This document shows positions 1-64,000 of a stretch of 64,000 bases of DNA, one piece after another (positions within the stretch are counted from its first letter, which is position 1; every line of letters starts with the position of its first letter). This DNA is from Trypanosoma brucei (taxonomy: Eukaryota): assembly GCA_000002445.1 (NCBI GenBank), contig CP000071.1, positions 992,001 to 1,056,000 of the forward strand, read 5' to 3'. The notes beneath the pieces are model-generated. The model had not been told where the DNA came from, did not search any database, and saw only the letters and a program-made list of their open reading frames with translations. The position numbers and the translations under genes are program-made.

Positions 1-478
1 GGGGAGGAAGATATTAGGTGTGTTTCCGTAGATTGTCACTTGTCGTTTGAGAAGAAGCGGCTCTCTTCGCTCTACCTGCAGCTGCTTGTACTTGAAGACT
101 ACGTAACGACTCGCTGATACAATGTTATTTTATTTGATAATATCTTAGCGGTTGGAGTTTGCTTTCAATATTTGTAAATAAAACCTGTTTGTGCTCGACT
201 TCTCGTGTTTCCGTTATTTTTTTTTTCTTTCTCCGCGGTACGTAACTCTTCACCGTTTTTGTGGTTGCTGCACTGTGGTATCTATTGTCATGTATGCGAG
301 TGTGCTCATTTAACTGTTGTGATTATTATTAGCGGCACTTCGTGTCTCAAGGCAAACGTGAGTTTTCCCATCTCTTCTGCACTTTGTTTGTTGTCTGTGG
401 TACGTGTTCAGCCATATATACCTATATGTACCTCCTTATGATTTCATTTTTTGCTGTAGTTGGGTCCAGAGGGGTAAC

Positions 479-2554
479 ATGAGGCGGTTATTTGTAACCA
501 CTGCTTCTACGTTGTGTCGCTCGCTTCATTGTACCGACACAAGAACTGGTGGGGCTGGTAAAGAGTCCACACCGGCTGAGGTGCAATGCGAGATGACGCT
601 GCAATGCAGTGATGAGAGCGGGTGCTCCCCGTTTTTAAGTTCACTTTTGAGCCCTGTCGAGACAGTGCCTCTGCATGATGTCACGAGAACTTACTCGACG
701 ATGGATGTGGTGGACCCACCTGCTCGCTACAACCCAATGGTCCCAAATGTTGAACCGTCATCTTCTTCGGCTGGTCACATGGAGCAGATGTTGGAGAACG
801 AAGAGGAAGAAGGACCTGTTGCTTGCGCGCATAAGAATGGAAAGCTGTGGGGCGTGTTTGAGGGATCCGAAGACAATAAACCACCTGCTTGGTTTTATCG
901 ACTATGTAAAGATTTGTTTTATCGAACGAATAGCGAAGACAATATGGATGATGCCGCGTTGGTAAGTGATATCGAGCCCAGTCATTACATTTCTTCCACA
1001 GAGAATCTTCACATTGACGGATGTGATACCACCCAACGGTCTGCTGAAGCTGGTACTGATGTCAGGGATGGCGTGGATCCGTACGTATGGATTCCGTTCA
1101 ACCTGCTTGATGAGGCTGACTACCACGTCGGACCATATCGATTCCCAAGTACGGCAACATACACCCATGAACAACGCACATTGCTGTGTTTAGGGGACAC
1201 CCGCCGGGAGTACGTCCACTTCTGCGATTCCTATGCATTTCCCGGTCGCGCCCAGATTCCGACATCTGTCGGTACGTGTCCGTCAAAACTATATGTTAAC
1301 CCGAAACAGCAGCAACCTGTTGTCTACATTCAACTCAGCAATGACATTCCACCTGCTATGTGGCTTCCTGTTAAGGGAACTGCCGCATCTGTGCGGCGGG
1401 TACTGGCGGAGTTTGCTTCCATGGCGGCGTTACATAGGGACTGGCACCATGACGAGTTTATGGAACGCCACGCAACCGCGGTTCGAATGCTAGAACTTCA
1501 GAGGCTACCAGCTGGAGAGGGAGATATCCTACGATACATGGCGTACGACGCACGGAACGCTCAATTCGCGTTCGCACCCATCCGTGAGTTTCCCAACCAA
1601 CAGGAGTTTTTTCTAGGCGAGCACGACGATCCCGAGAAGCTGATGGAGCATGTCGACCTCTGTCCGCTGTTGTTTGCCATCCCGCATATGCGAACTGTTG
1701 TGGATTTGCACGCTGAGCACATGATACCGACAATCGCTGGACCCGGCGTTGCTACATCGCTCTACCGCTGCATATACTCCAAGGCGCTCCTGTTTGTGCA
1801 AGTACATTTATCATCAGAGGTGAAGCTCCCGCCGCAGGATCCGGAAGCTTTCAAGTTCATGTGGAAGGACTCCCAGGTGTTACCGAAGATGCGCATCCCG
1901 GTTTTCGTTCGTGTCGTGTGGCCGACTAATGAACGAATGAGCGGTGGTGGAGGACTTCTGCGACGGTTTAACCGCCTGTTTGGCACAGAGTTTGCTTCTG
2001 ACATCCCCGTAGATGCGGCGATGGCATTACTGTACGTGATGCAATGGTCTGGGCATATTAAAGACTTCCTTGGTGTTCGTGGTATGAGGCAGCGTCTGGC
2101 TGATCTGCTGCTTGCGTCGCAACAACCAGAACCGACAAAGTTGTATCCGGGTACGAGGGAAATACCAAACCCGGAATACACAGTGGCCGAGCGCCTTGGC
2201 ATGCATGTGCAGTACCTCGCTCAGCTGCACGACCCAGATATTTCTCTCACGATTCAGAGGCTGCTACCGGTCGCTTCAGCACCAGTCCGCATGGGCTGTG
2301 CCAAAGCAGCTTTAATAGCCGGCGATAGGGAATTGTTTCGGCATATTGTGAGCAGTGAGCCACCAGGGCGTATGCAGACATATATGACAAAATTGGTGAG
2401 GAAGCGGAAGACGCGGGATTTGGTTGATGCTGAACCGAGATTACTGGAGGACCAATACGAGTTCGCCGCCCCGCTATGGACGAAGCGGGGCAAACGTCTC
2501 GATAGTAACACTTTGGAGGGTGTTGTGGAGGCTCAATCGAGACTCAGCGGATAA
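479..2554 (+). CDS. Hypothetical protein (~691 aa). No motif recognised. The N-terminus (MRRLFVTTASTLCRSLHC...) is Arg/Ser/Thr-rich and could be a mitochondrial presequence.
   Basis: Long uninterrupted ORF (track 404..2554 starts at GTG; first ATG at 479). Same strand and spacing as neighbouring genes; pyrimidine tract upstream. Confidence 0.6.
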   Translation: MRRLFVTTASTLCRSLHCTDTRTGGAGKESTPAEVQCEMTLQCSDESGCSPFLSSLLSPVETVPLHDVTRTYSTMDVVDPPARYNPMVPNVEPSSSSAGHMEQMLENEEEEGPVACAHKNGKLWGVFEGSEDNKPPAWFYRLCKDLFYRTNSEDNMDDAALVSDIEPSHYISSTENLHIDGCDTTQRSAEAGTDVRDGVDPYVWIPFNLLDEADYHVGPYRFPSTATYTHEQRTLLCLGDTRREYVHFCDSYAFPGRAQIPTSVGTCPSKLYVNPKQQQPVVYIQLSNDIPPAMWLPVKGTAASVRRVLAEFASMAALHRDWHHDEFMERHATAVRMLELQRLPAGEGDILRYMAYDARNAQFAFAPIREFPNQQEFFLGEHDDPEKLMEHVDLCPLLFAIPHMRTVVDLHAEHMIPTIAGPGVATSLYRCIYSKALLFVQVHLSSEVKLPPQDPEAFKFMWKDSQVLPKMRIPVFVRVVWPTNERMSGGGGLLRRFNRLFGTEFASDIPVDAAMALLYVMQWSGHIKDFLGVRGMRQRLADLLLASQQPEPTKLYPGTREIPNPEYTVAERLGMHVQYLAQLHDPDISLTIQRLLPVASAPVRMGCAKAALIAGDRELFRHIVSSEPPGRMQTYMTKLVRKRKTRDLVDAEPRLLEDQYEFAAPLWTKRGKRLDSNTLEGVVEAQSRLSG

Positions 2555-2964
2555 TTAGCGAGTATTAAATCGTTTGGTAGTCACCATTTCCGTGAGGCAT
2601 TGTTTACATTCGCTTAACAAACTAATTTTGGGGACGCAGCATAGGTTAGGGGAGAGGAGTTGTGAATGAAAAGCGCGCGCGGTGTCCTGAGAGGCAGATA
2701 ACTCCAACGCACTTTCTGGAGTACGTCGGAAGGCAGGTTTTCATATCTTTTTAAGGAGGGCTCTTGTCTCGACCTTTTCCTCCTCCTGTGGTTGTGTGTG
2801 CTTGTGCGTCTGCATATTCCACTCCCCTTTCCCCTCTCCACCCATTATATCTTTTGGCCGAGGATACCTTTGCAGCTGCTGAATTCCATCTAATTCTTCT
2901 TGCACTGAATTACGTTCCACGCTTAGGTAAGGCTATCTTGTGGCCTTTTGAACACCGTAGAAGA

Positions 2965-4965
2965 ATGTCGCTAAAGCGCCCTCGTGATGAAGGTGGACAC
3001 GACGACCTCAACACTGGGCGAGAGGAAAATGCACAGCGAAACTTCGATAGTATGGAAGAGCAGGACCAACACACCCCACACCTTTCACTAAGAGAGGCGC
3101 GTTTCTCCGGTCGGTCCATGCAAGAAGGTTTCCACCTTCAACTGGGCGAGTATGAAGAGCCGGACGAAGCGAAGGAAGTGGAAGAGTTGATGAACGGACA
3201 TGAGGACTTCGGCGATTTACCGAAGGAGCGTCAAAAAGCATTGCTTGACGCAGTGCGAGTTTTGGTGAGGAAAGCTGCGGGTATCACAAACAAGAACCAA
3301 CTGGAGCACCTTCGCGTAAAGGCGTCGCGGCTCGTGGGCTTTAAAGACACGGCGCGGAAGTCAGAACTTACGGCGGCGTATCGGCAGTTAGTGCGTGCGG
3401 GTGAAGTGCAGGAATCTGCGGCTGTGGAAGAGCTTCTCTTGCGTAAACGCGGCAAATCGCATAGTGGTGTACTTGTTGTAACGGTGTTTATGGGACCCGG
3501 CCAGTTTTCATGTCCAAAGGACTGTCACTACTGCCCAAATCAGCCAGGTATCGCCCGCTCCTATCTCCTGAAAGAGCCTGGTGTTCTTCGGGGGTACCGT
3601 AACGGTTGGGATCCTATCAGGCAGTTCTATGATCGCGCCAGTGCTCTGGAAAACAATGGCCATGTAGTTGATAAAATTGAGCTCATTATCCTGGGCGGGA
3701 CGTTTTCCTTTTACCCCAAAAAGTATGTGGAGGAGTTTATAACCGGAAACTTCTACGCGGCGAACACATATTATGACTCCACTCCCTTGCGGCCTATTGG
3801 TACTTTGGAGCAGGAAATAACAGCTAATGAAGATGCGCGGTGCCGAATAATTGGCGTGACGATCGAGACCCGGCCTGATTATATAAATTTATCCGAGTTG
3901 AGACGATTCCGATCCCTTGGTGTCACTCGTGTTCAGGTCGGCATACAACACTTGGACGATGACATTCTCACTATCGTTAACCGTGACTGCCCAACTTCCA
4001 AAACCATCGTAGCCATCAAGCGGCTCCTTGACGCGGGATTCAAAGTTGATGCTCACTGGATGCCTGACCTACCAGGGAGCAGCTACTCGAAGGATCATGA
4101 GATGTTTGAGTATTTATTCTCGGAGGACAATGAAAATTTCCAGGTTGATCAATGGAAGGTGTACCCAACGGCGACGGTCCCGTACACAAAGATCGAGGAC
4201 TGGTATCGTACGGGTAAGTACAAACCATACGCAGAGCTGGACGGTGGTTCTTGGATGGTGAAGCTTCTGGTGTACATCATGGAGAATTGCCCCAGGCGGA
4301 TCCGATTGAATCGTATCATTCGAGACATACCGACGACATACATCATGGGTGGCGAGCGGCGGTGTAATCTTCGGCAAGTTATTGAGGCGGAAATGAAGGC
4401 TAAGGGTATCCGGTGCAAAGATATCCGCGAGCGTGAGTGCAAAGGGGCGCCTGTGGACAGAAATCAGACAAAAGTGTTTGTTAATGAGTTTCGCGCCAGT
4501 GGAGGAACGGAGTTTTACCTTTCCGTGGAGAACATGGAACAGACAATTCTTTACGGTCATCTGCGCCTTCGCCTGCGTGATGACAGTGGCGAATCGAATT
4601 CGCTCGTGAAGGCACTGGAGGGCTGCGCACTGATTCGTGAACTGCATACTTATGGTAAGTTGATTGCTGTATCGCGGCCCAATTCGGGTAATGAAGCTCA
4701 GCATATGGGTGTGGGCACACAACTAATGCGGGAGGCAGAACGAATTGCCATCGAGCGTGGGTTCATGAAAATTGCAGTTATTGCCGGTGTGGGTGTCCGG
4801 CGTTACTACGCAAAGCTTGGCTATAAGTTAGAGGACACATACATGGTGAAACAGCTCACTGCAGATAAAGGAAGCACTATAACGGAGGAGCAAGTGGAGC
4901 AGGATGACGATAATGATAATGGCGGCTTCATTTCTATGCTGAAGGGATTTATGTTCGGTAAATGA
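2965..4965 (+). CDS. ELP3: Elongator complex protein 3 (radical SAM domain plus C-terminal GNAT acetyltransferase domain)
   Basis: Radical SAM CxxxCxxC motif 'CPKDCHYCPNQPG'. C-terminal GNAT motif 'QHMGVGTQLMREAERIAIERGF...AGVGVRRYYAKLGY'. Overall collinearity with ELP3 as I recall it. Start set at ATG 2965 (MSLKRPRDE...); the track ORF begins further upstream at 2764. Confidence 0.9.
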   Translation: MSLKRPRDEGGHDDLNTGREENAQRNFDSMEEQDQHTPHLSLREARFSGRSMQEGFHLQLGEYEEPDEAKEVEELMNGHEDFGDLPKERQKALLDAVRVLVRKAAGITNKNQLEHLRVKASRLVGFKDTARKSELTAAYRQLVRAGEVQESAAVEELLLRKRGKSHSGVLVVTVFMGPGQFSCPKDCHYCPNQPGIARSYLLKEPGVLRGYRNGWDPIRQFYDRASALENNGHVVDKIELIILGGTFSFYPKKYVEEFITGNFYAANTYYDSTPLRPIGTLEQEITANEDARCRIIGVTIETRPDYINLSELRRFRSLGVTRVQVGIQHLDDDILTIVNRDCPTSKTIVAIKRLLDAGFKVDAHWMPDLPGSSYSKDHEMFEYLFSEDNENFQVDQWKVYPTATVPYTKIEDWYRTGKYKPYAELDGGSWMVKLLVYIMENCPRRIRLNRIIRDIPTTYIMGGERRCNLRQVIEAEMKAKGIRCKDIRERECKGAPVDRNQTKVFVNEFRASGGTEFYLSVENMEQTILYGHLRLRLRDDSGESNSLVKALEGCALIRELHTYGKLIAVSRPNSGNEAQHMGVGTQLMREAERIAIERGFMKIAVIAGVGVRRYYAKLGYKLEDTYMVKQLTADKGSTITEEQVEQDDDNDNGGFISMLKGFMFGK

Positions 4966-5488
4966 GTGAACGATCGTGGTTTACTGCTTCAGCGCAGTGA
5001 GCTGCGCGCTCGTCCCTCATGAATACACACGTGCCGCTTTTTCTCTCAATATTGTCAGAGCGCAATAACGAGGAGGGAGGGGGTTATTGCCTCGTGTTGC
5101 ATGCAGACCGATCGGTACCGGCGCTGTCCAGAAAGCCGCGGGCATCTCTTGTTGGAACGCGGAATTTTTCCTTAACTACTTCGGTGGCCCCTGAGGGTTT
5201 GGGAGCGCTCCCGCTGATGGGGTTCCTTTGGCCGCCGTAACCTGCAAACTTCTTTGTGTAGTGGCTTGCCGTTTTTCCCGCTCCCTCATGCTTCCTACAC
5301 GACATATAAACTTTGCCTTTATTTCTCCCCTCCTCGGTGTCCTCTATTTGTACACCACGAATATCTCCATCCGGATAGGGCAGTACAGTACAGGCCGTAC
5401 ATTGAGGGCAAGCCAGTGTTTTGGGTACACGAGGTATAGTTCAGTAACGCAAAAAAAAAAAAAAAGAAGCCTAGGCTCCCTTGAAGTT

Positions 5489-6697
5489 ATGTGGAGGTTT
5501 GGTGCCTCCTCCACAGGTTTGAAGGCCGGTTCCCCGCTGGTTGGGTCGGCGTCCCGCCGCTGCGGCTCAACAGCAACTCCTTCGAGGCGGCGCAGCGGGT
5601 TCTTCAAAATGGGTGACATGTACAAACCCGGTCGTTACACTTCGAAAGATCTACCAAAAGGCCCAAGTGGGTCTAACCAACCGTGGGATCCCGTGTACGC
5701 CAACTACGCCTTCCAGCTCGTAACGGGCCCTCTAAAGCGGAAACAAAACACCACACCAGATGACCATCTCACTGTCGACGAGCTTGACAAGTGGATGGAT
5801 GCGAAAGGTGCCGCCAAGGTTCTTGGAATTAAAGAAGAGGAGCTTCCGACATTGACGGCACCCGCGGTGGAAGAGTATTGGGCAAAAGCATACGGTCAGC
5901 GGAACAACGCTCATCAACAGGAAACTGTTATTGCGGCTGAAGTGTTACTAGAGTATATCGACTCAACCGTACACCGCAAGAAGAGTCGGCAGTACTACCG
6001 ACGGTATATGGATAACGCAAGGCAGGCTATCGATCATGAAACTGAAATGCGTCGTAGCGAACATCGTCAAAAATTCATACATCTCTTTGGTGTGGCGATG
6101 TTTACGGGTTCAGCAATAGTGGTAATCATTGCGTTCTTTCGTGGTTACTTCACACGTCAGGATGTGGAAAAGATAGGGACTGACGCGGCTGCATATCTCA
6201 ACATGGTGTTTTCGCAACCACCAAATCTGGAGCCACCACCAGATTACTCCACGCGATATCGTGACACTCCGCCAGCTATGGAGCTTGCAAAACAACAAGG
6301 CGTGTATGGAGTTGTTGACCCTGCTCGCCTTTCTAACCTCTCTAAGGATGTGAAGCAGTACCGTGCGGATGAGGAAATGGAGATGCTTCGGATGCTGAAC
6401 GATGAGAACGATAAGGCGCGACAAAGGCGGAAGGGGGATCAGGTGCGGGAGAGTCGCGTGGTTGTGTACCGCGCTGGTGACTTTGATGATGCAGGTGAAC
6501 TAAAGGATCTGGCGAAGGAAAAGGAGGCGGTGAAGCCTTTGTCCGCTTTTTCTCAACAATCATTCCGTGACTTTGCTGCTTTGATGGCTTCACAGTTTGG
6601 TGGAGGTTCACGGTTTCAACGCATTACGCAGGACAGCGTTCGGCGCGCGGAAGAAATGGAGAGGATGCAGAAGCGTATGAATGAAATTGAAGAGTAG
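5489..6697 (+). CDS. Hypothetical single-pass membrane protein with a C-terminal coiled-coil/charged region. The N-terminus (MWRFGASSTGLKAGSPLVGSASRRCGS...RRRSGFF) resembles a mitochondrial presequence.
   Basis: Long ORF (track 5228..6697). The first in-frame ATG with a sensible upstream pyrimidine/AG context is at 5489; an alternative ATG is at 5609 (MGDMYKPGRY). One hydrophobic helix, 'LFGVAMFTGSAIVVIIAFFRGYF'. Confidence 0.55.
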   Translation: MWRFGASSTGLKAGSPLVGSASRRCGSTATPSRRRSGFFKMGDMYKPGRYTSKDLPKGPSGSNQPWDPVYANYAFQLVTGPLKRKQNTTPDDHLTVDELDKWMDAKGAAKVLGIKEEELPTLTAPAVEEYWAKAYGQRNNAHQQETVIAAEVLLEYIDSTVHRKKSRQYYRRYMDNARQAIDHETEMRRSEHRQKFIHLFGVAMFTGSAIVVIIAFFRGYFTRQDVEKIGTDAAAYLNMVFSQPPNLEPPPDYSTRYRDTPPAMELAKQQGVYGVVDPARLSNLSKDVKQYRADEEMEMLRMLNDENDKARQRRKGDQVRESRVVVYRAGDFDDAGELKDLAKEKEAVKPLSAFSQQSFRDFAALMASQFGGGSRFQRITQDSVRRAEEMERMQKRMNEIEE

Positions 6698-7072
6698 GGA
6701 TGTTGGTTTGGGGCCTGACGTTAAGTGACATCGGATTGTTTATTGAAGTGTTACTACCACCGGTACCTCGTGGGCCAGGCTCCGTAACGGAGGCCCACAT
6801 GCGCCCCATTGTGGGTGATACGGCTTATGTGGGGTATGAGTTCTGTGGGTTGACATTACGTTTAACTTCCCTAACTTTCTTCAATCGTCATTTGATTACA
6901 CATATCTGTGTATGTGTGCGGAGTTTCTGTTGTTCGCGACTTTCCGTGTGTTATCCCCCTCTTTAATTGTTGCATGCGCAAACTGAGAAATCTTTTCCTT
7001 TTATTCTTAGTTACAGCACCCAGGTTTATACAGCACGAAAGTGGACTCACCTTCCTGTTCGGCTCCGCGCAA

Positions 7073-7996
7073 ATGTCTCGCACCATAAAGAAGGAAAAAG
7101 ACACAAAGCCGACCCATACTTCTGTCGCTCTTGCATCCTCCTGCGCGACATTTGCTACCAAGTCGCTGCTGCATCCCATAGACACGACTAAATGCCGGAT
7201 ACAGCATTCAGTGGGGAAAACATTGCGTTCGTTGCATCGAGAGTATCGTGGCAAATGGGGGCCTAGGTATTTATATGGTGGATTGCCCGTCAAGTTACTC
7301 TTTAGTGTTCCATACCAGTCCCTGTACATGACAACATATGCTGCCGCTAGTGGTGCATTACTTCCCGATGGCACTGCCAGTCCTCACAGTTATTGGGTGT
7401 TTTTAGGAGGAACTATAGGTGCTGCTTGTGCCGCTGAACTCGCTGGCTGCGTCTTGCGCGTGCCAATGGAAACTATGAAGATGCGATTGCAGGCGGGAGT
7501 GGTGTTAAACACCGCGGCTGCTTTTCGTCAGATGCGGATGCATGGACTTCACGGTTTTCGTAGGATGGTGCTGTCACAGACGCTTTTGCACGATATTCCC
7601 TACAGCGCCACGCAGTGGATTGTATATGAAAGCCTTCGGCCCTGGACTACTCAGCTGCTGAAGAATCAAAAGTCAGATGAGCAATCTGCCTCCGGTGTGG
7701 GCCCGATGTCGCGGTGGTATTCTTACGCACAGACCTTTTTGCGCACAGTCCTAAGCGGTGGATTTAGTGCTCTAATCGCTTCGACTGTCACTGTTCCACT
7801 TGATGTTATGAGGACACGAACAGTTGTTGCCGCTGCTGCAGATCCCAATATAACCATTTCTGCTGTTGCCCGTGATGCTTACAGGCGGGGAGGTGCGCGT
7901 GCCTTTGTTCGAGGCTCGGCCACACGTGTGCTTTGGGTGACCAGTAACATGGCTGTCTACTTTCCACTCTTTGAGCTTTTCACCACTTGCATGTAG
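7073..7996 (+). CDS. Mitochondrial carrier family (SLC25-like) protein
   Basis: Repeated carrier signature motifs Px[DE]xx[KR]: 'PIDTTKCRIQ', 'PMETMKMRLQ', 'PLDVMRTRTVV'. Tripartite ~100-aa repeat architecture with hydrophobic helices. Start set at ATG 7073 (MSRTIKKEKD...). Confidence 0.85.
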   Translation: MSRTIKKEKDTKPTHTSVALASSCATFATKSLLHPIDTTKCRIQHSVGKTLRSLHREYRGKWGPRYLYGGLPVKLLFSVPYQSLYMTTYAAASGALLPDGTASPHSYWVFLGGTIGAACAAELAGCVLRVPMETMKMRLQAGVVLNTAAAFRQMRMHGLHGFRRMVLSQTLLHDIPYSATQWIVYESLRPWTTQLLKNQKSDEQSASGVGPMSRWYSYAQTFLRTVLSGGFSALIASTVTVPLDVMRTRTVVAAAADPNITISAVARDAYRRGGARAFVRGSATRVLWVTSNMAVYFPLFELFTTCM

Positions 7997-9109
7997 GACG
8001 GGGATGAAGGATGAATTAGTATGGGTAAATAGAACATTTTAGGTGCGTGGAAAAAGGAAGTCAAAAGCGGTGTTAATAATTAGGAGTTGTGGTATATACA
8101 TGTGTATGTTTACATTTATGTTTCAATACCATTATTACTATTAAATTTTTTTTCTCGTAATGACTATTTTCACACAGTTTAATCTCTAAATTACACCTTA
8201 CCTTCTGTGGATTTACCCACATTCACTTTCATATTTTATTCTTTCATCTATTCGGCCCTTTGATTGACGGGTGCTGAGGAGGACACAAAAAAAAATTTCT
8301 CTTGAGAGAAGGAACAGAACTGGAGACGAAAAAAGGGTACGGCAAGAGAAAGGAGGGGACGTGCCGATGCCGTTCAACTTATCATCGTCAGTGCCACTGT
8401 ATTTAAACGTTGGCATTAATAGCAGACCGCTAACGTTGATGCGCGCCTTATTATTGTTGTTATTTTAAACGTATATTAATAATGATAAATACGTAAATAT
8501 TTGTACATGTATATATCTGTACGTGTGCGGTCGTGCGGGTTGATAGGAACTTGAGAACAATAAACGGGTAAAAGCTTCTTGTGCGCTGTGATAACATCCA
8601 AATCATCCCCTCTTCCTATTGGCAGGATGGTCATGTTTTGTACAATAATACTTATCCATTTGTTAAACCGTTTATTCATTTCGGTAGCGAGTACTAAAGT
8701 AAGAGAGGGAATGTCCGCGAATACCTCTGTTACTTGTGTTTGGAAACTCGTATAATTTTACCGGTTTATTGCAATGATCGTGACGGTCACCGCCAACAGC
8801 ACTGAGACATCCCGCTTTTTCTCCTTCCCCTTTCTTTTTCAATCACATTTTTCTTTCTTTATGCATTCATGTGGAGGGCGAACTCACCTTTTCGTTCTTG
8901 AGAAGAAGCTGTGGCGCCGGAGGTGAAAAAATTTTTCAAATTGGAATAAGTATTACGGCTTGTGGGAGCGAAGGAAGGATAAAGGGGTGAAAAAACCATA
9001 TCGTCACTAATCACAACAACTGCAACAATAATAATAATAATAACAATAACTGACGCGGCCGTGCAGCTGTCAGCAACGCAAGGGAAAAGGAAGGAGAGTG
9101 GTGGAACAG

Positions 9110-10162
9110 ATGGAGGGACACGGAATTGATGTGAAGAGCGCATGGGTTGAGTTTACTGCAGAGTTATGTGATGAGTTGAACGATGCCCGCTGTCTTGGAG
9201 TTGCTGCCGCTACACCAGAGGAAGCTTCGGGTATTTGCGCCCTCGTTGATGAGGCATGTGCCAGCCTTGTTAGTGCAAAGGATGAAACGGAGTTTCTGTT
9301 TCCTTTGAACTCGTTGATGCACACGACGCGCGTATGCTTCACGAATGAAAATAACATAAAAAAATTAGAGGAATGCACTGCTGTTTATGGTCGTGTGCCA
9401 ATGGTTATGCTCCTTGAGATGAAAGAAAACCGCTCCTTTGTATTAGATTTTACTCCGGGAACATCTGTGGCAGACGTTGAGGAGTTTCTCAGCGGTGTTG
9501 CACGCGGCACCGTTGCAAAAGCACTTCAAGGCGCTGCACCTCCCTCAGATGACCACTTTCAGCCAGTTGAGGGAATCACACTTCGTCATGGTCTCTGTGC
9601 TGTGACGAGTACAATAGAGCGACTCAAGCATCAACAGCCCGGCGGCGCCCTCTGCATATTTTGGAGTCACCGCTGTTCAATGTGTCCCCATATGATGCTT
9701 CTGCTAGACGCCTCTGTTGGTGCCTTGCGGCGGGAGCTACAACGTCACGGCACTGAGCAGACCTTCACTTACATGTGTTGTGACGTTGACGAAAATGATT
9801 TGCCGGAGGAAGTCTTTCCGAGGGCTCAGGAGGGAGAAGAAGTGACGGTTCCCCAAATTGTGGCGTTCAACAGTGCTGGTGAGCGTTTTGTTTATGACGG
9901 CCGTCGCACAGCACCTTCCATCATGTCGTTTGCGTGGGAACACTGCGTCCCAAAGGAGGTGAGAGATGCAACGGATATCAAAAGGAGTGTGATGAAGGCT
10001 GTTGAGTCGGTGTGCATTGAAGAACTTCTGAATAGTGACGTATCAGCGAGAGTGAGTGGTGATGTTGCAACAGCAGAAGTGGGAAATGGGCTGTCGCATG
10101 GGGGAGAGATGGAGGAAAAACTGAAGGACCGTAAGAGGCCCCGGTGCGTGGGTTCCGAGTGA
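9110..10162 (+). CDS. Hypothetical protein with a thioredoxin-like domain (non-canonical CxxC, 'WSHRCSMCPHM')
   Basis: The track ORF starts at GTG 9098; first ATG at 9110. 'LCIFWSHRCSMCPHMMLLLD ... TVPQIVAF ... G' matches the thioredoxin-fold pattern (WCxxC ... cis-Pro TVPTI.xF ... G). Confidence 0.5.
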   Translation: MEGHGIDVKSAWVEFTAELCDELNDARCLGVAAATPEEASGICALVDEACASLVSAKDETEFLFPLNSLMHTTRVCFTNENNIKKLEECTAVYGRVPMVMLLEMKENRSFVLDFTPGTSVADVEEFLSGVARGTVAKALQGAAPPSDDHFQPVEGITLRHGLCAVTSTIERLKHQQPGGALCIFWSHRCSMCPHMMLLLDASVGALRRELQRHGTEQTFTYMCCDVDENDLPEEVFPRAQEGEEVTVPQIVAFNSAGERFVYDGRRTAPSIMSFAWEHCVPKEVRDATDIKRSVMKAVESVCIEELLNSDVSARVSGDVATAEVGNGLSHGGEMEEKLKDRKRPRCVGSE

Positions 10163-11837
10163 ATCTCGCAATATAAATATATGAGGAGTTGGTAAGGAAG
10201 GGGGCGAATGTGACTGGGAAATAATAAATAAGGAGACGGGGGAAGTTTGTGGTTGGATGAATGTGAGGGAATGTCGCGTGAAAGGCGTGGAGAGAACGTG
10301 ATGGGTCGTAACCATCCGCGTGTATTTACCTGATGATCGATGTGTTAATTACCAGGAGCGCATGAATATGGGAGTTAATGTGGGCATAGGCTTTTTTTTT
10401 CGTTGTGTTGCTTCAACGACCCGACAATATTCTTTTTAACTTATACTTGTGTCTGCCGGCCTCTTCACGTGGTTGATTACTTTCCCTCAGTTCTTTTCAT
10501 GCGCTACCACTACTTACAACTGCGGTGCATTTTTGAGTATAGTCGTATGGAGGTGCGTTTATATATGACTATTTACGTTTTTGTATACGCAATTGATGCT
10601 TAAATATTTTGGTGCGTTTTCATTTGTAGAGGATTCTCCACTGCAAGGCGAGGTGCCGATTCTTTTTTTTTCCAACCATGTGATAATTAATGACCTCTGT
10701 GACGGAATTTTAATTAGCGGTGTAGATAATGATAAAAACAAGTAAGTGTACTCTTCCACCACTCAACGAGGGGAATAGGAAACGGTTAAATAGGAGGAGT
10801 AATTCCACGTGTCAAATGCCTTTCCTAAAGTAGCCGTGAATAAGCGAAGTGAAGCCGCAGGAAACATTTCTATTTTCTATTTTTTTTTTATATGTACGTA
10901 TATATATTTCGCGCCTTATGTTGTTCCTCATTCGCATTCCCACGTTCTGCGGCTGCCCACCATTTTGTCGACTTTTAGGGATCATTTCATATGATGCTCA
11001 TCGCATGGTGAAACTTTTCCACGCATCTATGCTCACAAATATTTTCAACTGAATGGGCATATTTTCTCCTGTCGTGACGTGTCGTCCAGGACATATACAC
11101 AAACACCCCATTCAAAAAATAAAGAATAAAAGAAGAATTATCCCGTGAATGAGTGCTTTGAAAATGGTTATATCGCTATCGGGCGCATGCCCCCAAAAGC
11201 TGCTCACGCATGTTCATAATATACCAGTGCTGTCGGTGCCTGTTTTCCGTATTTTTGTCGACCTTTAGTTTGATATTTATTGGACAGGTATAAAACCCCG
11301 GCATTTCCCTTGCCTGCGACTCCATTCTGTTGTCGCTGCTATCATTATCGTTATTATTGTTACTATTTTCGTTTCATTGATGATGGCCAAGTTATTGTAT
11401 GTATTGATGCGGAAGAAAGGCTAGTGGGGAGGCCGTATTTTTGGGAAAGGAGTTGATGAGGCGAGGCGTATGTGTGTTTGTGTGAAGCCAGTCGCGAAGT
11501 GCAGTGAACCGCCCCCGAAAAAATACATACAAAAACCATGCGTGTATGTTGATGTGCTTCACTTTTTTCGGAACGCAAGAGCCAAAAAAATAGCAATGTT
11601 GAAAAGTTCAGTTATAATTCTTCTATTTCTTGTGTTTTATTTGCATGTGTACGTGCGCTCCAAGTCATTTGAGCTGTGGAACCAGCGGTTGTGCAACTCA
11701 TATTAGATTTGGATATAACATTTGTGGCAACCTAACCCACCCACCCTCCTAGGCAAACATTTAAAAAAAAACGGTGGTACACTATTTCCGGCATAAATTT
11801 GTTGAAGAGAAAGAGAAGGAAGGGAAGGTAACAACCG

Positions 11838-14800
11838 ATGCGCAAGACGGTGGTGCGCTTAAAGACATTCAATCCGCCTCAGCAATTGCAGGGAGGTAAT
11901 TCTTCTTCCGTACAACTGACGCGAACAAACGCCAACATCGTCACCGGTAATGACAACGATAAGAGTCGTGCATCTTCCCGAGCAGTGACATCGGTGCCGG
12001 AGAGAACATTGCAATCAGCAGCCGCTCCAGCATTGCAACGTGTGAAACGGGGCCGTGAGGAGTTGCCACAGAACAACTCAGCGAGTGGCCTTTCAGGAGT
12101 GGGTGCCGTAATAATGCCCTCGTCGCAATTTAGTGAGGTGGGGCCGTGGTCACAATTTATGCGGGAAGGGGCGGCGGATTTAACGGCGCATCCACATGCA
12201 GTTCCCACGTCTACAGAAGGAGACGCACCACCCCGTGATTTTTGCGATGGGGATGAAGATGATATGCCCCCCGTAAGCCAGGAGGAACTTCAGCGTGAAG
12301 CGGAGGAGGACATGAGACTTTCTACAGATGTTATATTAACCCCTGGAACACCCAATGGAAACACTTGTGAGCCGTTTTCAAGCGTCAGCGCGGTGCCCAC
12401 TTGCACTCTGACCGTCCCTAGTTTGAACTCAGAAGTTTCTCAAATATCAACCGGTCTTGACTATGGGAATGTGTACGGCCATGTTCCCTTTGGTACACCC
12501 GTCATTAACGATAATGTTCCGTCGGGAACGTCGGCGTCAGCTTTACCTCGTCCCTCGGTAGACGACCCCGATTTCTTCTACGATCTTCCCGTGTCTGTAA
12601 AGGATTTCTACGCGACGAGACGTGGTATCAAGAAGTTGTACAATTGGCAGCACGAAGTTCTAATGCGCGATGACATTCGTGCTGGTGGCAGTTTGGTGTA
12701 CAGCCTTCCAACCAGTGGTGGTAAAACTCTTGTGGCCGAAATTTCCTTGCTTCGTTGCCTTATCAATAGGGGACAATCGTGTTTATTTGTTCTTCCCTTT
12801 GTATCGCTGGCGGAGGAGAAGACAGACGCTATGATTCCTCTAGGTGATGTGTTGGGGTTTACCGTCGATGGTCACTATAGTACGCGCGGAAGGTTTCCCT
12901 TACCAGTATCCAAGGCTGTGTTTGTATGCACAATTGAAAAGGCAAACTCGTTGGTCAATCATATGCTAGAGGAAAATACAATTGGAAGAATTGGTACAAT
13001 TGTGGTGGATGAACTTCACATGCTTGGAGAAACTTCTCGAGGTGCAACGCTGGAGCTACTACTGACGAAATTGTTATGCTTGCGGCACAAAGTGCAAATT
13101 ATTGGCATGAGTGCTACGATACCGAATCTGCCAGATATTGCAAGGTGGTTACGGGCCAGTTGCTATATTGGAAATTACCGGCCTGTGCCACTTCGTCAGT
13201 ATGCTGTTGTGGGAGGGGAGGTGCTGGAGGATGGTCGCGAAGTTTGTCGTAGTCTCGTTGCAGCCGGTCACACTTCCGAGAGCAGCCAGTTGGTCTTTCT
13301 GACAACGGAGGTTAAGGGTGCGTCGGTGTTAGTATTCTGTGCGAGTCGACAGCAGACGGTGAGTACGGCACGTCTCATTGCGCGATCGCGAAAAGAAGAG
13401 GTTGACAAAGAGGGTGGTGTGCGGTATAACGCGTCCTCTTTGGCCCTTGTGGCGGATCTTCGTGCTCTCGACAGCGAAGAGAGTTCTCTTCTGAGCCAAC
13501 TTGTTCCTTACGGTGTTGCATTCCACCATGGGGGCTTGGTTGCTGAGGAACGCACGTTGATTGAGACTGCCTTTCGCCGTCGATCCATTGGCGTGTTGTG
13601 TTGCACTTCCACACTAGCCGCTGGTGTCAACCTTCCAGCGCGACGCGTAATCTTCAAGACACCGTTTGTCGCTGTCGACTTCTTAACGAAATCTCGCTAC
13701 CTGCAGATGTGTGGGCGTGCGGGTCGCGCAGGTCTAGATGAATTTGGGGAGTCGTTTTTGTTCCTTTCTCGAAAGGACCGAAACAGAGGCTGCGAGTTGA
13801 TGCAGCAGGAGGTGGAGGCTTGTGTTAGTCAGCTGTTGGAGGAAAAGAGTACGGTTGAAAGGGCCCTTCTGGAGTTTGTCGCGATTGGGCTCATTCGGAG
13901 CCTTTCCGACGCACGCAAGTGGGGGGAGAACATTTTGTTTCACCATGCACCTGGGCCTATTGACAAGGGATTGAACGCAGGATCGGTGGCGGTGCCAGAA
14001 ATGCTGGAGGGCATCATACAGTCTGCTTTGAGCAAACTTGTGGAAAGGGGTCTGATGCAGCGGTTGTCGCGGCCAGCAGCGGATGCATCTCGAGAAGACT
14101 CTGATGTACTCGGCGATAGCGATGTCACAAATGCCAAAAACGGCGATGCGAAAAACAATGGCACTGGTGACGGAGACGCTATTTTAAGCTCGTCTCCATT
14201 TGGCTCCTGCTCTGTGCGCTCATGTTTTGGGGTCGAAGATGCCTTGATTGTGCGTTTGGAGTTAGAGAAATTGCAGCAATCGGGACTGATTCTTGCTGAC
14301 GATTTGCACATGTGCTACTTTGTTACCCCTCTTCGTGATCCTATCGACGTTGACTGGTCTATCTACAGGGACATTCTTTCGCAACTTAACGAGACCCGCC
14401 AGCGAATTGCGAGCATGATAGGTGTCGACGAATTTTACGTGAATCAACGTGCCATGGGGCTTGGTGATGCAGGCGGTAATGGTGGTGGGAGGGCTTTCGC
14501 AACTCGCCGTTTTTACGCCGCCCTTGCGCTTGCGGATCTTCTGAATGAGGTTCCTATCGGTGAGGTTGAGCAGCGCTACCGATGTAATCGCGGACAGCTT
14601 CAGAACCTACTACGTAGCGCCTCCATGTTCAGCAGCTCCATCACAAGTTTTTGCCGTGCTATGGAGTGGTATTCATTAGAGGCCGTTTTGGCATCATTTG
14701 TGAAGCGTCTGGGATTTGGTGTGAAACCGGACATCATACCATTAATGGAAATTAAAGGCGTACAGCCGGGGCGGGCACGTGCTCTTTGGCGGGCTGGGTT

Positions 14801-15011
14801 TAAAGATCCCGCTGCCGTTGCCGCCTGCACCCCAGCGGAATTACTCAAGCGCGTGAAGGAAGCGAACCCGCCAGACAGTAAAGTGGTGAAATATTTTTCC
14901 ATACGATCTGCCGTTGTGGTGCTGCGCGAGGCAAATGCGTGGGTTCAGCAGAACATCCGTGAAAAGAAGGGAGATTTGGCTGATTTAACCCTCCAATCTT
15001 CAACCTACTGA
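11838..15011 (+). CDS. HEL308 / DNA polymerase theta helicase-domain-like Ski2-family DNA helicase. No polymerase domain is present.
   Basis: Walker A 'PTSGGKTLVAE'. DEAH-type motif II 'VVDELHML'. Motif III 'MSATIPN'. 'HHGGL', 'AAGVNLPARRVIF' and motif VI 'QMCGRAGRAG'. C-terminal helix-hairpin-helix-like segment 'IKGVQPGRARALWRAGFKDPAAVAACTPAELLK'. Confidence 0.85.
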   Translation: MRKTVVRLKTFNPPQQLQGGNSSSVQLTRTNANIVTGNDNDKSRASSRAVTSVPERTLQSAAAPALQRVKRGREELPQNNSASGLSGVGAVIMPSSQFSEVGPWSQFMREGAADLTAHPHAVPTSTEGDAPPRDFCDGDEDDMPPVSQEELQREAEEDMRLSTDVILTPGTPNGNTCEPFSSVSAVPTCTLTVPSLNSEVSQISTGLDYGNVYGHVPFGTPVINDNVPSGTSASALPRPSVDDPDFFYDLPVSVKDFYATRRGIKKLYNWQHEVLMRDDIRAGGSLVYSLPTSGGKTLVAEISLLRCLINRGQSCLFVLPFVSLAEEKTDAMIPLGDVLGFTVDGHYSTRGRFPLPVSKAVFVCTIEKANSLVNHMLEENTIGRIGTIVVDELHMLGETSRGATLELLLTKLLCLRHKVQIIGMSATIPNLPDIARWLRASCYIGNYRPVPLRQYAVVGGEVLEDGREVCRSLVAAGHTSESSQLVFLTTEVKGASVLVFCASRQQTVSTARLIARSRKEEVDKEGGVRYNASSLALVADLRALDSEESSLLSQLVPYGVAFHHGGLVAEERTLIETAFRRRSIGVLCCTSTLAAGVNLPARRVIFKTPFVAVDFLTKSRYLQMCGRAGRAGLDEFGESFLFLSRKDRNRGCELMQQEVEACVSQLLEEKSTVERALLEFVAIGLIRSLSDARKWGENILFHHAPGPIDKGLNAGSVAVPEMLEGIIQSALSKLVERGLMQRLSRPAADASREDSDVLGDSDVTNAKNGDAKNNGTGDGDAILSSSPFGSCSVRSCFGVEDALIVRLELEKLQQSGLILADDLHMCYFVTPLRDPIDVDWSIYRDILSQLNETRQRIASMIGVDEFYVNQRAMGLGDAGGNGGGRAFATRRFYAALALADLLNEVPIGEVEQRYRCNRGQLQNLLRSASMFSSSITSFCRAMEWYSLEAVLASFVKRLGFGVKPDIIPLMEIKGVQPGRARALWRAGFKDPAAVAACTPAELLKRVKEANPPDSKVVKYFSIRSAVVVLREANAWVQQNIREKKGDLADLTLQSSTY

Positions 15012-15952
15012 AGACGTGCGTTGTGGTGACGGACATTGTGTTTTCCAGGAAAGGTATTTTTTAAACCTCTTTTTTTTTCTTTTTTGAGGTGGTGTGGTGT
15101 GCCACGCCGTGTGAAATACCGGGCTGGTACCGCGCAAGGTTCAGTGCTTCGATTTTACTCCTTCTCTTTTCTCGGTGGTTTGCGCTACCGACTTTTCTTC
15201 GTTTTTTTAGTCTGTTTCCTCTTTAGCGTACTTCCACGATTAACCCATTTCCTACTCCCTGTTTACGGGTGTTGGGACATGGTTGATGAGGTTGTTACCC
15301 GCCGTCCTATATATATATATATATACGTACTTTGTATTGCCCCTTGTTTTGTTTTTGTCTAAAATGCTTGTTTGGAGCAATGCGCATGCAAACGGCAACA
15401 AGGGCTGGAAGGTTGTGAAGTGAGGGCTGAACGAGCTATTGCTTTTTCGGCGTCACCAATCGGTCAGAAATCTTGTCACTTCGATTTATCTTCGTTCTCT
15501 TTCTTTCTGTTTTTACGTAGGAATCTTTTCCTTCCCTACCTTTTCAACTCTCGAATTTACCGTTTTTGCGGTTTCCTGGTGAGCTGAAGAGTAAAGGGTC
15601 GCTACTGCGCGGGATTCCTCTTTTTATTCAAAACATTCATAATGACTTTTTTTTGTTTCCTTTATTGTCATTGTTATTGTTATTGAGTATGTACTTTGTT
15701 CCATTCCATTCCCTTTCATTTCTTCGTTCTTCAAAAGAAGAATTGAAACTGATCCTCATGATTTCTTTCAGCCCACTGCTCTACTCATCATTGTTGCGAT
15801 AACTATAATTGTAAATATATATTTTTTCTTCTTCTTTTCCTTCTCTTGCGCTTGCTGCTGCTTCAGTATCGGTGCCCAGAGAGTGGGAAAGATCTGTACC
15901 TAACAGAATTTTTTTTTTTTAAAAGAAACGTAACGAACAAAAATTTGACGTC

Positions 15953-16351
15953 ATGCTGTGGGGTGCGGTTACCCTCCTTTTCCCTGCAGTTGTCATGTCG
16001 CTTCTTTTCATTACAGCTGGTGTGCCGGATATTAGGCGTTGTTGTATTCACTCGTGTGTCGCCGCTGCTCTCGTCCCTTTAGCGGTATTGGTGGCTATTG
16101 GCATTTCCATCGCTTTAGATCAATGCATTTTGTACCTTCATGAGGCGGCCCGTAGTGCCATACCGCAACCGCCACCGCTCCGTCATGCGCTTCTGCAGCT
16201 GAAACCCGACAGTCTCATGACTCTGTCCTTTCTGGATGTGCAAATTGTGGCAATTTTTTTGTTTGTATCGTACGGTTTGCAAATTCTCTTGTACCACCTG
16301 GTTGACATTGTGCGATACTTGAAAATCTCGCGACGGCGGTTGGTAATGTAG
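15953..16351 (+). CDS. Possible small (132-aa) multi-pass membrane protein; may instead be a spurious ORF in a 2-kb intergenic region
   Basis: ATG-initiated ORF on the same strand as neighbours. 3-4 hydrophobic segments (LLFPAVVMSLLFITAGV, LVPLAVLVAIGISIAL, IVAIFLFVSYGLQILLY). No recognisable motif. Confidence 0.3.
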   Translation: MLWGAVTLLFPAVVMSLLFITAGVPDIRRCCIHSCVAAALVPLAVLVAIGISIALDQCILYLHEAARSAIPQPPPLRHALLQLKPDSLMTLSFLDVQIVAIFLFVSYGLQILLYHLVDIVRYLKISRRRLVM

Positions 16352-16839
16352 CAGCAACACTTGAGGTAAGAATGAGAGGAACTTTCGCATAATTGCTGGT
16401 GGGTTTCCTTTGCTTCGTGGGTATAACTGTGTGTATACAACTCTGTGCGTGTCCTTATCCTGGGCGATAATTCTTTCCGTTGTGTTTGCTCTCAAAATGT
16501 TGGAAAGGGTGCGTGGAATTGGGGAGTGGACGTTTTAATTTTGCTTCACATCTTTCAACCCCACCGAAGTGATTATTTAACACGTGACATAGTGCTACCG
16601 ATGGCATAATTTCGGTATAAACCAGCTGCCGCAGAATTTTCATCCAATGTAAGGGTTGTGGCCCTTCTCACTTACTTCTTCAGTCTTTGGTTCTCTTTTT
16701 CTTCTCTCATCGTTATTATTGTCATTGTATTTATTATAACCAAGAGACGCTCTTCTTTTATGCAATTTCAGTGCTGGGCGACAAGGAAGGACGAAAGCAG
16801 TTAGGGAATTAGGGGGCACACGTATACGTACTCGTATAC

Positions 16840-16872
16840 ATAAATAAATAAATAAATAAATATATATATATA
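16840..16872. repeat. (TAAA)6 followed by a (TA)6 microsatellite
   Basis: Read directly. Confidence 0.9.
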
Positions 16873-16977
16873 CGGGGCCGTTTGCAAATACATACATACA
16901 TACACCAGAGGTGGAAAGGAGTGAAGAAGGCAAACGTGAGTTGCTAACGAATTACATCATACGCTTAAGTAGCTGTA

Positions 16978-17598
16978 ATGCAGGAGAAGGAGGTGCAGCT
17001 GTATGGTGGAGCCATTACAAGCTCTTTCCCGGCGACTATGGTTGACGTAAGTGATATGCGACAGGTTCCTGACACACAGGAAGTGTACACAGAAGTAGAG
17101 ACAGGCATGTGTATTATCATAGAGCTTTTAGCGAGGGAGCATGAGGTTAGTAATGACAATTGCGGAAATTATTTTTTCATCGACCTTGCAAAGGCCAATG
17201 GCTGCAATACTGAAGGCTACAACCTTAAACCACAACATCAATTACACCCAACCGATTATCCCCTTGTGTCGCAACCACCCTCAGGGTCCGTTGCAGCTAG
17301 TGGCCGGTACTGCACATTTGGTTGTGTCATTAGCGGCCACCAACATATATCGAAATACACAAATGAAAAAGGAAAAGAAAATGATATTCTTGTGGTTATG
17401 TCGGTGTTACGTTTTGAACCACCCATATCAACGGATGTGCTAATCTCCATATCGGCACCTCAGTGGATTCATCCCGAGAGCAGTGAGGCTCGTGTCGTGC
17501 AGAAGTTGCGTAGTGAAGAAGAAGTGACAGCGGTAATGCGGCGTATTCTTCTTTCCTTCAACATAAGAGATTGGGGTCTTTTTGTACCGGAAGAATGA
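16978..17598 (+). CDS. MOG1: Ran GTPase-binding protein MOG1 (Ran guanine nucleotide release factor)
   Basis: N-terminal signature 'KEVQLYGGAITSSFPATMVDVSDMRQVPDTQEVY'. As I recall it, this closely matches yeast Mog1 'KEVELYGGAITTVVPPGFIDASTLREVPDTQEVY'. Length of ~205 aa is typical. Confidence 0.8.
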   Translation: MQEKEVQLYGGAITSSFPATMVDVSDMRQVPDTQEVYTEVETGMCIIIELLAREHEVSNDNCGNYFFIDLAKANGCNTEGYNLKPQHQLHPTDYPLVSQPPSGSVAASGRYCTFGCVISGHQHISKYTNEKGKENDILVVMSVLRFEPPISTDVLISISAPQWIHPESSEARVVQKLRSEEEVTAVMRRILLSFNIRDWGLFVPEE

Positions 17599-18208
17599 TG
17601 GAAAAGCGGATGCAGAGGATATACATTTTTCCACATATATAATATATATATATATATACATATATATGTGTGTGTGTGTGGAGTTTGATTACACATTGTC
17701 GTTGTCGTTACGTTTGTGGTGATCAAAGACAGAAATCGCATCATGGTATCACAGTAGCAGTAGCCACCGTATTGTAACTGTTATTAATGGATGGAATGTT
17801 ACGTTGGCGACGATTTGGCTGCAGTTTCAAAAAAAAAAACTACAACTACAAAAGCGTATTTTGTTTTGTCGTCTCCTTTTTATTTTATGCCGCTCAATTG
17901 CCCTCTGCCCTTGAGAATGTGTAGGGTCGAATCATACGTTGATCCCCTTTATTTTGCTTGCTATTTTTGTGTTAAGCCGAAAAGAGAACAAAAGCACATT
18001 CGAAGAACTGTCAAAGCACGCCCTGTCTTTAAAGGCTTCATATTATTATTGTTATTGTTATCATTAGGAACAATCTAACATTTCGTTCATACTAGTAGGA
18101 ACCGAGGAAAGGATTGAAGGGAATAAATAAAAAAAAAGGAGGAAGATAAAAATCTTCCGAATACTTTAAAGAGGAAAAAAAAAAGGGAAGAGAAAAAGAA
18201 GGGAGAAG

Positions 18209-18937
18209 ATGCTTCGTAAAGTCACTAGCCCATACAAGGTGTCCATCCGCCGCACTGCTGCCTCAGTCACTGCTGCAGATTCAAAAAAGGCAATACTCCG
18301 CCTCATTCGCTTTGACCCGGAAACTAATAAACAGCGCGTGGAAAGTTATGAGTACGACAAACACCATGATTATATGGTGCTCGATCTTATCACCGCAGTG
18401 AAAGCTCATCAGGATCCCACACTGGCTTTTCGTGCCTCATGTTGCGAGGGCGTGTGCGGAAGTTGTGCCATGAACATCAACGGTGTGAACAGTCTTGCGT
18501 GCATTACATTTTCACAGCAAGTTACAACAGTGGGCCCGTTGCCTAACTTTCCAGTTATTAAAGACTTTGTTGTGGACCTCCGGCACTTCTTTCGTCAGTA
18601 CGCGTATATTCGACCCTTCGTACGTAACGTTAACCTCGACCGTAGCCGCCTTGATAACATCGTAGAACGTTATAAAACCATAACAAAGGTTATTCATGGC
18701 GTTCCTTCAGATGATGAGGCGCAACTTGCCCAATTGGAGTCGAAGAGCGGGGCGCAGACGGATGTGATGGCGCTTCTTCAGTTACTTGATGCAGTTTGTG
18801 AGTCTGGAAATGTAACGCATCTCATCCGCACGTTGGAGGCGCTGCAGGAGAGAGGCATGCAACTCGATCAGGGAAAGGTGAAGGCACTTATCGAGGAAAC
18901 GTTACAAAACTACAAGAAGCGGAAACTAGGCGCATGA
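18209..18937 (+). CDS. SDH2N: Succinate dehydrogenase iron-sulfur subunit, N-terminal half only (SDH2N; 2Fe-2S ferredoxin-like domain)
   Basis: Plant-type 2Fe-2S ligand pattern 'SCCEGVCGSCAMNINGVNSLAC' (C-x4-C-x2-C...C), exactly as in SDHB. The rest of the protein has no CxxCxxCxxxCP 4Fe-4S/3Fe-4S clusters. This is consistent with the split SDHB known from euglenozoans. Confidence 0.8.
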   Translation: MLRKVTSPYKVSIRRTAASVTAADSKKAILRLIRFDPETNKQRVESYEYDKHHDYMVLDLITAVKAHQDPTLAFRASCCEGVCGSCAMNINGVNSLACITFSQQVTTVGPLPNFPVIKDFVVDLRHFFRQYAYIRPFVRNVNLDRSRLDNIVERYKTITKVIHGVPSDDEAQLAQLESKSGAQTDVMALLQLLDAVCESGNVTHLIRTLEALQERGMQLDQGKVKALIEETLQNYKKRKLGA

Positions 18938-20209
18938 AAAGGGAATTTGGGTTAGTGTTTATCTAAAGACACAAATATGCAAACATACACATACACGGAG
19001 AGAGAGAGAGAGATGGAGAGATTTGTATGCATATATTTTACACGCATATACGGATAAATATGTGTATGAAGGTGTGCGTGCGGTAGCGTGGAAAACGTAT
19101 CGAGAAGTAAGTGAAGGTATAAAACTAGGAGTAGAAAAGGGGAGAAAAACGGTAATTCCTTTTTAATTTTTCGTGTGTGTTGTTTGTTTGTTTTAAAAAT
19201 ACGTCTGTCTTATAACACCGTTATTACTGTCATTACTATCATTACCACCATTACTGATTATTTCTTAGTTTTGCCTAGGTGCAATATTGTTGATGTTATT
19301 GTGAAATAGTGGATGTATATTCTTTTGATTTTTTTTTGTGTGTGTTATATTTCCTGTTCCAAGTTTCCGTTTCAGGGTGCCGAAAAGAAAACGAGGGGGA
19401 AATGAATAATGGGAAACGGCGTGCGTTTACGACTTTTATGTGCGCATGTGCTTATGTTATTGTGGCCACTTGTGAATATATCTCTTCTCACCAGAGGCAG
19501 CAGTACCAACAACGGCAATAGGACGAAAAGAAAAAAAAAAGAGAACAGGTGGAAATGAATGAATGGAGCGGTGTGGGGAAAGAGAAGAGAAAACATTATC
19601 TGCTTTATCTTATCTGGAGAAATCTGGTTTGGTGGCTCTGGGATTTATAGTTCCCTCCGTCCTTTACCGCATTTCTTCTGTTTTCATCCTACTGATCTCT
19701 TTTTTTTTTTGGGGGGGGGGAGGAGGATCCTCATAACTTTCCTAGTGGTTTCAGACATTTTCCCCATGCAAGCGGGGTGGAATATATTCGTGACTTTGTG
19801 CGACAATATATATATATATATATTGGGGGGGAGAGAAATTTGGAACGGGAAAGGGGAGGTTTCTTGTGTCTCTGCACGCATATTAAGACGCTTTTTCTTT
19901 CATCCGTAAAACCTGAAACGAACAAAACAGTCCCAGTGTGTTATACCTTGTATGCTGTTCGTTGTTTTTTTTTTTTCATTTGCACTGTCCAGCTGTTTTC
20001 TCTTTTTTTGAAATCTATCTACACTTTCCGGTTCTGGATTGGCTCTTTTCGTCATTGTTAACTCCCATTTTTTTTTAAATTTTTTTTCAACGTCCGTTTC
20101 ATTCCCATGGCACAGTGAAGTCGCATCAAGGGAACAAGGAAAGTAAAGGTAGAAAAAAAAAAACAACAACACAAAACAACATATAAGGAAAAAAAAACAC
20201 TTTAAGGAA

Positions 20210-20992
20210 ATGGTGAAAATGCCGTCGACCCTATCTGATTTGTTTCCGTTAGCCAAGTGCTCGGTTGCAAGTGCTGTGGAACTCACGCTGCTCATTGGCG
20301 CAGTCGCTGCCTCCACGTATTTAGCTGTGGCGAATTCAGTCTGGAGAGTTTACTGCGGATTAACTTTGGTGTTGTTTGCTGTGTATTGCCTGCGGTTGTG
20401 GCGCTTACTTCCCGGTGAGAAAGAATATTTGGAAATGGAAGCACACAAACTGGCGGATCATATGATGGTGAAGCAGCGCGAGGCGACCGCTACGCAGCAA
20501 ACACTCGTAGGGCAGAGAGGACACGCAACAAATCCCGCACAAACCCCAGCACTTCAACACTCTCACTTTCAAGGTGTAAATCCCATATTAGGGTCTCATC
20601 AATTGCAGCAATTGGCGAGCTCTTTAGCACTTTCGCAGTCTCAGCAGTTCATGAGTTCTATGATGCTTCCGCACCATCAGCAACTTATGAGCTCTGTTGC
20701 TTTACCACCGCTTCAAATTTCCAACTCATTACCCATACCTTTACCATTGCAACAGCTTGCAAACTCCATGGCACTTTCCCAAATGCACCAACCACAGTTT
20801 CATGCGGGGAATCATATGGTAGCACCTCAACAACATCAACGGGAATTAATAACACCACGCATTACGGTTGCGTCTCCACTACCAACACCATCGGTGCTGA
20901 GACAATTCCCGCCGACGGCATTGCGTGAAAACGATGGAGAAGAGCCGCCGCAGAAGTGCCAGATGCCGTATGGTGATGGGCACCTCGGTTAA
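20210..20992 (+). CDS. Hypothetical protein. Two N-terminal hydrophobic helices, then a Gln/Ser/Leu-rich low-complexity tail with internal repeats.
   Basis: ATG-initiated 260-aa ORF. Helices 'VELTLLIGAVAASTYLAV' and 'LTLVLFAVYCLRLW'. Repeats 'LQQLASSLALSQSQQF' / 'LQQLANSMALSQMHQPQF'. Confidence 0.5.
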   Translation: MVKMPSTLSDLFPLAKCSVASAVELTLLIGAVAASTYLAVANSVWRVYCGLTLVLFAVYCLRLWRLLPGEKEYLEMEAHKLADHMMVKQREATATQQTLVGQRGHATNPAQTPALQHSHFQGVNPILGSHQLQQLASSLALSQSQQFMSSMMLPHHQQLMSSVALPPLQISNSLPIPLPLQQLANSMALSQMHQPQFHAGNHMVAPQQHQRELITPRITVASPLPTPSVLRQFPPTALRENDGEEPPQKCQMPYGDGHLG

Positions 20993-21839
20993 GTGCATGC
21001 AGTTAATTGTCATTTGATATTCGTGGTTGCACTTGAACGTTTTTATTTTTCTATTTTGCTCAGTACTACTACTATTAATACTACTGCCATTATAATTATT
21101 TATTTATTTATTTACTTTTATCATCGTTTGTTTACACTGTATTTTTCTTATTGCTTTCGTGCACTATCCACCTCTCGGGTTGGTTATCTTCTATTCCTTT
21201 TTAAATCTTCGTGACATTCTTTCGTCTGGTCATAATGATACGAAATAATATTAGTAATAGCGATGCGACTATTGCCCGCACGAGGAAAGCGAAGCGATGG
21301 AAGCTGCGTTGCGTCCAGGTTGTTTACTTTGCTTATTCTGTTCTCCGCTTTTAAGGGACAGCAACAAAATGAAAATGAGAAAGTTATAAACGAAAAGGTT
21401 AACACGAATACATGACACAAATAAATAAATAAATGTATATATATATAGCCGCATATGCCTCCGTATGTGTTATGGAAGGTGATTGTGTAGCTCATGCTGT
21501 TTTTTTTGTTATTTCCTAATGCTGTTGCAACAACCCATGATCCTCAGAGTTTGATCAAATAACCGTAACGTTATGGCGGCTTTCTAAATGCTTTGCCAAC
21601 CGTCAGTGATTGAGTCTCATATAAAGCTCGATGATGTTGCTGCCATTTGTTTTCCTCATTGTTGTCTGTCTTGACTGCTTTATTTATTTTTGCTCGGGAA
21701 GGGATAACCCCTTACCTTTTGCTATCGCAGCTTTTCCCCGTTCTTTTCTGTGAGTCCTTGCCAATCCCATTGGTTAGGTTAAGTGCCGTGTTGATACACG
21801 TACCGGTGGATACATAAGGGTAAAACCGTCTGCACACAT

Positions 21840-21873
<34 letters not shown>

Positions 21874-21992
21874 CGATAGACATACGTGCGCGTACGTACA
21901 TATATAGACAGACACAGAGAATATACATACATATATATATATATCTATATATATTTCAGTTATAAGTAGTGCAACCACTGCGCACTACCAAC

Positions 21993-22886
21993 ATGCAACA
22001 GAACATTCACTCTTTCACACCCACCAACGGGAAGGATCGCTGTAAGTTATGTCTCTCCTATTGCGGGCCCATTTATCTTGTTGTTGTTATTCTCTCTTTC
22101 CTTGGCGCCTATGCGGCATTCTTCATTGGGTTATGCTTGCGATATCCCACTTCATGGAAGTTGGCTGTTTGCATCTCATGTCTGTTCACCGGCGCTGTGT
22201 TGGCTGGCATTTTGATTTTTACCCTGCTTCGGGCGGTCTTCACGCCAGCTGGTTATGTCCCACAGTCGCCGTGGCAATATCCACCACGTTATATCGGTGA
22301 GTGTCCGGGGTTCGTTCCCCCGTCTGGTGAGGGTGTAGGTGAAAATCCCAATACGGTGCGGCAGTTGGATCGTCATAATCAACTGCGCTACTGCACTGCC
22401 TGCAAGCAATTCAAACCAGATAGGGCATACCACTGCGAATCGTGTGAGCGGTGCACATTTGACTTTGACCACCACTGCCCTGTACTCAACAATTGTATTG
22501 GACGTGGCAATTACAAGATGTTCGTTCTGTTTCTTTGCTACGTTCCCATAGTCGGTTGTGTTTTGGGTGGCCTGATGTTTGTGGGTTTCTTTGTAGTGGA
22601 TGAAGCGGAGCCGGCAGTTGCGTGGATGGTGTTCGCGATGATTATGATGATCTTCTGCGCCGTTATTGGTATATTTGGCTGTGTGCATTTGTGTTGGCTC
22701 TGTCGCGGAGAGTCCACCATGGGGCGCCACGTGAGTAGTTTTAACAAACAGCGGGGCCGAAGCAAAGAAGAGCGTGCACGAGAGCGGGAGGAACATTGCA
22801 ATGCCGTGTGTGGAGTGAGGCGAGTGTGGTGGCGTCTTGTCATGCCAGTCTTGCCCCTGCGGGAAGAGGCGGCTTCACTTGTTTGA
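21993..22886 (+). CDS. DHHC-type zinc-finger palmitoyl acyltransferase
   Basis: DHHC-CRD 'CTACKQFKPDRAYHCESCERCTFDFDHHCPVLNNCIGRGNYK' flanked by four hydrophobic helices. The track ORF starts at GTG 21969; first ATG at 21993. Confidence 0.85.
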   Translation: MQQNIHSFTPTNGKDRCKLCLSYCGPIYLVVVILSFLGAYAAFFIGLCLRYPTSWKLAVCISCLFTGAVLAGILIFTLLRAVFTPAGYVPQSPWQYPPRYIGECPGFVPPSGEGVGENPNTVRQLDRHNQLRYCTACKQFKPDRAYHCESCERCTFDFDHHCPVLNNCIGRGNYKMFVLFLCYVPIVGCVLGGLMFVGFFVVDEAEPAVAWMVFAMIMMIFCAVIGIFGCVHLCWLCRGESTMGRHVSSFNKQRGRSKEERAREREEHCNAVCGVRRVWWRLVMPVLPLREEAASLV

Positions 22887-24367
22887 GGCTTTTGTTGTTG
22901 TTGTTTTGTAGTGTTGTGACGCGACGTGGGAAGGATGGGGAATCCGAGTGGTAAGAAGCAAATACAAGGTTATATTTGTCATGTACAACTCTGTTTATTT
23001 AGCAGCGTTGCAAATATGAAACTGAGAACACGACGCCTGTTTTTTTTCGTATTATTGTTATTATCATTTCCATTCTGCCTCACTGCTATGTTTGTTTGTT
23101 CTTGTACATAAGCCTGTGTTATGAAAGTTTTCTGTAGGAAGGGGAGGTGCTGCACTTGGAAAAGGGAGTAGTTATTCCTTCCTCTCCTTTTCGTATTTGT
23201 CTCACTTGGCATATGGTCCCTCCACATCCACCCACACATTTCCTCCTTTCCTTCGGCGTACCTTTAGGGGGTCGTCTATGTGCAAATTTATTTCTTTTTT
23301 TATCGATTGCAATTCTAACCCCGGCACGCACATCATTTTTTTTCTTATTTTATTTTGTTCTTACTGTTTTTAGTGTTCTTGACCGAAACACTTCAACGCT
23401 ATTTGGTTTATTTGATGAACCTCCTTTATCATCTGTACTTCATCCATTACTTTCCTTCACTTGGCTTCCAATGAAAGAAACAAACGAATGCAGAAGAACG
23501 GGGATCATGTGGTCTCCTTTATGATGCTTTTGTTTCATTACACCTTTCGGATGCAACTCTGCAGTGGTTAAACAATTTATATTTCAACTGCTGCGTTGAA
23601 GGGAACGGAACCAGTAGAGATGTTAAATGGAGGAGAAGGTTTGGGGTGGGGGGAGGCGTCGCGTTTATTTCGGAACTGGAGAGTGCCATACGCAATTAAC
23701 AAAAAAAAGCAAACTAACAAACTGGTCAAAGAATTTGAGCGGAACGACTTCTTTTTGTTAAAATGGCAAATTTCAATGTGTGTAAACGTGCGTGTTCGGG
23801 CGTGTACTTATGTCTATGAGTGGCTAGAGGGAATCAGTGTGGAAAGACAAAGTACGAAGCTTCGCTTTCGTTTTGTTGTTGTTCTTCCTACCTCATCAAC
23901 TTCCTCCAAAAGTGGTTCCAGACGCGTTAAACATTTTTCACAGGTCTTTTAAACATTTCTCTCTTATCCCCCACTGTTCACTTATTATTATCCTCCCGTA
24001 CATACGTGTATGTATGTGTATTTGCATGTGTATTGCGCTGTGTTTAAATCTACTCAGAAAGTTCATTTATCGCTGCCACTATTCTCCTCCACTTTATTTC
24101 GTTGTTTATGTTATTATCTATCTCCCCCTTTTTAGGCCTTTGTTGTCTCTTTTCTGTTGTGGTTTTGCCGTTGCTGTTGTTGTTGTTTTCCACCGTTTTG
24201 ACCTTAGGGAGGAATCGCAAAGGTGTGGTCGAAAGTAAGGGGGAAAATACCAGAGGACCGAGGAGAGAGAACAGGGTGACAGCAAAATACAAATAAGAAA
24301 AGCTATTTTTTTTTTTTAAAGAGAGGGAGAAAGAAAGAAACAAGGAACTGGTGATATCAACAGAGGG

Positions 24368-27300
24368 ATGAAACAGAAGGAAACCGCCAGCGACATTAAC
24401 GGTGCCAGAAGCTTACAGGGAAGCGCAGGAACAGTTGCATCCCCCAGACCTCCCACCGTGTACAAAACGTATGGCGGTAGTTCCCATTTGCCACTAATAG
24501 GAAGGTTGCAACGGGCTGTGCGCCGTCCAGGTTCCCGCTCTAGATTAACGCTAACTACTTCGGGTAGTTCTGAAGAGCTAACGAACTTAAAACAGCTTTT
24601 GCAGACTCAAAAGGACCGGCTGTCACGACGCTGTCAAATGATAGACGACAGTTTGGAGGATTGCAGTGCTAACAGGGAAAATGGAACGGCAGGAATAGTG
24701 GAAGGGGGGGAGGAGGGAGGTAAAGAGGGAGTCACCTGCCCAGCGATCAGACGGCTAGCAGAACGGATGCTCGGCCACGTTAACCCCGAAACTAATGACT
24801 TGGAGGAGTATGAAGATGAAGAAGAAGAGGAGGACAGCGAAGTGCGTGCATTGGAAGACGATCTGTGCAGACGCGAGGCGAGGTTAAATATCATAAAAGA
24901 CAAGATGAAGCGCTTATGGGTGGAGAAGCAAATATCGCCGGCAGCTGCCGTTCCGCCTCCAGAGCCCACTGTGCTTGCTGCCACTACCGATCAGGAGGTG
25001 ATCGATGTGGCGGAAATGATGTACAAATTCGCCAGTGGGACCAGTAGGGACAATGAGAATGGTAAGGAAAAGATGGAGGGCTCCTCCAGCATTATTGTGG
25101 GTGACCAACAAGTATTTGACGATGGGATATCAGATGCCACAGCAATCTCCATTACAGATTCCCCTGCGACTGTTCGTCCTTCAGGCGCCATCAAAAGTGA
25201 GGAACGGGCATGCCTCGTACCTTTGCGTTCAAGCAGTCTCGGTCGACTGACAAGTGGTGCGAGGGTTTTTATGGATTTGCTTCCAAACATGCGGGATATT
25301 ATAGTGCTCTCTCCTGGTGAGGTCGGTGTAGCCCGCAGGGGAGATATACTTTCAGAAAACCACATTCTCAAGGTCGATTCCCAGGAGGCGCTGCGCTCAC
25401 GCAAGGGGGCAATGGGTATCATCTCCGGTGCACCGTACTTCCGCATGGTCCCCAAACTTAATGTGGCAGGAGTAGGGCAACCGCGCGCCAGTGCCGTTCG
25501 AACGATCGTGAACGAGTTGCGGCGTGTAATGGATGGATTGGTGGTATGGGTAAACCTTCGTGAGGAGCCACTCGTTTACATCAACAATGAGGCTCATATT
25601 GTGCGGCAACGGAGTGACCCCACAACCCCTATTATTATTCCACATGTCACAGGAAAAAGTATTGCCCTGATAGATGATAAACTGAAAAAAGAGGTAATCA
25701 GGGAGGCAAGCGAAAACAGTGGAAACGTCAGCGTGCACATGGAAGGAAAAGATGGCCACATGGAGGACCAATGGGAGAGCGTTGAAAAGGATCAGGTCTT
25801 CACCTTAGAGGAAGTATTCCGCCCACTGAGAACGAACATCGTATACCACCGGCTGCCCATAACACAAAATGTTGGGCCACAGCCAGGAGACTTCGATTTC
25901 GTCTTCGACTTGTGTTCAGATGACCCGAGAAAAATGATCATATTCAACTGTCAGACGGGACGTGGGAAGACCAGTGCCATGATGACCATTGCCAGTATCG
26001 TACGTTTTTACCAGCTGTTTGCTCACGATGCGGTGCTAGACGCTAGTTTGCTTCGCACTGAAGGTCGCTGTTTCAGTTTCCGAACCATCAAAACGATCGT
26101 ATCACTTATTCCAAATGGCAAACTCCATGAGCGACGGCTCCTCGTTCTTCTTGATCTTTCGGACAAGGTTTACTCCATCGCTGATCATATCAACAACGCC
26201 TTCACTTCCGGTACCACACCCGCCGAAGAGGCTATTATGCATCTTAAGCAGTACGCCTACTTCCTTGTGTTTTCATATTACTGCGAGCAACGCATATGGA
26301 GTTTCAGTACCAAACAACCGTTCAGTCAGTGGTTGCTTGGTAATAATGAGATCAAACTGCTCCTGGAAAGGATAGAAACAATGGAGGAGGAATTCAAAGA
26401 GGAACGTATCGCCGCACCGGTAAGCGAGGCTGGTGACTTTGACACGGATCCAGTACGGAAGCGGCGAGGTACTGTGCTCAGCGCCAACCGCATCTTATGC
26501 AGTTTTCCTTTTTTTGCCAGTGGAAAAGAGGAAACGATCGGATCGCTCCGTCAACTGGCACCTGGTGTACCTATATTTACATGTGGTCGCTTGACGGAGG
26601 AGGGACGGCAGTGCGTAGTGAAGGATATGCGCCATTACTTTCCAGGAAAGATTATGTGGCTTAGTCTTCGTGCGGAGCCGATGGTGTTCATCAATGAAAT
26701 GGGTTATACGCTGGTGGATTACGACGTGACCACATATGGGAAGGGTGGTGAAGGGATAACCATGCACACATCGCTTCACGCCATTGAGCAGATGGAAGAA
26801 CGCCTTCGCCGCGATGTCCTTTTGGAGGCCCAGGAACATAAGGGTTACATTTTGTTGCATAATTTTGATGAAACAGGAAAGCGAAAGGCGATGCAAATCA
26901 AAGCGTGCTCTGTTCGGACCCCCAGATCGATCATGACCGACTTCGCCGCTACGTACGATGTGAGTTATTTTCGCATTCCCATCCCACTTTCTGGTGAAAT
27001 GTTACCAAGTGACGTTGATCCGCTTCTGGAGCACTTGAGTAAGAACACGAAGGACACCACAGTTTTTATAATCAACGATACGCAGGGTTCGGTGCGTACA
27101 ACTGTAGCCCTTAACATACTGACGATGTATCGTGTCTCCCGCACTTGTAACCTCCGCTCGATGAGCAACCCAGCAAGGATTGCTGCGGCCCTGCGCACAG
27201 GTAACAGTGATGTTGTGCTACCGCAGGTGGACATAATTGCTTACCAGGGTAGAGTCACTGATAGTGCAACCAGGAATTATAAAGAATTGCAGGTGGCATC

Positions 27301-28924
27301 AACCATCTGTCAAATGCTGAGGGCCGGGTCTCTACTTTGTGTAACAGATGCACTCATTGATGTTGGTGGATGCGGCAAACGGTGGAACATCGTTCACACG
27401 ATTCACCACTACGCGAACGCTATTACTGCTGGTACCATTGAGAGGACAAAAGGCATTCGTGAGGCTGTAGCAATGGTGCGCGTGTATCTATTTGTACTTC
27501 TCAGTACAATATACATTGATGCACAAGGGGATTATGACGCCAGAGAACCATTCAATTTATGGCTGGAGCGGCGTGTTGAGGTAGCAAATATCCTTAGTGG
27601 TCTGGAGCAACGTGCAGAAAAGGCCTTCAAGTACATCACGCCAAGTAGTGTGGGAATACCAAGTGTCGTACATCGCCGCGGTGACGTGCTTACTGCGAAC
27701 TACGCTTTGAAGGCGGACCACTTTCCGGGATGCCAAAAGAAAGGAATCCGCCCGGAGGTGTGCGGTGCGCCTAACTTCCGCAAAGTGAGGGATGTCAATG
27801 TGTACGGTGTTGCAATTCCTACAATCTTGGGTATTCGCAACATCCTCTCCCTTCTTGGTGCCAGTTTTGAGTCCCTTGAAACATATGAAGGAGAACAAAA
27901 TGATATGGATCTTCATTTGGGATTTGCCGCGCCCCGGCTATTTGATCCGCGCTTCCAAACAGAAACTTTATCCAAGCCTCTTCGAGGACATGTTGTTTGG
28001 GTCAATCTCCGTGAGGAACCGATTCTGTACGTTGGTGATAAGCCATTCGTCCTCCGCAATCTCGAAACGCCGTACGTAAATGTGGAGCTTACGGGTATTG
28101 CCGCTGATGAGGTGGAGCGTGTTGAGCGACAATTACGGCAGGATGTGCTGAAGGAAGCGGAAGAAAACGAGGGATTGTTCCTTATCCACGATGAAGAAAC
28201 ACCAGGTGAACTAGTTGGCGTATGCAAGCCGGTCACAACAGAAATGGTCAAAACGTTACGGGATGTTTATGACGATTTTGTCTCGAACGGTTGCCGTGTT
28301 ACGTTGTTACGCCTGCCAGTGACTGACGAACAAAGTCCTACGGAAGGGAACTTTGATGCCCTCGTCGAGGCGCTTCTGCCGCACATTACGGCACACATGG
28401 ACCGTCGCGAGACGTTGTCATTTGTGTTTAACTGCCAGATGGGGCGGGGCCGAACCACAACCGGAATGGTGGTTTGTTGTTTACTCATTGGTTTGGTAAT
28501 GCCCGAGTACTACAAGGAGTTAGACAGCATTTATGACCCTCTTTACAAGGAGGAAGATTCCAAACTGGCATGTGGTGAGTACAGATGTATCAGCGACCTG
28601 AAGCGGACACTCACAGGCGGTCGCGAGGCAAAACACCGTGTTGATTTAGTAATTGAAGCGTGTTCAACGATGCAGAACCTTCGTACTGCCATTGAATTCT
28701 TTGCTCTTCAGGTGCAGTCACCTGATGTAACGGAGGAGCAGCGCGGTCGGGCTCACCACCACGGTGTGCATTACCTGCGACGCTATTTCAATCTTATTGC
28801 CTTCGCTGCATATTTAGAGGAGGAGTACGACGCTATGAAAAAGCGAGTGCGGTGCTCCTTTTCTCGCTGGCTGGCTCAGCGCCGTGACGTCACCACACTG
28901 TGTGACTCTGCCGCATTAAAATAA
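24368..28924 (+). CDS. Paladin-like protein with two tandem PTP-like (CX5R) phosphatase domains
   Basis: Two P-loop motifs 'FNCQTGRGKTSAMM' and 'FNCQMGRGRTTTGMVV' (CxxGxxR[ST]). Each is preceded by a duplicated upstream module ('GAPYFRMV...LVVWVNLREEPLVYI' and 'GAPNFRKV...HVVWVNLREEPILYV'). This is the tandem arrangement seen in paladin / PTP-like phytase-domain proteins. Confidence 0.75.
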   Translation: MKQKETASDINGARSLQGSAGTVASPRPPTVYKTYGGSSHLPLIGRLQRAVRRPGSRSRLTLTTSGSSEELTNLKQLLQTQKDRLSRRCQMIDDSLEDCSANRENGTAGIVEGGEEGGKEGVTCPAIRRLAERMLGHVNPETNDLEEYEDEEEEEDSEVRALEDDLCRREARLNIIKDKMKRLWVEKQISPAAAVPPPEPTVLAATTDQEVIDVAEMMYKFASGTSRDNENGKEKMEGSSSIIVGDQQVFDDGISDATAISITDSPATVRPSGAIKSEERACLVPLRSSSLGRLTSGARVFMDLLPNMRDIIVLSPGEVGVARRGDILSENHILKVDSQEALRSRKGAMGIISGAPYFRMVPKLNVAGVGQPRASAVRTIVNELRRVMDGLVVWVNLREEPLVYINNEAHIVRQRSDPTTPIIIPHVTGKSIALIDDKLKKEVIREASENSGNVSVHMEGKDGHMEDQWESVEKDQVFTLEEVFRPLRTNIVYHRLPITQNVGPQPGDFDFVFDLCSDDPRKMIIFNCQTGRGKTSAMMTIASIVRFYQLFAHDAVLDASLLRTEGRCFSFRTIKTIVSLIPNGKLHERRLLVLLDLSDKVYSIADHINNAFTSGTTPAEEAIMHLKQYAYFLVFSYYCEQRIWSFSTKQPFSQWLLGNNEIKLLLERIETMEEEFKEERIAAPVSEAGDFDTDPVRKRRGTVLSANRILCSFPFFASGKEETIGSLRQLAPGVPIFTCGRLTEEGRQCVVKDMRHYFPGKIMWLSLRAEPMVFINEMGYTLVDYDVTTYGKGGEGITMHTSLHAIEQMEERLRRDVLLEAQEHKGYILLHNFDETGKRKAMQIKACSVRTPRSIMTDFAATYDVSYFRIPIPLSGEMLPSDVDPLLEHLSKNTKDTTVFIINDTQGSVRTTVALNILTMYRVSRTCNLRSMSNPARIAAALRTGNSDVVLPQVDIIAYQGRVTDSATRNYKELQVASTICQMLRAGSLLCVTDALIDVGGCGKRWNIVHTIHHYANAITAGTIERTKGIREAVAMVRVYLFVLLSTIYIDAQGDYDAREPFNLWLERRVEVANILSGLEQRAEKAFKYITPSSVGIPSVVHRRGDVLTANYALKADHFPGCQKKGIRPEVCGAPNFRKVRDVNVYGVAIPTILGIRNILSLLGASFESLETYEGEQNDMDLHLGFAAPRLFDPRFQTETLSKPLRGHVVWVNLREEPILYVGDKPFVLRNLETPYVNVELTGIAADEVERVERQLRQDVLKEAEENEGLFLIHDEETPGELVGVCKPVTTEMVKTLRDVYDDFVSNGCRVTLLRLPVTDEQSPTEGNFDALVEALLPHITAHMDRRETLSFVFNCQMGRGRTTTGMVVCCLLIGLVMPEYYKELDSIYDPLYKEEDSKLACGEYRCISDLKRTLTGGREAKHRVDLVIEACSTMQNLRTAIEFFALQVQSPDVTEEQRGRAHHHGVHYLRRYFNLIAFAAYLEEEYDAMKKRVRCSFSRWLAQRRDVTTLCDSAALK

Positions 28925-29752
28925 ACATTAGAGGGGGGAAGTGCAGTGATTTTTTTTTTTCACTGTTTGTTGTTGTTGTTACCTTCGGTGACGTTGTGTT
29001 ATCGATATTTGTACGTTTAGGGTGTCACGCAATGGAATAACGGAAAAATAAACAAGATAAATTTCCAGAGATTTAAAGGGAGAAAAAGCGGCTACTAACA
29101 AAAGGGGGAGGTGGGAGCGGATGCTAATGGAAGGATGTGTACTGCCGGACTAAATGTACAAAATAAAGATTTTGAAAACTAAAGGAAAAAACAAAATTAA
29201 AAGGAAATTAAAAGAAAAGAAATAGCACGAAGGGTGGGATGAGTTTTGTTGCGAAGGGGATGAGAAGAATGGAAATCGCTCGGTGTTTGCGTGTGCGGAT
29301 GTGCTTGTTTCTTTCCCCCTTTTGCAGAAGGCGGTTTTGTTTTGTTTCTTTTTTTCTTTTTCTTTTCTTCTTTAACTTATCTCTTCACTTTTTGTTTTTT
29401 CTTAAATTAGGTTCACTCAAGGCACACGGGTAACGGGTTTGGTTAATAATTGGAGCCATGAGGCATCGATTTCTCTCTTTTTTTTTTATATATATGTTCG
29501 CGTTCTTGTTTGTCTGTCTGTTTGTTTGTTTGTTTGTTTGTTCGTTTTTTGTTATTCGTGAAATCTAATAGGAAGGTGGAGCGACACCAAAACGAAAACG
29601 CCCTCGTAAGGGGACGGAAGAATGGGTGTGGTGACTGTTGTCGAGACATTAAAGCAACCGGAAATCAAAAAAAAAATAATAATAAAAGAAAGAGGAAAAA
29701 ATAATGACTAAGAAAATAAAACAAACCGATGGGGAAAATAGCAAGTGATATG

Positions 29753-29785
<33 letters not shown>

Positions 29786-30262
29786 TTGTTTGAAAAAAAA
29801 AAAAGAAAAAACTTATTTTGGAGCCAACGCAATCATTACGGTGTTGAAATTTAGTCCTGTGATTATGTTTTCCTCCCTCTTTCTGTCACTTTATCTCATT
29901 TCGTTAATTTTCTTTCTTTTGCTTTTTTTTTTTTAGTCATACGCATGCATACATATTTTCATATACTTACAAATATTTGTTTGTATTCGTATTGTTTGTG
30001 TCTCACTGATCGAATGGATTTTCTGCACGTGTTTAATATCCGGTCCAACCGATGCGATTTTTCTGCCCCAAATGTAAATTTTTCTTTTCACTTTTTTCGG
30101 AGAGGCTCAAGAAAAAAAAAAGCCGATCCAAATGTATTGTTTTTTCCCCCATTCTTTTTGTCTTCTCTTCCCCTATAACTCAAATGCACGTATGTATATA
30201 TAAATAAATATATTTATTTTTTTCTTTTTATACGTATGTACATCTTGTATTATATTAGCAAA

Positions 30263-30413
30263 CATACACACACACACACACATCAGGTAAGCGGAGAGTT
30301 TCCCTTAAATAAATATATATATATATAATAAATAAATAAATAAATTTATTTATTTATTTATGCATTCGTTTTTGTTGTTTTCTTTTTGCGTGTGTGTGTG
30401 TGTGTGTGTGTGT
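30263..30413. repeat. Composite quasi-palindromic microsatellite: (CA)8, then a 36-bp perfect AT palindrome (AAAT)4.5/(ATTT)4.5 at 30325..30360, then (TG)11
   Basis: Read directly. The palindrome is centred at 30342/30343. The (CA)n tract on the left and its complement (TG)n on the right sit at roughly symmetric distances. Confidence 0.85.
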
Positions 30414-31635
30414 CAGGAGTGGTTTTTGTTTGCTTAGTTGCTCCTTGCTTATACCTATTATATTTACTTCTAAAAGACCGCCATACTTTACACTTTTTTC
30501 TTTTTTTAAAAAAAAATTGTCTCCCACCCCGCAACCCACACAAAGAGTAAAAGAAAAAATAAATAAATAGAAACACCCAGTTCCTTCTTGGTTTAATTTT
30601 TTATTTTTCATTTTACTTTTGGTTTATTGCTTACATTTCTTCACGGTCCTTACTTAAAGCCGAGCCCGCTTTTCTCGTCCTTCCAATTCTCTTCACCACT
30701 GCCTCTGTCGCGTTTTTTTTCCTTTTATTTATGGTGACGTGAGGGAAAGAAACGAAAATAGCGTGACGGGGATTTTTTTTTCCCCTTTTCAAATTTGATT
30801 ATTCAATACGCCAACTCTTATCAAACGAAAATTCATTATTTTCCTCCACTGTGCCTCCATCAAACGAGTTTGTTGTTGTGTGTTGTTTTTGTTTTTGTTT
30901 TTGTTGCCATTTGTTGTATCTATCTACATTAATTCACTTAAGTTTCTGTTCGTGTTGCTGTTGGGGGTGTCGATGTCGTTGATTATTATTTTTATTGTTC
31001 ATTACACTCGGCGTGTTTCCTTTTCCTTTTGCTTCTCACCGTTTTTTTTTTATTTCTCCTTCCGGTTTGATGCGTGGTTGCCGAGGCGTATGTGAAATAA
31101 GTGCGTCTTGTATTTGTATTTTGTGTTGCGGTCCATTTATTAACCGCATAACCATCTCAGCTGCAACACTTGTTTTCGGTGTTTGTTTGTTTGATTGTTT
31201 AGTTTCCCTGTATGGCTTCTTCTTGTGTGTTCACGCTTAGAAAATGAGAAAAAAAGATGAGGGCAAAACTTTTAGAAAAAAAGCGAAGAGGGTTGCCGAT
31301 ATGGTTGGGATGAGGAGCGAATAGAAGAAGAGAGTTGAATCTATTACCTTTTAAGGAAGCAGAAGATTGAAAAGTTGAGTAACCAAACAAAATCTGTTTA
31401 GAGTGCCGTCGTTACTTCCGTTTTCTCCCTTCTTCTTACTTTTATGGAAAGCTGTTGTAACACCACGCGTTTTCAAGTAACTACCTGCATTTTATGATTC
31501 TTCGCAGCACCTTACTTCACTCATTCTTTAATCTATTGAATCATATTTTGCACATATTTGCGTATTTAATGTATATTTATATGGAGCCAGAGGCATTGTT
31601 GTTATAAGGCTGGGAACAGGAAAGAAAGTGCTCAC

Positions 31636-32247
31636 ATGCACGAGTTGGAGTTGCCATTCCAGTGGGATGACGGCACGTGTATATCTCCTTTCGTAGCCAC
31701 CAGTAATAACACACTTGTAGCGCTCTCCAAGTGGCTCCATGACGTCGTACTGCAGCACGGGGAGAATAATTCGCTGCGGCTCACGGATTTGGGTTGTGGC
31801 GATGGCGCTGCTTTACTGCAACTCTGTTGTGAACTTTTTTTACTTCAAACTAAGTCCTGTCCTCTGCATCTTATCGCTGTTGGAGTAGATATTGACGAAT
31901 CGCTCATAACCGATGCAAGGCGGGCTGCAGCGGATGCCGTAGCAAAAGTTCCATCCCCCCATCAACTGCAACATGACTTCGCGGTGGCTGACTTGCGAGG
32001 AGTCGCTGTGGACGAATATTTTCCCCTTAGTGAAACGGATTCCCATGTGCTCTTTTTATATTTACTTCCAGAGGCGCTTAATATTATCCGTGATAAATTG
32101 TTGGAGGTCATTCAGCGCGTCCGGTTTGTTGTATCGAACCGTTGGGATATACCTTTTTTTTCCAATTGGAAAATTGGGCAGCTGCATACGTTAAACGTGT
32201 ACTCCTACCGAGGAGAAAATATTAACTTGTCAAAGTGCAGTAGGTGA
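31636..32247 (+). CDS. Putative class I SAM-dependent methyltransferase (203 aa)
   Basis: Motif I 'LRLTDLGCGDGAALLQL' followed by an acidic residue at the end of beta-2 ('AVGVDIDE'), typical of the Rossmann-fold MTase motif I / post-I. Confidence 0.55.
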   Translation: MHELELPFQWDDGTCISPFVATSNNTLVALSKWLHDVVLQHGENNSLRLTDLGCGDGAALLQLCCELFLLQTKSCPLHLIAVGVDIDESLITDARRAAADAVAKVPSPHQLQHDFAVADLRGVAVDEYFPLSETDSHVLFLYLLPEALNIIRDKLLEVIQRVRFVVSNRWDIPFFSNWKIGQLHTLNVYSYRGENINLSKCSR

Positions 32248-32802
32248 GATTTAAGCTAGGGTGCGTCTGTGGAACTATAATTTTCCCAGTGCCTACGTAT
32301 ATTTGGAAAAACTCCATAAAATTATGTTTGTTTCACATGAACAGCACAGTGGGGGCAGCCATTTTTTTTTTTTTTTGGTGTGTGTGTTTTGCTCCATTGC
32401 ACATTTTCCCTGTATAGTTTTCGTCTCCCATGCACGCACATGTACCACACCCTCTCTCGCTGCCCAAACTAATATGGACCGGGATTAGCTGTATTGTTGG
32501 TGTAATTTATTGTCTGTAGTCATCTGTGTCTTATTTTGGTGACTCTTTTTTAAAGATTCATTCCGCGTTTTCCTTTGTTTCTTTTTTTTTTGTACATATT
32601 TTAAACTGCGATGTGCCTGTAGGAGGGGGTGGGGCGTTATCGCTCGGGGTGTGCAGCTTGCCGTGGAACAAAGCGGGTCCACAAAGGTGTAACCTAAATA
32701 AATCAACTAATATACATATATATATATATATATATATCTTTTTTGTTCACCAATACTTCAAATATTTTGTTATATCGTGGCCACCGGACGAGGTTTCGGT
32801 GA

Positions 32803-34308
32803 ATGGATTTCCTTCAGTTTTGCTCATCGGAGCGGTACGTTAGCCGTGTGCCCGTTCACAATCTTTCCTTCCGCATCACACTGTGGCGCGCTCCTCTTGT
32901 GGGAGAGCGACAACTGGAGCAATTGTGTACTTTAACAGTGCCATGGGGTGGGAAAGTATTTTCCCCTGCGGAGAGGTTGCAAAAGATACGCACCGGCGTC
33001 GCCATGACCACTCCAGACAGTAACGCAAGTACACGTGAGATACACACCGTTGTGCCGGGTCGGAGAGAAACCGATGGGGATGCAGCAGCTGCTGCCGATG
33101 ACGTTGAGAAACTGCGGGAGGATATCGCTAAGTTCTCATGTACTTTCTTTACTCGGCCGCCTAGTGAGGATTACGTCAGTGAGGCGAAGGAGAACTTACT
33201 TGTGGACCCACCGCAAGCAGCAAGTCCACATGTCCAAATAATCTTACGTGAGCATCAAAACCAGCACCAGGAAGGCAACAGAATGTACTTCATGTGGGCT
33301 TCTGGGGAAATTTTGGGGCCAAGTGAGGGGAAGTTTGATGATGCACAGTGGAAGGGACAAGAACGTGTCATATGTACAATAACGGCGGAGCGAAATAGCT
33401 TGTGTTTTACAGCCAAGCCTTCTCTCAACAAAACTCACACGCTGTTGGTGGACTCTTTGTATGTGTATTCCTTTGTTATTACTCCACTGCAGGCCTGTGA
33501 GCCACGCCCCGACGAGCCAACATCAACCGATTTCGTAGAGCAAATACACGAAATGGTCGCACGTATAAAGGACGACTTGAAATCGCCACACTTCGACAGG
33601 CGAGGTATTCTTCACCAGATACTTTTGCAACAGCTGCACACAGCTCCTTCGGATGAGCTGCCGCCGCGCCTGGACAGTCCATCGTCCCCCTGCTTTCCCC
33701 AGTCTGCGATACGTGACAGTCGTGTGCGATATTACTTGTTTGGAGTTGTTGAGCGCTGCACTTGTGTTGCCGCAGACACACTCTACCTTCATTGTCAATG
33801 GCAGCGTGGGGGCGATAACGAAGATGAGGACGACAAAAGAAACTTATGGAATGAGGGAACACTGGATGGTTTCACGACTCAGCTCTCCTTTGCTAGCAGC
33901 ATGATTATGGATCAGTTTATCCCCGTGTCCATGCATACCTTCAACACCCCATTTGATTACCATTTCGATGGATGGGGCCCTTCACCACTGCGCCTCCTCA
34001 TCACGGCTTATGATGATGAGGGATTGTCAGTTGGCGGACCACAGTCACCAATCGGTTACGCTGCGGTAACGGTACCACATTTCTTGCCAGGTTGCCATCC
34101 GCTTCGAGCCCCGCTGTGGCGCCCGCGGCCAACAGGCCGTGAGTTTGTGCGCTCAGCACTGATGGGTGGCGGGCCGGCACTTGTTGATGTGCGTGACACC
34201 GCGCCCCGTGGTGGAGGCGGAATTTCGGTAAAATGTGGCCTCGTTTCGGAGCCGACCGGGACGGTGGAGCTGCGTGTGACGGTGTTTCATCAAGTGGGAC
34301 CACTCTAG
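32803..34308 (+). CDS. B9-domain protein (MKS1-like), a ciliary/flagellar transition-zone component
   Basis: The C-terminal region 'TAYDDEGLSVGGPQSPIGYAAVTVPHFLPGCHPLRAPLWRPRPTGREF...GGISVKCGLVSEPTGTVELRVTVF' parallels the B9 domain as I recall it from B9D1 ('[28 protein letters not shown]...P.F.P...'). At ~500 aa it fits MKS1 rather than B9D1/B9D2. An alternative ATG is at 33004. Confidence 0.65.
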   Translation: MDFLQFCSSERYVSRVPVHNLSFRITLWRAPLVGERQLEQLCTLTVPWGGKVFSPAERLQKIRTGVAMTTPDSNASTREIHTVVPGRRETDGDAAAAADDVEKLREDIAKFSCTFFTRPPSEDYVSEAKENLLVDPPQAASPHVQIILREHQNQHQEGNRMYFMWASGEILGPSEGKFDDAQWKGQERVICTITAERNSLCFTAKPSLNKTHTLLVDSLYVYSFVITPLQACEPRPDEPTSTDFVEQIHEMVARIKDDLKSPHFDRRGILHQILLQQLHTAPSDELPPRLDSPSSPCFPQSAIRDSRVRYYLFGVVERCTCVAADTLYLHCQWQRGGDNEDEDDKRNLWNEGTLDGFTTQLSFASSMIMDQFIPVSMHTFNTPFDYHFDGWGPSPLRLLITAYDDEGLSVGGPQSPIGYAAVTVPHFLPGCHPLRAPLWRPRPTGREFVRSALMGGGPALVDVRDTAPRGGGGISVKCGLVSEPTGTVELRVTVFHQVGPL

Positions 34309-34824
34309 TAGTGAATGATCTTGGAGTGCTTTCATTCTTCTTAAATGTTTTCCCTTACTGTCTTACTGGATGAACTGAAGGGTCTTAATGCAAGCTGTGC
34401 CACGATGCACATTTATTATTTCTTGCTTGGCGGAAAGACAGTTGTTAACTGGGTTTTTGTTTCAATTGCTATTTTTTTTGTTACTATGCATGTGTCCACG
34501 CTGAATCAGACATTAGCATCTGTCACAAACGATCGATTGTGCCGTTGGCCTCGTTATTACCGTTGACTAGTTGCGATGTTGCTTCTCTCTGGTCATCCAC
34601 ATTATTGTTTTCATTGTTACTACCGTTTGTAGATGTGTTGCTTAGCTTGATGATCTATATTATCGGTTCCTCCCTTTTACTTCCTTACCAAATGAAAGCG
34701 AAGAACACACTGTGACGATAATTAACGTGAGAGTCTACCAAATTGTTTCAGACTGTGGCATATCAAAACTTGGGGGAACGTTTCATTGAAACTGCAGGAT
34801 AGCCGACCGACGAGGAACTCGTGA

Positions 34825-35160
34825 ATGAGTGTTGGGAAATTTAAACGGTCAAATGGAGAACCCGCTTTCGCACAAGTGTGCGCGGTGCCAAGCATACCGG
34901 CACTGCTGCGGCCGCAGTTTGAAGTCATTCGTGAGGAGAATATCGAGGCTCTGAATCGTCGCATGGGACGTACCGAAGCCTCTCGGATGGAAGCGGAAAA
35001 GATCAAGGAAAGGTGCGCACAGGCGCGGGAGCAACGCAGCAGGAGGCTGCAAGAAAGAATCGAAACAATACAGAAAAGATCGGTGCGATTAGCAAGTGCT
35101 GCAGCACTACGTGAGGAAAGACGGCTGAAGGCAGAATGGCGTCAAATGTGCCGCTGGTAA
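34825..35160 (+). CDS. Small charged coiled-coil protein (111 aa), hypothetical
   Basis: ATG ORF on the PTU strand. Heptad-like charged sequence 'EASRMEAEKIKERCAQAREQRSRRLQERIETIQKRS'. No motif recognised. Confidence 0.35.
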   Translation: MSVGKFKRSNGEPAFAQVCAVPSIPALLRPQFEVIREENIEALNRRMGRTEASRMEAEKIKERCAQAREQRSRRLQERIETIQKRSVRLASAAALREERRLKAEWRQMCRW

Positions 35161-35790
35161 TACTCATAGACAAGAGATACAAAAAACGTTTAGAATAGCT
35201 TGGTAGCAGTCCAGCTCCAACTGCACATCATAGATCCACCTTTTAATCTTCCTTTGTTGCTGTTGCGTTGGTAATGTTATCAGTTCTTTACCGTAGCAAA
35301 AGTTATACCGGGCGGTGCGGTGTTGTTGTTTTTTCTCTCCTGGTCAACGCTTTCAGAATAGCGGGCCCTACGACAGTACTGCATTCGGTTCGGAAACATG
35401 GGAATTCCCCTTTTATTTCCCTCCTTCGTCATGGCTAACAGCTACGGACGCACACCGTATGCTTGCTTCTGGTCCATGATGCGATTAGCGCGTTGTTTGG
35501 CGTGTGCGTGGGGTGGTTTGCAAACCTATTTCGTACCCACCTATTATTTCCATCCCTTCTTCCGGACCTCAATCGTGTATCTCTTCTCTTCTTTCTTTTT
35601 TTTTTAATGCTTTTTTTTTTTCTAAATACTGTAACCACTGTTAGCCTCCTCTCGTTCGAAGGACTGACAGCATCTGCGATTGACATCAAAGGAAACCCCT
35701 ACGTGTGTGTGTGTGTGTGTCTGTGCACATTGTGGTGACCACAATAACAGTGGCATAAGCCAAATAGCACATCTGGAATTAAGTAGCGTA

Positions 35791-36213
35791 ATGCGGGGCT
35801 CTACGGATCCTGCTAACGTTGATCAGTACGACTCCCGTACCTACACGCGGAAGGGACTTGCGACGCGTGTCGTAGTCCGTGAAAAGCCATATGTTAAATC
35901 GCGCTCGCAGCGGCTAGTCGACTTCCTTCGACCTTCGATGCGCACTGGTTATAACGTTGTGCAGGGGTTTGAGCTGGCTAAGGTGATGTTCTGCGTCATA
36001 TTCCCTGTTTTCATGCTCATATATTGGAAAAGCGTCCAGCGGAAACTTCCAGACCAATGGGAAAGCCAACTTTCTGGGCTGCAGCATCGTCAACTGAAGG
36101 AGGAGGCGGTTCCTGAGCACGACACGGATTATTTTTCGATTATTGAGACCTTTCAAGAGCGGCGAGAGAAAGCGCTGCAAAAGAAACAAAGGGAGGTGGT
36201 AGGGACCTCTTAG
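35791..36213 (+). CDS. Hypothetical small protein (~140 aa) with one transmembrane helix
   Basis: The track ORF starts at TTG 35680; first ATG at 35791 (MRGSTDPANVDQ...). Hydrophobic helix 'VMFCVIFPVFMLIYW'; basic flanks. Confidence 0.45.
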   Translation: MRGSTDPANVDQYDSRTYTRKGLATRVVVREKPYVKSRSQRLVDFLRPSMRTGYNVVQGFELAKVMFCVIFPVFMLIYWKSVQRKLPDQWESQLSGLQHRQLKEEAVPEHDTDYFSIIETFQERREKALQKKQREVVGTS

Positions 36214-36722
36214 CCAGCTATCAATATGTCAAACCACTTGAAGGAAGGAAAGGTCGAATGCAAACATGTTGACGCGTGCACATGTAGCTTGTAACTGAGT
36301 GACGGCACATGTAGTACCTCCACCCTCCGTACTGGACACACATGTAAATACGGCTCCGTGCAATTGGATACTTCAAATGAACTTTGACGTGTCTGCAGTA
36401 GATTTTAGCTGTTGCCTCTGTTATTTTCTTTTGGGTTTCATGATGGTTGTGGGAGTGTGTTGATGCCCTTCATCCTTCATTTCGAATTTCACCAATGATC
36501 GCTAGCACAACCGTGTGTGCTATAATTGAACCTAAGGTTTGAACGTTGCGTGCACGACAAATACATAAAATATCATTTCGCTGGATATTCCTTCCTTCCT
36601 TCTAAATATAACACTGATATCACGTACTCGCTGTGTTTGGGTGTGGGTCATTTGTTCACTCTTTTTTTTTCATTTTCAGTGCACAACTCAAAAGGATATT
36701 TTCACTCGTTGGCAATTTGACC

Positions 36723-37610
36723 ATGGACGGACGGAACGGCTCAAAGAGGGCCCGAAGTGAGCCCGCTAATGGTCCCAACCAAAGCAACGTGGGAACTTCA
36801 GGTGTTGAGGAGCCGCACGTTGAGGAGGTGCCGGCTCGTGATCCGGAACTGGAACGGCAACTGGACCGCTTGAACATTGACGACAATCTAAAGGAATCCC
36901 TGCGCGGCTTGTCGCCTTCCACTCGGGGAGAAGTAATGAATGATATCATCCGAAGTGAAACTATCGAGAGGGCCAGCAGTTTGATGGAGCAAGCCAACTT
37001 ATTGTCTTTAATTGAACTTAGGCGGTTACCGGAGTTAATGGAGGAGGGAATGTCTTCCCAACATTACAGGGCAGACGTTGATGACGATAGTGAGCTACAT
37101 GAGTTTGGTCAAGCTCTGGAAGACATGCAGGCCGATGGTCAGTCGCCGTCTCCGCAGCGTGGGCGCCCTCATGGGATGCTCCACACGCCCGGCCCACTTA
37201 TTCTGGAGTTCCTAAGGGCGTTCGCTGCTGGAACCCATGCTGCTTTTGCCGATGCGGCGGGTGTATCGGAGCACCTCAACATACTTTCCGAGCTGGCAGC
37301 ACAGCGCGCCATGGGGGTGACGGAAGACGTTGATAACATGTCATATGAGGAGTTGCTGGAGTTAGAAGATAAAATCGGGTATGTCAGTAGAGGTGTAAAG
37401 CCAGAAGATGTGCAGAAATGTGTGAAGGATGTTCCTACGCCTCATGAAGGTAACTGTGTCGTGTGTCAGTGTGAATGGTCGGATAACGCAGAAACGGCGC
37501 CCGCTGTGGTTGAGTTAAACCGGTGCAAACATGTGTTCCATCGCACCTGCATCAGGGAATGGCTCCTCAAAAACAAGAAGTGCCCCGTATGCACGCAAGA
37601 GGTTGTTTGA
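36723..37610 (+). CDS. RING-H2 zinc-finger protein (putative E3 ubiquitin ligase)
   Basis: C-terminal RING-H2 'CVVCQCEWSDNAE...LNRCKHVFHRTCIREWLLKNKKCPVC' (C3H2C3 spacing). Start set at ATG 36723 (MDGRNGSKRARSE). Confidence 0.8.
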   Translation: MDGRNGSKRARSEPANGPNQSNVGTSGVEEPHVEEVPARDPELERQLDRLNIDDNLKESLRGLSPSTRGEVMNDIIRSETIERASSLMEQANLLSLIELRRLPELMEEGMSSQHYRADVDDDSELHEFGQALEDMQADGQSPSPQRGRPHGMLHTPGPLILEFLRAFAAGTHAAFADAAGVSEHLNILSELAAQRAMGVTEDVDNMSYEELLELEDKIGYVSRGVKPEDVQKCVKDVPTPHEGNCVVCQCEWSDNAETAPAVVELNRCKHVFHRTCIREWLLKNKKCPVCTQEVV

Positions 37611-39660
37611 AGAGGAAATCACAGCGAAACAGATGGGTAGACGAAAAGTGAAAAAGGGGGAGAGCGCACTGCGTTTTGAAAGTGGATGGTAGGGCAGCCA
37701 AATGGGTCCGTTCGTCAATGATAGTGCAAATGGAAGGAACCGAAGCGGAGATATTTATTTCCCTCCCTCTTCACTACAATAAGAGGAAGAAGGAGGAGGA
37801 AGAAGGTCAAAATAAGGGAAGCAAAGGAGTGAAGCACACGTATATATACATATACATAAACATATATGTATATATAGACGAACGGGAGGGAAATCGCATA
37901 TATACGTACGACAGTGGGGAAAGTAACAGTTTAGCGGGAAGGGCAATTAAATTTCGAGGGCATGAATTTTTTTTGTTTGTTGAACAAGAAGGAGGAGACA
38001 CGTAGATGCCCTATACAAGAAGCAACAAAGAGACCTACAAGGTGGCGAAGTCTCTGTTTCTTTTTTTGTTTCACTCCTTTGTATAAGGAGGTAAAAACAG
38101 AAAGGAAGCATCAGGGGGAAATATGAAAAGGATATTAGACTAATGTGAATATGTCTACTTGATTTACGTTTTTTTCCTATTTTTTTCACCATTTTCCTCA
38201 GGTCGTGGGATCTGCATATGTACCGGCACCGCGGCTGCAGTGAACTTAAAAACTGAGGCACACTAAAGTAATTATTTATGCTTCTACGGATGCGGTGGTG
38301 GCGTTTTCAGCGGCGGGGTTGAGGAAAAATGTTGATTTTCCTTTTTTTGATGTTTTTTTTAAAAAGTTTTCTTGGTACGACGTGATTGATCGCGAGTAAT
38401 TTCCAAGGAGGTGAAGCAAAAGAAAAAAACAGGGGGCATATGGTCGTAAAATATATGCGGGACTTGGTGGCTTAAGTAAAAGGCACAAATTTTTTTTTTC
38501 ATTTTTCTTTTCTTCTGCTTATCTCGGTATCGCTGCTTGTTGCTTGTCTTGTTCTTCATAGTGGATTTGTGGGCAGCTTCACCGTTTTAAACATTCAGAG
38601 AAAGTAAGAAATGAAATGAAAATGGCGACTTGATATTGATATCTTTTGAAGTAGTTACATGGTTGATGAAGAAAGTGAAGAAGGAGAAACAAGAAGAAAA
38701 TTGATGCGCGTAGCACCATCACATTCGTGGGTTCGTATCTTTTCTGTTTTGTTTCGTTCTTGTTTAGGCATTATATTTGTACAGCTCTCTTCTCTCCCAA
38801 TGCTTCATATTCCATCCCTTATGTTTATCTTCCCTTATCTTCGTTTTCCTTTTTCTCCACAACCGATGTTGTTGCTGCCGCCATATGGTATTGTGGAGCG
38901 TGCGATTTACAAGCAGTTCCATTGCTAAAACACTTATTATCATTATTTATTATTATTACTCAGCGCTTCAAATTTCCCGCACAATCATCTTTTTTGTTTT
39001 GTTTGTTTGTACACACTCAAATATATATATATATATATATATATATACGGTTGCTACCATGCCGTGCTGATGTTGTTGTTGAAGTGCTTTGCTTTTCAAT
39101 TTTGTTTTAAATTGTTTTTCCTTGTGTAATTAAAAAAAAATGTTTACCCATGCTTATTGTTGATATAAATATTTGAGGTGTTACTACACACACTCCATTT
39201 TGCCTTTTCTTTCTTTCCCCCCTCTCATTTACTCTCGAGAGGGAAAATGAATAAATGAATGAGTTGAAGATGAATAAAATAATGAGTATTTGTCACGTTC
39301 TTATGAGTGCATGAGAGTAGGGAGAGAGGGAAAAAGGGAAAGGGCAAAAAAAAAAAAGTGTGAAATGAAATATGCTATGAAGAAAAAAAATAAGAAAAGT
39401 GAACCAAACATTTTTGAAAGGAAAAAAAAGCAATGAAAATGAAATCCAGCAACGGCACCGACCGTAAACACAACACTAACGCCACCAAACTAATCTATTG
39501 CAGAATGACAAGTGGTGGGAAAGGATGGAGATATTTCGTGTTTATTTGTTTGAAAAAATTAAAAGTTGTTTCAAGTGTAGGTTAGGTGAATACAAACGAA
39601 AAGTGAAAAGATGAGGAAACATCTCTTTGTTTTCTTTTCTTTCTTTTTTTTTCCTGTTTC

Positions 39661-39683
39661 TGTGTGTGTGTGTGTGTGTGTGT
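39661..39683. repeat. (TG)11 microsatellite preceded by a long pyrimidine tract
   Basis: Read directly. Confidence 0.9.
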
Positions 39684-40468
39684 CTCTACGGTGTTTTTGT
39701 CGTCGTCGTCGGTATCATTTCACTTCCATTTTTCCTTTTGTTTTGTTGCTGATTCTCTGTGCAGGAACTTTCTGCGTGTGTTCTTTGGATGATATTGGAA
39801 GGGGTAAGAGTAGTAAGAGGAGATGGTGGGAAAGCGAAAGGATATATAAGGAAACGAAAATTTGTACTGAACATATGGTTATCACTGTTGGGCGTGTTAT
39901 GTTCATGTGAAGAATGTAAAAAGTTTCTCATCGGGTGGTTGTTGTTGTGATGCGGAAGGAAGTGAAGCGAGCGGAGAGACATGAAAGAAAAAAGAGCGGT
40001 ATCTAAAGAAAAAAAGAAAGTGGGCCATTTAACGCATACTTGTGCACGCGTTTCTGCGGTGGTATTTGTGGGTGTGTTTTATGGAATGTTGATTCTGCTC
40101 TCGTATTTGCTCACCCATCCACGAAAACTTACACAAACCTCAAACCCGCATTTTCTTTTCCATGCAAGAGTGTGGAAATGAATGAAGAAGGTAGAAAACC
40201 AAGGGAGAGGAAAACAACCCAAAAAGTTTCTTGTCGTTCTCACTTTAAACGTGTACGTACTCGAAAATTTCCCCAAATTTTGATAACAAACAAGGTTGGT
40301 TATGTTAGCTTTCTCAGTTGTTTTTACTACTTTACATTATTATCACCTCCTACCCACATCTTTTCTCCTTTCAACTCCTCATATTTCCACACGCCAAGCT
40401 CCTTTCTTGCTTGTTTGCCTTGAGGCATCGCAATCAGCTCTTTTTTGCTTTGTTTCTCGCCAGAAGCG

Positions 40469-41173
40469 ATGTCATCTGATCTTTTGCGAGAGTACGAAAA
40501 CGACTTCAACGAAACTCTAAAGGAGGCAAACGATGTTGCGTCCCGCCTGCAGGAGTCCCTACAACGAAGCGGTGTTTCGTATCAGGCGCCGCCAGCCGCG
40601 GGGCCACAGAGCCGCAGCCAACAGTGCCATTCGCTCCAACAAAGTCTCACACGACTCCGTGAACTTATTACGAACATGTCGTACGAAAGCAATGAAGTTG
40701 AGCCCGCTTCGGCAAAGGAGGAAGTGAAGCGCCGTCTGGAGGACTACCGCGGAAAGCTGGTGGCGCTTGAAAAACAGTTGTCTCGCCTTCGGCAGGAATC
40801 GAGGGAGGCGGACCGAACAGATCTTTTGGGCAACGGAAGAGAAATGGGAGATGATGGCGGATCCATGGAGGAGCACGCGCGGATGCTTGGAACTACGACG
40901 AAGTTGAAGGAAGGCACTGGCGCCCTGCAGAAGGCAGAGGCGCTGCTTCACGGCACAAACGAATTGGGATTAGAAACCCTTTCAGTCGTGAGGGGACAAA
41001 CAGAAACTATGAAGCATATCCACGGTGTAGTGATTGACGTCGACGATGACGTTACGGAATCACGGCGTATCGTCCACCGCATGCAGCAGGTTGCAAGAAA
41101 ACAGAAGTTGATCATGGCTGGTGTGATAGGTATGTTGGTGTTTACCTTTCTAATCATTGTATTTTGGAAGTGA
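40469..41173 (+). CDS. Qb-SNARE, Vti1-like (tail-anchored)
   Basis: N-terminal Vti1-type helical region. SNARE motif with central Gln ('VRGQTETMKHIHGVVIDVDDDVTESRRIVHRM'). C-terminal TM anchor 'MAGVIGMLVFTFLIIVFWK'. Start at ATG 40469 (MSSDLLREY). Confidence 0.75.
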   Translation: MSSDLLREYENDFNETLKEANDVASRLQESLQRSGVSYQAPPAAGPQSRSQQCHSLQQSLTRLRELITNMSYESNEVEPASAKEEVKRRLEDYRGKLVALEKQLSRLRQESREADRTDLLGNGREMGDDGGSMEEHARMLGTTTKLKEGTGALQKAEALLHGTNELGLETLSVVRGQTETMKHIHGVVIDVDDDVTESRRIVHRMQQVARKQKLIMAGVIGMLVFTFLIIVFWK

Positions 41174-41755
41174 CATTGGTCGGCCTTGCTCTGCGTGGCG
41201 ACAAATCTTTCTTATCAGTGGCCATATAGCCCCGCACTATTAACCGACCCAGATGCTATGAGAACGAACCAAGCAACAAATGGGCTGCGGTGCGTGCATT
41301 TGATGTGCCGTATTCGAGGGGTGGATTGACTGAGGGCACGTCGGAAGATGATAAAATTAGTAGTGTACTTGCTGTCTCCTTCTTGGTATCATTTGCGCGT
41401 GCTTTCTCTGTCGCTTTCTTTCCCTCTCATATTTTATTCGTCGTGCTGGACATAAACTTCTCTCTCGTTGTAATGGAGTGGGAGGTGCCAGCAACTTTTA
41501 AACGCACGCGTCTAGCACACACAGCCACACCTACACACAGGGTTATGTTTATATCCGCAGTGCATAAATGTTTGCGTATCTCCTCCATCACGTCCTTTTT
41601 GTATTTTCTTACATCCTTTACTTCAAGTATAATTGACAAATAATCGTCACAAATTCATTTTCTTGGGGCCACCGGCAGGCAAAGCAGGTAAGGGCTGTGG
41701 TTACGTTTCGGCAGTGGCTCGTGCGTCTATAGGTCGAAACACATATACCATAAAT

Positions 41756-43582
41756 ATGACAGAAGGGATGGACCGCAGGAATGACAAACTCGTGGGGAGG
41801 TCTGCGGAGTTAACTGCGCCACCAGCTATTTCTCAGCTCTACGAGGAGTTGTCTTCTGAACTCGAGGGAGTTACTGCAGCGTACAATCTTCTTATGGATT
41901 TCTTGAGGGAGCCTGTGCAGGATGATGATCCCTCAGGCCGCACCGGTGACGTTCTGAAGCGGCTGGCGGCTCTACTGAAATTCATATCGCAGCGGTTGTA
42001 TTGCAGGTTGCGTGATGCCTCCATAGGATTCGTGCGGGAGAGTGGTGCGGGTGAAGTCAAGCGGTACTCGAAGGAATTGAGTAATTTACGGGGTGTAATT
42101 CGGTCGGGAGCGGAGCAACGACGAGTCTCTGACGAACACGGCACACCACAAGTGGGGAAAAACAGCCGATTCTTTTTCGCCATTTCCTCCCTTTACAACA
42201 GGGAAGAGCGGGACCGCACAAGCAAGCTCGTGTCACGTGGGCTTAAGAAGAAGGTGCTCATGCTTCCTTCGCCTAATGCTGAAGAAGAAGAAAGTGAAGC
42301 AGAAACAGCGCTCAAGATGGGATGCAACGTCCTTGTTTCTCCGCAAATAGAAAAGGCTACATGGGCCGCTCGGATTGTAACGATGGAGTCGCTTTCAGAG
42401 TTTGTGTACAGGAAGTGTGGTGATGAAGGTGAGTGGGATTCCGCGCGACAGTTAGAAGACGGCGAATGTGATATCGACGAAGAGTTGGATGAGTTGCTTA
42501 ATCAGTTGGAGGATACTTCCCGAAATCAAGTTTCCCAGTTTGTTGTCGAGTTTCCCGAGGCTGAGGAAGCGTCTCACTCGGAAGTGGTCCCGCGAGACCT
42601 CCTGCGTGGGTTTAATGGCCTGTCTTCCCAATCAGTATACGCAGATGTCGACTCGCAAATCGCAGTTCCCGCATGTGGGCTGGATAGCGGTAGGCGCCCG
42701 GTTCTCCTCCCTGCGAGAAGGACTTATTCGGATAGTCAGATGGGTTTATTGCTGGGCAATTCTGTTGATTTCGATGGAGACATGCCCTCGCAGGTGATAC
42801 GCTACAAGCGCGAGCCATCGCCGATATCATCTCCGGAGGGTTCCTTTTCTGAGGAGAGCTTAGAGACACTGTCACCATCGAAGTGGTGTTTTCAGGTTAG
42901 TCACCTGGTGGAGGAAAGGGAAGAAGTTATAAGTGCCATAGGGAAACTTGGGGCACGAGTTGTAACAAGAGGGACGTACTGCAAAGAAACAACTCATTTG
43001 GTTATAGCCGGAGGTGCAACAGAGCGCACGGCGGCATTTCTTGGCTGCTGCGCCGCTTTAAAGCATGTCGTCACGCCCCGTTACGTGTTTGAGTCGCGTG
43101 CACGGGGGCGGTGGATTGTTGGCCGTCTACATGAGTACGAGAGAAATCCTCTGCTAAGAGATTGGGTGATTCCAACCCGGGCAGTGTTTGGTGGGTGGCG
43201 TGTAGCCCTTTTTACGACGAGCATAGAAGTGGAACAAGGTATAACAAACGTTCTAGAGGCAGGTGGCTGCAAAAGTATTACACCCTTTAGGATAGGTCAC
43301 GAAAGCACTGCGGCAGTGGATCCCTCAACCATACAAAAGTTCTCCCATATACTCGTGGAATGCTTTCAAAGTGTTAAAGAGTTGTCTTACTTTATTCCTC
43401 CTCCCAAATTTCCTGAGCAACTGATGCACATGAACGTTGAGATATATGCACTGGAATTACTCCATCAGGTGTTATGCCTTGCCACCTCACCTATCTTCGA
43501 CGCAACGGGTCGGCTCATGGATGGTCAAAAGCTTCCCGAATGGTGCTACGTAATGAAAGCTGGGGGCAGTGTACAAAAATAA
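41756..43582 (+). CDS. BRCT-domain-containing protein
   Basis: C-terminal BRCT-like segment 'WCFQVSHLVEEREEVISAIGKLGARVVTRGTYCKETTHLVIAGGATERTAAFLGCCAALKHVVTPRYVFES'. The track ORF begins at TTG 41633; first ATG at 41756. Confidence 0.6.
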   Translation: MTEGMDRRNDKLVGRSAELTAPPAISQLYEELSSELEGVTAAYNLLMDFLREPVQDDDPSGRTGDVLKRLAALLKFISQRLYCRLRDASIGFVRESGAGEVKRYSKELSNLRGVIRSGAEQRRVSDEHGTPQVGKNSRFFFAISSLYNREERDRTSKLVSRGLKKKVLMLPSPNAEEEESEAETALKMGCNVLVSPQIEKATWAARIVTMESLSEFVYRKCGDEGEWDSARQLEDGECDIDEELDELLNQLEDTSRNQVSQFVVEFPEAEEASHSEVVPRDLLRGFNGLSSQSVYADVDSQIAVPACGLDSGRRPVLLPARRTYSDSQMGLLLGNSVDFDGDMPSQVIRYKREPSPISSPEGSFSEESLETLSPSKWCFQVSHLVEEREEVISAIGKLGARVVTRGTYCKETTHLVIAGGATERTAAFLGCCAALKHVVTPRYVFESRARGRWIVGRLHEYERNPLLRDWVIPTRAVFGGWRVALFTTSIEVEQGITNVLEAGGCKSITPFRIGHESTAAVDPSTIQKFSHILVECFQSVKELSYFIPPPKFPEQLMHMNVEIYALELLHQVLCLATSPIFDATGRLMDGQKLPEWCYVMKAGGSVQK

Positions 43583-44192
43583 GAAGAGAAACGAACGAAA
43601 GCGGATCTAAGGAATGAAAAAAAAAACTGAGGGAGTTTGTGGTAGTTTTCACCTTGTTCAGATTTGTGTTACCTTTGTCGTGTATGCTTGACCATTCTTT
43701 GCTATTCCTCTTCATCTTTTACTTTCCCCTGTACTGACCAAAGCGAGGGAGGAAGAAAGACCCATGTTCCTTTGGCTTGCGGTCCTTCGATGAAATCAGG
43801 AAATGATCATATGTGATATCGACAATTTGGACTCTGTTGTTCCCCTACCGAAATGACTCTGGGGGGTATTTTGCTGTCATTGCAATCTATGCCTCGTCCC
43901 TTAGAACCAATGTTGTGACACTATGAGCTTGTGAGGGTTTCTTGTGACGGTTCCACCTGTAGCAAATAGAAAGGTTGCCGTTTTACCCGTGTTGTGCTTG
44001 CACGGCAAAAGTCACTTGGTAATTTCCAGTCCGAGCAATACTTAAGGATGGACCCGCTTCGCAGGGGGGGGGGAAAGAGGATGGAGGAGAATACTAACGT
44101 ATTATAATGGTGTTGTTGAAGGCATATTGAATGATATCTGCGGACTGAAAAGGTTTCATCATGTCCGCATTGTACCTGGACGAGACGTGTCC

Positions 44193-44471
<279 letters not shown>

Positions 44472-44868
44472 CGCGCAATGCATTGCTTCACATCAGGTAG
44501 GTCTGTTTTCCCAAGGAAGCATCTTCTGAAAGTAACGCGCGTGCGGAGTATTGGGAAGTTTCCGTGGAGTAGCAATAGTATGAAATGGTTGACCTACTTG
44601 GGAGCCGAATTCTGCTGCGCTTGTTCTAAAAATGTTATACGACACCCCACCACGTGCTGCACCTTTTTCTTCGTGGCGGTGTTCCCTTCCCTTTTGTTTG
44701 TCAATGTTGGAACTATTATATTTTACTGAGGCGTGGAGCGACATGTTTTGCACTGAAGTCAGCTTTCACTCCGTGCACGCTCGTAAGTTCTGTTACCCTG
44801 TGCGTGCCCATCTACTCCCCCTAAGTTTCCACAGTTTTTTCCCCCTTTAAAGGTGTTGTACTAGCGAA

Positions 44869-47800
44869 ATGAACTTCTTATCCCAGATTTACACCGACAG
44901 TTGTTACAAGAGCTACCTTGATAATGAGCCTCCCTTCTTGGTTGCCGTCGTCAGTGGAAAGCGGCTATGCATATCTGAGGGATTGTCTCGCATGTCAAAT
45001 CAGTCGTCACTCTTTCACATCAAATATTTTCCAGACCTGAGATCGCTCCCCACGAAGCAAAAGGCTGCAGGTGCACCTCTTCCGAGTGCACTCGGTGTTC
45101 TGAAAAGCGACTGGTGCACGAGGCATTTACATTCCAGGTTTAGCTGCGTTATTTTTAGCCTGGATTGGGAAACGGTGAGCGATGTCGCAATGGATGAGAT
45201 TGGGAATTCCAGCATGTGGGACCAACTGCTGGCGTGGACACGCACACTGCGAAGCAAAATTATTGTCGCACTCGCAACTGAGAAATGTTCCAATGAAGGA
45301 GAGGATGTGAAAGAAAAACTAGAAACACTGCAACGAGTACTCAAACAGAGGCTAGGGGATGATTTTAATGAGCTGATAATTTTATTCAAACTAGGGATGG
45401 AAAGGGAGAGCGCGGAACGCCTCTACCATATGTTGAAGAAAACATCAACGGCATATCACATGGAGGAGTTGGCTCGCATTAGGAACAAGCCACCGGAACC
45501 AAATTACCGTGCAGTGCGATTGGGGTTCAAGGCCGGGTGGCACTCTCTTGTTGTGCGTGATTTGGGTGCGGCTGTAAAGCATTTTACCAACGCTTATAAC
45601 TGCCTAAGAGATGTTGCCCCTCCTCAGTCACCGATGGAATTGCGCATGTGCGGCACGGTCATTATTATGCACTTACTGAATGCTGCCAAAGCTCTGTCCG
45701 ATGTTAGCTTTGAGGATTTATATTATGGTATGTGTGAGGATCATATCGTATGGTTGGGACAGATCACTCCTTCTACTGGTGAGAACTTTACCATGGTGCA
45801 GTTTCTGAAACCGTTGCTTATTGCTGAGTGCCATTACTGGTTAGCGAAGAATACCTGCCATGCGGTGCCTGTTGCTTCGATGGGCCATCTTTGCGCATGT
45901 ATGTTTGCTTATGAAGATGCTCTTAAGGTAAATCGGTCACTTGAGACTTCTGCACAGCAAACTGTGGCGCCTGTTCTGATTGGTGTGGAGTGCTGCTCAG
46001 AGGCGCACGTTAATATTTGCTCACTCAGTGGAACCTCGGATGCTCTCACGAAACGAGTGGGTGAATTGTTGAGCGAATGTGCGTCCTTGACCGTGCCGAC
46101 GGTAGAACTGCTTTACACTTCGGCGCGGCTGAATGTCATGCTTCGAAGGACTGATGAAGCACTGTATTCACTGGAGATGTTGTGGGAACACGGTGTTAAG
46201 TCGTACGAAGGTGCTAAGGTTATTCACGGGTTGCTAATAGAATTGTCGAAGTCAGTACCCGACGAATTAGTAGAAAAGTGTTCCAGGGAGGTCACTCTTT
46301 CTTACGCCTCCTTGTCCTTTGGACCTGGTGCGGAGGAAAGTCAAAGGCGATTTCGTGATTCATTTGCGAAGATGATGTCTAGTTTTTCACTTGACAGTTT
46401 TCTTTCATATCCGCACAAAGGGTATTACGCTCCCTTTAACATCTTCTGCGGTTTCAGTGAGGTACATGGGGATGATTCAATGCATGAGTTGGTAATGGTG
46501 TTCCGCACACATTCCATTGACAATGTAAATGTGGACTCCCTTTGCGTCAATCTTTCTCGAATGCGTGATAACAAATTGGATAGTTGGGCCAAGCAGACTT
46601 CCGTTGATAGGTCTGTTGAGCTGTGCTCATGTAACTCCAGTAGCGTTTCTGCTCTTTTCGACTTGAGAGAACCAGGGGTTTATTATTGTTCACGCGTTCA
46701 GGGCCGTGTGAAATGTGGCGATATCTGCTTGAATGTAGAGTGGAGTTTTGATGATACCTCTGTTGAAAATTATTTTCTACAGCACGGTCAATTCAAAAAA
46801 TGGGGTGTTAGCTGTTCTCAATGCACGCCATGGGTTTGCGTGGCGGAACCGATATGCCACATTGAGGTTCATGCACCCGATTACATCGTGGGTGTCGAAG
46901 GCGAAGTTGTGGAGGTGGATGTAGTGATTGATACCAATAGCGATCTGAGGGATGACACGAGCTTTGTTTTGACTCACCTCCCCGCAGTTTATGAGTTCGT
47001 TGGGTGTGATGCTGGAAATTGTTCTTTGAAGGAGCGTTGCGACGGTGGGAAAGGGTACGTGAGTCTTCTCTTGAACAACCTCCCGCCCATACTGTGCGGT
47101 AGTCCTTCGCGTCTGACAATGAGATATAAATGCAACAGAGCGGGGAAGTACGTCATCCCCATTACTTTTTGTGCCCTTTCCAACACAAGCGCAAAGGTGG
47201 AAATAACGAAGAACGTTCAGGCGCACATTTCCTGCCCCTTTATACCGTCATACACCCTTTTCAAAAGCATTCCATGGACTATGGAAGCTCAAAATACAAA
47301 TGATGGTGGAACATCCCTCGTCACGCTGGAGGTGCCTGAAGTATCTTCCCCATTCGTACGGAGCGGGTCATATACTCTACTCCGCCCTCAGGATTATATT
47401 AATGAGGATCTTAGTACTCTCCACGGTAACAGAAGTGTCACGCTCTACGGTGCATTCACCAATAGGGAGAAGTGTGGTGATATTAACTTCTCAAAAGGGG
47501 AGACTATTGTAGTAGTGATGACCATGGAATGCCGCGCTTTTCAAGGTTTAACTCTATCGTCTTTCGACGCAGTTGTTTCTGATAATGTGGTGCTGCTCTC
47601 CCTAACCGCCGGCACTCTTCCGTTTCAAGTTGACTACATGGAATCATTCACAGTAACAGCCAAACTTCGTGTGTTGAGGACGGGAAGGGTTTCGCTGGGG
47701 TTTGTGCGTATGCTCATTTCACCAGGTTCAAGCACACAGCGCATTGTATCCGACGTTTCCTTGCCTGAGGTTGAGACCGATGATCACGTTCTTGAGTTAA

Positions 47801-48120
47801 CCCTGGAGTGTCCTTCAACCGTGGCGAGCGGTTCCTATGTTACTTTGGTTTGTAATGTTGTCAACAAAACCGCGATTCCTCAAAGTTGTCAGTTGACGCT
47901 GGAGAGAAATGGGGAGTTTTTCCTAGTGGGCGGGATAGAGCAATGGAACTTCCCCATTGGACCCCTTGCGGTTTACTCGACACGCATAGTTCTGAAACCC
48001 CTTGCTGTCGGCGTGCTCCAGCTCCCTTCACTCCACCTTAGACATTCATCAGGAGTGTCATTTGGAACCGTATCTTCCTTCCAGTTTGACTCTCAGAAAA
48101 TCTGCGTTTTGACGCCGTAG
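44869..48120 (+). CDS. Large hypothetical protein (1083 aa). The C-terminal third is Cys/beta-strand rich, possibly Ig-like sandwich domains.
   Basis: ATG-initiated long ORF on the PTU strand. No catalytic motif recognised. Confidence 0.6.
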   Translation: MNFLSQIYTDSCYKSYLDNEPPFLVAVVSGKRLCISEGLSRMSNQSSLFHIKYFPDLRSLPTKQKAAGAPLPSALGVLKSDWCTRHLHSRFSCVIFSLDWETVSDVAMDEIGNSSMWDQLLAWTRTLRSKIIVALATEKCSNEGEDVKEKLETLQRVLKQRLGDDFNELIILFKLGMERESAERLYHMLKKTSTAYHMEELARIRNKPPEPNYRAVRLGFKAGWHSLVVRDLGAAVKHFTNAYNCLRDVAPPQSPMELRMCGTVIIMHLLNAAKALSDVSFEDLYYGMCEDHIVWLGQITPSTGENFTMVQFLKPLLIAECHYWLAKNTCHAVPVASMGHLCACMFAYEDALKVNRSLETSAQQTVAPVLIGVECCSEAHVNICSLSGTSDALTKRVGELLSECASLTVPTVELLYTSARLNVMLRRTDEALYSLEMLWEHGVKSYEGAKVIHGLLIELSKSVPDELVEKCSREVTLSYASLSFGPGAEESQRRFRDSFAKMMSSFSLDSFLSYPHKGYYAPFNIFCGFSEVHGDDSMHELVMVFRTHSIDNVNVDSLCVNLSRMRDNKLDSWAKQTSVDRSVELCSCNSSSVSALFDLREPGVYYCSRVQGRVKCGDICLNVEWSFDDTSVENYFLQHGQFKKWGVSCSQCTPWVCVAEPICHIEVHAPDYIVGVEGEVVEVDVVIDTNSDLRDDTSFVLTHLPAVYEFVGCDAGNCSLKERCDGGKGYVSLLLNNLPPILCGSPSRLTMRYKCNRAGKYVIPITFCALSNTSAKVEITKNVQAHISCPFIPSYTLFKSIPWTMEAQNTNDGGTSLVTLEVPEVSSPFVRSGSYTLLRPQDYINEDLSTLHGNRSVTLYGAFTNREKCGDINFSKGETIVVVMTMECRAFQGLTLSSFDAVVSDNVVLLSLTAGTLPFQVDYMESFTVTAKLRVLRTGRVSLGFVRMLISPGSSTQRIVSDVSLPEVETDDHVLELTLECPSTVASGSYVTLVCNVVNKTAIPQSCQLTLERNGEFFLVGGIEQWNFPIGPLAVYSTRIVLKPLAVGVLQLPSLHLRHSSGVSFGTVSSFQFDSQKICVLTP

Positions 48121-48449
48121 TTTCTCAACTGTTGACTGTGTGCCGCCAATTGCTATGCGTCTCTGTGTGCAGGGGAACCAAGGCAACTTTGTGTCGTATT
48201 AAATTAATCTTTGTGTTCGGAAGGTCGTTGTTTGTTTCTGCACATACCTTGCTTTTTACGCTTATACAACGTCGACATTCTTCCTACCTTTCCTCCATTC
48301 TGTTGAAAGGTGGGTTGTAAACGCCACCGGGAGGGAGGGAGTTGCAGTCACTTTACGGTTGCCTATCGCCTGAAAACTGGTTGTCAGTAGAAGAAAACTT
48401 GAAGAAACCAAGAATAGGACGAGTAAAGAATATATATCGAAAAAGTAGT

Positions 48450-51293
48450 ATGTCTGTTGAGGAAGTTGATACATTACTTCAAGGTGTTGTTACGTGCGGG
48501 ACTAACGCTGATGAAGTGGCGCTTGAAAAGCTTCGCGAAATCCCTCTTCTGCAATTATCGCGCATGATGGGTAAATACCTCACAGGAGAAGAGCACGTTG
48601 TAAATGCAGTCCGTGTTCTGGGGCTTGCTACAGTGAATCGGCGCGACCGCACAATTGAAGAGGTCGATGTTATGCTGAGGTTTTTCTCCAGAAAGCTCTC
48701 TTCAATGCAAACGATCGCGGTTGCTGTGGAATCTACGGCCCTTCTTGTCAGAGAGCTGTCATCAGAGGGGCCATGTACCAGTGACGTTTTCAACGTTTTA
48801 CACACTGAGTTTTTGCAGAGCTTCAGTTTGCAAGCCCTCCCGACCAACGTCCGGAGTTGGGGGTACGACGTTCTTCGCTTTACTGTTACAAAAGAGACCG
48901 CAACGTGGTTCACCACCCCCTTTCTTCAAGTTGTCCTAAAATCTATGGATGAGGAAAATGAACCGGAGTTACTAATGCGTGCGCTTGAGTTACATCACAT
49001 AATTGCCTCTTATGCGAGAGAAGATGCCATGCAACCCTTGCTGGAGGAGTATTTTGACAGTATTTCTAGTTATTTCCCGGTGGTATTTTCACAACCACCC
49101 GGATGTAAGGTGTCGAAAGAGGATTTGCGGCGTGTCCTGTCGGCATGCATGACGCATCCCTTGTATTTGAACATTTGTGTCCCATTTCTGTTGTCAAGAA
49201 TGGCGTCCCCATCCTCTGTTGTTAAGCAGGAATCCACGAATGCGCTTTTAAACATTTTCTCGTTGGATTCGAGTCACACCACCGAGAGTTTGTGCCCGCA
49301 TGTGGTTTCTGTGACAAATCACATAAGGAACGAAGTCGTCCGAGCAGTATCACTCGGGTCTGGGGAATGTGAGCCGTACGTTAAGGACTGCGTACACGTA
49401 TTGAAGTTCATCTCCAAAAGAGCGCAGGATGTTTCGTTATCAATCGTCCGCTCGTGGCTAGAGCCAATGACGAGTGGCGCACTGGCTAGTTTGAGGTCGG
49501 GACCAGCTGTGTGTTCCGCCTATGCAACTATGTTCTATCACCTTGTCAGCAGTAGCACATGCTGCGGTGCGGCCACTGTGCAGTGCTTTTTGCTGCAGCT
49601 ACTGTCGAATACGCGGGAGGATAGTTTTGAAGTCGACGATGCGGTCCTCATCATTTCCGCCATACTTAGTGGGATTTTCGATGCGGGTAATGGTGGCGAA
49701 TGTGGAAAGAGGCCGCCCCCACAGCGTGATGTTAAAGAAGGTCTCGAAACCGTGAGTGAGAAATTGTTTCAACTTGTGGAGAAGTTGACCTTGTCACTGC
49801 AAAAGGCTGACGCATCTTCTGTGCATGTAAGGTGCGAGTTGCTTGCATCGCTGGTTACCCTTGCAGCATGGCTTCCACACTGGATGCCCGATGACACAGT
49901 TCTACTCATCTACAAGAGACTTATAGCACTTTGTCTCTGTGGAGATGAGGAAGTCGGCAACAGGGTTGTGAAGCATATCTCACGCATTGGCTCTGTCGAG
50001 GGAAATTTACTGAATGTTGCGCTGTTGGACATGCCTGCTGACATAAATCCCACAGCAGCCGGTATTCTTACACTCTACAAAGGCTTGTTAGGGTCGCAGG
50101 CCTCTTTATCACTAGCTGCCACAAAATCACTGTTAGAATGTCCAGAAGGTTTGTTCGGATTTACCCTTACCGAAAGGGATGTTTTTTCCTTGTGTCGCTC
50201 CAGTCTCTCTGCGCACGCGGACTACTCTACCGAAGATATTCGTTGCCTTCTGCTTTTGACCAAAAAGAGGAATTCTGTGGCAAGCTTTGACTATCTGTGC
50301 GATTTGCTCCTGCTGCTTCCCATTGCTTTCGTTCCATCTGTGCTTCAGGAGGTGGGGGGAGAGCAATGGGGTGTATTGACAGCTTCTCTAGTTTCATGTT
50401 TTGACATGGATGTCCTGGGTGCTTCGGATCACATAGAACATTGGATGTGCGAAGTTTTGGATGCAATGCGCAGCACACCGACAGATGTATTAACAATGCA
50501 GAGTGTGTCATTACTGTGTGCGCGGGTGCCCGGTGTCGCAGGTCGCTTTCTCGAAGCAGCGAAGCGGTTGAACCCAACCACGCAGCTCGCGGCGCGGGCA
50601 GCTGTTGCTCGTGGCCTGCTTGCTTGTGGTGTGGCAGAAGGCGGGATTATTGAACTAATCATCGAAGAAATTACCAACTCCCTTCGCAGTGGATACGTAC
50701 AGGATTGTTACGTTGATATACTGACGGGAGTGTTCGTGTTCTGTTATCAAGGGTGCAGAAAAACCACGACCCTCATTTTGCCTCTGGTGCATGCTGCCAC
50801 GAGGGGCAGCAAACCCGTTTCACTCGAGTTGCTGAGAGTTGTTGCAAAACTCCTCCAGGATGTGTCACCCACTTGTGGGTTGGAGTGGGGTGACATCGTC
50901 GAATTTTCCCGAAGAGTGTCGAAGCCACTGAATGAAGAGTTTGTCAACGAGCTTGTGGAGCTGCTCGACCTTGCTTTGTCTCAGATGGACCCGAAGAATG
51001 TGTTGGTAGAGGCACTTTTAGGAACCGACGACCTTCTGCCACTGGTGCTGAGTGGTGTTAGATCACCATTACTTAAGGTGCGGTGTACCTCGCTGCGTCT
51101 ATTGAGTGAGGCAGCCTTGTTTGTCATGCAGTTTTCATCAGAGAATGGTGACAGCGGCAACTCCTACATGAGCAGCGCGTTGCAGGTAAGAGACGAAGTT
51201 CTTCATGTGTCTCAGGTGGCATTGAATGATCACAAGCGGATGGTACGACGTAGTGCCGCTCAGTGCCGGCATCAGTGGTATAAATTAAAGTAG
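48450..51293 (+). CDS. MMS19: MMS19 homologue (HEAT-repeat component of the cytosolic Fe-S protein assembly targeting complex)
   Basis: 'YFPVVFSQPPGCKVSKEDLRRVLSAC...VPFLLSRMASPSSVVKQESTNALLNIF' parallels human MMS19 as I recall it ('YFPIDFTPPPNDPHGIQREDLILSLRAVL...LPLLIEKVDSEILSAKLDSLQTL'). The C-terminus 'RMVRRSAAQCRHQWYKL' parallels 'RLVRKEAVSARGEWFLL'. The track ORF starts at TTG 48342; first ATG at 48450. Confidence 0.75.
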   Translation: MSVEEVDTLLQGVVTCGTNADEVALEKLREIPLLQLSRMMGKYLTGEEHVVNAVRVLGLATVNRRDRTIEEVDVMLRFFSRKLSSMQTIAVAVESTALLVRELSSEGPCTSDVFNVLHTEFLQSFSLQALPTNVRSWGYDVLRFTVTKETATWFTTPFLQVVLKSMDEENEPELLMRALELHHIIASYAREDAMQPLLEEYFDSISSYFPVVFSQPPGCKVSKEDLRRVLSACMTHPLYLNICVPFLLSRMASPSSVVKQESTNALLNIFSLDSSHTTESLCPHVVSVTNHIRNEVVRAVSLGSGECEPYVKDCVHVLKFISKRAQDVSLSIVRSWLEPMTSGALASLRSGPAVCSAYATMFYHLVSSSTCCGAATVQCFLLQLLSNTREDSFEVDDAVLIISAILSGIFDAGNGGECGKRPPPQRDVKEGLETVSEKLFQLVEKLTLSLQKADASSVHVRCELLASLVTLAAWLPHWMPDDTVLLIYKRLIALCLCGDEEVGNRVVKHISRIGSVEGNLLNVALLDMPADINPTAAGILTLYKGLLGSQASLSLAATKSLLECPEGLFGFTLTERDVFSLCRSSLSAHADYSTEDIRCLLLLTKKRNSVASFDYLCDLLLLLPIAFVPSVLQEVGGEQWGVLTASLVSCFDMDVLGASDHIEHWMCEVLDAMRSTPTDVLTMQSVSLLCARVPGVAGRFLEAAKRLNPTTQLAARAAVARGLLACGVAEGGIIELIIEEITNSLRSGYVQDCYVDILTGVFVFCYQGCRKTTTLILPLVHAATRGSKPVSLELLRVVAKLLQDVSPTCGLEWGDIVEFSRRVSKPLNEEFVNELVELLDLALSQMDPKNVLVEALLGTDDLLPLVLSGVRSPLLKVRCTSLRLLSEAALFVMQFSSENGDSGNSYMSSALQVRDEVLHVSQVALNDHKRMVRRSAAQCRHQWYKLK

Positions 51294-51380
51294 TTGCGTA
51301 AGCCATATAAACCGTGTAAGTTTTGTTTTCTCAGTTTTGTTTCCCGCACATGAAGAGGAGGAGGCGCCGCCTGAGCTGGC

Positions 51381-51440
51381 TTTTTTTTTTTTGCGACTGA
51401 GCATAATAGTTGCTAGGTTTTCCCTTTTTTTTTCTTCTCA
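51381..51440 (+). promoter_or_regulatory. Polypyrimidine tract (T12...CCCTTTTTTTTTCTTCTC) with downstream AG. Putative spliced-leader trans-splicing acceptor signal for the thymidylate kinase gene.
   Basis: Sequence composition. Its position 15-70 nt upstream of ATG 51455 fits established trypanosomatid mRNA processing signals. Confidence 0.5.
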
Positions 51441-51454
51441 CGAAATATACATCA

Positions 51455-52492
51455 ATGGTGGCCGTGAACCGAAAAATTGTAGTTTTCACGGATGTTGAGG
51501 ACAAACAAGTCCTTGAGGTGATCAGAGAGGTAGCGGGTGATGCGGAAACTATACAGCTCGAAAAGTCTTTCGCTTACGAATTTATGTGGCGAGGGAAACA
51601 CACGCCTTACAGGGTTGGTACCCCCATGTGTTTTATTACTGAAAAGACAGTGGAGGATGCAGATGTCGTATTTGCTGTTTATTCAAAGCGTGTTCCCGTA
51701 CTTTCGCTTACCACTGGTGGCGAAACCACTAACTTACTTCAGACGATTTCCTCCCTCGGTATCGAGTGCAAACAAAATACTTCAGAGACATGGGCCGATG
51801 CTGTAAGAGCATTCTTGCCCAACAATGACTCAGAAAGTGCCGTAATTGTTTTTGGGGGTGGAGACGGTGCCGGGAAGGCCACCCAAACGGAGTACATGCG
51901 GAAACGGCTGGATAAGGAAGGAAAGGCTCACGCTAGTCTTGACTTCCCATCGGACAAACATCGATATGGGAAGCTCATTCGCAAAGTCCTATCAGGTGAA
52001 AGAGGCGCTTTACACGGTTTGGATCCTAAACTGTTCAGTTTGCTTTTTTCCTTGAATCGCTTTGACACTCTCCCGGAACTCAGGTACTGGTTGACACACG
52101 GGAAGAAGATTCTCCTCGACCGTTACTACACGTCCAACTTTGGTCACCAGGCCTCTAAGCTTGAGGAAAGTGAAAGGAGTGACTTCATCAGACACCTTGA
52201 GCAATTGGAATTGGAATGGCTTAAGCTTCCTCCCCCGGATGTCGCTCTTTATCTTGATTTGCCACCCGCAGCCGCGCTAGTGGCGATGCAAAGGGATGAG
52301 AAGCGTGAGTCGCTGGACATTCATGAGACGGCTGGCCTCTCCTACAAGGAAAATGTCAGGCAAACTTACGTTTGGTGCTGTCAGAACCAAAGGAATTGGG
52401 TTCAAATAGAATGTTGTAACGACGAGGGCGAACGCTATAGTCGTGAGAAAGTACACGAGATGATATACAATGCCGTCGCAAAACATATTTAA
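51455..52492 (+). CDS. TMPK: Thymidylate kinase (dTMP kinase) with a ~140-aa N-terminal extension
   Basis: P-loop 'VIVFGGGDGAGKATQ'. 'FPSDKHRYGKLIRKVL', 'LLFSLNRFD' and 'ILLDRYYTSNFGHQ' match the dTMP kinase core/LID pattern (IVFEGxDRSGKSTQ...FP.R...G..IR.YL...LLFSANRW...DRY.YS..AY). The track ORF starts at TTG 51410; first ATG at 51455. Confidence 0.8.
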   Translation: MVAVNRKIVVFTDVEDKQVLEVIREVAGDAETIQLEKSFAYEFMWRGKHTPYRVGTPMCFITEKTVEDADVVFAVYSKRVPVLSLTTGGETTNLLQTISSLGIECKQNTSETWADAVRAFLPNNDSESAVIVFGGGDGAGKATQTEYMRKRLDKEGKAHASLDFPSDKHRYGKLIRKVLSGERGALHGLDPKLFSLLFSLNRFDTLPELRYWLTHGKKILLDRYYTSNFGHQASKLEESERSDFIRHLEQLELEWLKLPPPDVALYLDLPPAAALVAMQRDEKRESLDIHETAGLSYKENVRQTYVWCCQNQRNWVQIECCNDEGERYSREKVHEMIYNAVAKHI

Positions 52493-54955
52493 ATGAGTTG
52501 GCACGTGCACTCGCTTTCACTGCAAGTGAATGTGACTCCATTATAGATTATTACCATCTTTTTTGGTTTATTAGTATCCAGTGGATGAAAATTGACTGTT
52601 GTCTCTTCCTTCTTCCATCTCCTCGAGTTTCTTTTTTTTTTCAGTTTCATGCCTAACATTTGTTTTCCTAAGCGCGTGTGTTTCTCGCTAAGTGAGAAGC
52701 TGTTGTGCTGTTCTACTCGCTATCTCTTTTTCTGTAACGCTAATTTTTGGTCTTTCTGTTTAGATTTTAACCCAATGTGGCTCTCCTCTACGAATGAGTG
52801 TGATTAAGTAGCAGTGAGTGACCTCCCGTGTAAAGTTGAGTGAAGGGACGGCATGGCTGCAACTGCCGTATTGTTTACTCGCCGTGCGACATGGCGGTGA
52901 CTCGCTACCAATGACGCAACCGCCTTCATATGTTGCACAGCGAGTTGGTGATACCGGCACGAGTCATTTTTGTAGTTTCTTTTTCTTTTTGGGGCTGTGT
53001 TTGTGTGTGTGTGTGTGTTGGTTGGGGATGGCGAAGGGTTGTGAGAGGAACTCAGAGAGAATTTCTCTGACAACAGATCGTCGTTGGGGTGACTGTGTTT
53101 AGTTTTGGGGGAAAAAATTCAAATGAGACAAACGCTGATGACCAAGTGGGGCTGCGGTAGACGATGACCTTTTTTTTCCCATATTCGATCGTGTGTGATG
53201 GGGAGAATTGTTGAAAAACTCTCAGCACCGGCAGTTTGCACGCGCCCCAAAGCTTTCCCTAGGCGTGGAGGTGCCTCCTTGTAAAGGTTCACACCACCTC
53301 TTGCCATTACCACCAAACTTACATTTTTCCTCCAGGGAATATCTGTAAATCGCCTCAACTACGGTGTAGTCGGTTGGCGAGTGTGAACGCAAATCGAGAA
53401 GGGGAAAAGACATGCAAACCATAGGCGCTGTGAAGGGCTGTTGTTTGGAATATGCGCATGCATCGTAGATTTGTATGCGTCTTCTCTAATATCACATAAA
53501 CGTCTTCTCATCACTACAGTCCTTCCAGGAATAAAATCTGATTTAAAGGGATTTCACGGCGCCGCGGGTGCGGCGTTTGACGCTATTTCCCCCTTTAGAT
53601 GCTTCATTCCCGTCGTGGTGGCGTTGCTTTCTCACCTTCGATCGGTTCGTATGTTTGTCTGTTCGACTGCGCCGCGTTTTTCTTCTCTCCCCATCCTCTG
53701 CGTACAGCACCGGCCTCAGAAGGTGACGGTTCTGTTCATTCTCACCATTATTTCCAGTATCATTGAGTATGCCGTACAAATCGTGGAACTTCGCAAGAAA
53801 TTGACCATTGATGTGTTGTTACTTTACTTATTGGAAATATGCTTTGATGATGTACAGTTCTCAAGTTCGTATGCACTCTTCGGTTCGCGGTAGACCCGCG
53901 GCTTCCATGCAAAGTCTGCCGTGTGTTGTGTTTCCAAAAACAACGTTGAGCGCTCGTTAGTGGTACCAACTCCCCGCGGTGGTGGTGTACTTTTTGTGTG
54001 AGTGTAAGTGGAAAAGTTTTGTAGATAAAGGGTTTGGTGACTTAGGAGGGAAGTAAATTTCGTGTTCTGTTTTTTTGGTGCTATTGAGTTGGGAAAAAGC
54101 CACGGAGATTCTCACCTCATAAGTGGTATTCCACATTTGTTTTTGCGGTGTTAATCACCGGAAAATGGGAGGCGTACGTGTGAAACATGGGCCTGCCATC
54201 CACTATATCAAAGAAAGGAGCGCCCGTAAGGGACAAAATTGCTTTGGTCCCCCTCATCCCTTCAGCCATATGGGATCTGTTTTGTCCATTTTAATCCATC
54301 CACCAGGCGGAAAACGTGTTGCCCTCGGAATACGGTACTTCTCGCCTACCACTACGACACCAATGCCATTAATAGCCCGTGTTTTTTTTTTCCACGTTTT
54401 CGTTTCGGGGCGCCGCAGTGTAATTTGGCTGCGTACCGGCGAAAAAAGTGGGGGCGTGTGTACCATTATCTATTGCCCTGTTTTTTCCCCCAGATGAGCG
54501 CGAGGGGAAAACCGTAGGGTACCAGTATGTGAATAGGTAACTTTATCATCAGTCAGTGGTTAGTGGGGCCGGCGAGCTGCGGGGGACTGAGTTCCCTATA
54601 TGCTGAAATAAATCCAGCTCATTCCCACCCCCACAAACGTGAGTTAAAACATAGCTGCTTTCCGGGACACGTATCATAAACACGGGTTTCACCACCGGTT
54701 GATGCTGGACGTTCGTGGAAACTGTGTGATTGGTCGGTGGGATGGGACACGAGTGCGTGAATATTTAAGCGTGGGTGGTGGTATTCCGACTGCTAAATCG
54801 TTCTCAGTTTGTGCATCTCGCACGTTTTCTCTGGAGCTTCACATTTAACCCCCTGGGGTGTTATTCGCACCTGAGGTTGTCTTTGAAGGCAGCAGTGGAT
54901 TCATTTATAAGGCTAGGGATATTTGACACGGCATCCGCCGGGTACCACGTAGGTA

Positions 54956-56728
54956 ATGAACTTCTCTGGTGGAAACAAGGAAGGACTGGACAAGCAGTCT
55001 TATACAAGTGTTCCCCCGGGGACACGAGAGGAGGAAATTCAGAATTCAGGGAACCTTGCCGTTAAGCAGCCCACTGTTCCAACTCTTAGTTCTGCCACCG
55101 CTTCTCCAGCGAACACAGCAGCGGGTGAGTTAAATGACCCTCGCCCTCACAACACCGTCGCCTCTTCTGGTGCTGCCGGTTCTGTGGGACATCTGCAGGT
55201 GGAGCGAAAACAAGAGTGCGATGATCAGCAACCAATGAAATCGCCTACGCCCTTAGAGGAGACCCTGAATACTGTGACACAATATTTGGTTCAGAGGGAC
55301 GATCTTCCAACCATTCCATTGTTGCAACAGCAGGCACTGCTTTTAGGAGAGGTACCTGACTTAAAGGAAGTGCCAGAACCTTCACAAACGGTATTTACGC
55401 CTCCGAAGGAATACGGGGACGAAACGGGCCCGTGGGGATCCTTTTTGAGTCTAAAGAAGGCCACTGGAGAGACAGTTTTTGGAATGATGTCTTTTTACGA
55501 TCAAGTTATGAAGCTGCAGGTTACACATGAGAAGGAGGCCGCATCCTACCGAGAAGCTGCTGAACATACGGTTAGCCAACAGCGTCAGACCATTGAGGCA
55601 CTCACTTCCGAGTGCAGGATTTTACGTTCGAGAAATGACCGTATGAGGACCATCATTGATAAAACAAATCAACAACTCAAACAGTGGGAAAGCGAAAACA
55701 GCGAGCTAAATAAAAAGCTAAGAGAAGTTGAACAGCGTTGCGCTCACGTTGAAGACCGCGCGGTAGTCGCGGAATGTGGTCGGAAGATGCTTGAACTGCG
55801 CCTCCGGGAAGTAGAAATGTCGTTAAACTACAGCACAGATGCAGTCAACAAGCTTAGAAAGAGCTTGAATGAGGCGAACCGGGACAGGGATCACGCCCTA
55901 CAAGAACAGTATAATGTTTATGAGGCAAACAGAAGGGATATGATCGAGTTCTATGATAGACGCGAGAGGGAACTGGTTCACGAATTTAACGAAACGGTGA
56001 CTAAACTTCAAGATATAATGTACAACGCCATGAAGGCTCATGAAGATAAGTTGAGGGAGTGTTGGAATGATATGCAGCGTCTTCAGCAAGAGAAACATGA
56101 AGAGTCTATCAAAGAGCTCAACATACTGAGGGAAAAAGAAGAACGAGACTATAACGCAAGAATTTCACGGGTGGAGCAAGACAATCAAAGGCGATACGAA
56201 CAGTATCGTAGCGAGATGGCACTTCTTGAGCAGCGTCAGAGGGAACGGGAAGAACACTTGTTGATGGATATATCGCAAAGGGAAAGGGAGCTTAGTGAAA
56301 GGGAGCAGCGGCTTCGCGTACAGCGGACACAGGATGAACAAGACACGAAGATAGCTTTAATGGCTAAAGAGACGGAAGTGAAGACATACTATGAGAGACT
56401 AATGGAAAACATGCGGTCGGCGTTCGACAAGGAACGTGAGAAGATGTGCACCTTCTTCCGGGAGCAGGTGCAGGAAATATCTCAGCTCCATCTGGAAAAT
56501 GAACGGCAACTGGAACGGACGCACCGGGACAAAGAGAGAGAAATGGCACAGCGATATCGTATCGCGGGGTATGAGGCTGAGGATCGCAGAGGGAACGTGG
56601 AGCTTCGCGATGTTTCCATGGCGACCCAGTCTGCGCTCCTATCAAAATTTGACGCTATCGAGGCACGGCAGCGCGAACGTGCAGAAAAGGCCCGTGCTGT
56701 ATTTCAAAATCAACCCGAATCGAAGTAA
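54956..56728 (+). CDS. Coiled-coil protein (590 aa), hypothetical. The N-terminal ~150 aa are Ser/Thr/Pro-rich; the rest is charged heptad-rich.
   Basis: ATG ORF. Long E/R/K/Q-rich alpha-helical sequence (e.g. 'LLEQRQREREEHLLMDISQRERELSEREQRLRVQRTQDEQD'). Last gene of the + strand array. Confidence 0.6.
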   Translation: MNFSGGNKEGLDKQSYTSVPPGTREEEIQNSGNLAVKQPTVPTLSSATASPANTAAGELNDPRPHNTVASSGAAGSVGHLQVERKQECDDQQPMKSPTPLEETLNTVTQYLVQRDDLPTIPLLQQQALLLGEVPDLKEVPEPSQTVFTPPKEYGDETGPWGSFLSLKKATGETVFGMMSFYDQVMKLQVTHEKEAASYREAAEHTVSQQRQTIEALTSECRILRSRNDRMRTIIDKTNQQLKQWESENSELNKKLREVEQRCAHVEDRAVVAECGRKMLELRLREVEMSLNYSTDAVNKLRKSLNEANRDRDHALQEQYNVYEANRRDMIEFYDRRERELVHEFNETVTKLQDIMYNAMKAHEDKLRECWNDMQRLQQEKHEESIKELNILREKEERDYNARISRVEQDNQRRYEQYRSEMALLEQRQREREEHLLMDISQRERELSEREQRLRVQRTQDEQDTKIALMAKETEVKTYYERLMENMRSAFDKEREKMCTFFREQVQEISQLHLENERQLERTHRDKEREMAQRYRIAGYEAEDRRGNVELRDVSMATQSALLSKFDAIEARQRERAEKARAVFQNQPESK

Positions 56729-59655
56729 TCATCTGGTGTTGTGGTGGCGCATGTTGCGTCTAATCACTGACATGTCGGCTAAGTTGCTTGCTTTAGCGAA
56801 ATATAGGTGCACGTATGGTGTTATATTACTACATCTAGCTCCCGCAGAAGGGGAACGCTGCTACTTATGTTTCCCTGCGTGATCGTCTCTGTCTTGTGTC
56901 AGATCCCATGGCTCCCTTATCAGGGGTTTCTGCCTGACCAACTTTTTCCATCGGTCTTACGCCTATCCATTTGCCGCTGCGCTGTTAGTTGATGGAACAA
57001 CAGATTCCCCTCGCTGTACGGTACTGCCGAGAAGCGTCGTTTCCATGCCTCTGTTACCACTGGCGCCTAGCTAGATCTGGGAAATATTCTGCTGTGCCAG
57101 GTTCGTATCGATGTTTTTTATAATTTTCGACCCGAGAGAATCAGAGGAACAATTCCTCCCTTGTTGTTGTGCATTTGCGAGGGGCGGAGAACTCTCACGC
57201 CGTCTGGGTACCGTAGACGTCCGTTCCACATACGCACTCACGCATCATTCCCTACTGGAGTTGATATGGCTGTCTGCTTTGTTTTATGCAAACCCAATGA
57301 AACGGAGAGCCTTAGCGGCTGTGAGTGCGGCGACGACCACAGTCTGCTCCGTTGACGGAACGGAGTACCCATTTTGAGTTACTCATTGCTGTCGAAGAAG
57401 CCCCCAAATGTGGCTTTATTTAGTTCATGAGCTCGATGGGTGGCTCGCCTCATGTCCGCGACAGTGTTGCTGCGCCTGCCACGTCGTGCTGATGTTGTTG
57501 AAGGAGCTGTAGCGGTGGGAGGCTGATGGGGCCGCGCCATTTTAACGAGTCGTGGCGCATGCTATGAACTTTGGTATTGGACAAAAGTGACCTCACCCAC
57601 ATGTTTTATCCCGACTGCAAGTGCTCAATGTTGCAGTGGCGAGCCCCGGTGCAGGGTGGGGCACAGCTGCATACCAGAACTTGTGCTCTAACACTTTGCT
57701 ATTGGATGGGCGTGCGCGGCATGCTTCCATTTTTTAATTAGTTCCCTCTTTGCTCTCCACTGAGTTGAATCACAGTGCACTACCCACCACATTCTTGTCA
57801 CCAAGCACAACCCTAGTTGTTCCCGCTTCTTCAAAATTTTGTTCTCTAGTTCCGATGACCAATGAGCTCATGCGTCCTGTTGCCTACTTTTGGGATTCAG
57901 TGCTGCAGTGCGTTGCGCCCAAATCTGACAAAAAAACTCGGACACCTAAAAAATGTAGTGAGCATAAAACCAAATCGATATACCGCTGCACCAACGCCGA
58001 GACGTTGCCTTCCACATTTTGGTTTTGCAACAATAGTGCGGCTGGCCAAAAGGCAGAAAAAATTGCACCGCAACGACAGAAAGCTAAAAGGGTGCATTTC
58101 TCCGAGAAAATAAACGTAGTACTCATTCAGGGTATAAATAGAGGTAGCGTGTAGAGAAGCGGAGTTGCGCTTTGCCTCCTGGTGGCGAGTCGGGCCTCCG
58201 TGGAGAGGTTGTTCGAAGTTGGTGTCGATGTGGAGGAAGAAGTATGAAGCAAATTGCGGAGGACGCCTACTGTCCGTTTCCATCCACACGCACCCTTGTT
58301 AAAGGGTAAGGGATTGCAAAGTTATACAAATTCTTTAATGTATGCTGAAGGGTGCATCTTGAAACTTGAACCGCTGGTTATCCCTGAAGCCGGGTTCCAC
58401 CCTGTTCTCTATCAAATAATTGCGGCGAATGATCGGGTTCAACTGGTGCGTGCTGGAGTGTAAACGACCACGGGAGGACGAAGCTCCTTGCGAATTTGGA
58501 AAAAAGCATCCCTATGTGTGCGTGGTATGGAAGCAAGGGTGCGACAAAACGCGTTCCACGAAGTCTGGGTATAATCGAGCTGGAGAATTTCCACATAAAA
58601 ACAGTTCCATATAACTAAATTTGGACTCATGCTGGCAACTCATTTTCACGTGCATATTACATTTTGTTACGAATATTAAAGTGTGCAAGATAAATCATCT
58701 TTTTCCCCTTTATCTTCCGTCCAACCAAAGGAGCGCGCGCATACAGTAGCTCAGAGGCATGGAATGCTTCACGTTGCATTCCCCGCGTAAGGAACTCGGT
58801 GGCTGACAGCTCCGATGGCGGTGCCCATTTAATAAGGGATCATTTGAGTACTGTGGAGAATTTTGTTCTAGGTGTGAGCTGATTTCACGCAAGCGTGATG
58901 GGAAAGCGCGAACCACTGATTAAGCACTTCGGAAACAAAGCGTGAAGCTTGGGGGTGTGACACTCAGTCATTCGACGTCGATGCAACAGCCGTAGCCATT
59001 CAACAAGTTTCCCCCTATATCCGCCAATACCTACGAACGAAAAGATGGGTGGGGGACCGATCGCGTTCCTTCAACGTAAAAGCGTATATTTAATGTCATC
59101 TCAAACACCCCTACAATTTTTAGTTGAGGAGCATGTGTGCATCCAGAACCTGCGTGCGCGGGTGAATAACGCCTTTGGTTCAGTATTTTGACTTAGAGTT
59201 GGACGTTTCCGGTGGATCGTCATTACCGAAAGTCTCTCTAGTGAACCCGGCACCGCCCATGCCAATTACTCCGTCCATGGACGGCGCGCCTTTCTAGTTC
59301 GGTTGCGTTCCGTTGGTTCAAAACCTCATACCGCTCCGATAGGTCCGTATACGCGCTTAAAAACGTTTTGGCACACGCATTGCGACATCAGCTGGAGAGT
59401 GCGATCGTCAGCAAAGAATGGATCCCCGTCACCATTGGTTTCGCTTATATTCGTTCATTCCCAGCGGAAACGAGAACTGGAGATAGAAAACAACCGGCAT
59501 CCACCCTTCTGTCAACTCCACCGATGGTGGTCGAATGCTTTCCGCTTACTACGTCACCACCCTTCGAAGTTTTGGAATAAGCTTTTTCACTATGTGTGCA
59601 ACTTTAAAGCGCATCAGCATGATTCGTTCCAGTCCTTCGCCCGTGTCGCATAGCT

Positions 59656-61397
59656 CTTTCCGCTCAATCGCTGACCTTTCATCATAAACTCCTCCATTTC
59701 GTTTCGCGCCTCATCACTCTGCCCTTCCGCCGGTTGTTGGATGTGCTTGTGCTTTAACCATAATCCGATATCGCACGCGTTCCCGCGGGGCGCGCACCTC
59801 AGCGGGGTTGTTGCTACATTTCAAATTTTGCACGAGCTTCCCCACAAGTAGCCTATTCCATGACATTTTCTTCTTCACCTAGATATGCTGAGCCATTTTC
59901 TCATTTCGATCCGGTCCCTCCTGGTGTTCCCACATTGGATCGCCGGTTCGGGTCACCCCAGCTATTTCCTCCACCTCCCTCCTTAACGACAACTGCAGAG
60001 TCGAGGAGGCCGTTGCTTGTGTCTTTTTGTCTCCCGGGCTCATCCCGCTCCTTCACCAACCCCAAGTGCACTTGGTTGCCGACATTTCTGCTTACACTTG
60101 TGTTCCGGTGAGTTCATCCCCCGGGCGCACGCGGCGCTGCGCATCCCGCGGCTGAGAAAACTGAAGAACTCGGCCGTGGGCAATCCGACTCAGGTATCGT
60201 CGGAATCCCCGATGACCTGCGACCTTTCCTAGTATATCAGGCTGCCGAGCCAAGGGATGAAGAATTACCCTCTTGTCATTCATTTAGCGGCGGCGGCATA
60301 GCCGCTGGGCACTTTTCACGCTTTTTTTTTTATCCTCCATATCTTTCACGTGGCACGCCAGGTTTTCGCTATGTTCAATCTCTACTGTTGTTTTCGGTAC
60401 CCACCCCGTTACCGCGCAGTCTTCTCAATCCCCACCCCCACAACCTCATTACCGCACTTTCCCTCCTTAGCCCAGATGTCGCGGCTCTTTGGCTCCGATG
60501 TTCGTTTCAGGCCGGCGTCGCCATACAAAGGCCTTGATCCAGGCTTATCTCCCCCAACCGTCTCGTTGCCCAACGTTCCTCACCCCTTTTCTTCACGACC
60601 GACAACTATAACTCCGACCAATCGCCATAGCCCCGTGCCTTTCTGCTTTCCCTGACAATGGCCGCTGTTTCAGCGTGCCGTCAGGCGCCGATGCACCTTT
60701 AGCGGTGAACCCAAACGGGCAAATACAACTCTGTTTTTGAATTGGCTGTGGGAGGAGGGTTTCGATATCAACTTACCATCGCTCACATAACCGATCCGTA
60801 TATGGAAAGGTATTGTCCCGGAGATCCCTCCAGTAATGGGAAGCCACACCGTTAACGGCATTATCCGCACCAAACTGCTTCGTTTCGCGCAGAATTCTCT
60901 AAGTTGCGATCTGCAGCGAGGGGTGAAGCTCATCCTTTTACGCGTGGGTTTCTTTGGGTAATGTTCCAATCGCAGCGCAATGAAAACTGCGAATCCTTCT
61001 TTTTTTTTTGTGCGTGTGTGTGTGGATACGTTCGAACTTTTCCCGACCGAACCGCATTATAAGATAAAGTTAGGACGAATATGCGGACAGGGACTCATCG
61101 TGCCTTTGGTAGTGACAGGCTCATTTTTTCCCTGTGGCATGAGCGTTAAGTATATAATTGTAACCACAGGTGTGGAAAATAGGAGAACGAACTTTTTTAT
61201 TTCCTAACGTTTTTTTTTTGTGATAGCTAGGTTTTCAAAAAGCTTAGCATGCATGCTGAAGGAACCGGCGAAGTCATCGGCGAGCGGGAGTCAGATGGCC
61301 CCCCCTTCCCTCCTCCGGAAAACTAAGGACCCACCCGGGTTTGAACCGGGGACCATTCGGACTGCAGCCGAATGCTCTACCACTGAGCTATGAATCC
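59656..61397. repeat. Left arm (1742 bp) of a large inverted repeat. The tRNA-Cys gene lies at its inner end.
   Basis: The reverse complement matches 61540..63281. The inner ~1.3 kb is identical by my reading: all five inner mirrored ORF translations are identical. There are at least 3 substitutions in the outer ~400 bp. The outer boundary is sharp, at ...GAGCGGAAAG. Confidence 0.9.
61327..61397 (-). tRNA. tRNA-Cys (anticodon GCA)
   Basis: Reverse complement GGATTCA-TA-GCTC-AGTGGTA-GAGC-A-TTCGG-CTGCAGT-CCGAA-TGGTC-CCCGG-TTCAAAC-CCGGG-TGGGTCC folds as a canonical cloverleaf. The acceptor stem has 7 bp (two G-U pairs). U8 and U33 are present, the anticodon is GCA, and the T-loop is TTCAAAC. 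The discriminator is U73, the Cys identity element. Downstream T4 at 61319..61322 on the - strand. Confidence 0.9.
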
Positions 61398-61539
61398 AAG
61401 GGCCCGAACACAACAGAAAACGTCGTATTATTATTATATTTTACGGTTCAGCGAAGTTATTTTCAGATAAAAGTAAAAAAGGAACATGCTTCACGATAAA
61501 AATATTAACTGCTGAAATAATTTGATATACCCTCCACGT
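61398..61539. other. Unique 142-bp AT-rich spacer between the two divergent tRNA-Cys genes; it forms the shared upstream region
   Basis: It is not self-complementary. The 5' ends of both tRNA genes abut it. Confidence 0.85.
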
Positions 61540-61610
61540 GGATTCATAGCTCAGTGGTAGAGCATTCGGCTGCAGTCCGAATGGTCCCCGGTTCAAACCC
61601 GGGTGGGTCC
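61540..61610 (+). tRNA. tRNA-Cys (anticodon GCA), identical copy
   Basis: Same 71-nt sequence as the minus-strand copy, followed by discriminator T and a T4 tract. Confidence 0.9.
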
Positions 61611-61614
61611 TTAG

Positions 61615-61618
61615 TTTT
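61615..61618 (+). terminator. Oligo(T) RNA polymerase III termination signal downstream of tRNA-Cys. The mirrored copy is at 61319..61322 on the - strand.
   Basis: TTTT lies 5 nt after the tRNA 3' end. Pol III terminates in T-runs (established). Confidence 0.6.
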
Positions 61619-64000
61619 CCGGAGGAGGGAAGGGGGGGCCATCTGACTCCCGCTCGCCGATGACTTCGCCGGTTCCTTCAGCATGCATGCTAAGCTTTTT
61701 GAAAACCTAGCTATCACAAAAAAAAAACGTTAGGAAATAAAAAAGTTCGTTCTCCTATTTTCCACACCTGTGGTTACAATTATATACTTAACGCTCATGC
61801 CACAGGGAAAAAATGAGCCTGTCACTACCAAAGGCACGATGAGTCCCTGTCCGCATATTCGCCCTAACTTTATCTTATAATGCGGTTCGGTCGGGAAAAG
61901 TTCGAATGTATCCACACACACACGCACAAAAAAAAAAGAAGGATTCGCAGTTTTCATTGCGCTGCGATTGGAACATTACCCAAAGAAACCCACGCGTAAA
62001 AGGATGAGCTTCACCCCTCGCTGCAGATCGCAACTTAGAGAATTCTGCGCGAAACGAAGCAGTTTGGTGCGGATAATGCCGTTAACGGTGTGGCTTCCCA
62101 TTACTGGAGGGATCTCCGGGACAATACCTTTCCATATACGGATCGGTTATGTGAGCGATGGTAAGTTGATATCGAAACCCTCCTCCCACAGCCAATTCAA
62201 AAACAGAGTTGTATTTGCCCGTTTGGGTTCACCGCTAAAGGTGCATCGGCGCCTGACGGCACGCTGAAACAGCGGCCATTGTCAGGGAAAGCAGAAAGGC
62301 ACGGGGCTATGGCGATTGGTCGGAGTTATAGTTGTCGGTCGTGAAGAAAAGGGGTGAGGAACGTTGGGCAACGAGACGGTTGGGGGAGATAAGCCTGGAT
62401 CAAGGCCTTTGTATGGCGACGCCGGCCTGAAACGAACATCGGAGCCAAAGAGCCGCGACATCTGGGCTAAGGAGGGAAAGTGCGGTAATGAGGTTGTGGG
62501 GGTGGGGATTGAGAAGACTGCGCGGTAACGGGGTGGGTACCGAAAACAACAGTAGAGATTGAACATAGCGAAAACCTGGCGTGCCACGTGAAAGATATGG
62601 AGGATAAAAAAAAAAGCGTGAAAAGTGCCCAGCGGCTATGCCGCCGCCGCTAAATGAATGACAAGAGGGTAATTCTTCATCCCTTGGCTCGGCAGCCTGA
62701 TATACTAGGAAAGGTCGCAGGTCATCGGGGATTCCGACGATACCTGAGTCGGATTGCCCACGGCCGAGTTCTTCAGTTTTCTCAGCCGCGGGATGCGCAG
62801 CGCCGCGTGCGCCCGGGGGATGAACTCACCGGAACACAAGTGTAAGCAGAAATGTCGGCAACCAAGTGCACTTGGGGTTGGTGAAGGAGCGGGATGAGCC
62901 CGGGAGACAAAAAGACACAACCAACGGCCTCCTCGACTCTGCAGTTGTCGTTAAGGAGGGAGGTGGAGGAAATAGCTGGAGTGACCCGAACCGGCGATCC
63001 AATGTGGGAACACCAGGAGGGACCGGATCGAAATGAGAAAATGGCTCAGCATATCTAGGTGAAGAAGAAGATGTCATGGAATAGGCTACTTGTGGGGAAG
63101 CTCGTGCAAAATTTGAAATGTAGCAACAACCCCGCTGAGGTGCGCGCCCCGCGGGAACGCGTGCGATATCGGATTATGGTTAAAGCACAAGCACATCCAA
63201 CAACCGGCGGAAGGGCAGAGTGATGAGGCGCGAAACGAAATGGAGGAGTTTATGATGAAAGGTCAGCGATTGAGCGGAAAGCCTAACCACCGCAGACCCA
63301 AACAAGACGTCGTACCGTGGGCTTCGACAATTCTCACAGGCGCCAGGGATATGGCAGATCCTGTGGCGCCGCTAGGGAGATTTTTCACGATGACAGGAAT
63401 GTTGTTGCCCATATTTGGCCAGTGGAACGAGCAACGGGTGTGCGGTCGGGGCTGAAAAGGAAGGATAGGATGAAGACGGTAAGGTACTATTATAATCGTG
63501 TGTTCAAAACAAGTTTGTGGAGTGGGAAAGGTATTTGGCGTTGTGTTTGTGTGTGCGGAGAGATGGGATACGCTCATTCCAGTAAACTATGAGAAAGGTT
63601 TATCCTTAGGCTCACGGCCGAGCTGGGACGTGGGTGGTGCAGGCGGAATTACGCCGGGCCACCAATCCCACTACAAACTGTATGGGACAAAGGGCCTTAT
63701 TACACATCTTACGCGCGGCCACGCATCTAAGACAGCACGAGAGTGACAGGTGAAAATAAGGCCGCTGCAAAGAGGAGTGGATGCTTTTATGCACGCCACA
63801 GCAGCGGGCTGTTGAGGTTATCTGGTACTTAGACTTGTGGAATTCGGTCTCAACCCGAAAAGACTGGCAGTAAACTGAAGTTTGCCGTCCGCCAGTGAGC
63901 AGGTTACCGTTAAGAGGCTCAGGCTGGGCACACCATTGGCAGTTGTGGCCGCACCGACGGCGTCTACGCGACACAGCTCTCCTTTAAAGAGAATCATCCC

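What the first reader, a model, noticed from the sequence alone, without database searches (positions are those of the whole stretch)
24368..28924. 1518-aa paladin-like protein with two apparently intact PTP-like catalytic loops
An internal tandem duplication gives two modules. Each has an N-terminal 'GAP[YN]FR[MK]V ... VVWVNLREEP[LI][VL]Y[IV]' segment and a C-terminal CX5R P-loop: CQTGRGKT at ~aa 530 and CQMGRGRT at ~aa 1355. Both P-loops keep the catalytic Cys and Arg, so both may be active. Paladin-type enzymes in animals act on phosphoinositides. The 2.7-kb ORF-free interval downstream (28925..31635) suggests a long regulated 3' UTR.
Basis: partly seen in the sequence, partly recalled or inferred. 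Interest (0 to 1): 0.5.

Follow-up and report, generated by a model that had tools for sequence, protein, structure and literature searches.

The report
Three-module paladin phosphatase, one intact site
This is the Trypanosoma brucei copy of paladin, a widespread but poorly understood phosphatase; it has three repeated phosphatase-like modules, not two, and only the last keeps the complete catalytic machinery, so it is an ordinary, uncharacterised family member.

Summary
The 1518-aa ORF at 24368..28924 (+) is real. It is 100% identical to T. brucei TREU927 XP_847172.1 / Q57YX2 ("hypothetical protein, conserved"). The details of that reading are wrong in three ways.

1. There are three ~350-390-aa modules, not two: M1 aa 347-672, M2 aa 736-1082, M3 aa 1126-1518. 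They are only 22-26% identical to one another.
2. The first P-loop, CQTGRGKT, is C-X5-K, not C-X5-R, and M1 has Gln500 where the general-acid Asp should be.
3. The overlooked middle module has Asp904 in place of the nucleophilic Cys.

Only M3 (Asp1320, Cys1356, Arg1362) has the full catalytic triad, and it is invariant in 33/33 kinetoplastid sequences. An AlphaFold model (pLDDT 84.5) matches only bacterial PTP-like inositol phosphatases.

The most likely function is a single-site Cys-based phosphatase for inositol-phosphate headgroups, with two conserved non-canonical modules acting as binding or regulatory units. The substrate is inferred, not shown.

The 2.7-kb downstream gap is not unusual for this window and is not conserved in length. 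It contains eight polypyrimidine tracts, so a long 3' UTR can be neither shown nor excluded. Interest is low to moderate.

The parts
24368..28924 (+). Complete intronless ORF of 1518 aa plus stop. This is T. brucei paladin-family protein XP_847172.1 / UniProt Q57YX2.
   Evidence: ORF and translation; 100% identity to TREU927 protein, accessions
24070..24205 (+). Upstream polypyrimidine-rich tract followed by AG dinucleotides. It is a probable trans-splice acceptor region, which would give a 5' UTR of roughly 160-230 nt. This is inferred from sequence only.
   Evidence: sequence read directly; established knowledge of kinetoplastid trans-splicing signals
24368..25327 (+). Kinetoplastid-specific N-terminal extension (aa 1-320). 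It is poorly conserved (mean 23% identity), acidic and Ser-rich, and mostly predicted disordered. Its length is 272-971 aa in other kinetoplastids.
   Evidence: conservation, lengths; AF2: 170 of 345 residues have pLDDT<50
24563..24670 (+). Conserved helix 1 of the N-terminal extension (aa 66-101; motif EL..LK.LL..Q..RL).
   Evidence: helix 66-101, pLDDT ~95; conserved island aa 69-85; L71 invariant
24803..24934 (+). Conserved helix 2 of the N-terminal extension (aa 146-189; motif SEV..LE.DL.RR..RL).
   Evidence: helix 146-189, pLDDT ~97; L162 and R172 invariant
24989..25069 (+). Helix 3 of the N-terminal extension (aa 208-234). It follows the conserved PP.P.V motif (P200 invariant).
   Evidence: helix 208-234, pLDDT 83-88 over aa 201-220, falling to 66 and 46 over aa 221-240
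25406..26383 (+). Module M1 (aa 347-672; Pfam PF14566 aa 395-546). Cys is retained, but the general acid is missing and the motif Arg is Lys, so this site is non-canonical.
25865..25867 (+). M1 Gln500 at the general-acid (Asp) position.
   Evidence: equivalence to D177 of Bd1204 / D223 of PhyAsr through
25949..25969 (+). M1 P-loop C528-Q-T-G-R-G-K534, which is C-X5-K. The Lys codon is AAG.
26573..27613 (+). Module M2 (aa 736-1082; Pfam PF14566 aa 766-921). It has no GAPNFR motif, no general acid and Cys->Asp.
26987..26989 (+). M2 Leu874 at the general-acid position.
27077..27097 (+). M2 P-loop D904-T-Q-G-S-V-R910, which is D-X5-R. Asp replaces the nucleophilic Cys and the Arg is kept.
   Evidence: 33/33 kinetoplastid M2 modules
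27743..28921 (+). Module M3 (aa 1126-1518; Pfam PF14566 aa 1212-1373). This is the fully canonical, most conserved module and the predicted catalytic site.
28325..28327 (+). M3 Asp1320, the general acid, in the motif PVTDEQSP.
   Evidence: PMC3981807
28433..28453 (+). M3 P-loop C1356-Q-M-G-R1360-G-R1362, a canonical C-X5-R with an extra basic residue at X4, as in PTEN and Bd1204.
   Evidence: for the K210/K128 analogy
28925..31635 (+). Downstream ORF-free spacer of 2711 bp. It is T-rich and low-complexity, with eight polypyrimidine tracts and simple repeats. It holds no conserved element, no Rfam RNA and no hidden conserved ORF. It presumably contains the 3' UTR of this gene and the 5' UTR of the next, but the boundaries are unknown.

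Best explanation
The gene encodes the T. brucei orthologue of paladin. The protein has a largely disordered N-terminal extension carrying two or three conserved helices, followed by three ancient PTP-like (PTPlike_phytase fold) modules.

Only the C-terminal module M3 has the full Cys-based phosphatase machinery: nucleophile Cys1356, phosphate-clamping Arg1362 and general acid Asp1320. M3 is therefore the single classical active site. It would attack a phosphomonoester through a phosphocysteine intermediate.

Three observations point to a poly-phosphorylated inositol headgroup as substrate. The closest folds are all inositol phosphatases. The P-loop carries an additional basic residue (Arg1360). 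Animal paladin acts on PI(4,5)P2. I lean towards a membrane phosphoinositide, with soluble inositol phosphates as the alternative.

M1 (Cys528 present, but Gln500 and Lys534) and M2 (Asp904 for Cys, Arg910 kept) are under clear purifying selection but lack canonical catalytic sets. They most likely act as phosphate- or ligand-binding, positioning or regulatory modules for M3. This would be analogous to the D1-active / D2-pseudo arrangement of receptor PTPs.

Shown here: the architecture, the residue states, their conservation and the fold. Inferred: catalytic competence of M3, the substrate class, and the roles of M1, M2 and the N-terminus.
For: - Three PF14566 domains are present.
- A module HMM matches all three modules nearly full length.
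- The catalytic-column table shows M3 as LPVTDEQSP + FNCQMGRGRTT in every kinetoplastid and identical to plant M1/M2 and fungal M3. The census gives M3 D/C/R in 33/33, M2 x/D/R in 33/33, and M1 x/C/R in 20 plus x/C/K in 13.
- A profile search against PDB aligns Asp1320 and Cys1356 in register with D177 and C206 of Bd1204 and with the TDH/HCX5R of 3f41. C206S and D177N abolish Bd1204 activity (PMC3981807). The mechanistic roles of Cys, Arg258 and Asp223 in PhyAsr are given in PMC10982552.
- The AF2 model of aa 320-1518 has pLDDT 84.5 and pTM 0.78, and each P-loop lies between a strand and a helix.
- All 35 Foldseek PDB hits at E<=1e-3 (the weakest 1.4e-6) are bacterial PTP-like myo-inositol phosphatases.
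- Mean identity to T. brucei across 28 kinetoplastids is 0.69 for M3, 0.61 for M1 and 0.49 for M2, against 0.23 for the N-terminal extension. M1 and M2 are therefore constrained, not decaying.
- Human paladin has PI(4,5)P2 phosphatase activity (PMC7857541). In rice PALD only one of the two Cys-bearing domains is genetically required (PMC8299082).
- Known roles of pseudophosphatase domains are summarised in PMC13573052.
Against: - No enzymatic, localisation or genetic data for any kinetoplastid paladin were found.
- Paladin biochemistry is itself contested. Animal paladin was long called a pseudophosphatase. The rice group could not detect pNPP activity. The human assay used immunoprecipitates and a quadruple Cys mutant as control.
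- The residue before the nucleophile is Asn, not the His of classical HCX5R.
- M1 keeps its Cys in 33/33 sequences and keeps Arg in Leishmaniinae and T. vivax, which is hard to explain if the site were purely structural.
- Lack of a general acid does not always mean inactivity in this superfamily (Siw14/PFA-DSP).
- I could not inspect model coordinates, so pocket geometry, electrostatics and inter-module contacts were not examined.
Confidence: 0.55

Rival explanations
1. Two-site enzyme. M3 and M1 are both catalytic. M1 would work without a classical general acid on a substrate with a good leaving group, such as the beta-phosphate of an inositol pyrophosphate or another phosphoanhydride. The two sites would have different specificities, as in the tandem bacterial enzyme PhyAmm.
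For: - M1 Cys528 is conserved in 33/33 kinetoplastid sequences, and its P-loop glycines and Thr/Ser are conserved.
- Arg is retained at the motif position in 20 of 33 M1 modules.
- Siw14/PFA-DSP enzymes lack the WPD Asp yet hydrolyse PP-InsPs (PMC13573052).
- The M. multacida tandem enzyme has two active sites with different specificity (PMC10982552).
Against: - In T. brucei itself the motif Arg is Lys534 (AAG). Mutating the equivalent Arg220 in Siw14 destroys activity.
- K/R interchange within Trypanosoma suggests this position is not under catalytic-grade constraint.
- No Asp, Glu or His substitute in the M1 acid loop is conserved; the position is Q, Y, R or L.
- D177N abolishes activity in the homologous Bd1204.
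Confidence: 0.15
2. The whole protein is a non-catalytic scaffold or 'antiphosphatase', as was long proposed for animal paladin. All three modules would bind phospho-ligands without hydrolysing them.
For: - Paladin was classified as a pseudophosphatase in several reviews, and no protein phosphatase activity was found (PMC7857541 introduction).
- Rice PALD showed no pNPP activity.
- Asn replaces the pKa-lowering His before the Cys.
Against: - The acid loop and an 11-residue P-loop in M3 are invariant across all sampled kinetoplastids and identical in plants and fungi. This is the signature of a working active site.
- The rice phenotype needs the PTP-A cysteine.
- Human paladin dephosphorylated PI(4,5)P2 in a Cys-dependent way.
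Confidence: 0.1
3. M3 is active, but on phosphoproteins (pTyr or dual specificity) and not on inositol headgroups.
For: - Weak Pfam hits to DSP-type PTP families lie just below threshold (PTP-SAK 25.4 bits, Tc-R-P 26.2 bits, cut-off 27).
- Rice PALD binds the XA21 kinase domain.
Against: - Human paladin showed no activity on pTyr or pSer/pThr peptides.
- Classical PTPs, PTEN and DUSP23 appear only at Foldseek E>=0.097, against 1e-6 to 4.5e-16 for inositol phosphatases.
- The extra basic residue in the P-loop is typical of inositide phosphatases.
Confidence: 0.08

Closest known systems
Plant paladin (rice PALD LOC_Os03g38970; Arabidopsis and other plant 'paladin', ~1250 aa)
   Same: - It has three tandem PF14566 modules in one polypeptide.
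- The canonical module has the identical acid loop and P-loop (P[VI]TDE.SP, FNCQMGRGRTT).
- Full-length similarity is E=2.4e-165 over 79% of the query.
- One module is degenerate, and only one Cys is genetically required (PMC8299082).
   Different: - The order of states differs. Plants are active-active-dead (M3 = SHTGFGG). Kinetoplastids are Cys/no-acid, then Asp-for-Cys, then active.
- Identity is only 24-25%.
- Plants lack the long N-terminal extension.
- One-to-one module orthology is not supported by bootstrap.
Animal paladin (PALD1 / KIAA1274), PTP class I subclass IV
   Same: It belongs to the same Pfam family, carries a CxxGxGR-type P-loop without the preceding His, and is a reported phosphoinositide (PI(4,5)P2) phosphatase (PMC7857541; PMC8299082).
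   Different: - Animal paladin has two PTP modules, both with the signature motif, and is ~860 aa.
- No animal sequence was retrieved here, so there is no residue-level comparison.
- The endothelial/VEGFR2 biology has no counterpart in a trypanosome.
Bacterial PTP-like myo-inositol phosphatases (PhyAsr 1u24, PhyAmm 3f41, LppA 4tvv, Bd1204 4nx8)
   Same: - The fold is shared (Foldseek E down to 4.5e-16, TM up to 0.72 normalised to the target).
- The profile hits them (E=1.2e-8 and 4.3e-8).
- The Asp/Cys/Arg register is the same.
- PhyAmm is also a tandem repeat with non-equivalent sites.
   Different: - Identity is only 12-18%.
- The bacterial enzymes have HCX5R and a 'DH' acid loop, and are one- or two-module bacterial proteins of 260-630 residues.
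- In the profile search against PDB, the ~140-aa C-terminal helical part of each paladin module (profile positions beyond ~285) was not aligned to these chains; I did not compare it structurally.
- Their phytase function (phosphate scavenging or virulence) is unlikely here.
Receptor-type PTP tandem domains (active D1 + pseudophosphatase D2, e.g. LAR, CD45, PTPRU)
   Same: The logic is shared: a catalytic PTP-fold domain is fused to conserved but catalytically compromised PTP-fold domains that regulate or bind (PMC7320164 abstract; PMC8299082 discussion).
   Different: - It is a different PTP subfamily, with only marginal fold matches (E~0.1).
- Here the active module is C-terminal and there are two non-canonical modules.
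- This is an analogy of mechanism, not membership.

Membership tests
Paladin family (Cys-based PTP class I, subclass IV) | Two or more tandem PTPlike_phytase (PF14566) modules in one polypeptide | tested here: met
   Three domains were found, with a whole-protein score of 392 bits (E=2.5e-118). Run separately they score 152, 96 and 158 bits against a cut-off of 27.
Paladin family (Cys-based PTP class I, subclass IV) | Signature P-loop CxxGxGR(T) without the classical preceding His | tested here: met
   M3 has N-C1356-QMGRG-R1362-T. M1 has CQTGRGK (Arg->Lys) and M2 has DTQGSVR (Cys->Asp), so one of three modules meets the feature.
Paladin family (Cys-based PTP class I, subclass IV) | Full-length homology to proteins established as paladin | tested here: met
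   Plant proteins named paladin match at E 2.4e-165 to 5.0e-134 over 76-79% of the query. Rice PALD is published as the plant homologue of human PALD1.
Paladin family (Cys-based PTP class I, subclass IV) | Direct similarity to animal PALD1 | not tested
   No animal sequence appeared among the listed hits. The AlphaFold DB library was unavailable. The link rests on the shared Pfam family and the literature.
Paladin family (Cys-based PTP class I, subclass IV) | Cys-dependent phosphoinositide phosphatase activity | not testable with these tools
   This needs enzymology. Only the human protein has been assayed.
Bacterial PTP-like inositol polyphosphatases (cysteine phytases, PTPLP) | PTPLP fold (PTP core plus phytase-type subdomain) | tested here: met
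   All 35 significant Foldseek PDB hits are PTPLPs. The profile also hits them in PDB.
Bacterial PTP-like inositol polyphosphatases (cysteine phytases, PTPLP) | HCX5R(S/T) P-loop and Asp-His general-acid loop | tested here: not met
   M3 has the Cys, Arg and Asp, but Asn precedes the Cys and Glu follows the Asp (TDEQ). M1 and M2 lack the Asp altogether.
Bacterial PTP-like inositol polyphosphatases (cysteine phytases, PTPLP) | InsP6-degrading activity | not testable with these tools
   Human paladin did not hydrolyse InsP4 or InsP6. Nothing is known for kinetoplastids.
Pseudophosphatase domains (applied to M1 and M2 only) | PTP fold retained with substitution of at least one essential catalytic residue | tested here: met
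   M1 has D->Q500 and R->K534. M2 has C->D904 and no acid (L874). Both are folded with high pLDDT in the model.
Pseudophosphatase domains (applied to M1 and M2 only) | Demonstrated lack of catalysis | not testable with these tools
   This is inferred from D177N and C206S in Bd1204. The caveat is the acid-less Siw14/PFA-DSP enzymes.

The most novel reading that the evidence does not exclude
The two 'defective' modules are not dead but use different chemistry or act as sensors. M2's strictly conserved D-X5-R site occurs in 33/33 kinetoplastid M2 modules and also in fungal modules. It would be an oxidation-proof phosphate or inositide reader, or even an Asp-nucleophile site. M1's Cys-without-acid site would act on phosphoanhydrides such as inositol pyrophosphates, or serve as a redox sensor. 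The protein would then be a three-site reader/eraser machine for inositol-phosphate signalling in a lineage that lacks a classical PTEN orthologue.
Probability: 0.12. Interest if true: 0.55.

Novelty: new member of a known kind. Interest (0 to 1): 0.25.

Why it matters
Paladin is the sole member of its PTP subclass, and its biochemistry is still disputed in animals and plants. The kinetoplastid orthologues give a natural 'mutant series' in one polypeptide: a canonical site, a Cys-only site with R/K variation between species, and an Asp-for-Cys site. That series could help establish which residues this family really needs.

For trypanosome biology it adds a candidate inositide phosphatase. It does not appear, by the names paladin or phytase, in the main text of the 2007 TriTryp phosphatome paper or a 2017 Leishmania phosphatase review; their supplementary gene lists were not checked. 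Inositol phosphate and phosphoinositide signalling are reported to influence VSG expression-site control and life-stage development in T. brucei (my own knowledge, not checked here).

None of this is surprising to a specialist. The domain content is already visible in public annotation.

Tried and rejected
1. A regex motif scan of homologues was leaky, so I replaced it with an iterated module HMM.
2. A single NJ tree suggested kinetoplastid M1/M2/M3 pair with fungal M1/M2/M3, implying an ancient shared triplication. My first bootstrap test used wrong clade definitions. The corrected 200-replicate bootstrap gives only 0%, 20% and 35% support, so I do not claim module orthology. The shared Cys->Asp may be homology or convergence.
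3. Literature searches for 'paladin' plus Trypanosoma returned only author names, L. Paladin of Pfam and Paladino. Domain-name and pathway searches found no kinetoplastid paladin study.
4. I looked for published activity of the PhyAsr R258K and D223N mutants (PDB 2b4o, 2b4p). The paper is not in the library. I used Bd1204 mutagenesis and a review instead.
6. An exact-sequence look-up of the T. brucei locus found nothing on record, so I used orthologous loci instead.
7. I tested for a hidden gene or RNA in the 2.7-kb spacer. Rfam found nothing there. blastn and tblastx against four orthologous spacers gave only simple-repeat hits. TRF found only short low-complexity repeats. The bacterial promoter/terminator scan was at chance level and is irrelevant to a eukaryote.
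8. Functional linkage to neighbouring genes is rejected. They are unrelated (POLQ-like helicase, Mog1, Fe-S protein, DHHC, B9, RING), as expected for a polycistronic unit.
9. The database names 'Inositol hexakisphosphate' and 'metal ion binding protein' are rejected as functional evidence. 'Inositol hexakisphosphate' is the same string as the Pfam description line of PF14566. The 'metal ion binding protein' name appears to be inherited plant annotation (my inference).

Full report
**What is there.** The window has all 21 of its non-overlapping ORFs of at least 200 aa on the + strand; the two further ORFs in that list lie inside larger + strand ORFs. They have no introns and are separated by spacers of 0.1-2.8 kb. 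This is the layout of a kinetoplastid polycistronic unit. The ORF at 24368..28924 (+) starts with ATG and encodes 1518 aa. Its product is 100% identical to a Trypanosoma brucei brucei TREU927 protein annotated 'hypothetical protein, conserved', accessions XP_847172.1 and Q57YX2, on a 2.48-Mb contig. A polypyrimidine tract followed by AG lies ~160-230 nt upstream, as expected for a trans-splice acceptor (inference).

**Architecture.** Pfam finds PTPlike_phytase (PF14566) three times, not twice. The whole-protein E-value is 2.5e-118. Run on separate segments, the domains lie at aa 395-546 (152 bits), 766-921 (96 bits) and 1212-1373 (158 bits). I iterated a ~390-position module HMM on 43 homologues. 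It matches aa 347-672 (M1), 736-1082 (M2) and 1126-1518 (M3) almost end to end. The repeating unit is therefore the PTP-like core plus a C-terminal helical region. The modules are only 22-26% identical to each other. Each forms its own 100%-bootstrap clade across kinetoplastids. The repeat is an ancient triplication, not a recent duplication.

**N-terminal extension.** Ahead of the modules lies a ~320-aa extension. It is poorly conserved, with mean identity 0.23 against 0.49-0.69 for the modules. Its length ranges from 272 to 971 aa in other kinetoplastids. AlphaFold2 predicts it as mostly low-confidence, with 170 of 345 residues below pLDDT 50. The exceptions are helices at aa 66-101 and 146-189 (pLDDT ~95-97) and a third at aa 208-234 whose confidence falls from 83-88 to below 70 towards its C-terminal end. 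The first two coincide with two of the three conserved sequence islands, and the third begins within the last island.

**Catalytic residues.** I aligned every module to the HMM and read off the general-acid and P-loop columns.

| Module | General-acid position | Nucleophile position | Motif Arg position |
|---|---|---|---|
| M1 | Gln500 | Cys528 | Lys534 |
| M2 | Leu874 | Asp904 | Arg910 |
| M3 | Asp1320 | Cys1356 | Arg1362 |

- M3 reads LPVTD(1320)EQSP and FNC(1356)QMGRGR(1362)TT. This is a complete Asp/Cys/Arg set.
- M1 reads LPITQ(500)NVGP and FNC(528)QTGRGK(534)TS. Cys is present, the acid is Gln, and the CX5R arginine position is Lys. The Lys codon is AAG.
- M2 reads IPIPL(874)SGEM and IND(904)TQGSVR(910)TT. 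Asp replaces the nucleophile, Arg is kept, and there is no acid. M2 also lacks the GAPNFR motif.

That explains the error.

**Conservation of these states.** Across 166 collected proteins, kinetoplastid M3 is D/C/R in 33/33 and M2 is x/D/R in 33/33. M1 is x/C/R in 20 and x/C/K in 13. The Lys state is confined to Trypanosoma species and was never seen in non-kinetoplastid modules. T. vivax (AGA), Leishmaniinae (CGC in L. donovani) and the deepest-branching sequence have Arg.

**Homology and fold.** A profile of canonical modules hits solved bacterial PTP-like inositol phosphatases: 3f41 at E=1.2e-8, 4nx8 at 4.3e-8, and also 4wu3, 4tvv and 1u24. The 'TD' acid and the CX5R loop align in register. 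The AF2 model of aa 320-1518 is confident, with mean pLDDT 84.5 and pTM 0.78. Each P-loop sits between a beta-strand and an alpha-helix. With Foldseek against PDB, all 35 hits at E<=1e-3 (the weakest is 1.4e-6) are PTP-like myo-inositol phosphatases. Classical PTPs, PTEN and DUSP23 appear only at E of about 0.1. No solved structure annotated as paladin appeared among the listed hits of either search.

**Mechanistic grounding from the literature.**
- In Bd1204 (4nx8), C206S and D177N abolish activity, and D177 is the residue aligned to Asp1320 (PMC3981807).
- In PhyAsr, Cys252 is the nucleophile, Arg258 binds the phosphate and Asp223 is the general acid (PMC10982552).
- Bd1204 K210 and PTEN K128 are basic P-loop residues thought to contact additional substrate phosphates. 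By P-loop position (X4 of CX5R), M3 Arg1360 corresponds to them (my comparison).
- Human paladin dephosphorylates PI(4,5)P2, but not inositol phosphates or phosphopeptides, in an immunoprecipitate assay (PMC7857541).
- Rice PALD has three PTP-like domains, of which only the PTP-A cysteine is required genetically. The authors could not detect pNPP activity (PMC8299082).

**Interpretation.** The best-supported reading is a paladin with one classical active site (M3) acting on an inositol-phosphate headgroup. Two conserved non-canonical modules would serve as ligand-binding or regulatory units. An N-terminal helical/disordered region would provide interactions or localisation. I give this 0.55. 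Family membership is near certain. 'M3 is the only canonical site' is strongly supported by sequence. The substrate class and the roles of M1 and M2 are inference.

**Main rival (0.15).** M1 may also be catalytic. Its Cys is invariant, and Cys-based enzymes acting on phosphoanhydrides (Siw14/PFA-DSP) lack the canonical WPD-loop Asp (PMC13573052). In T. brucei, however, the Arg is also replaced, and in Siw14 mutation of that Arg destroys activity. A fully non-catalytic scaffold (0.10) is hard to reconcile with the invariance of the M3 site. A protein phosphatase (0.08) fits the fold matches and the human data poorly.

**Evolution.**
- Plants and a haptophyte have the order canonical-canonical-dead.
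- Kinetoplastids have Cys-only, then Asp-for-Cys, then canonical.
- The three fungal proteins also have Asp-for-Cys in the middle module and a canonical M3, but their M1 varies: Cys-only in two and Asp-for-Cys in the third (P0043).
- A first NJ tree paired kinetoplastid and fungal modules one-to-one.
- The corrected 200-replicate bootstrap gives only 0%, 20% and 35% support for those pairings. All canonical modules cluster at 84.5%, and kinetoplastid M1+M2 cluster at 76%.
- It is therefore unresolved whether the D-X5-R module is ancestral or convergent.
- The family is very broad. It includes plants, green algae, oomycetes, fungi, labyrinthulids and single-module bacterial proteins.

**The downstream interval.** The 2711-bp gap is real, but three other gaps in this window are 2.3-2.8 kb. 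Synteny is conserved (DHHC, paladin, a ~200-aa gene, B9 protein). The 203-aa downstream ORF is orthologous across trypanosomes at 50-52% identity. The spacer length is not conserved: 3.8 kb in T. vivax, 1.3 kb in T. theileri, 1.6 kb in L. donovani and 1.0 kb in T. cruzi. The spacer contains no Rfam RNA and no sequence conserved with the other species beyond simple repeats. It has eight polypyrimidine tracts that could each direct trans-splicing-coupled polyadenylation. A long regulated 3' UTR is possible, but it can be neither inferred nor excluded from the DNA alone.

**Novelty and verdict.** I found no publication on a kinetoplastid paladin. The main text of the 2007 TriTryp phosphatome paper and of a 2017 Leishmania phosphatase review does not mention paladin or phytase. 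I did not check their supplementary gene lists. The domain content is nevertheless already visible in public annotation, where the Pfam hits are precomputed and some orthologues are named 'Paladin'. This is a new, uncharacterised member of a known kind. The corrected picture has three modules and one intact site, plus a natural C-X5-K site and a D-X5-R site. That is modestly interesting to phosphatase specialists. Interest is 0.25.

Noticed in passing
window 61326-61397 (-) and 61540-61611 (+): Two tRNA-Cys(GCA) genes lie in divergent, head-to-head orientation 142 nt apart, with identical Rfam scores (64.7 bits). They sit downstream of the last long + strand ORF (54956-56728), where GC skew changes sign. 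This may mark the end of the polycistronic unit.
   Followed up: partly
window 1-56728: All 21 non-overlapping ORFs of at least 200 aa are on the + strand, so this looks like a single polycistronic transcription unit of T. brucei. The genes near the paladin gene that I scanned are functionally unrelated: a POLQ-like helicase at 11838-15011, Mog1 at 16978-17598, a 2Fe-2S protein at 18209-18937, DHHC at 21969-22886, a B9 protein at 32803-34308 and a RING protein at 36633-37610.
   Followed up: partly
window 31636-32247 (+); L001 16248-16850; L003 14068-14688; L005 13523-14119: The 203-aa ORF just downstream has no Pfam hit in T. brucei but is conserved at 50-52% identity in T. vivax, T. theileri and T. 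cruzi. The T. vivax orthologue carries weak methyltransferase (PF13847) hits.
   Followed up: partly
L004 1-6469 (L. donovani), L005 5141-7425 (T. cruzi) vs window 21969-22886: The copy number of the DHHC palmitoyltransferase gene upstream of the paladin gene varies. It is one in T. brucei, T. vivax and T. theileri, two in T. cruzi, and three in L. donovani with much larger products (491 and 634 aa).
   Followed up: no
database names of P0001-P0025: Orthologues are named 'Inositol hexakisphosphate' or 'metal ion binding protein'. The first is the same string as the Pfam PF14566 description line, so it looks like a propagated label. I infer the second is inherited plant annotation. Neither name is evidence of function.
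   Followed up: yes
P0027, P0028, P0029: Three kinetoplastid-type orthologues from unnamed sequencing-run assemblies are 2123-2180 aa long. Their N-terminal extensions are 911-971 aa, three times that of T. brucei, so the extension is highly expandable.
   Followed up: no
P0160, P0162: Single-module bacterial proteins of ~490 aa from Eremiobacterota and Vulcanimicrobiota match the T. brucei M3 module at 32-33% identity over 97% of its length (E ~1e-46). That is far closer than the characterised bacterial PTP-like phytases. It may indicate gene transfer or a bacterial origin of the paladin module.
   Followed up: no
window 20210-20992 (+): This 260-aa ORF has no Pfam hit, and a ~251-aa gene is called at the syntenic position in T. 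vivax (L001/L002 4918-5673).
   Followed up: no
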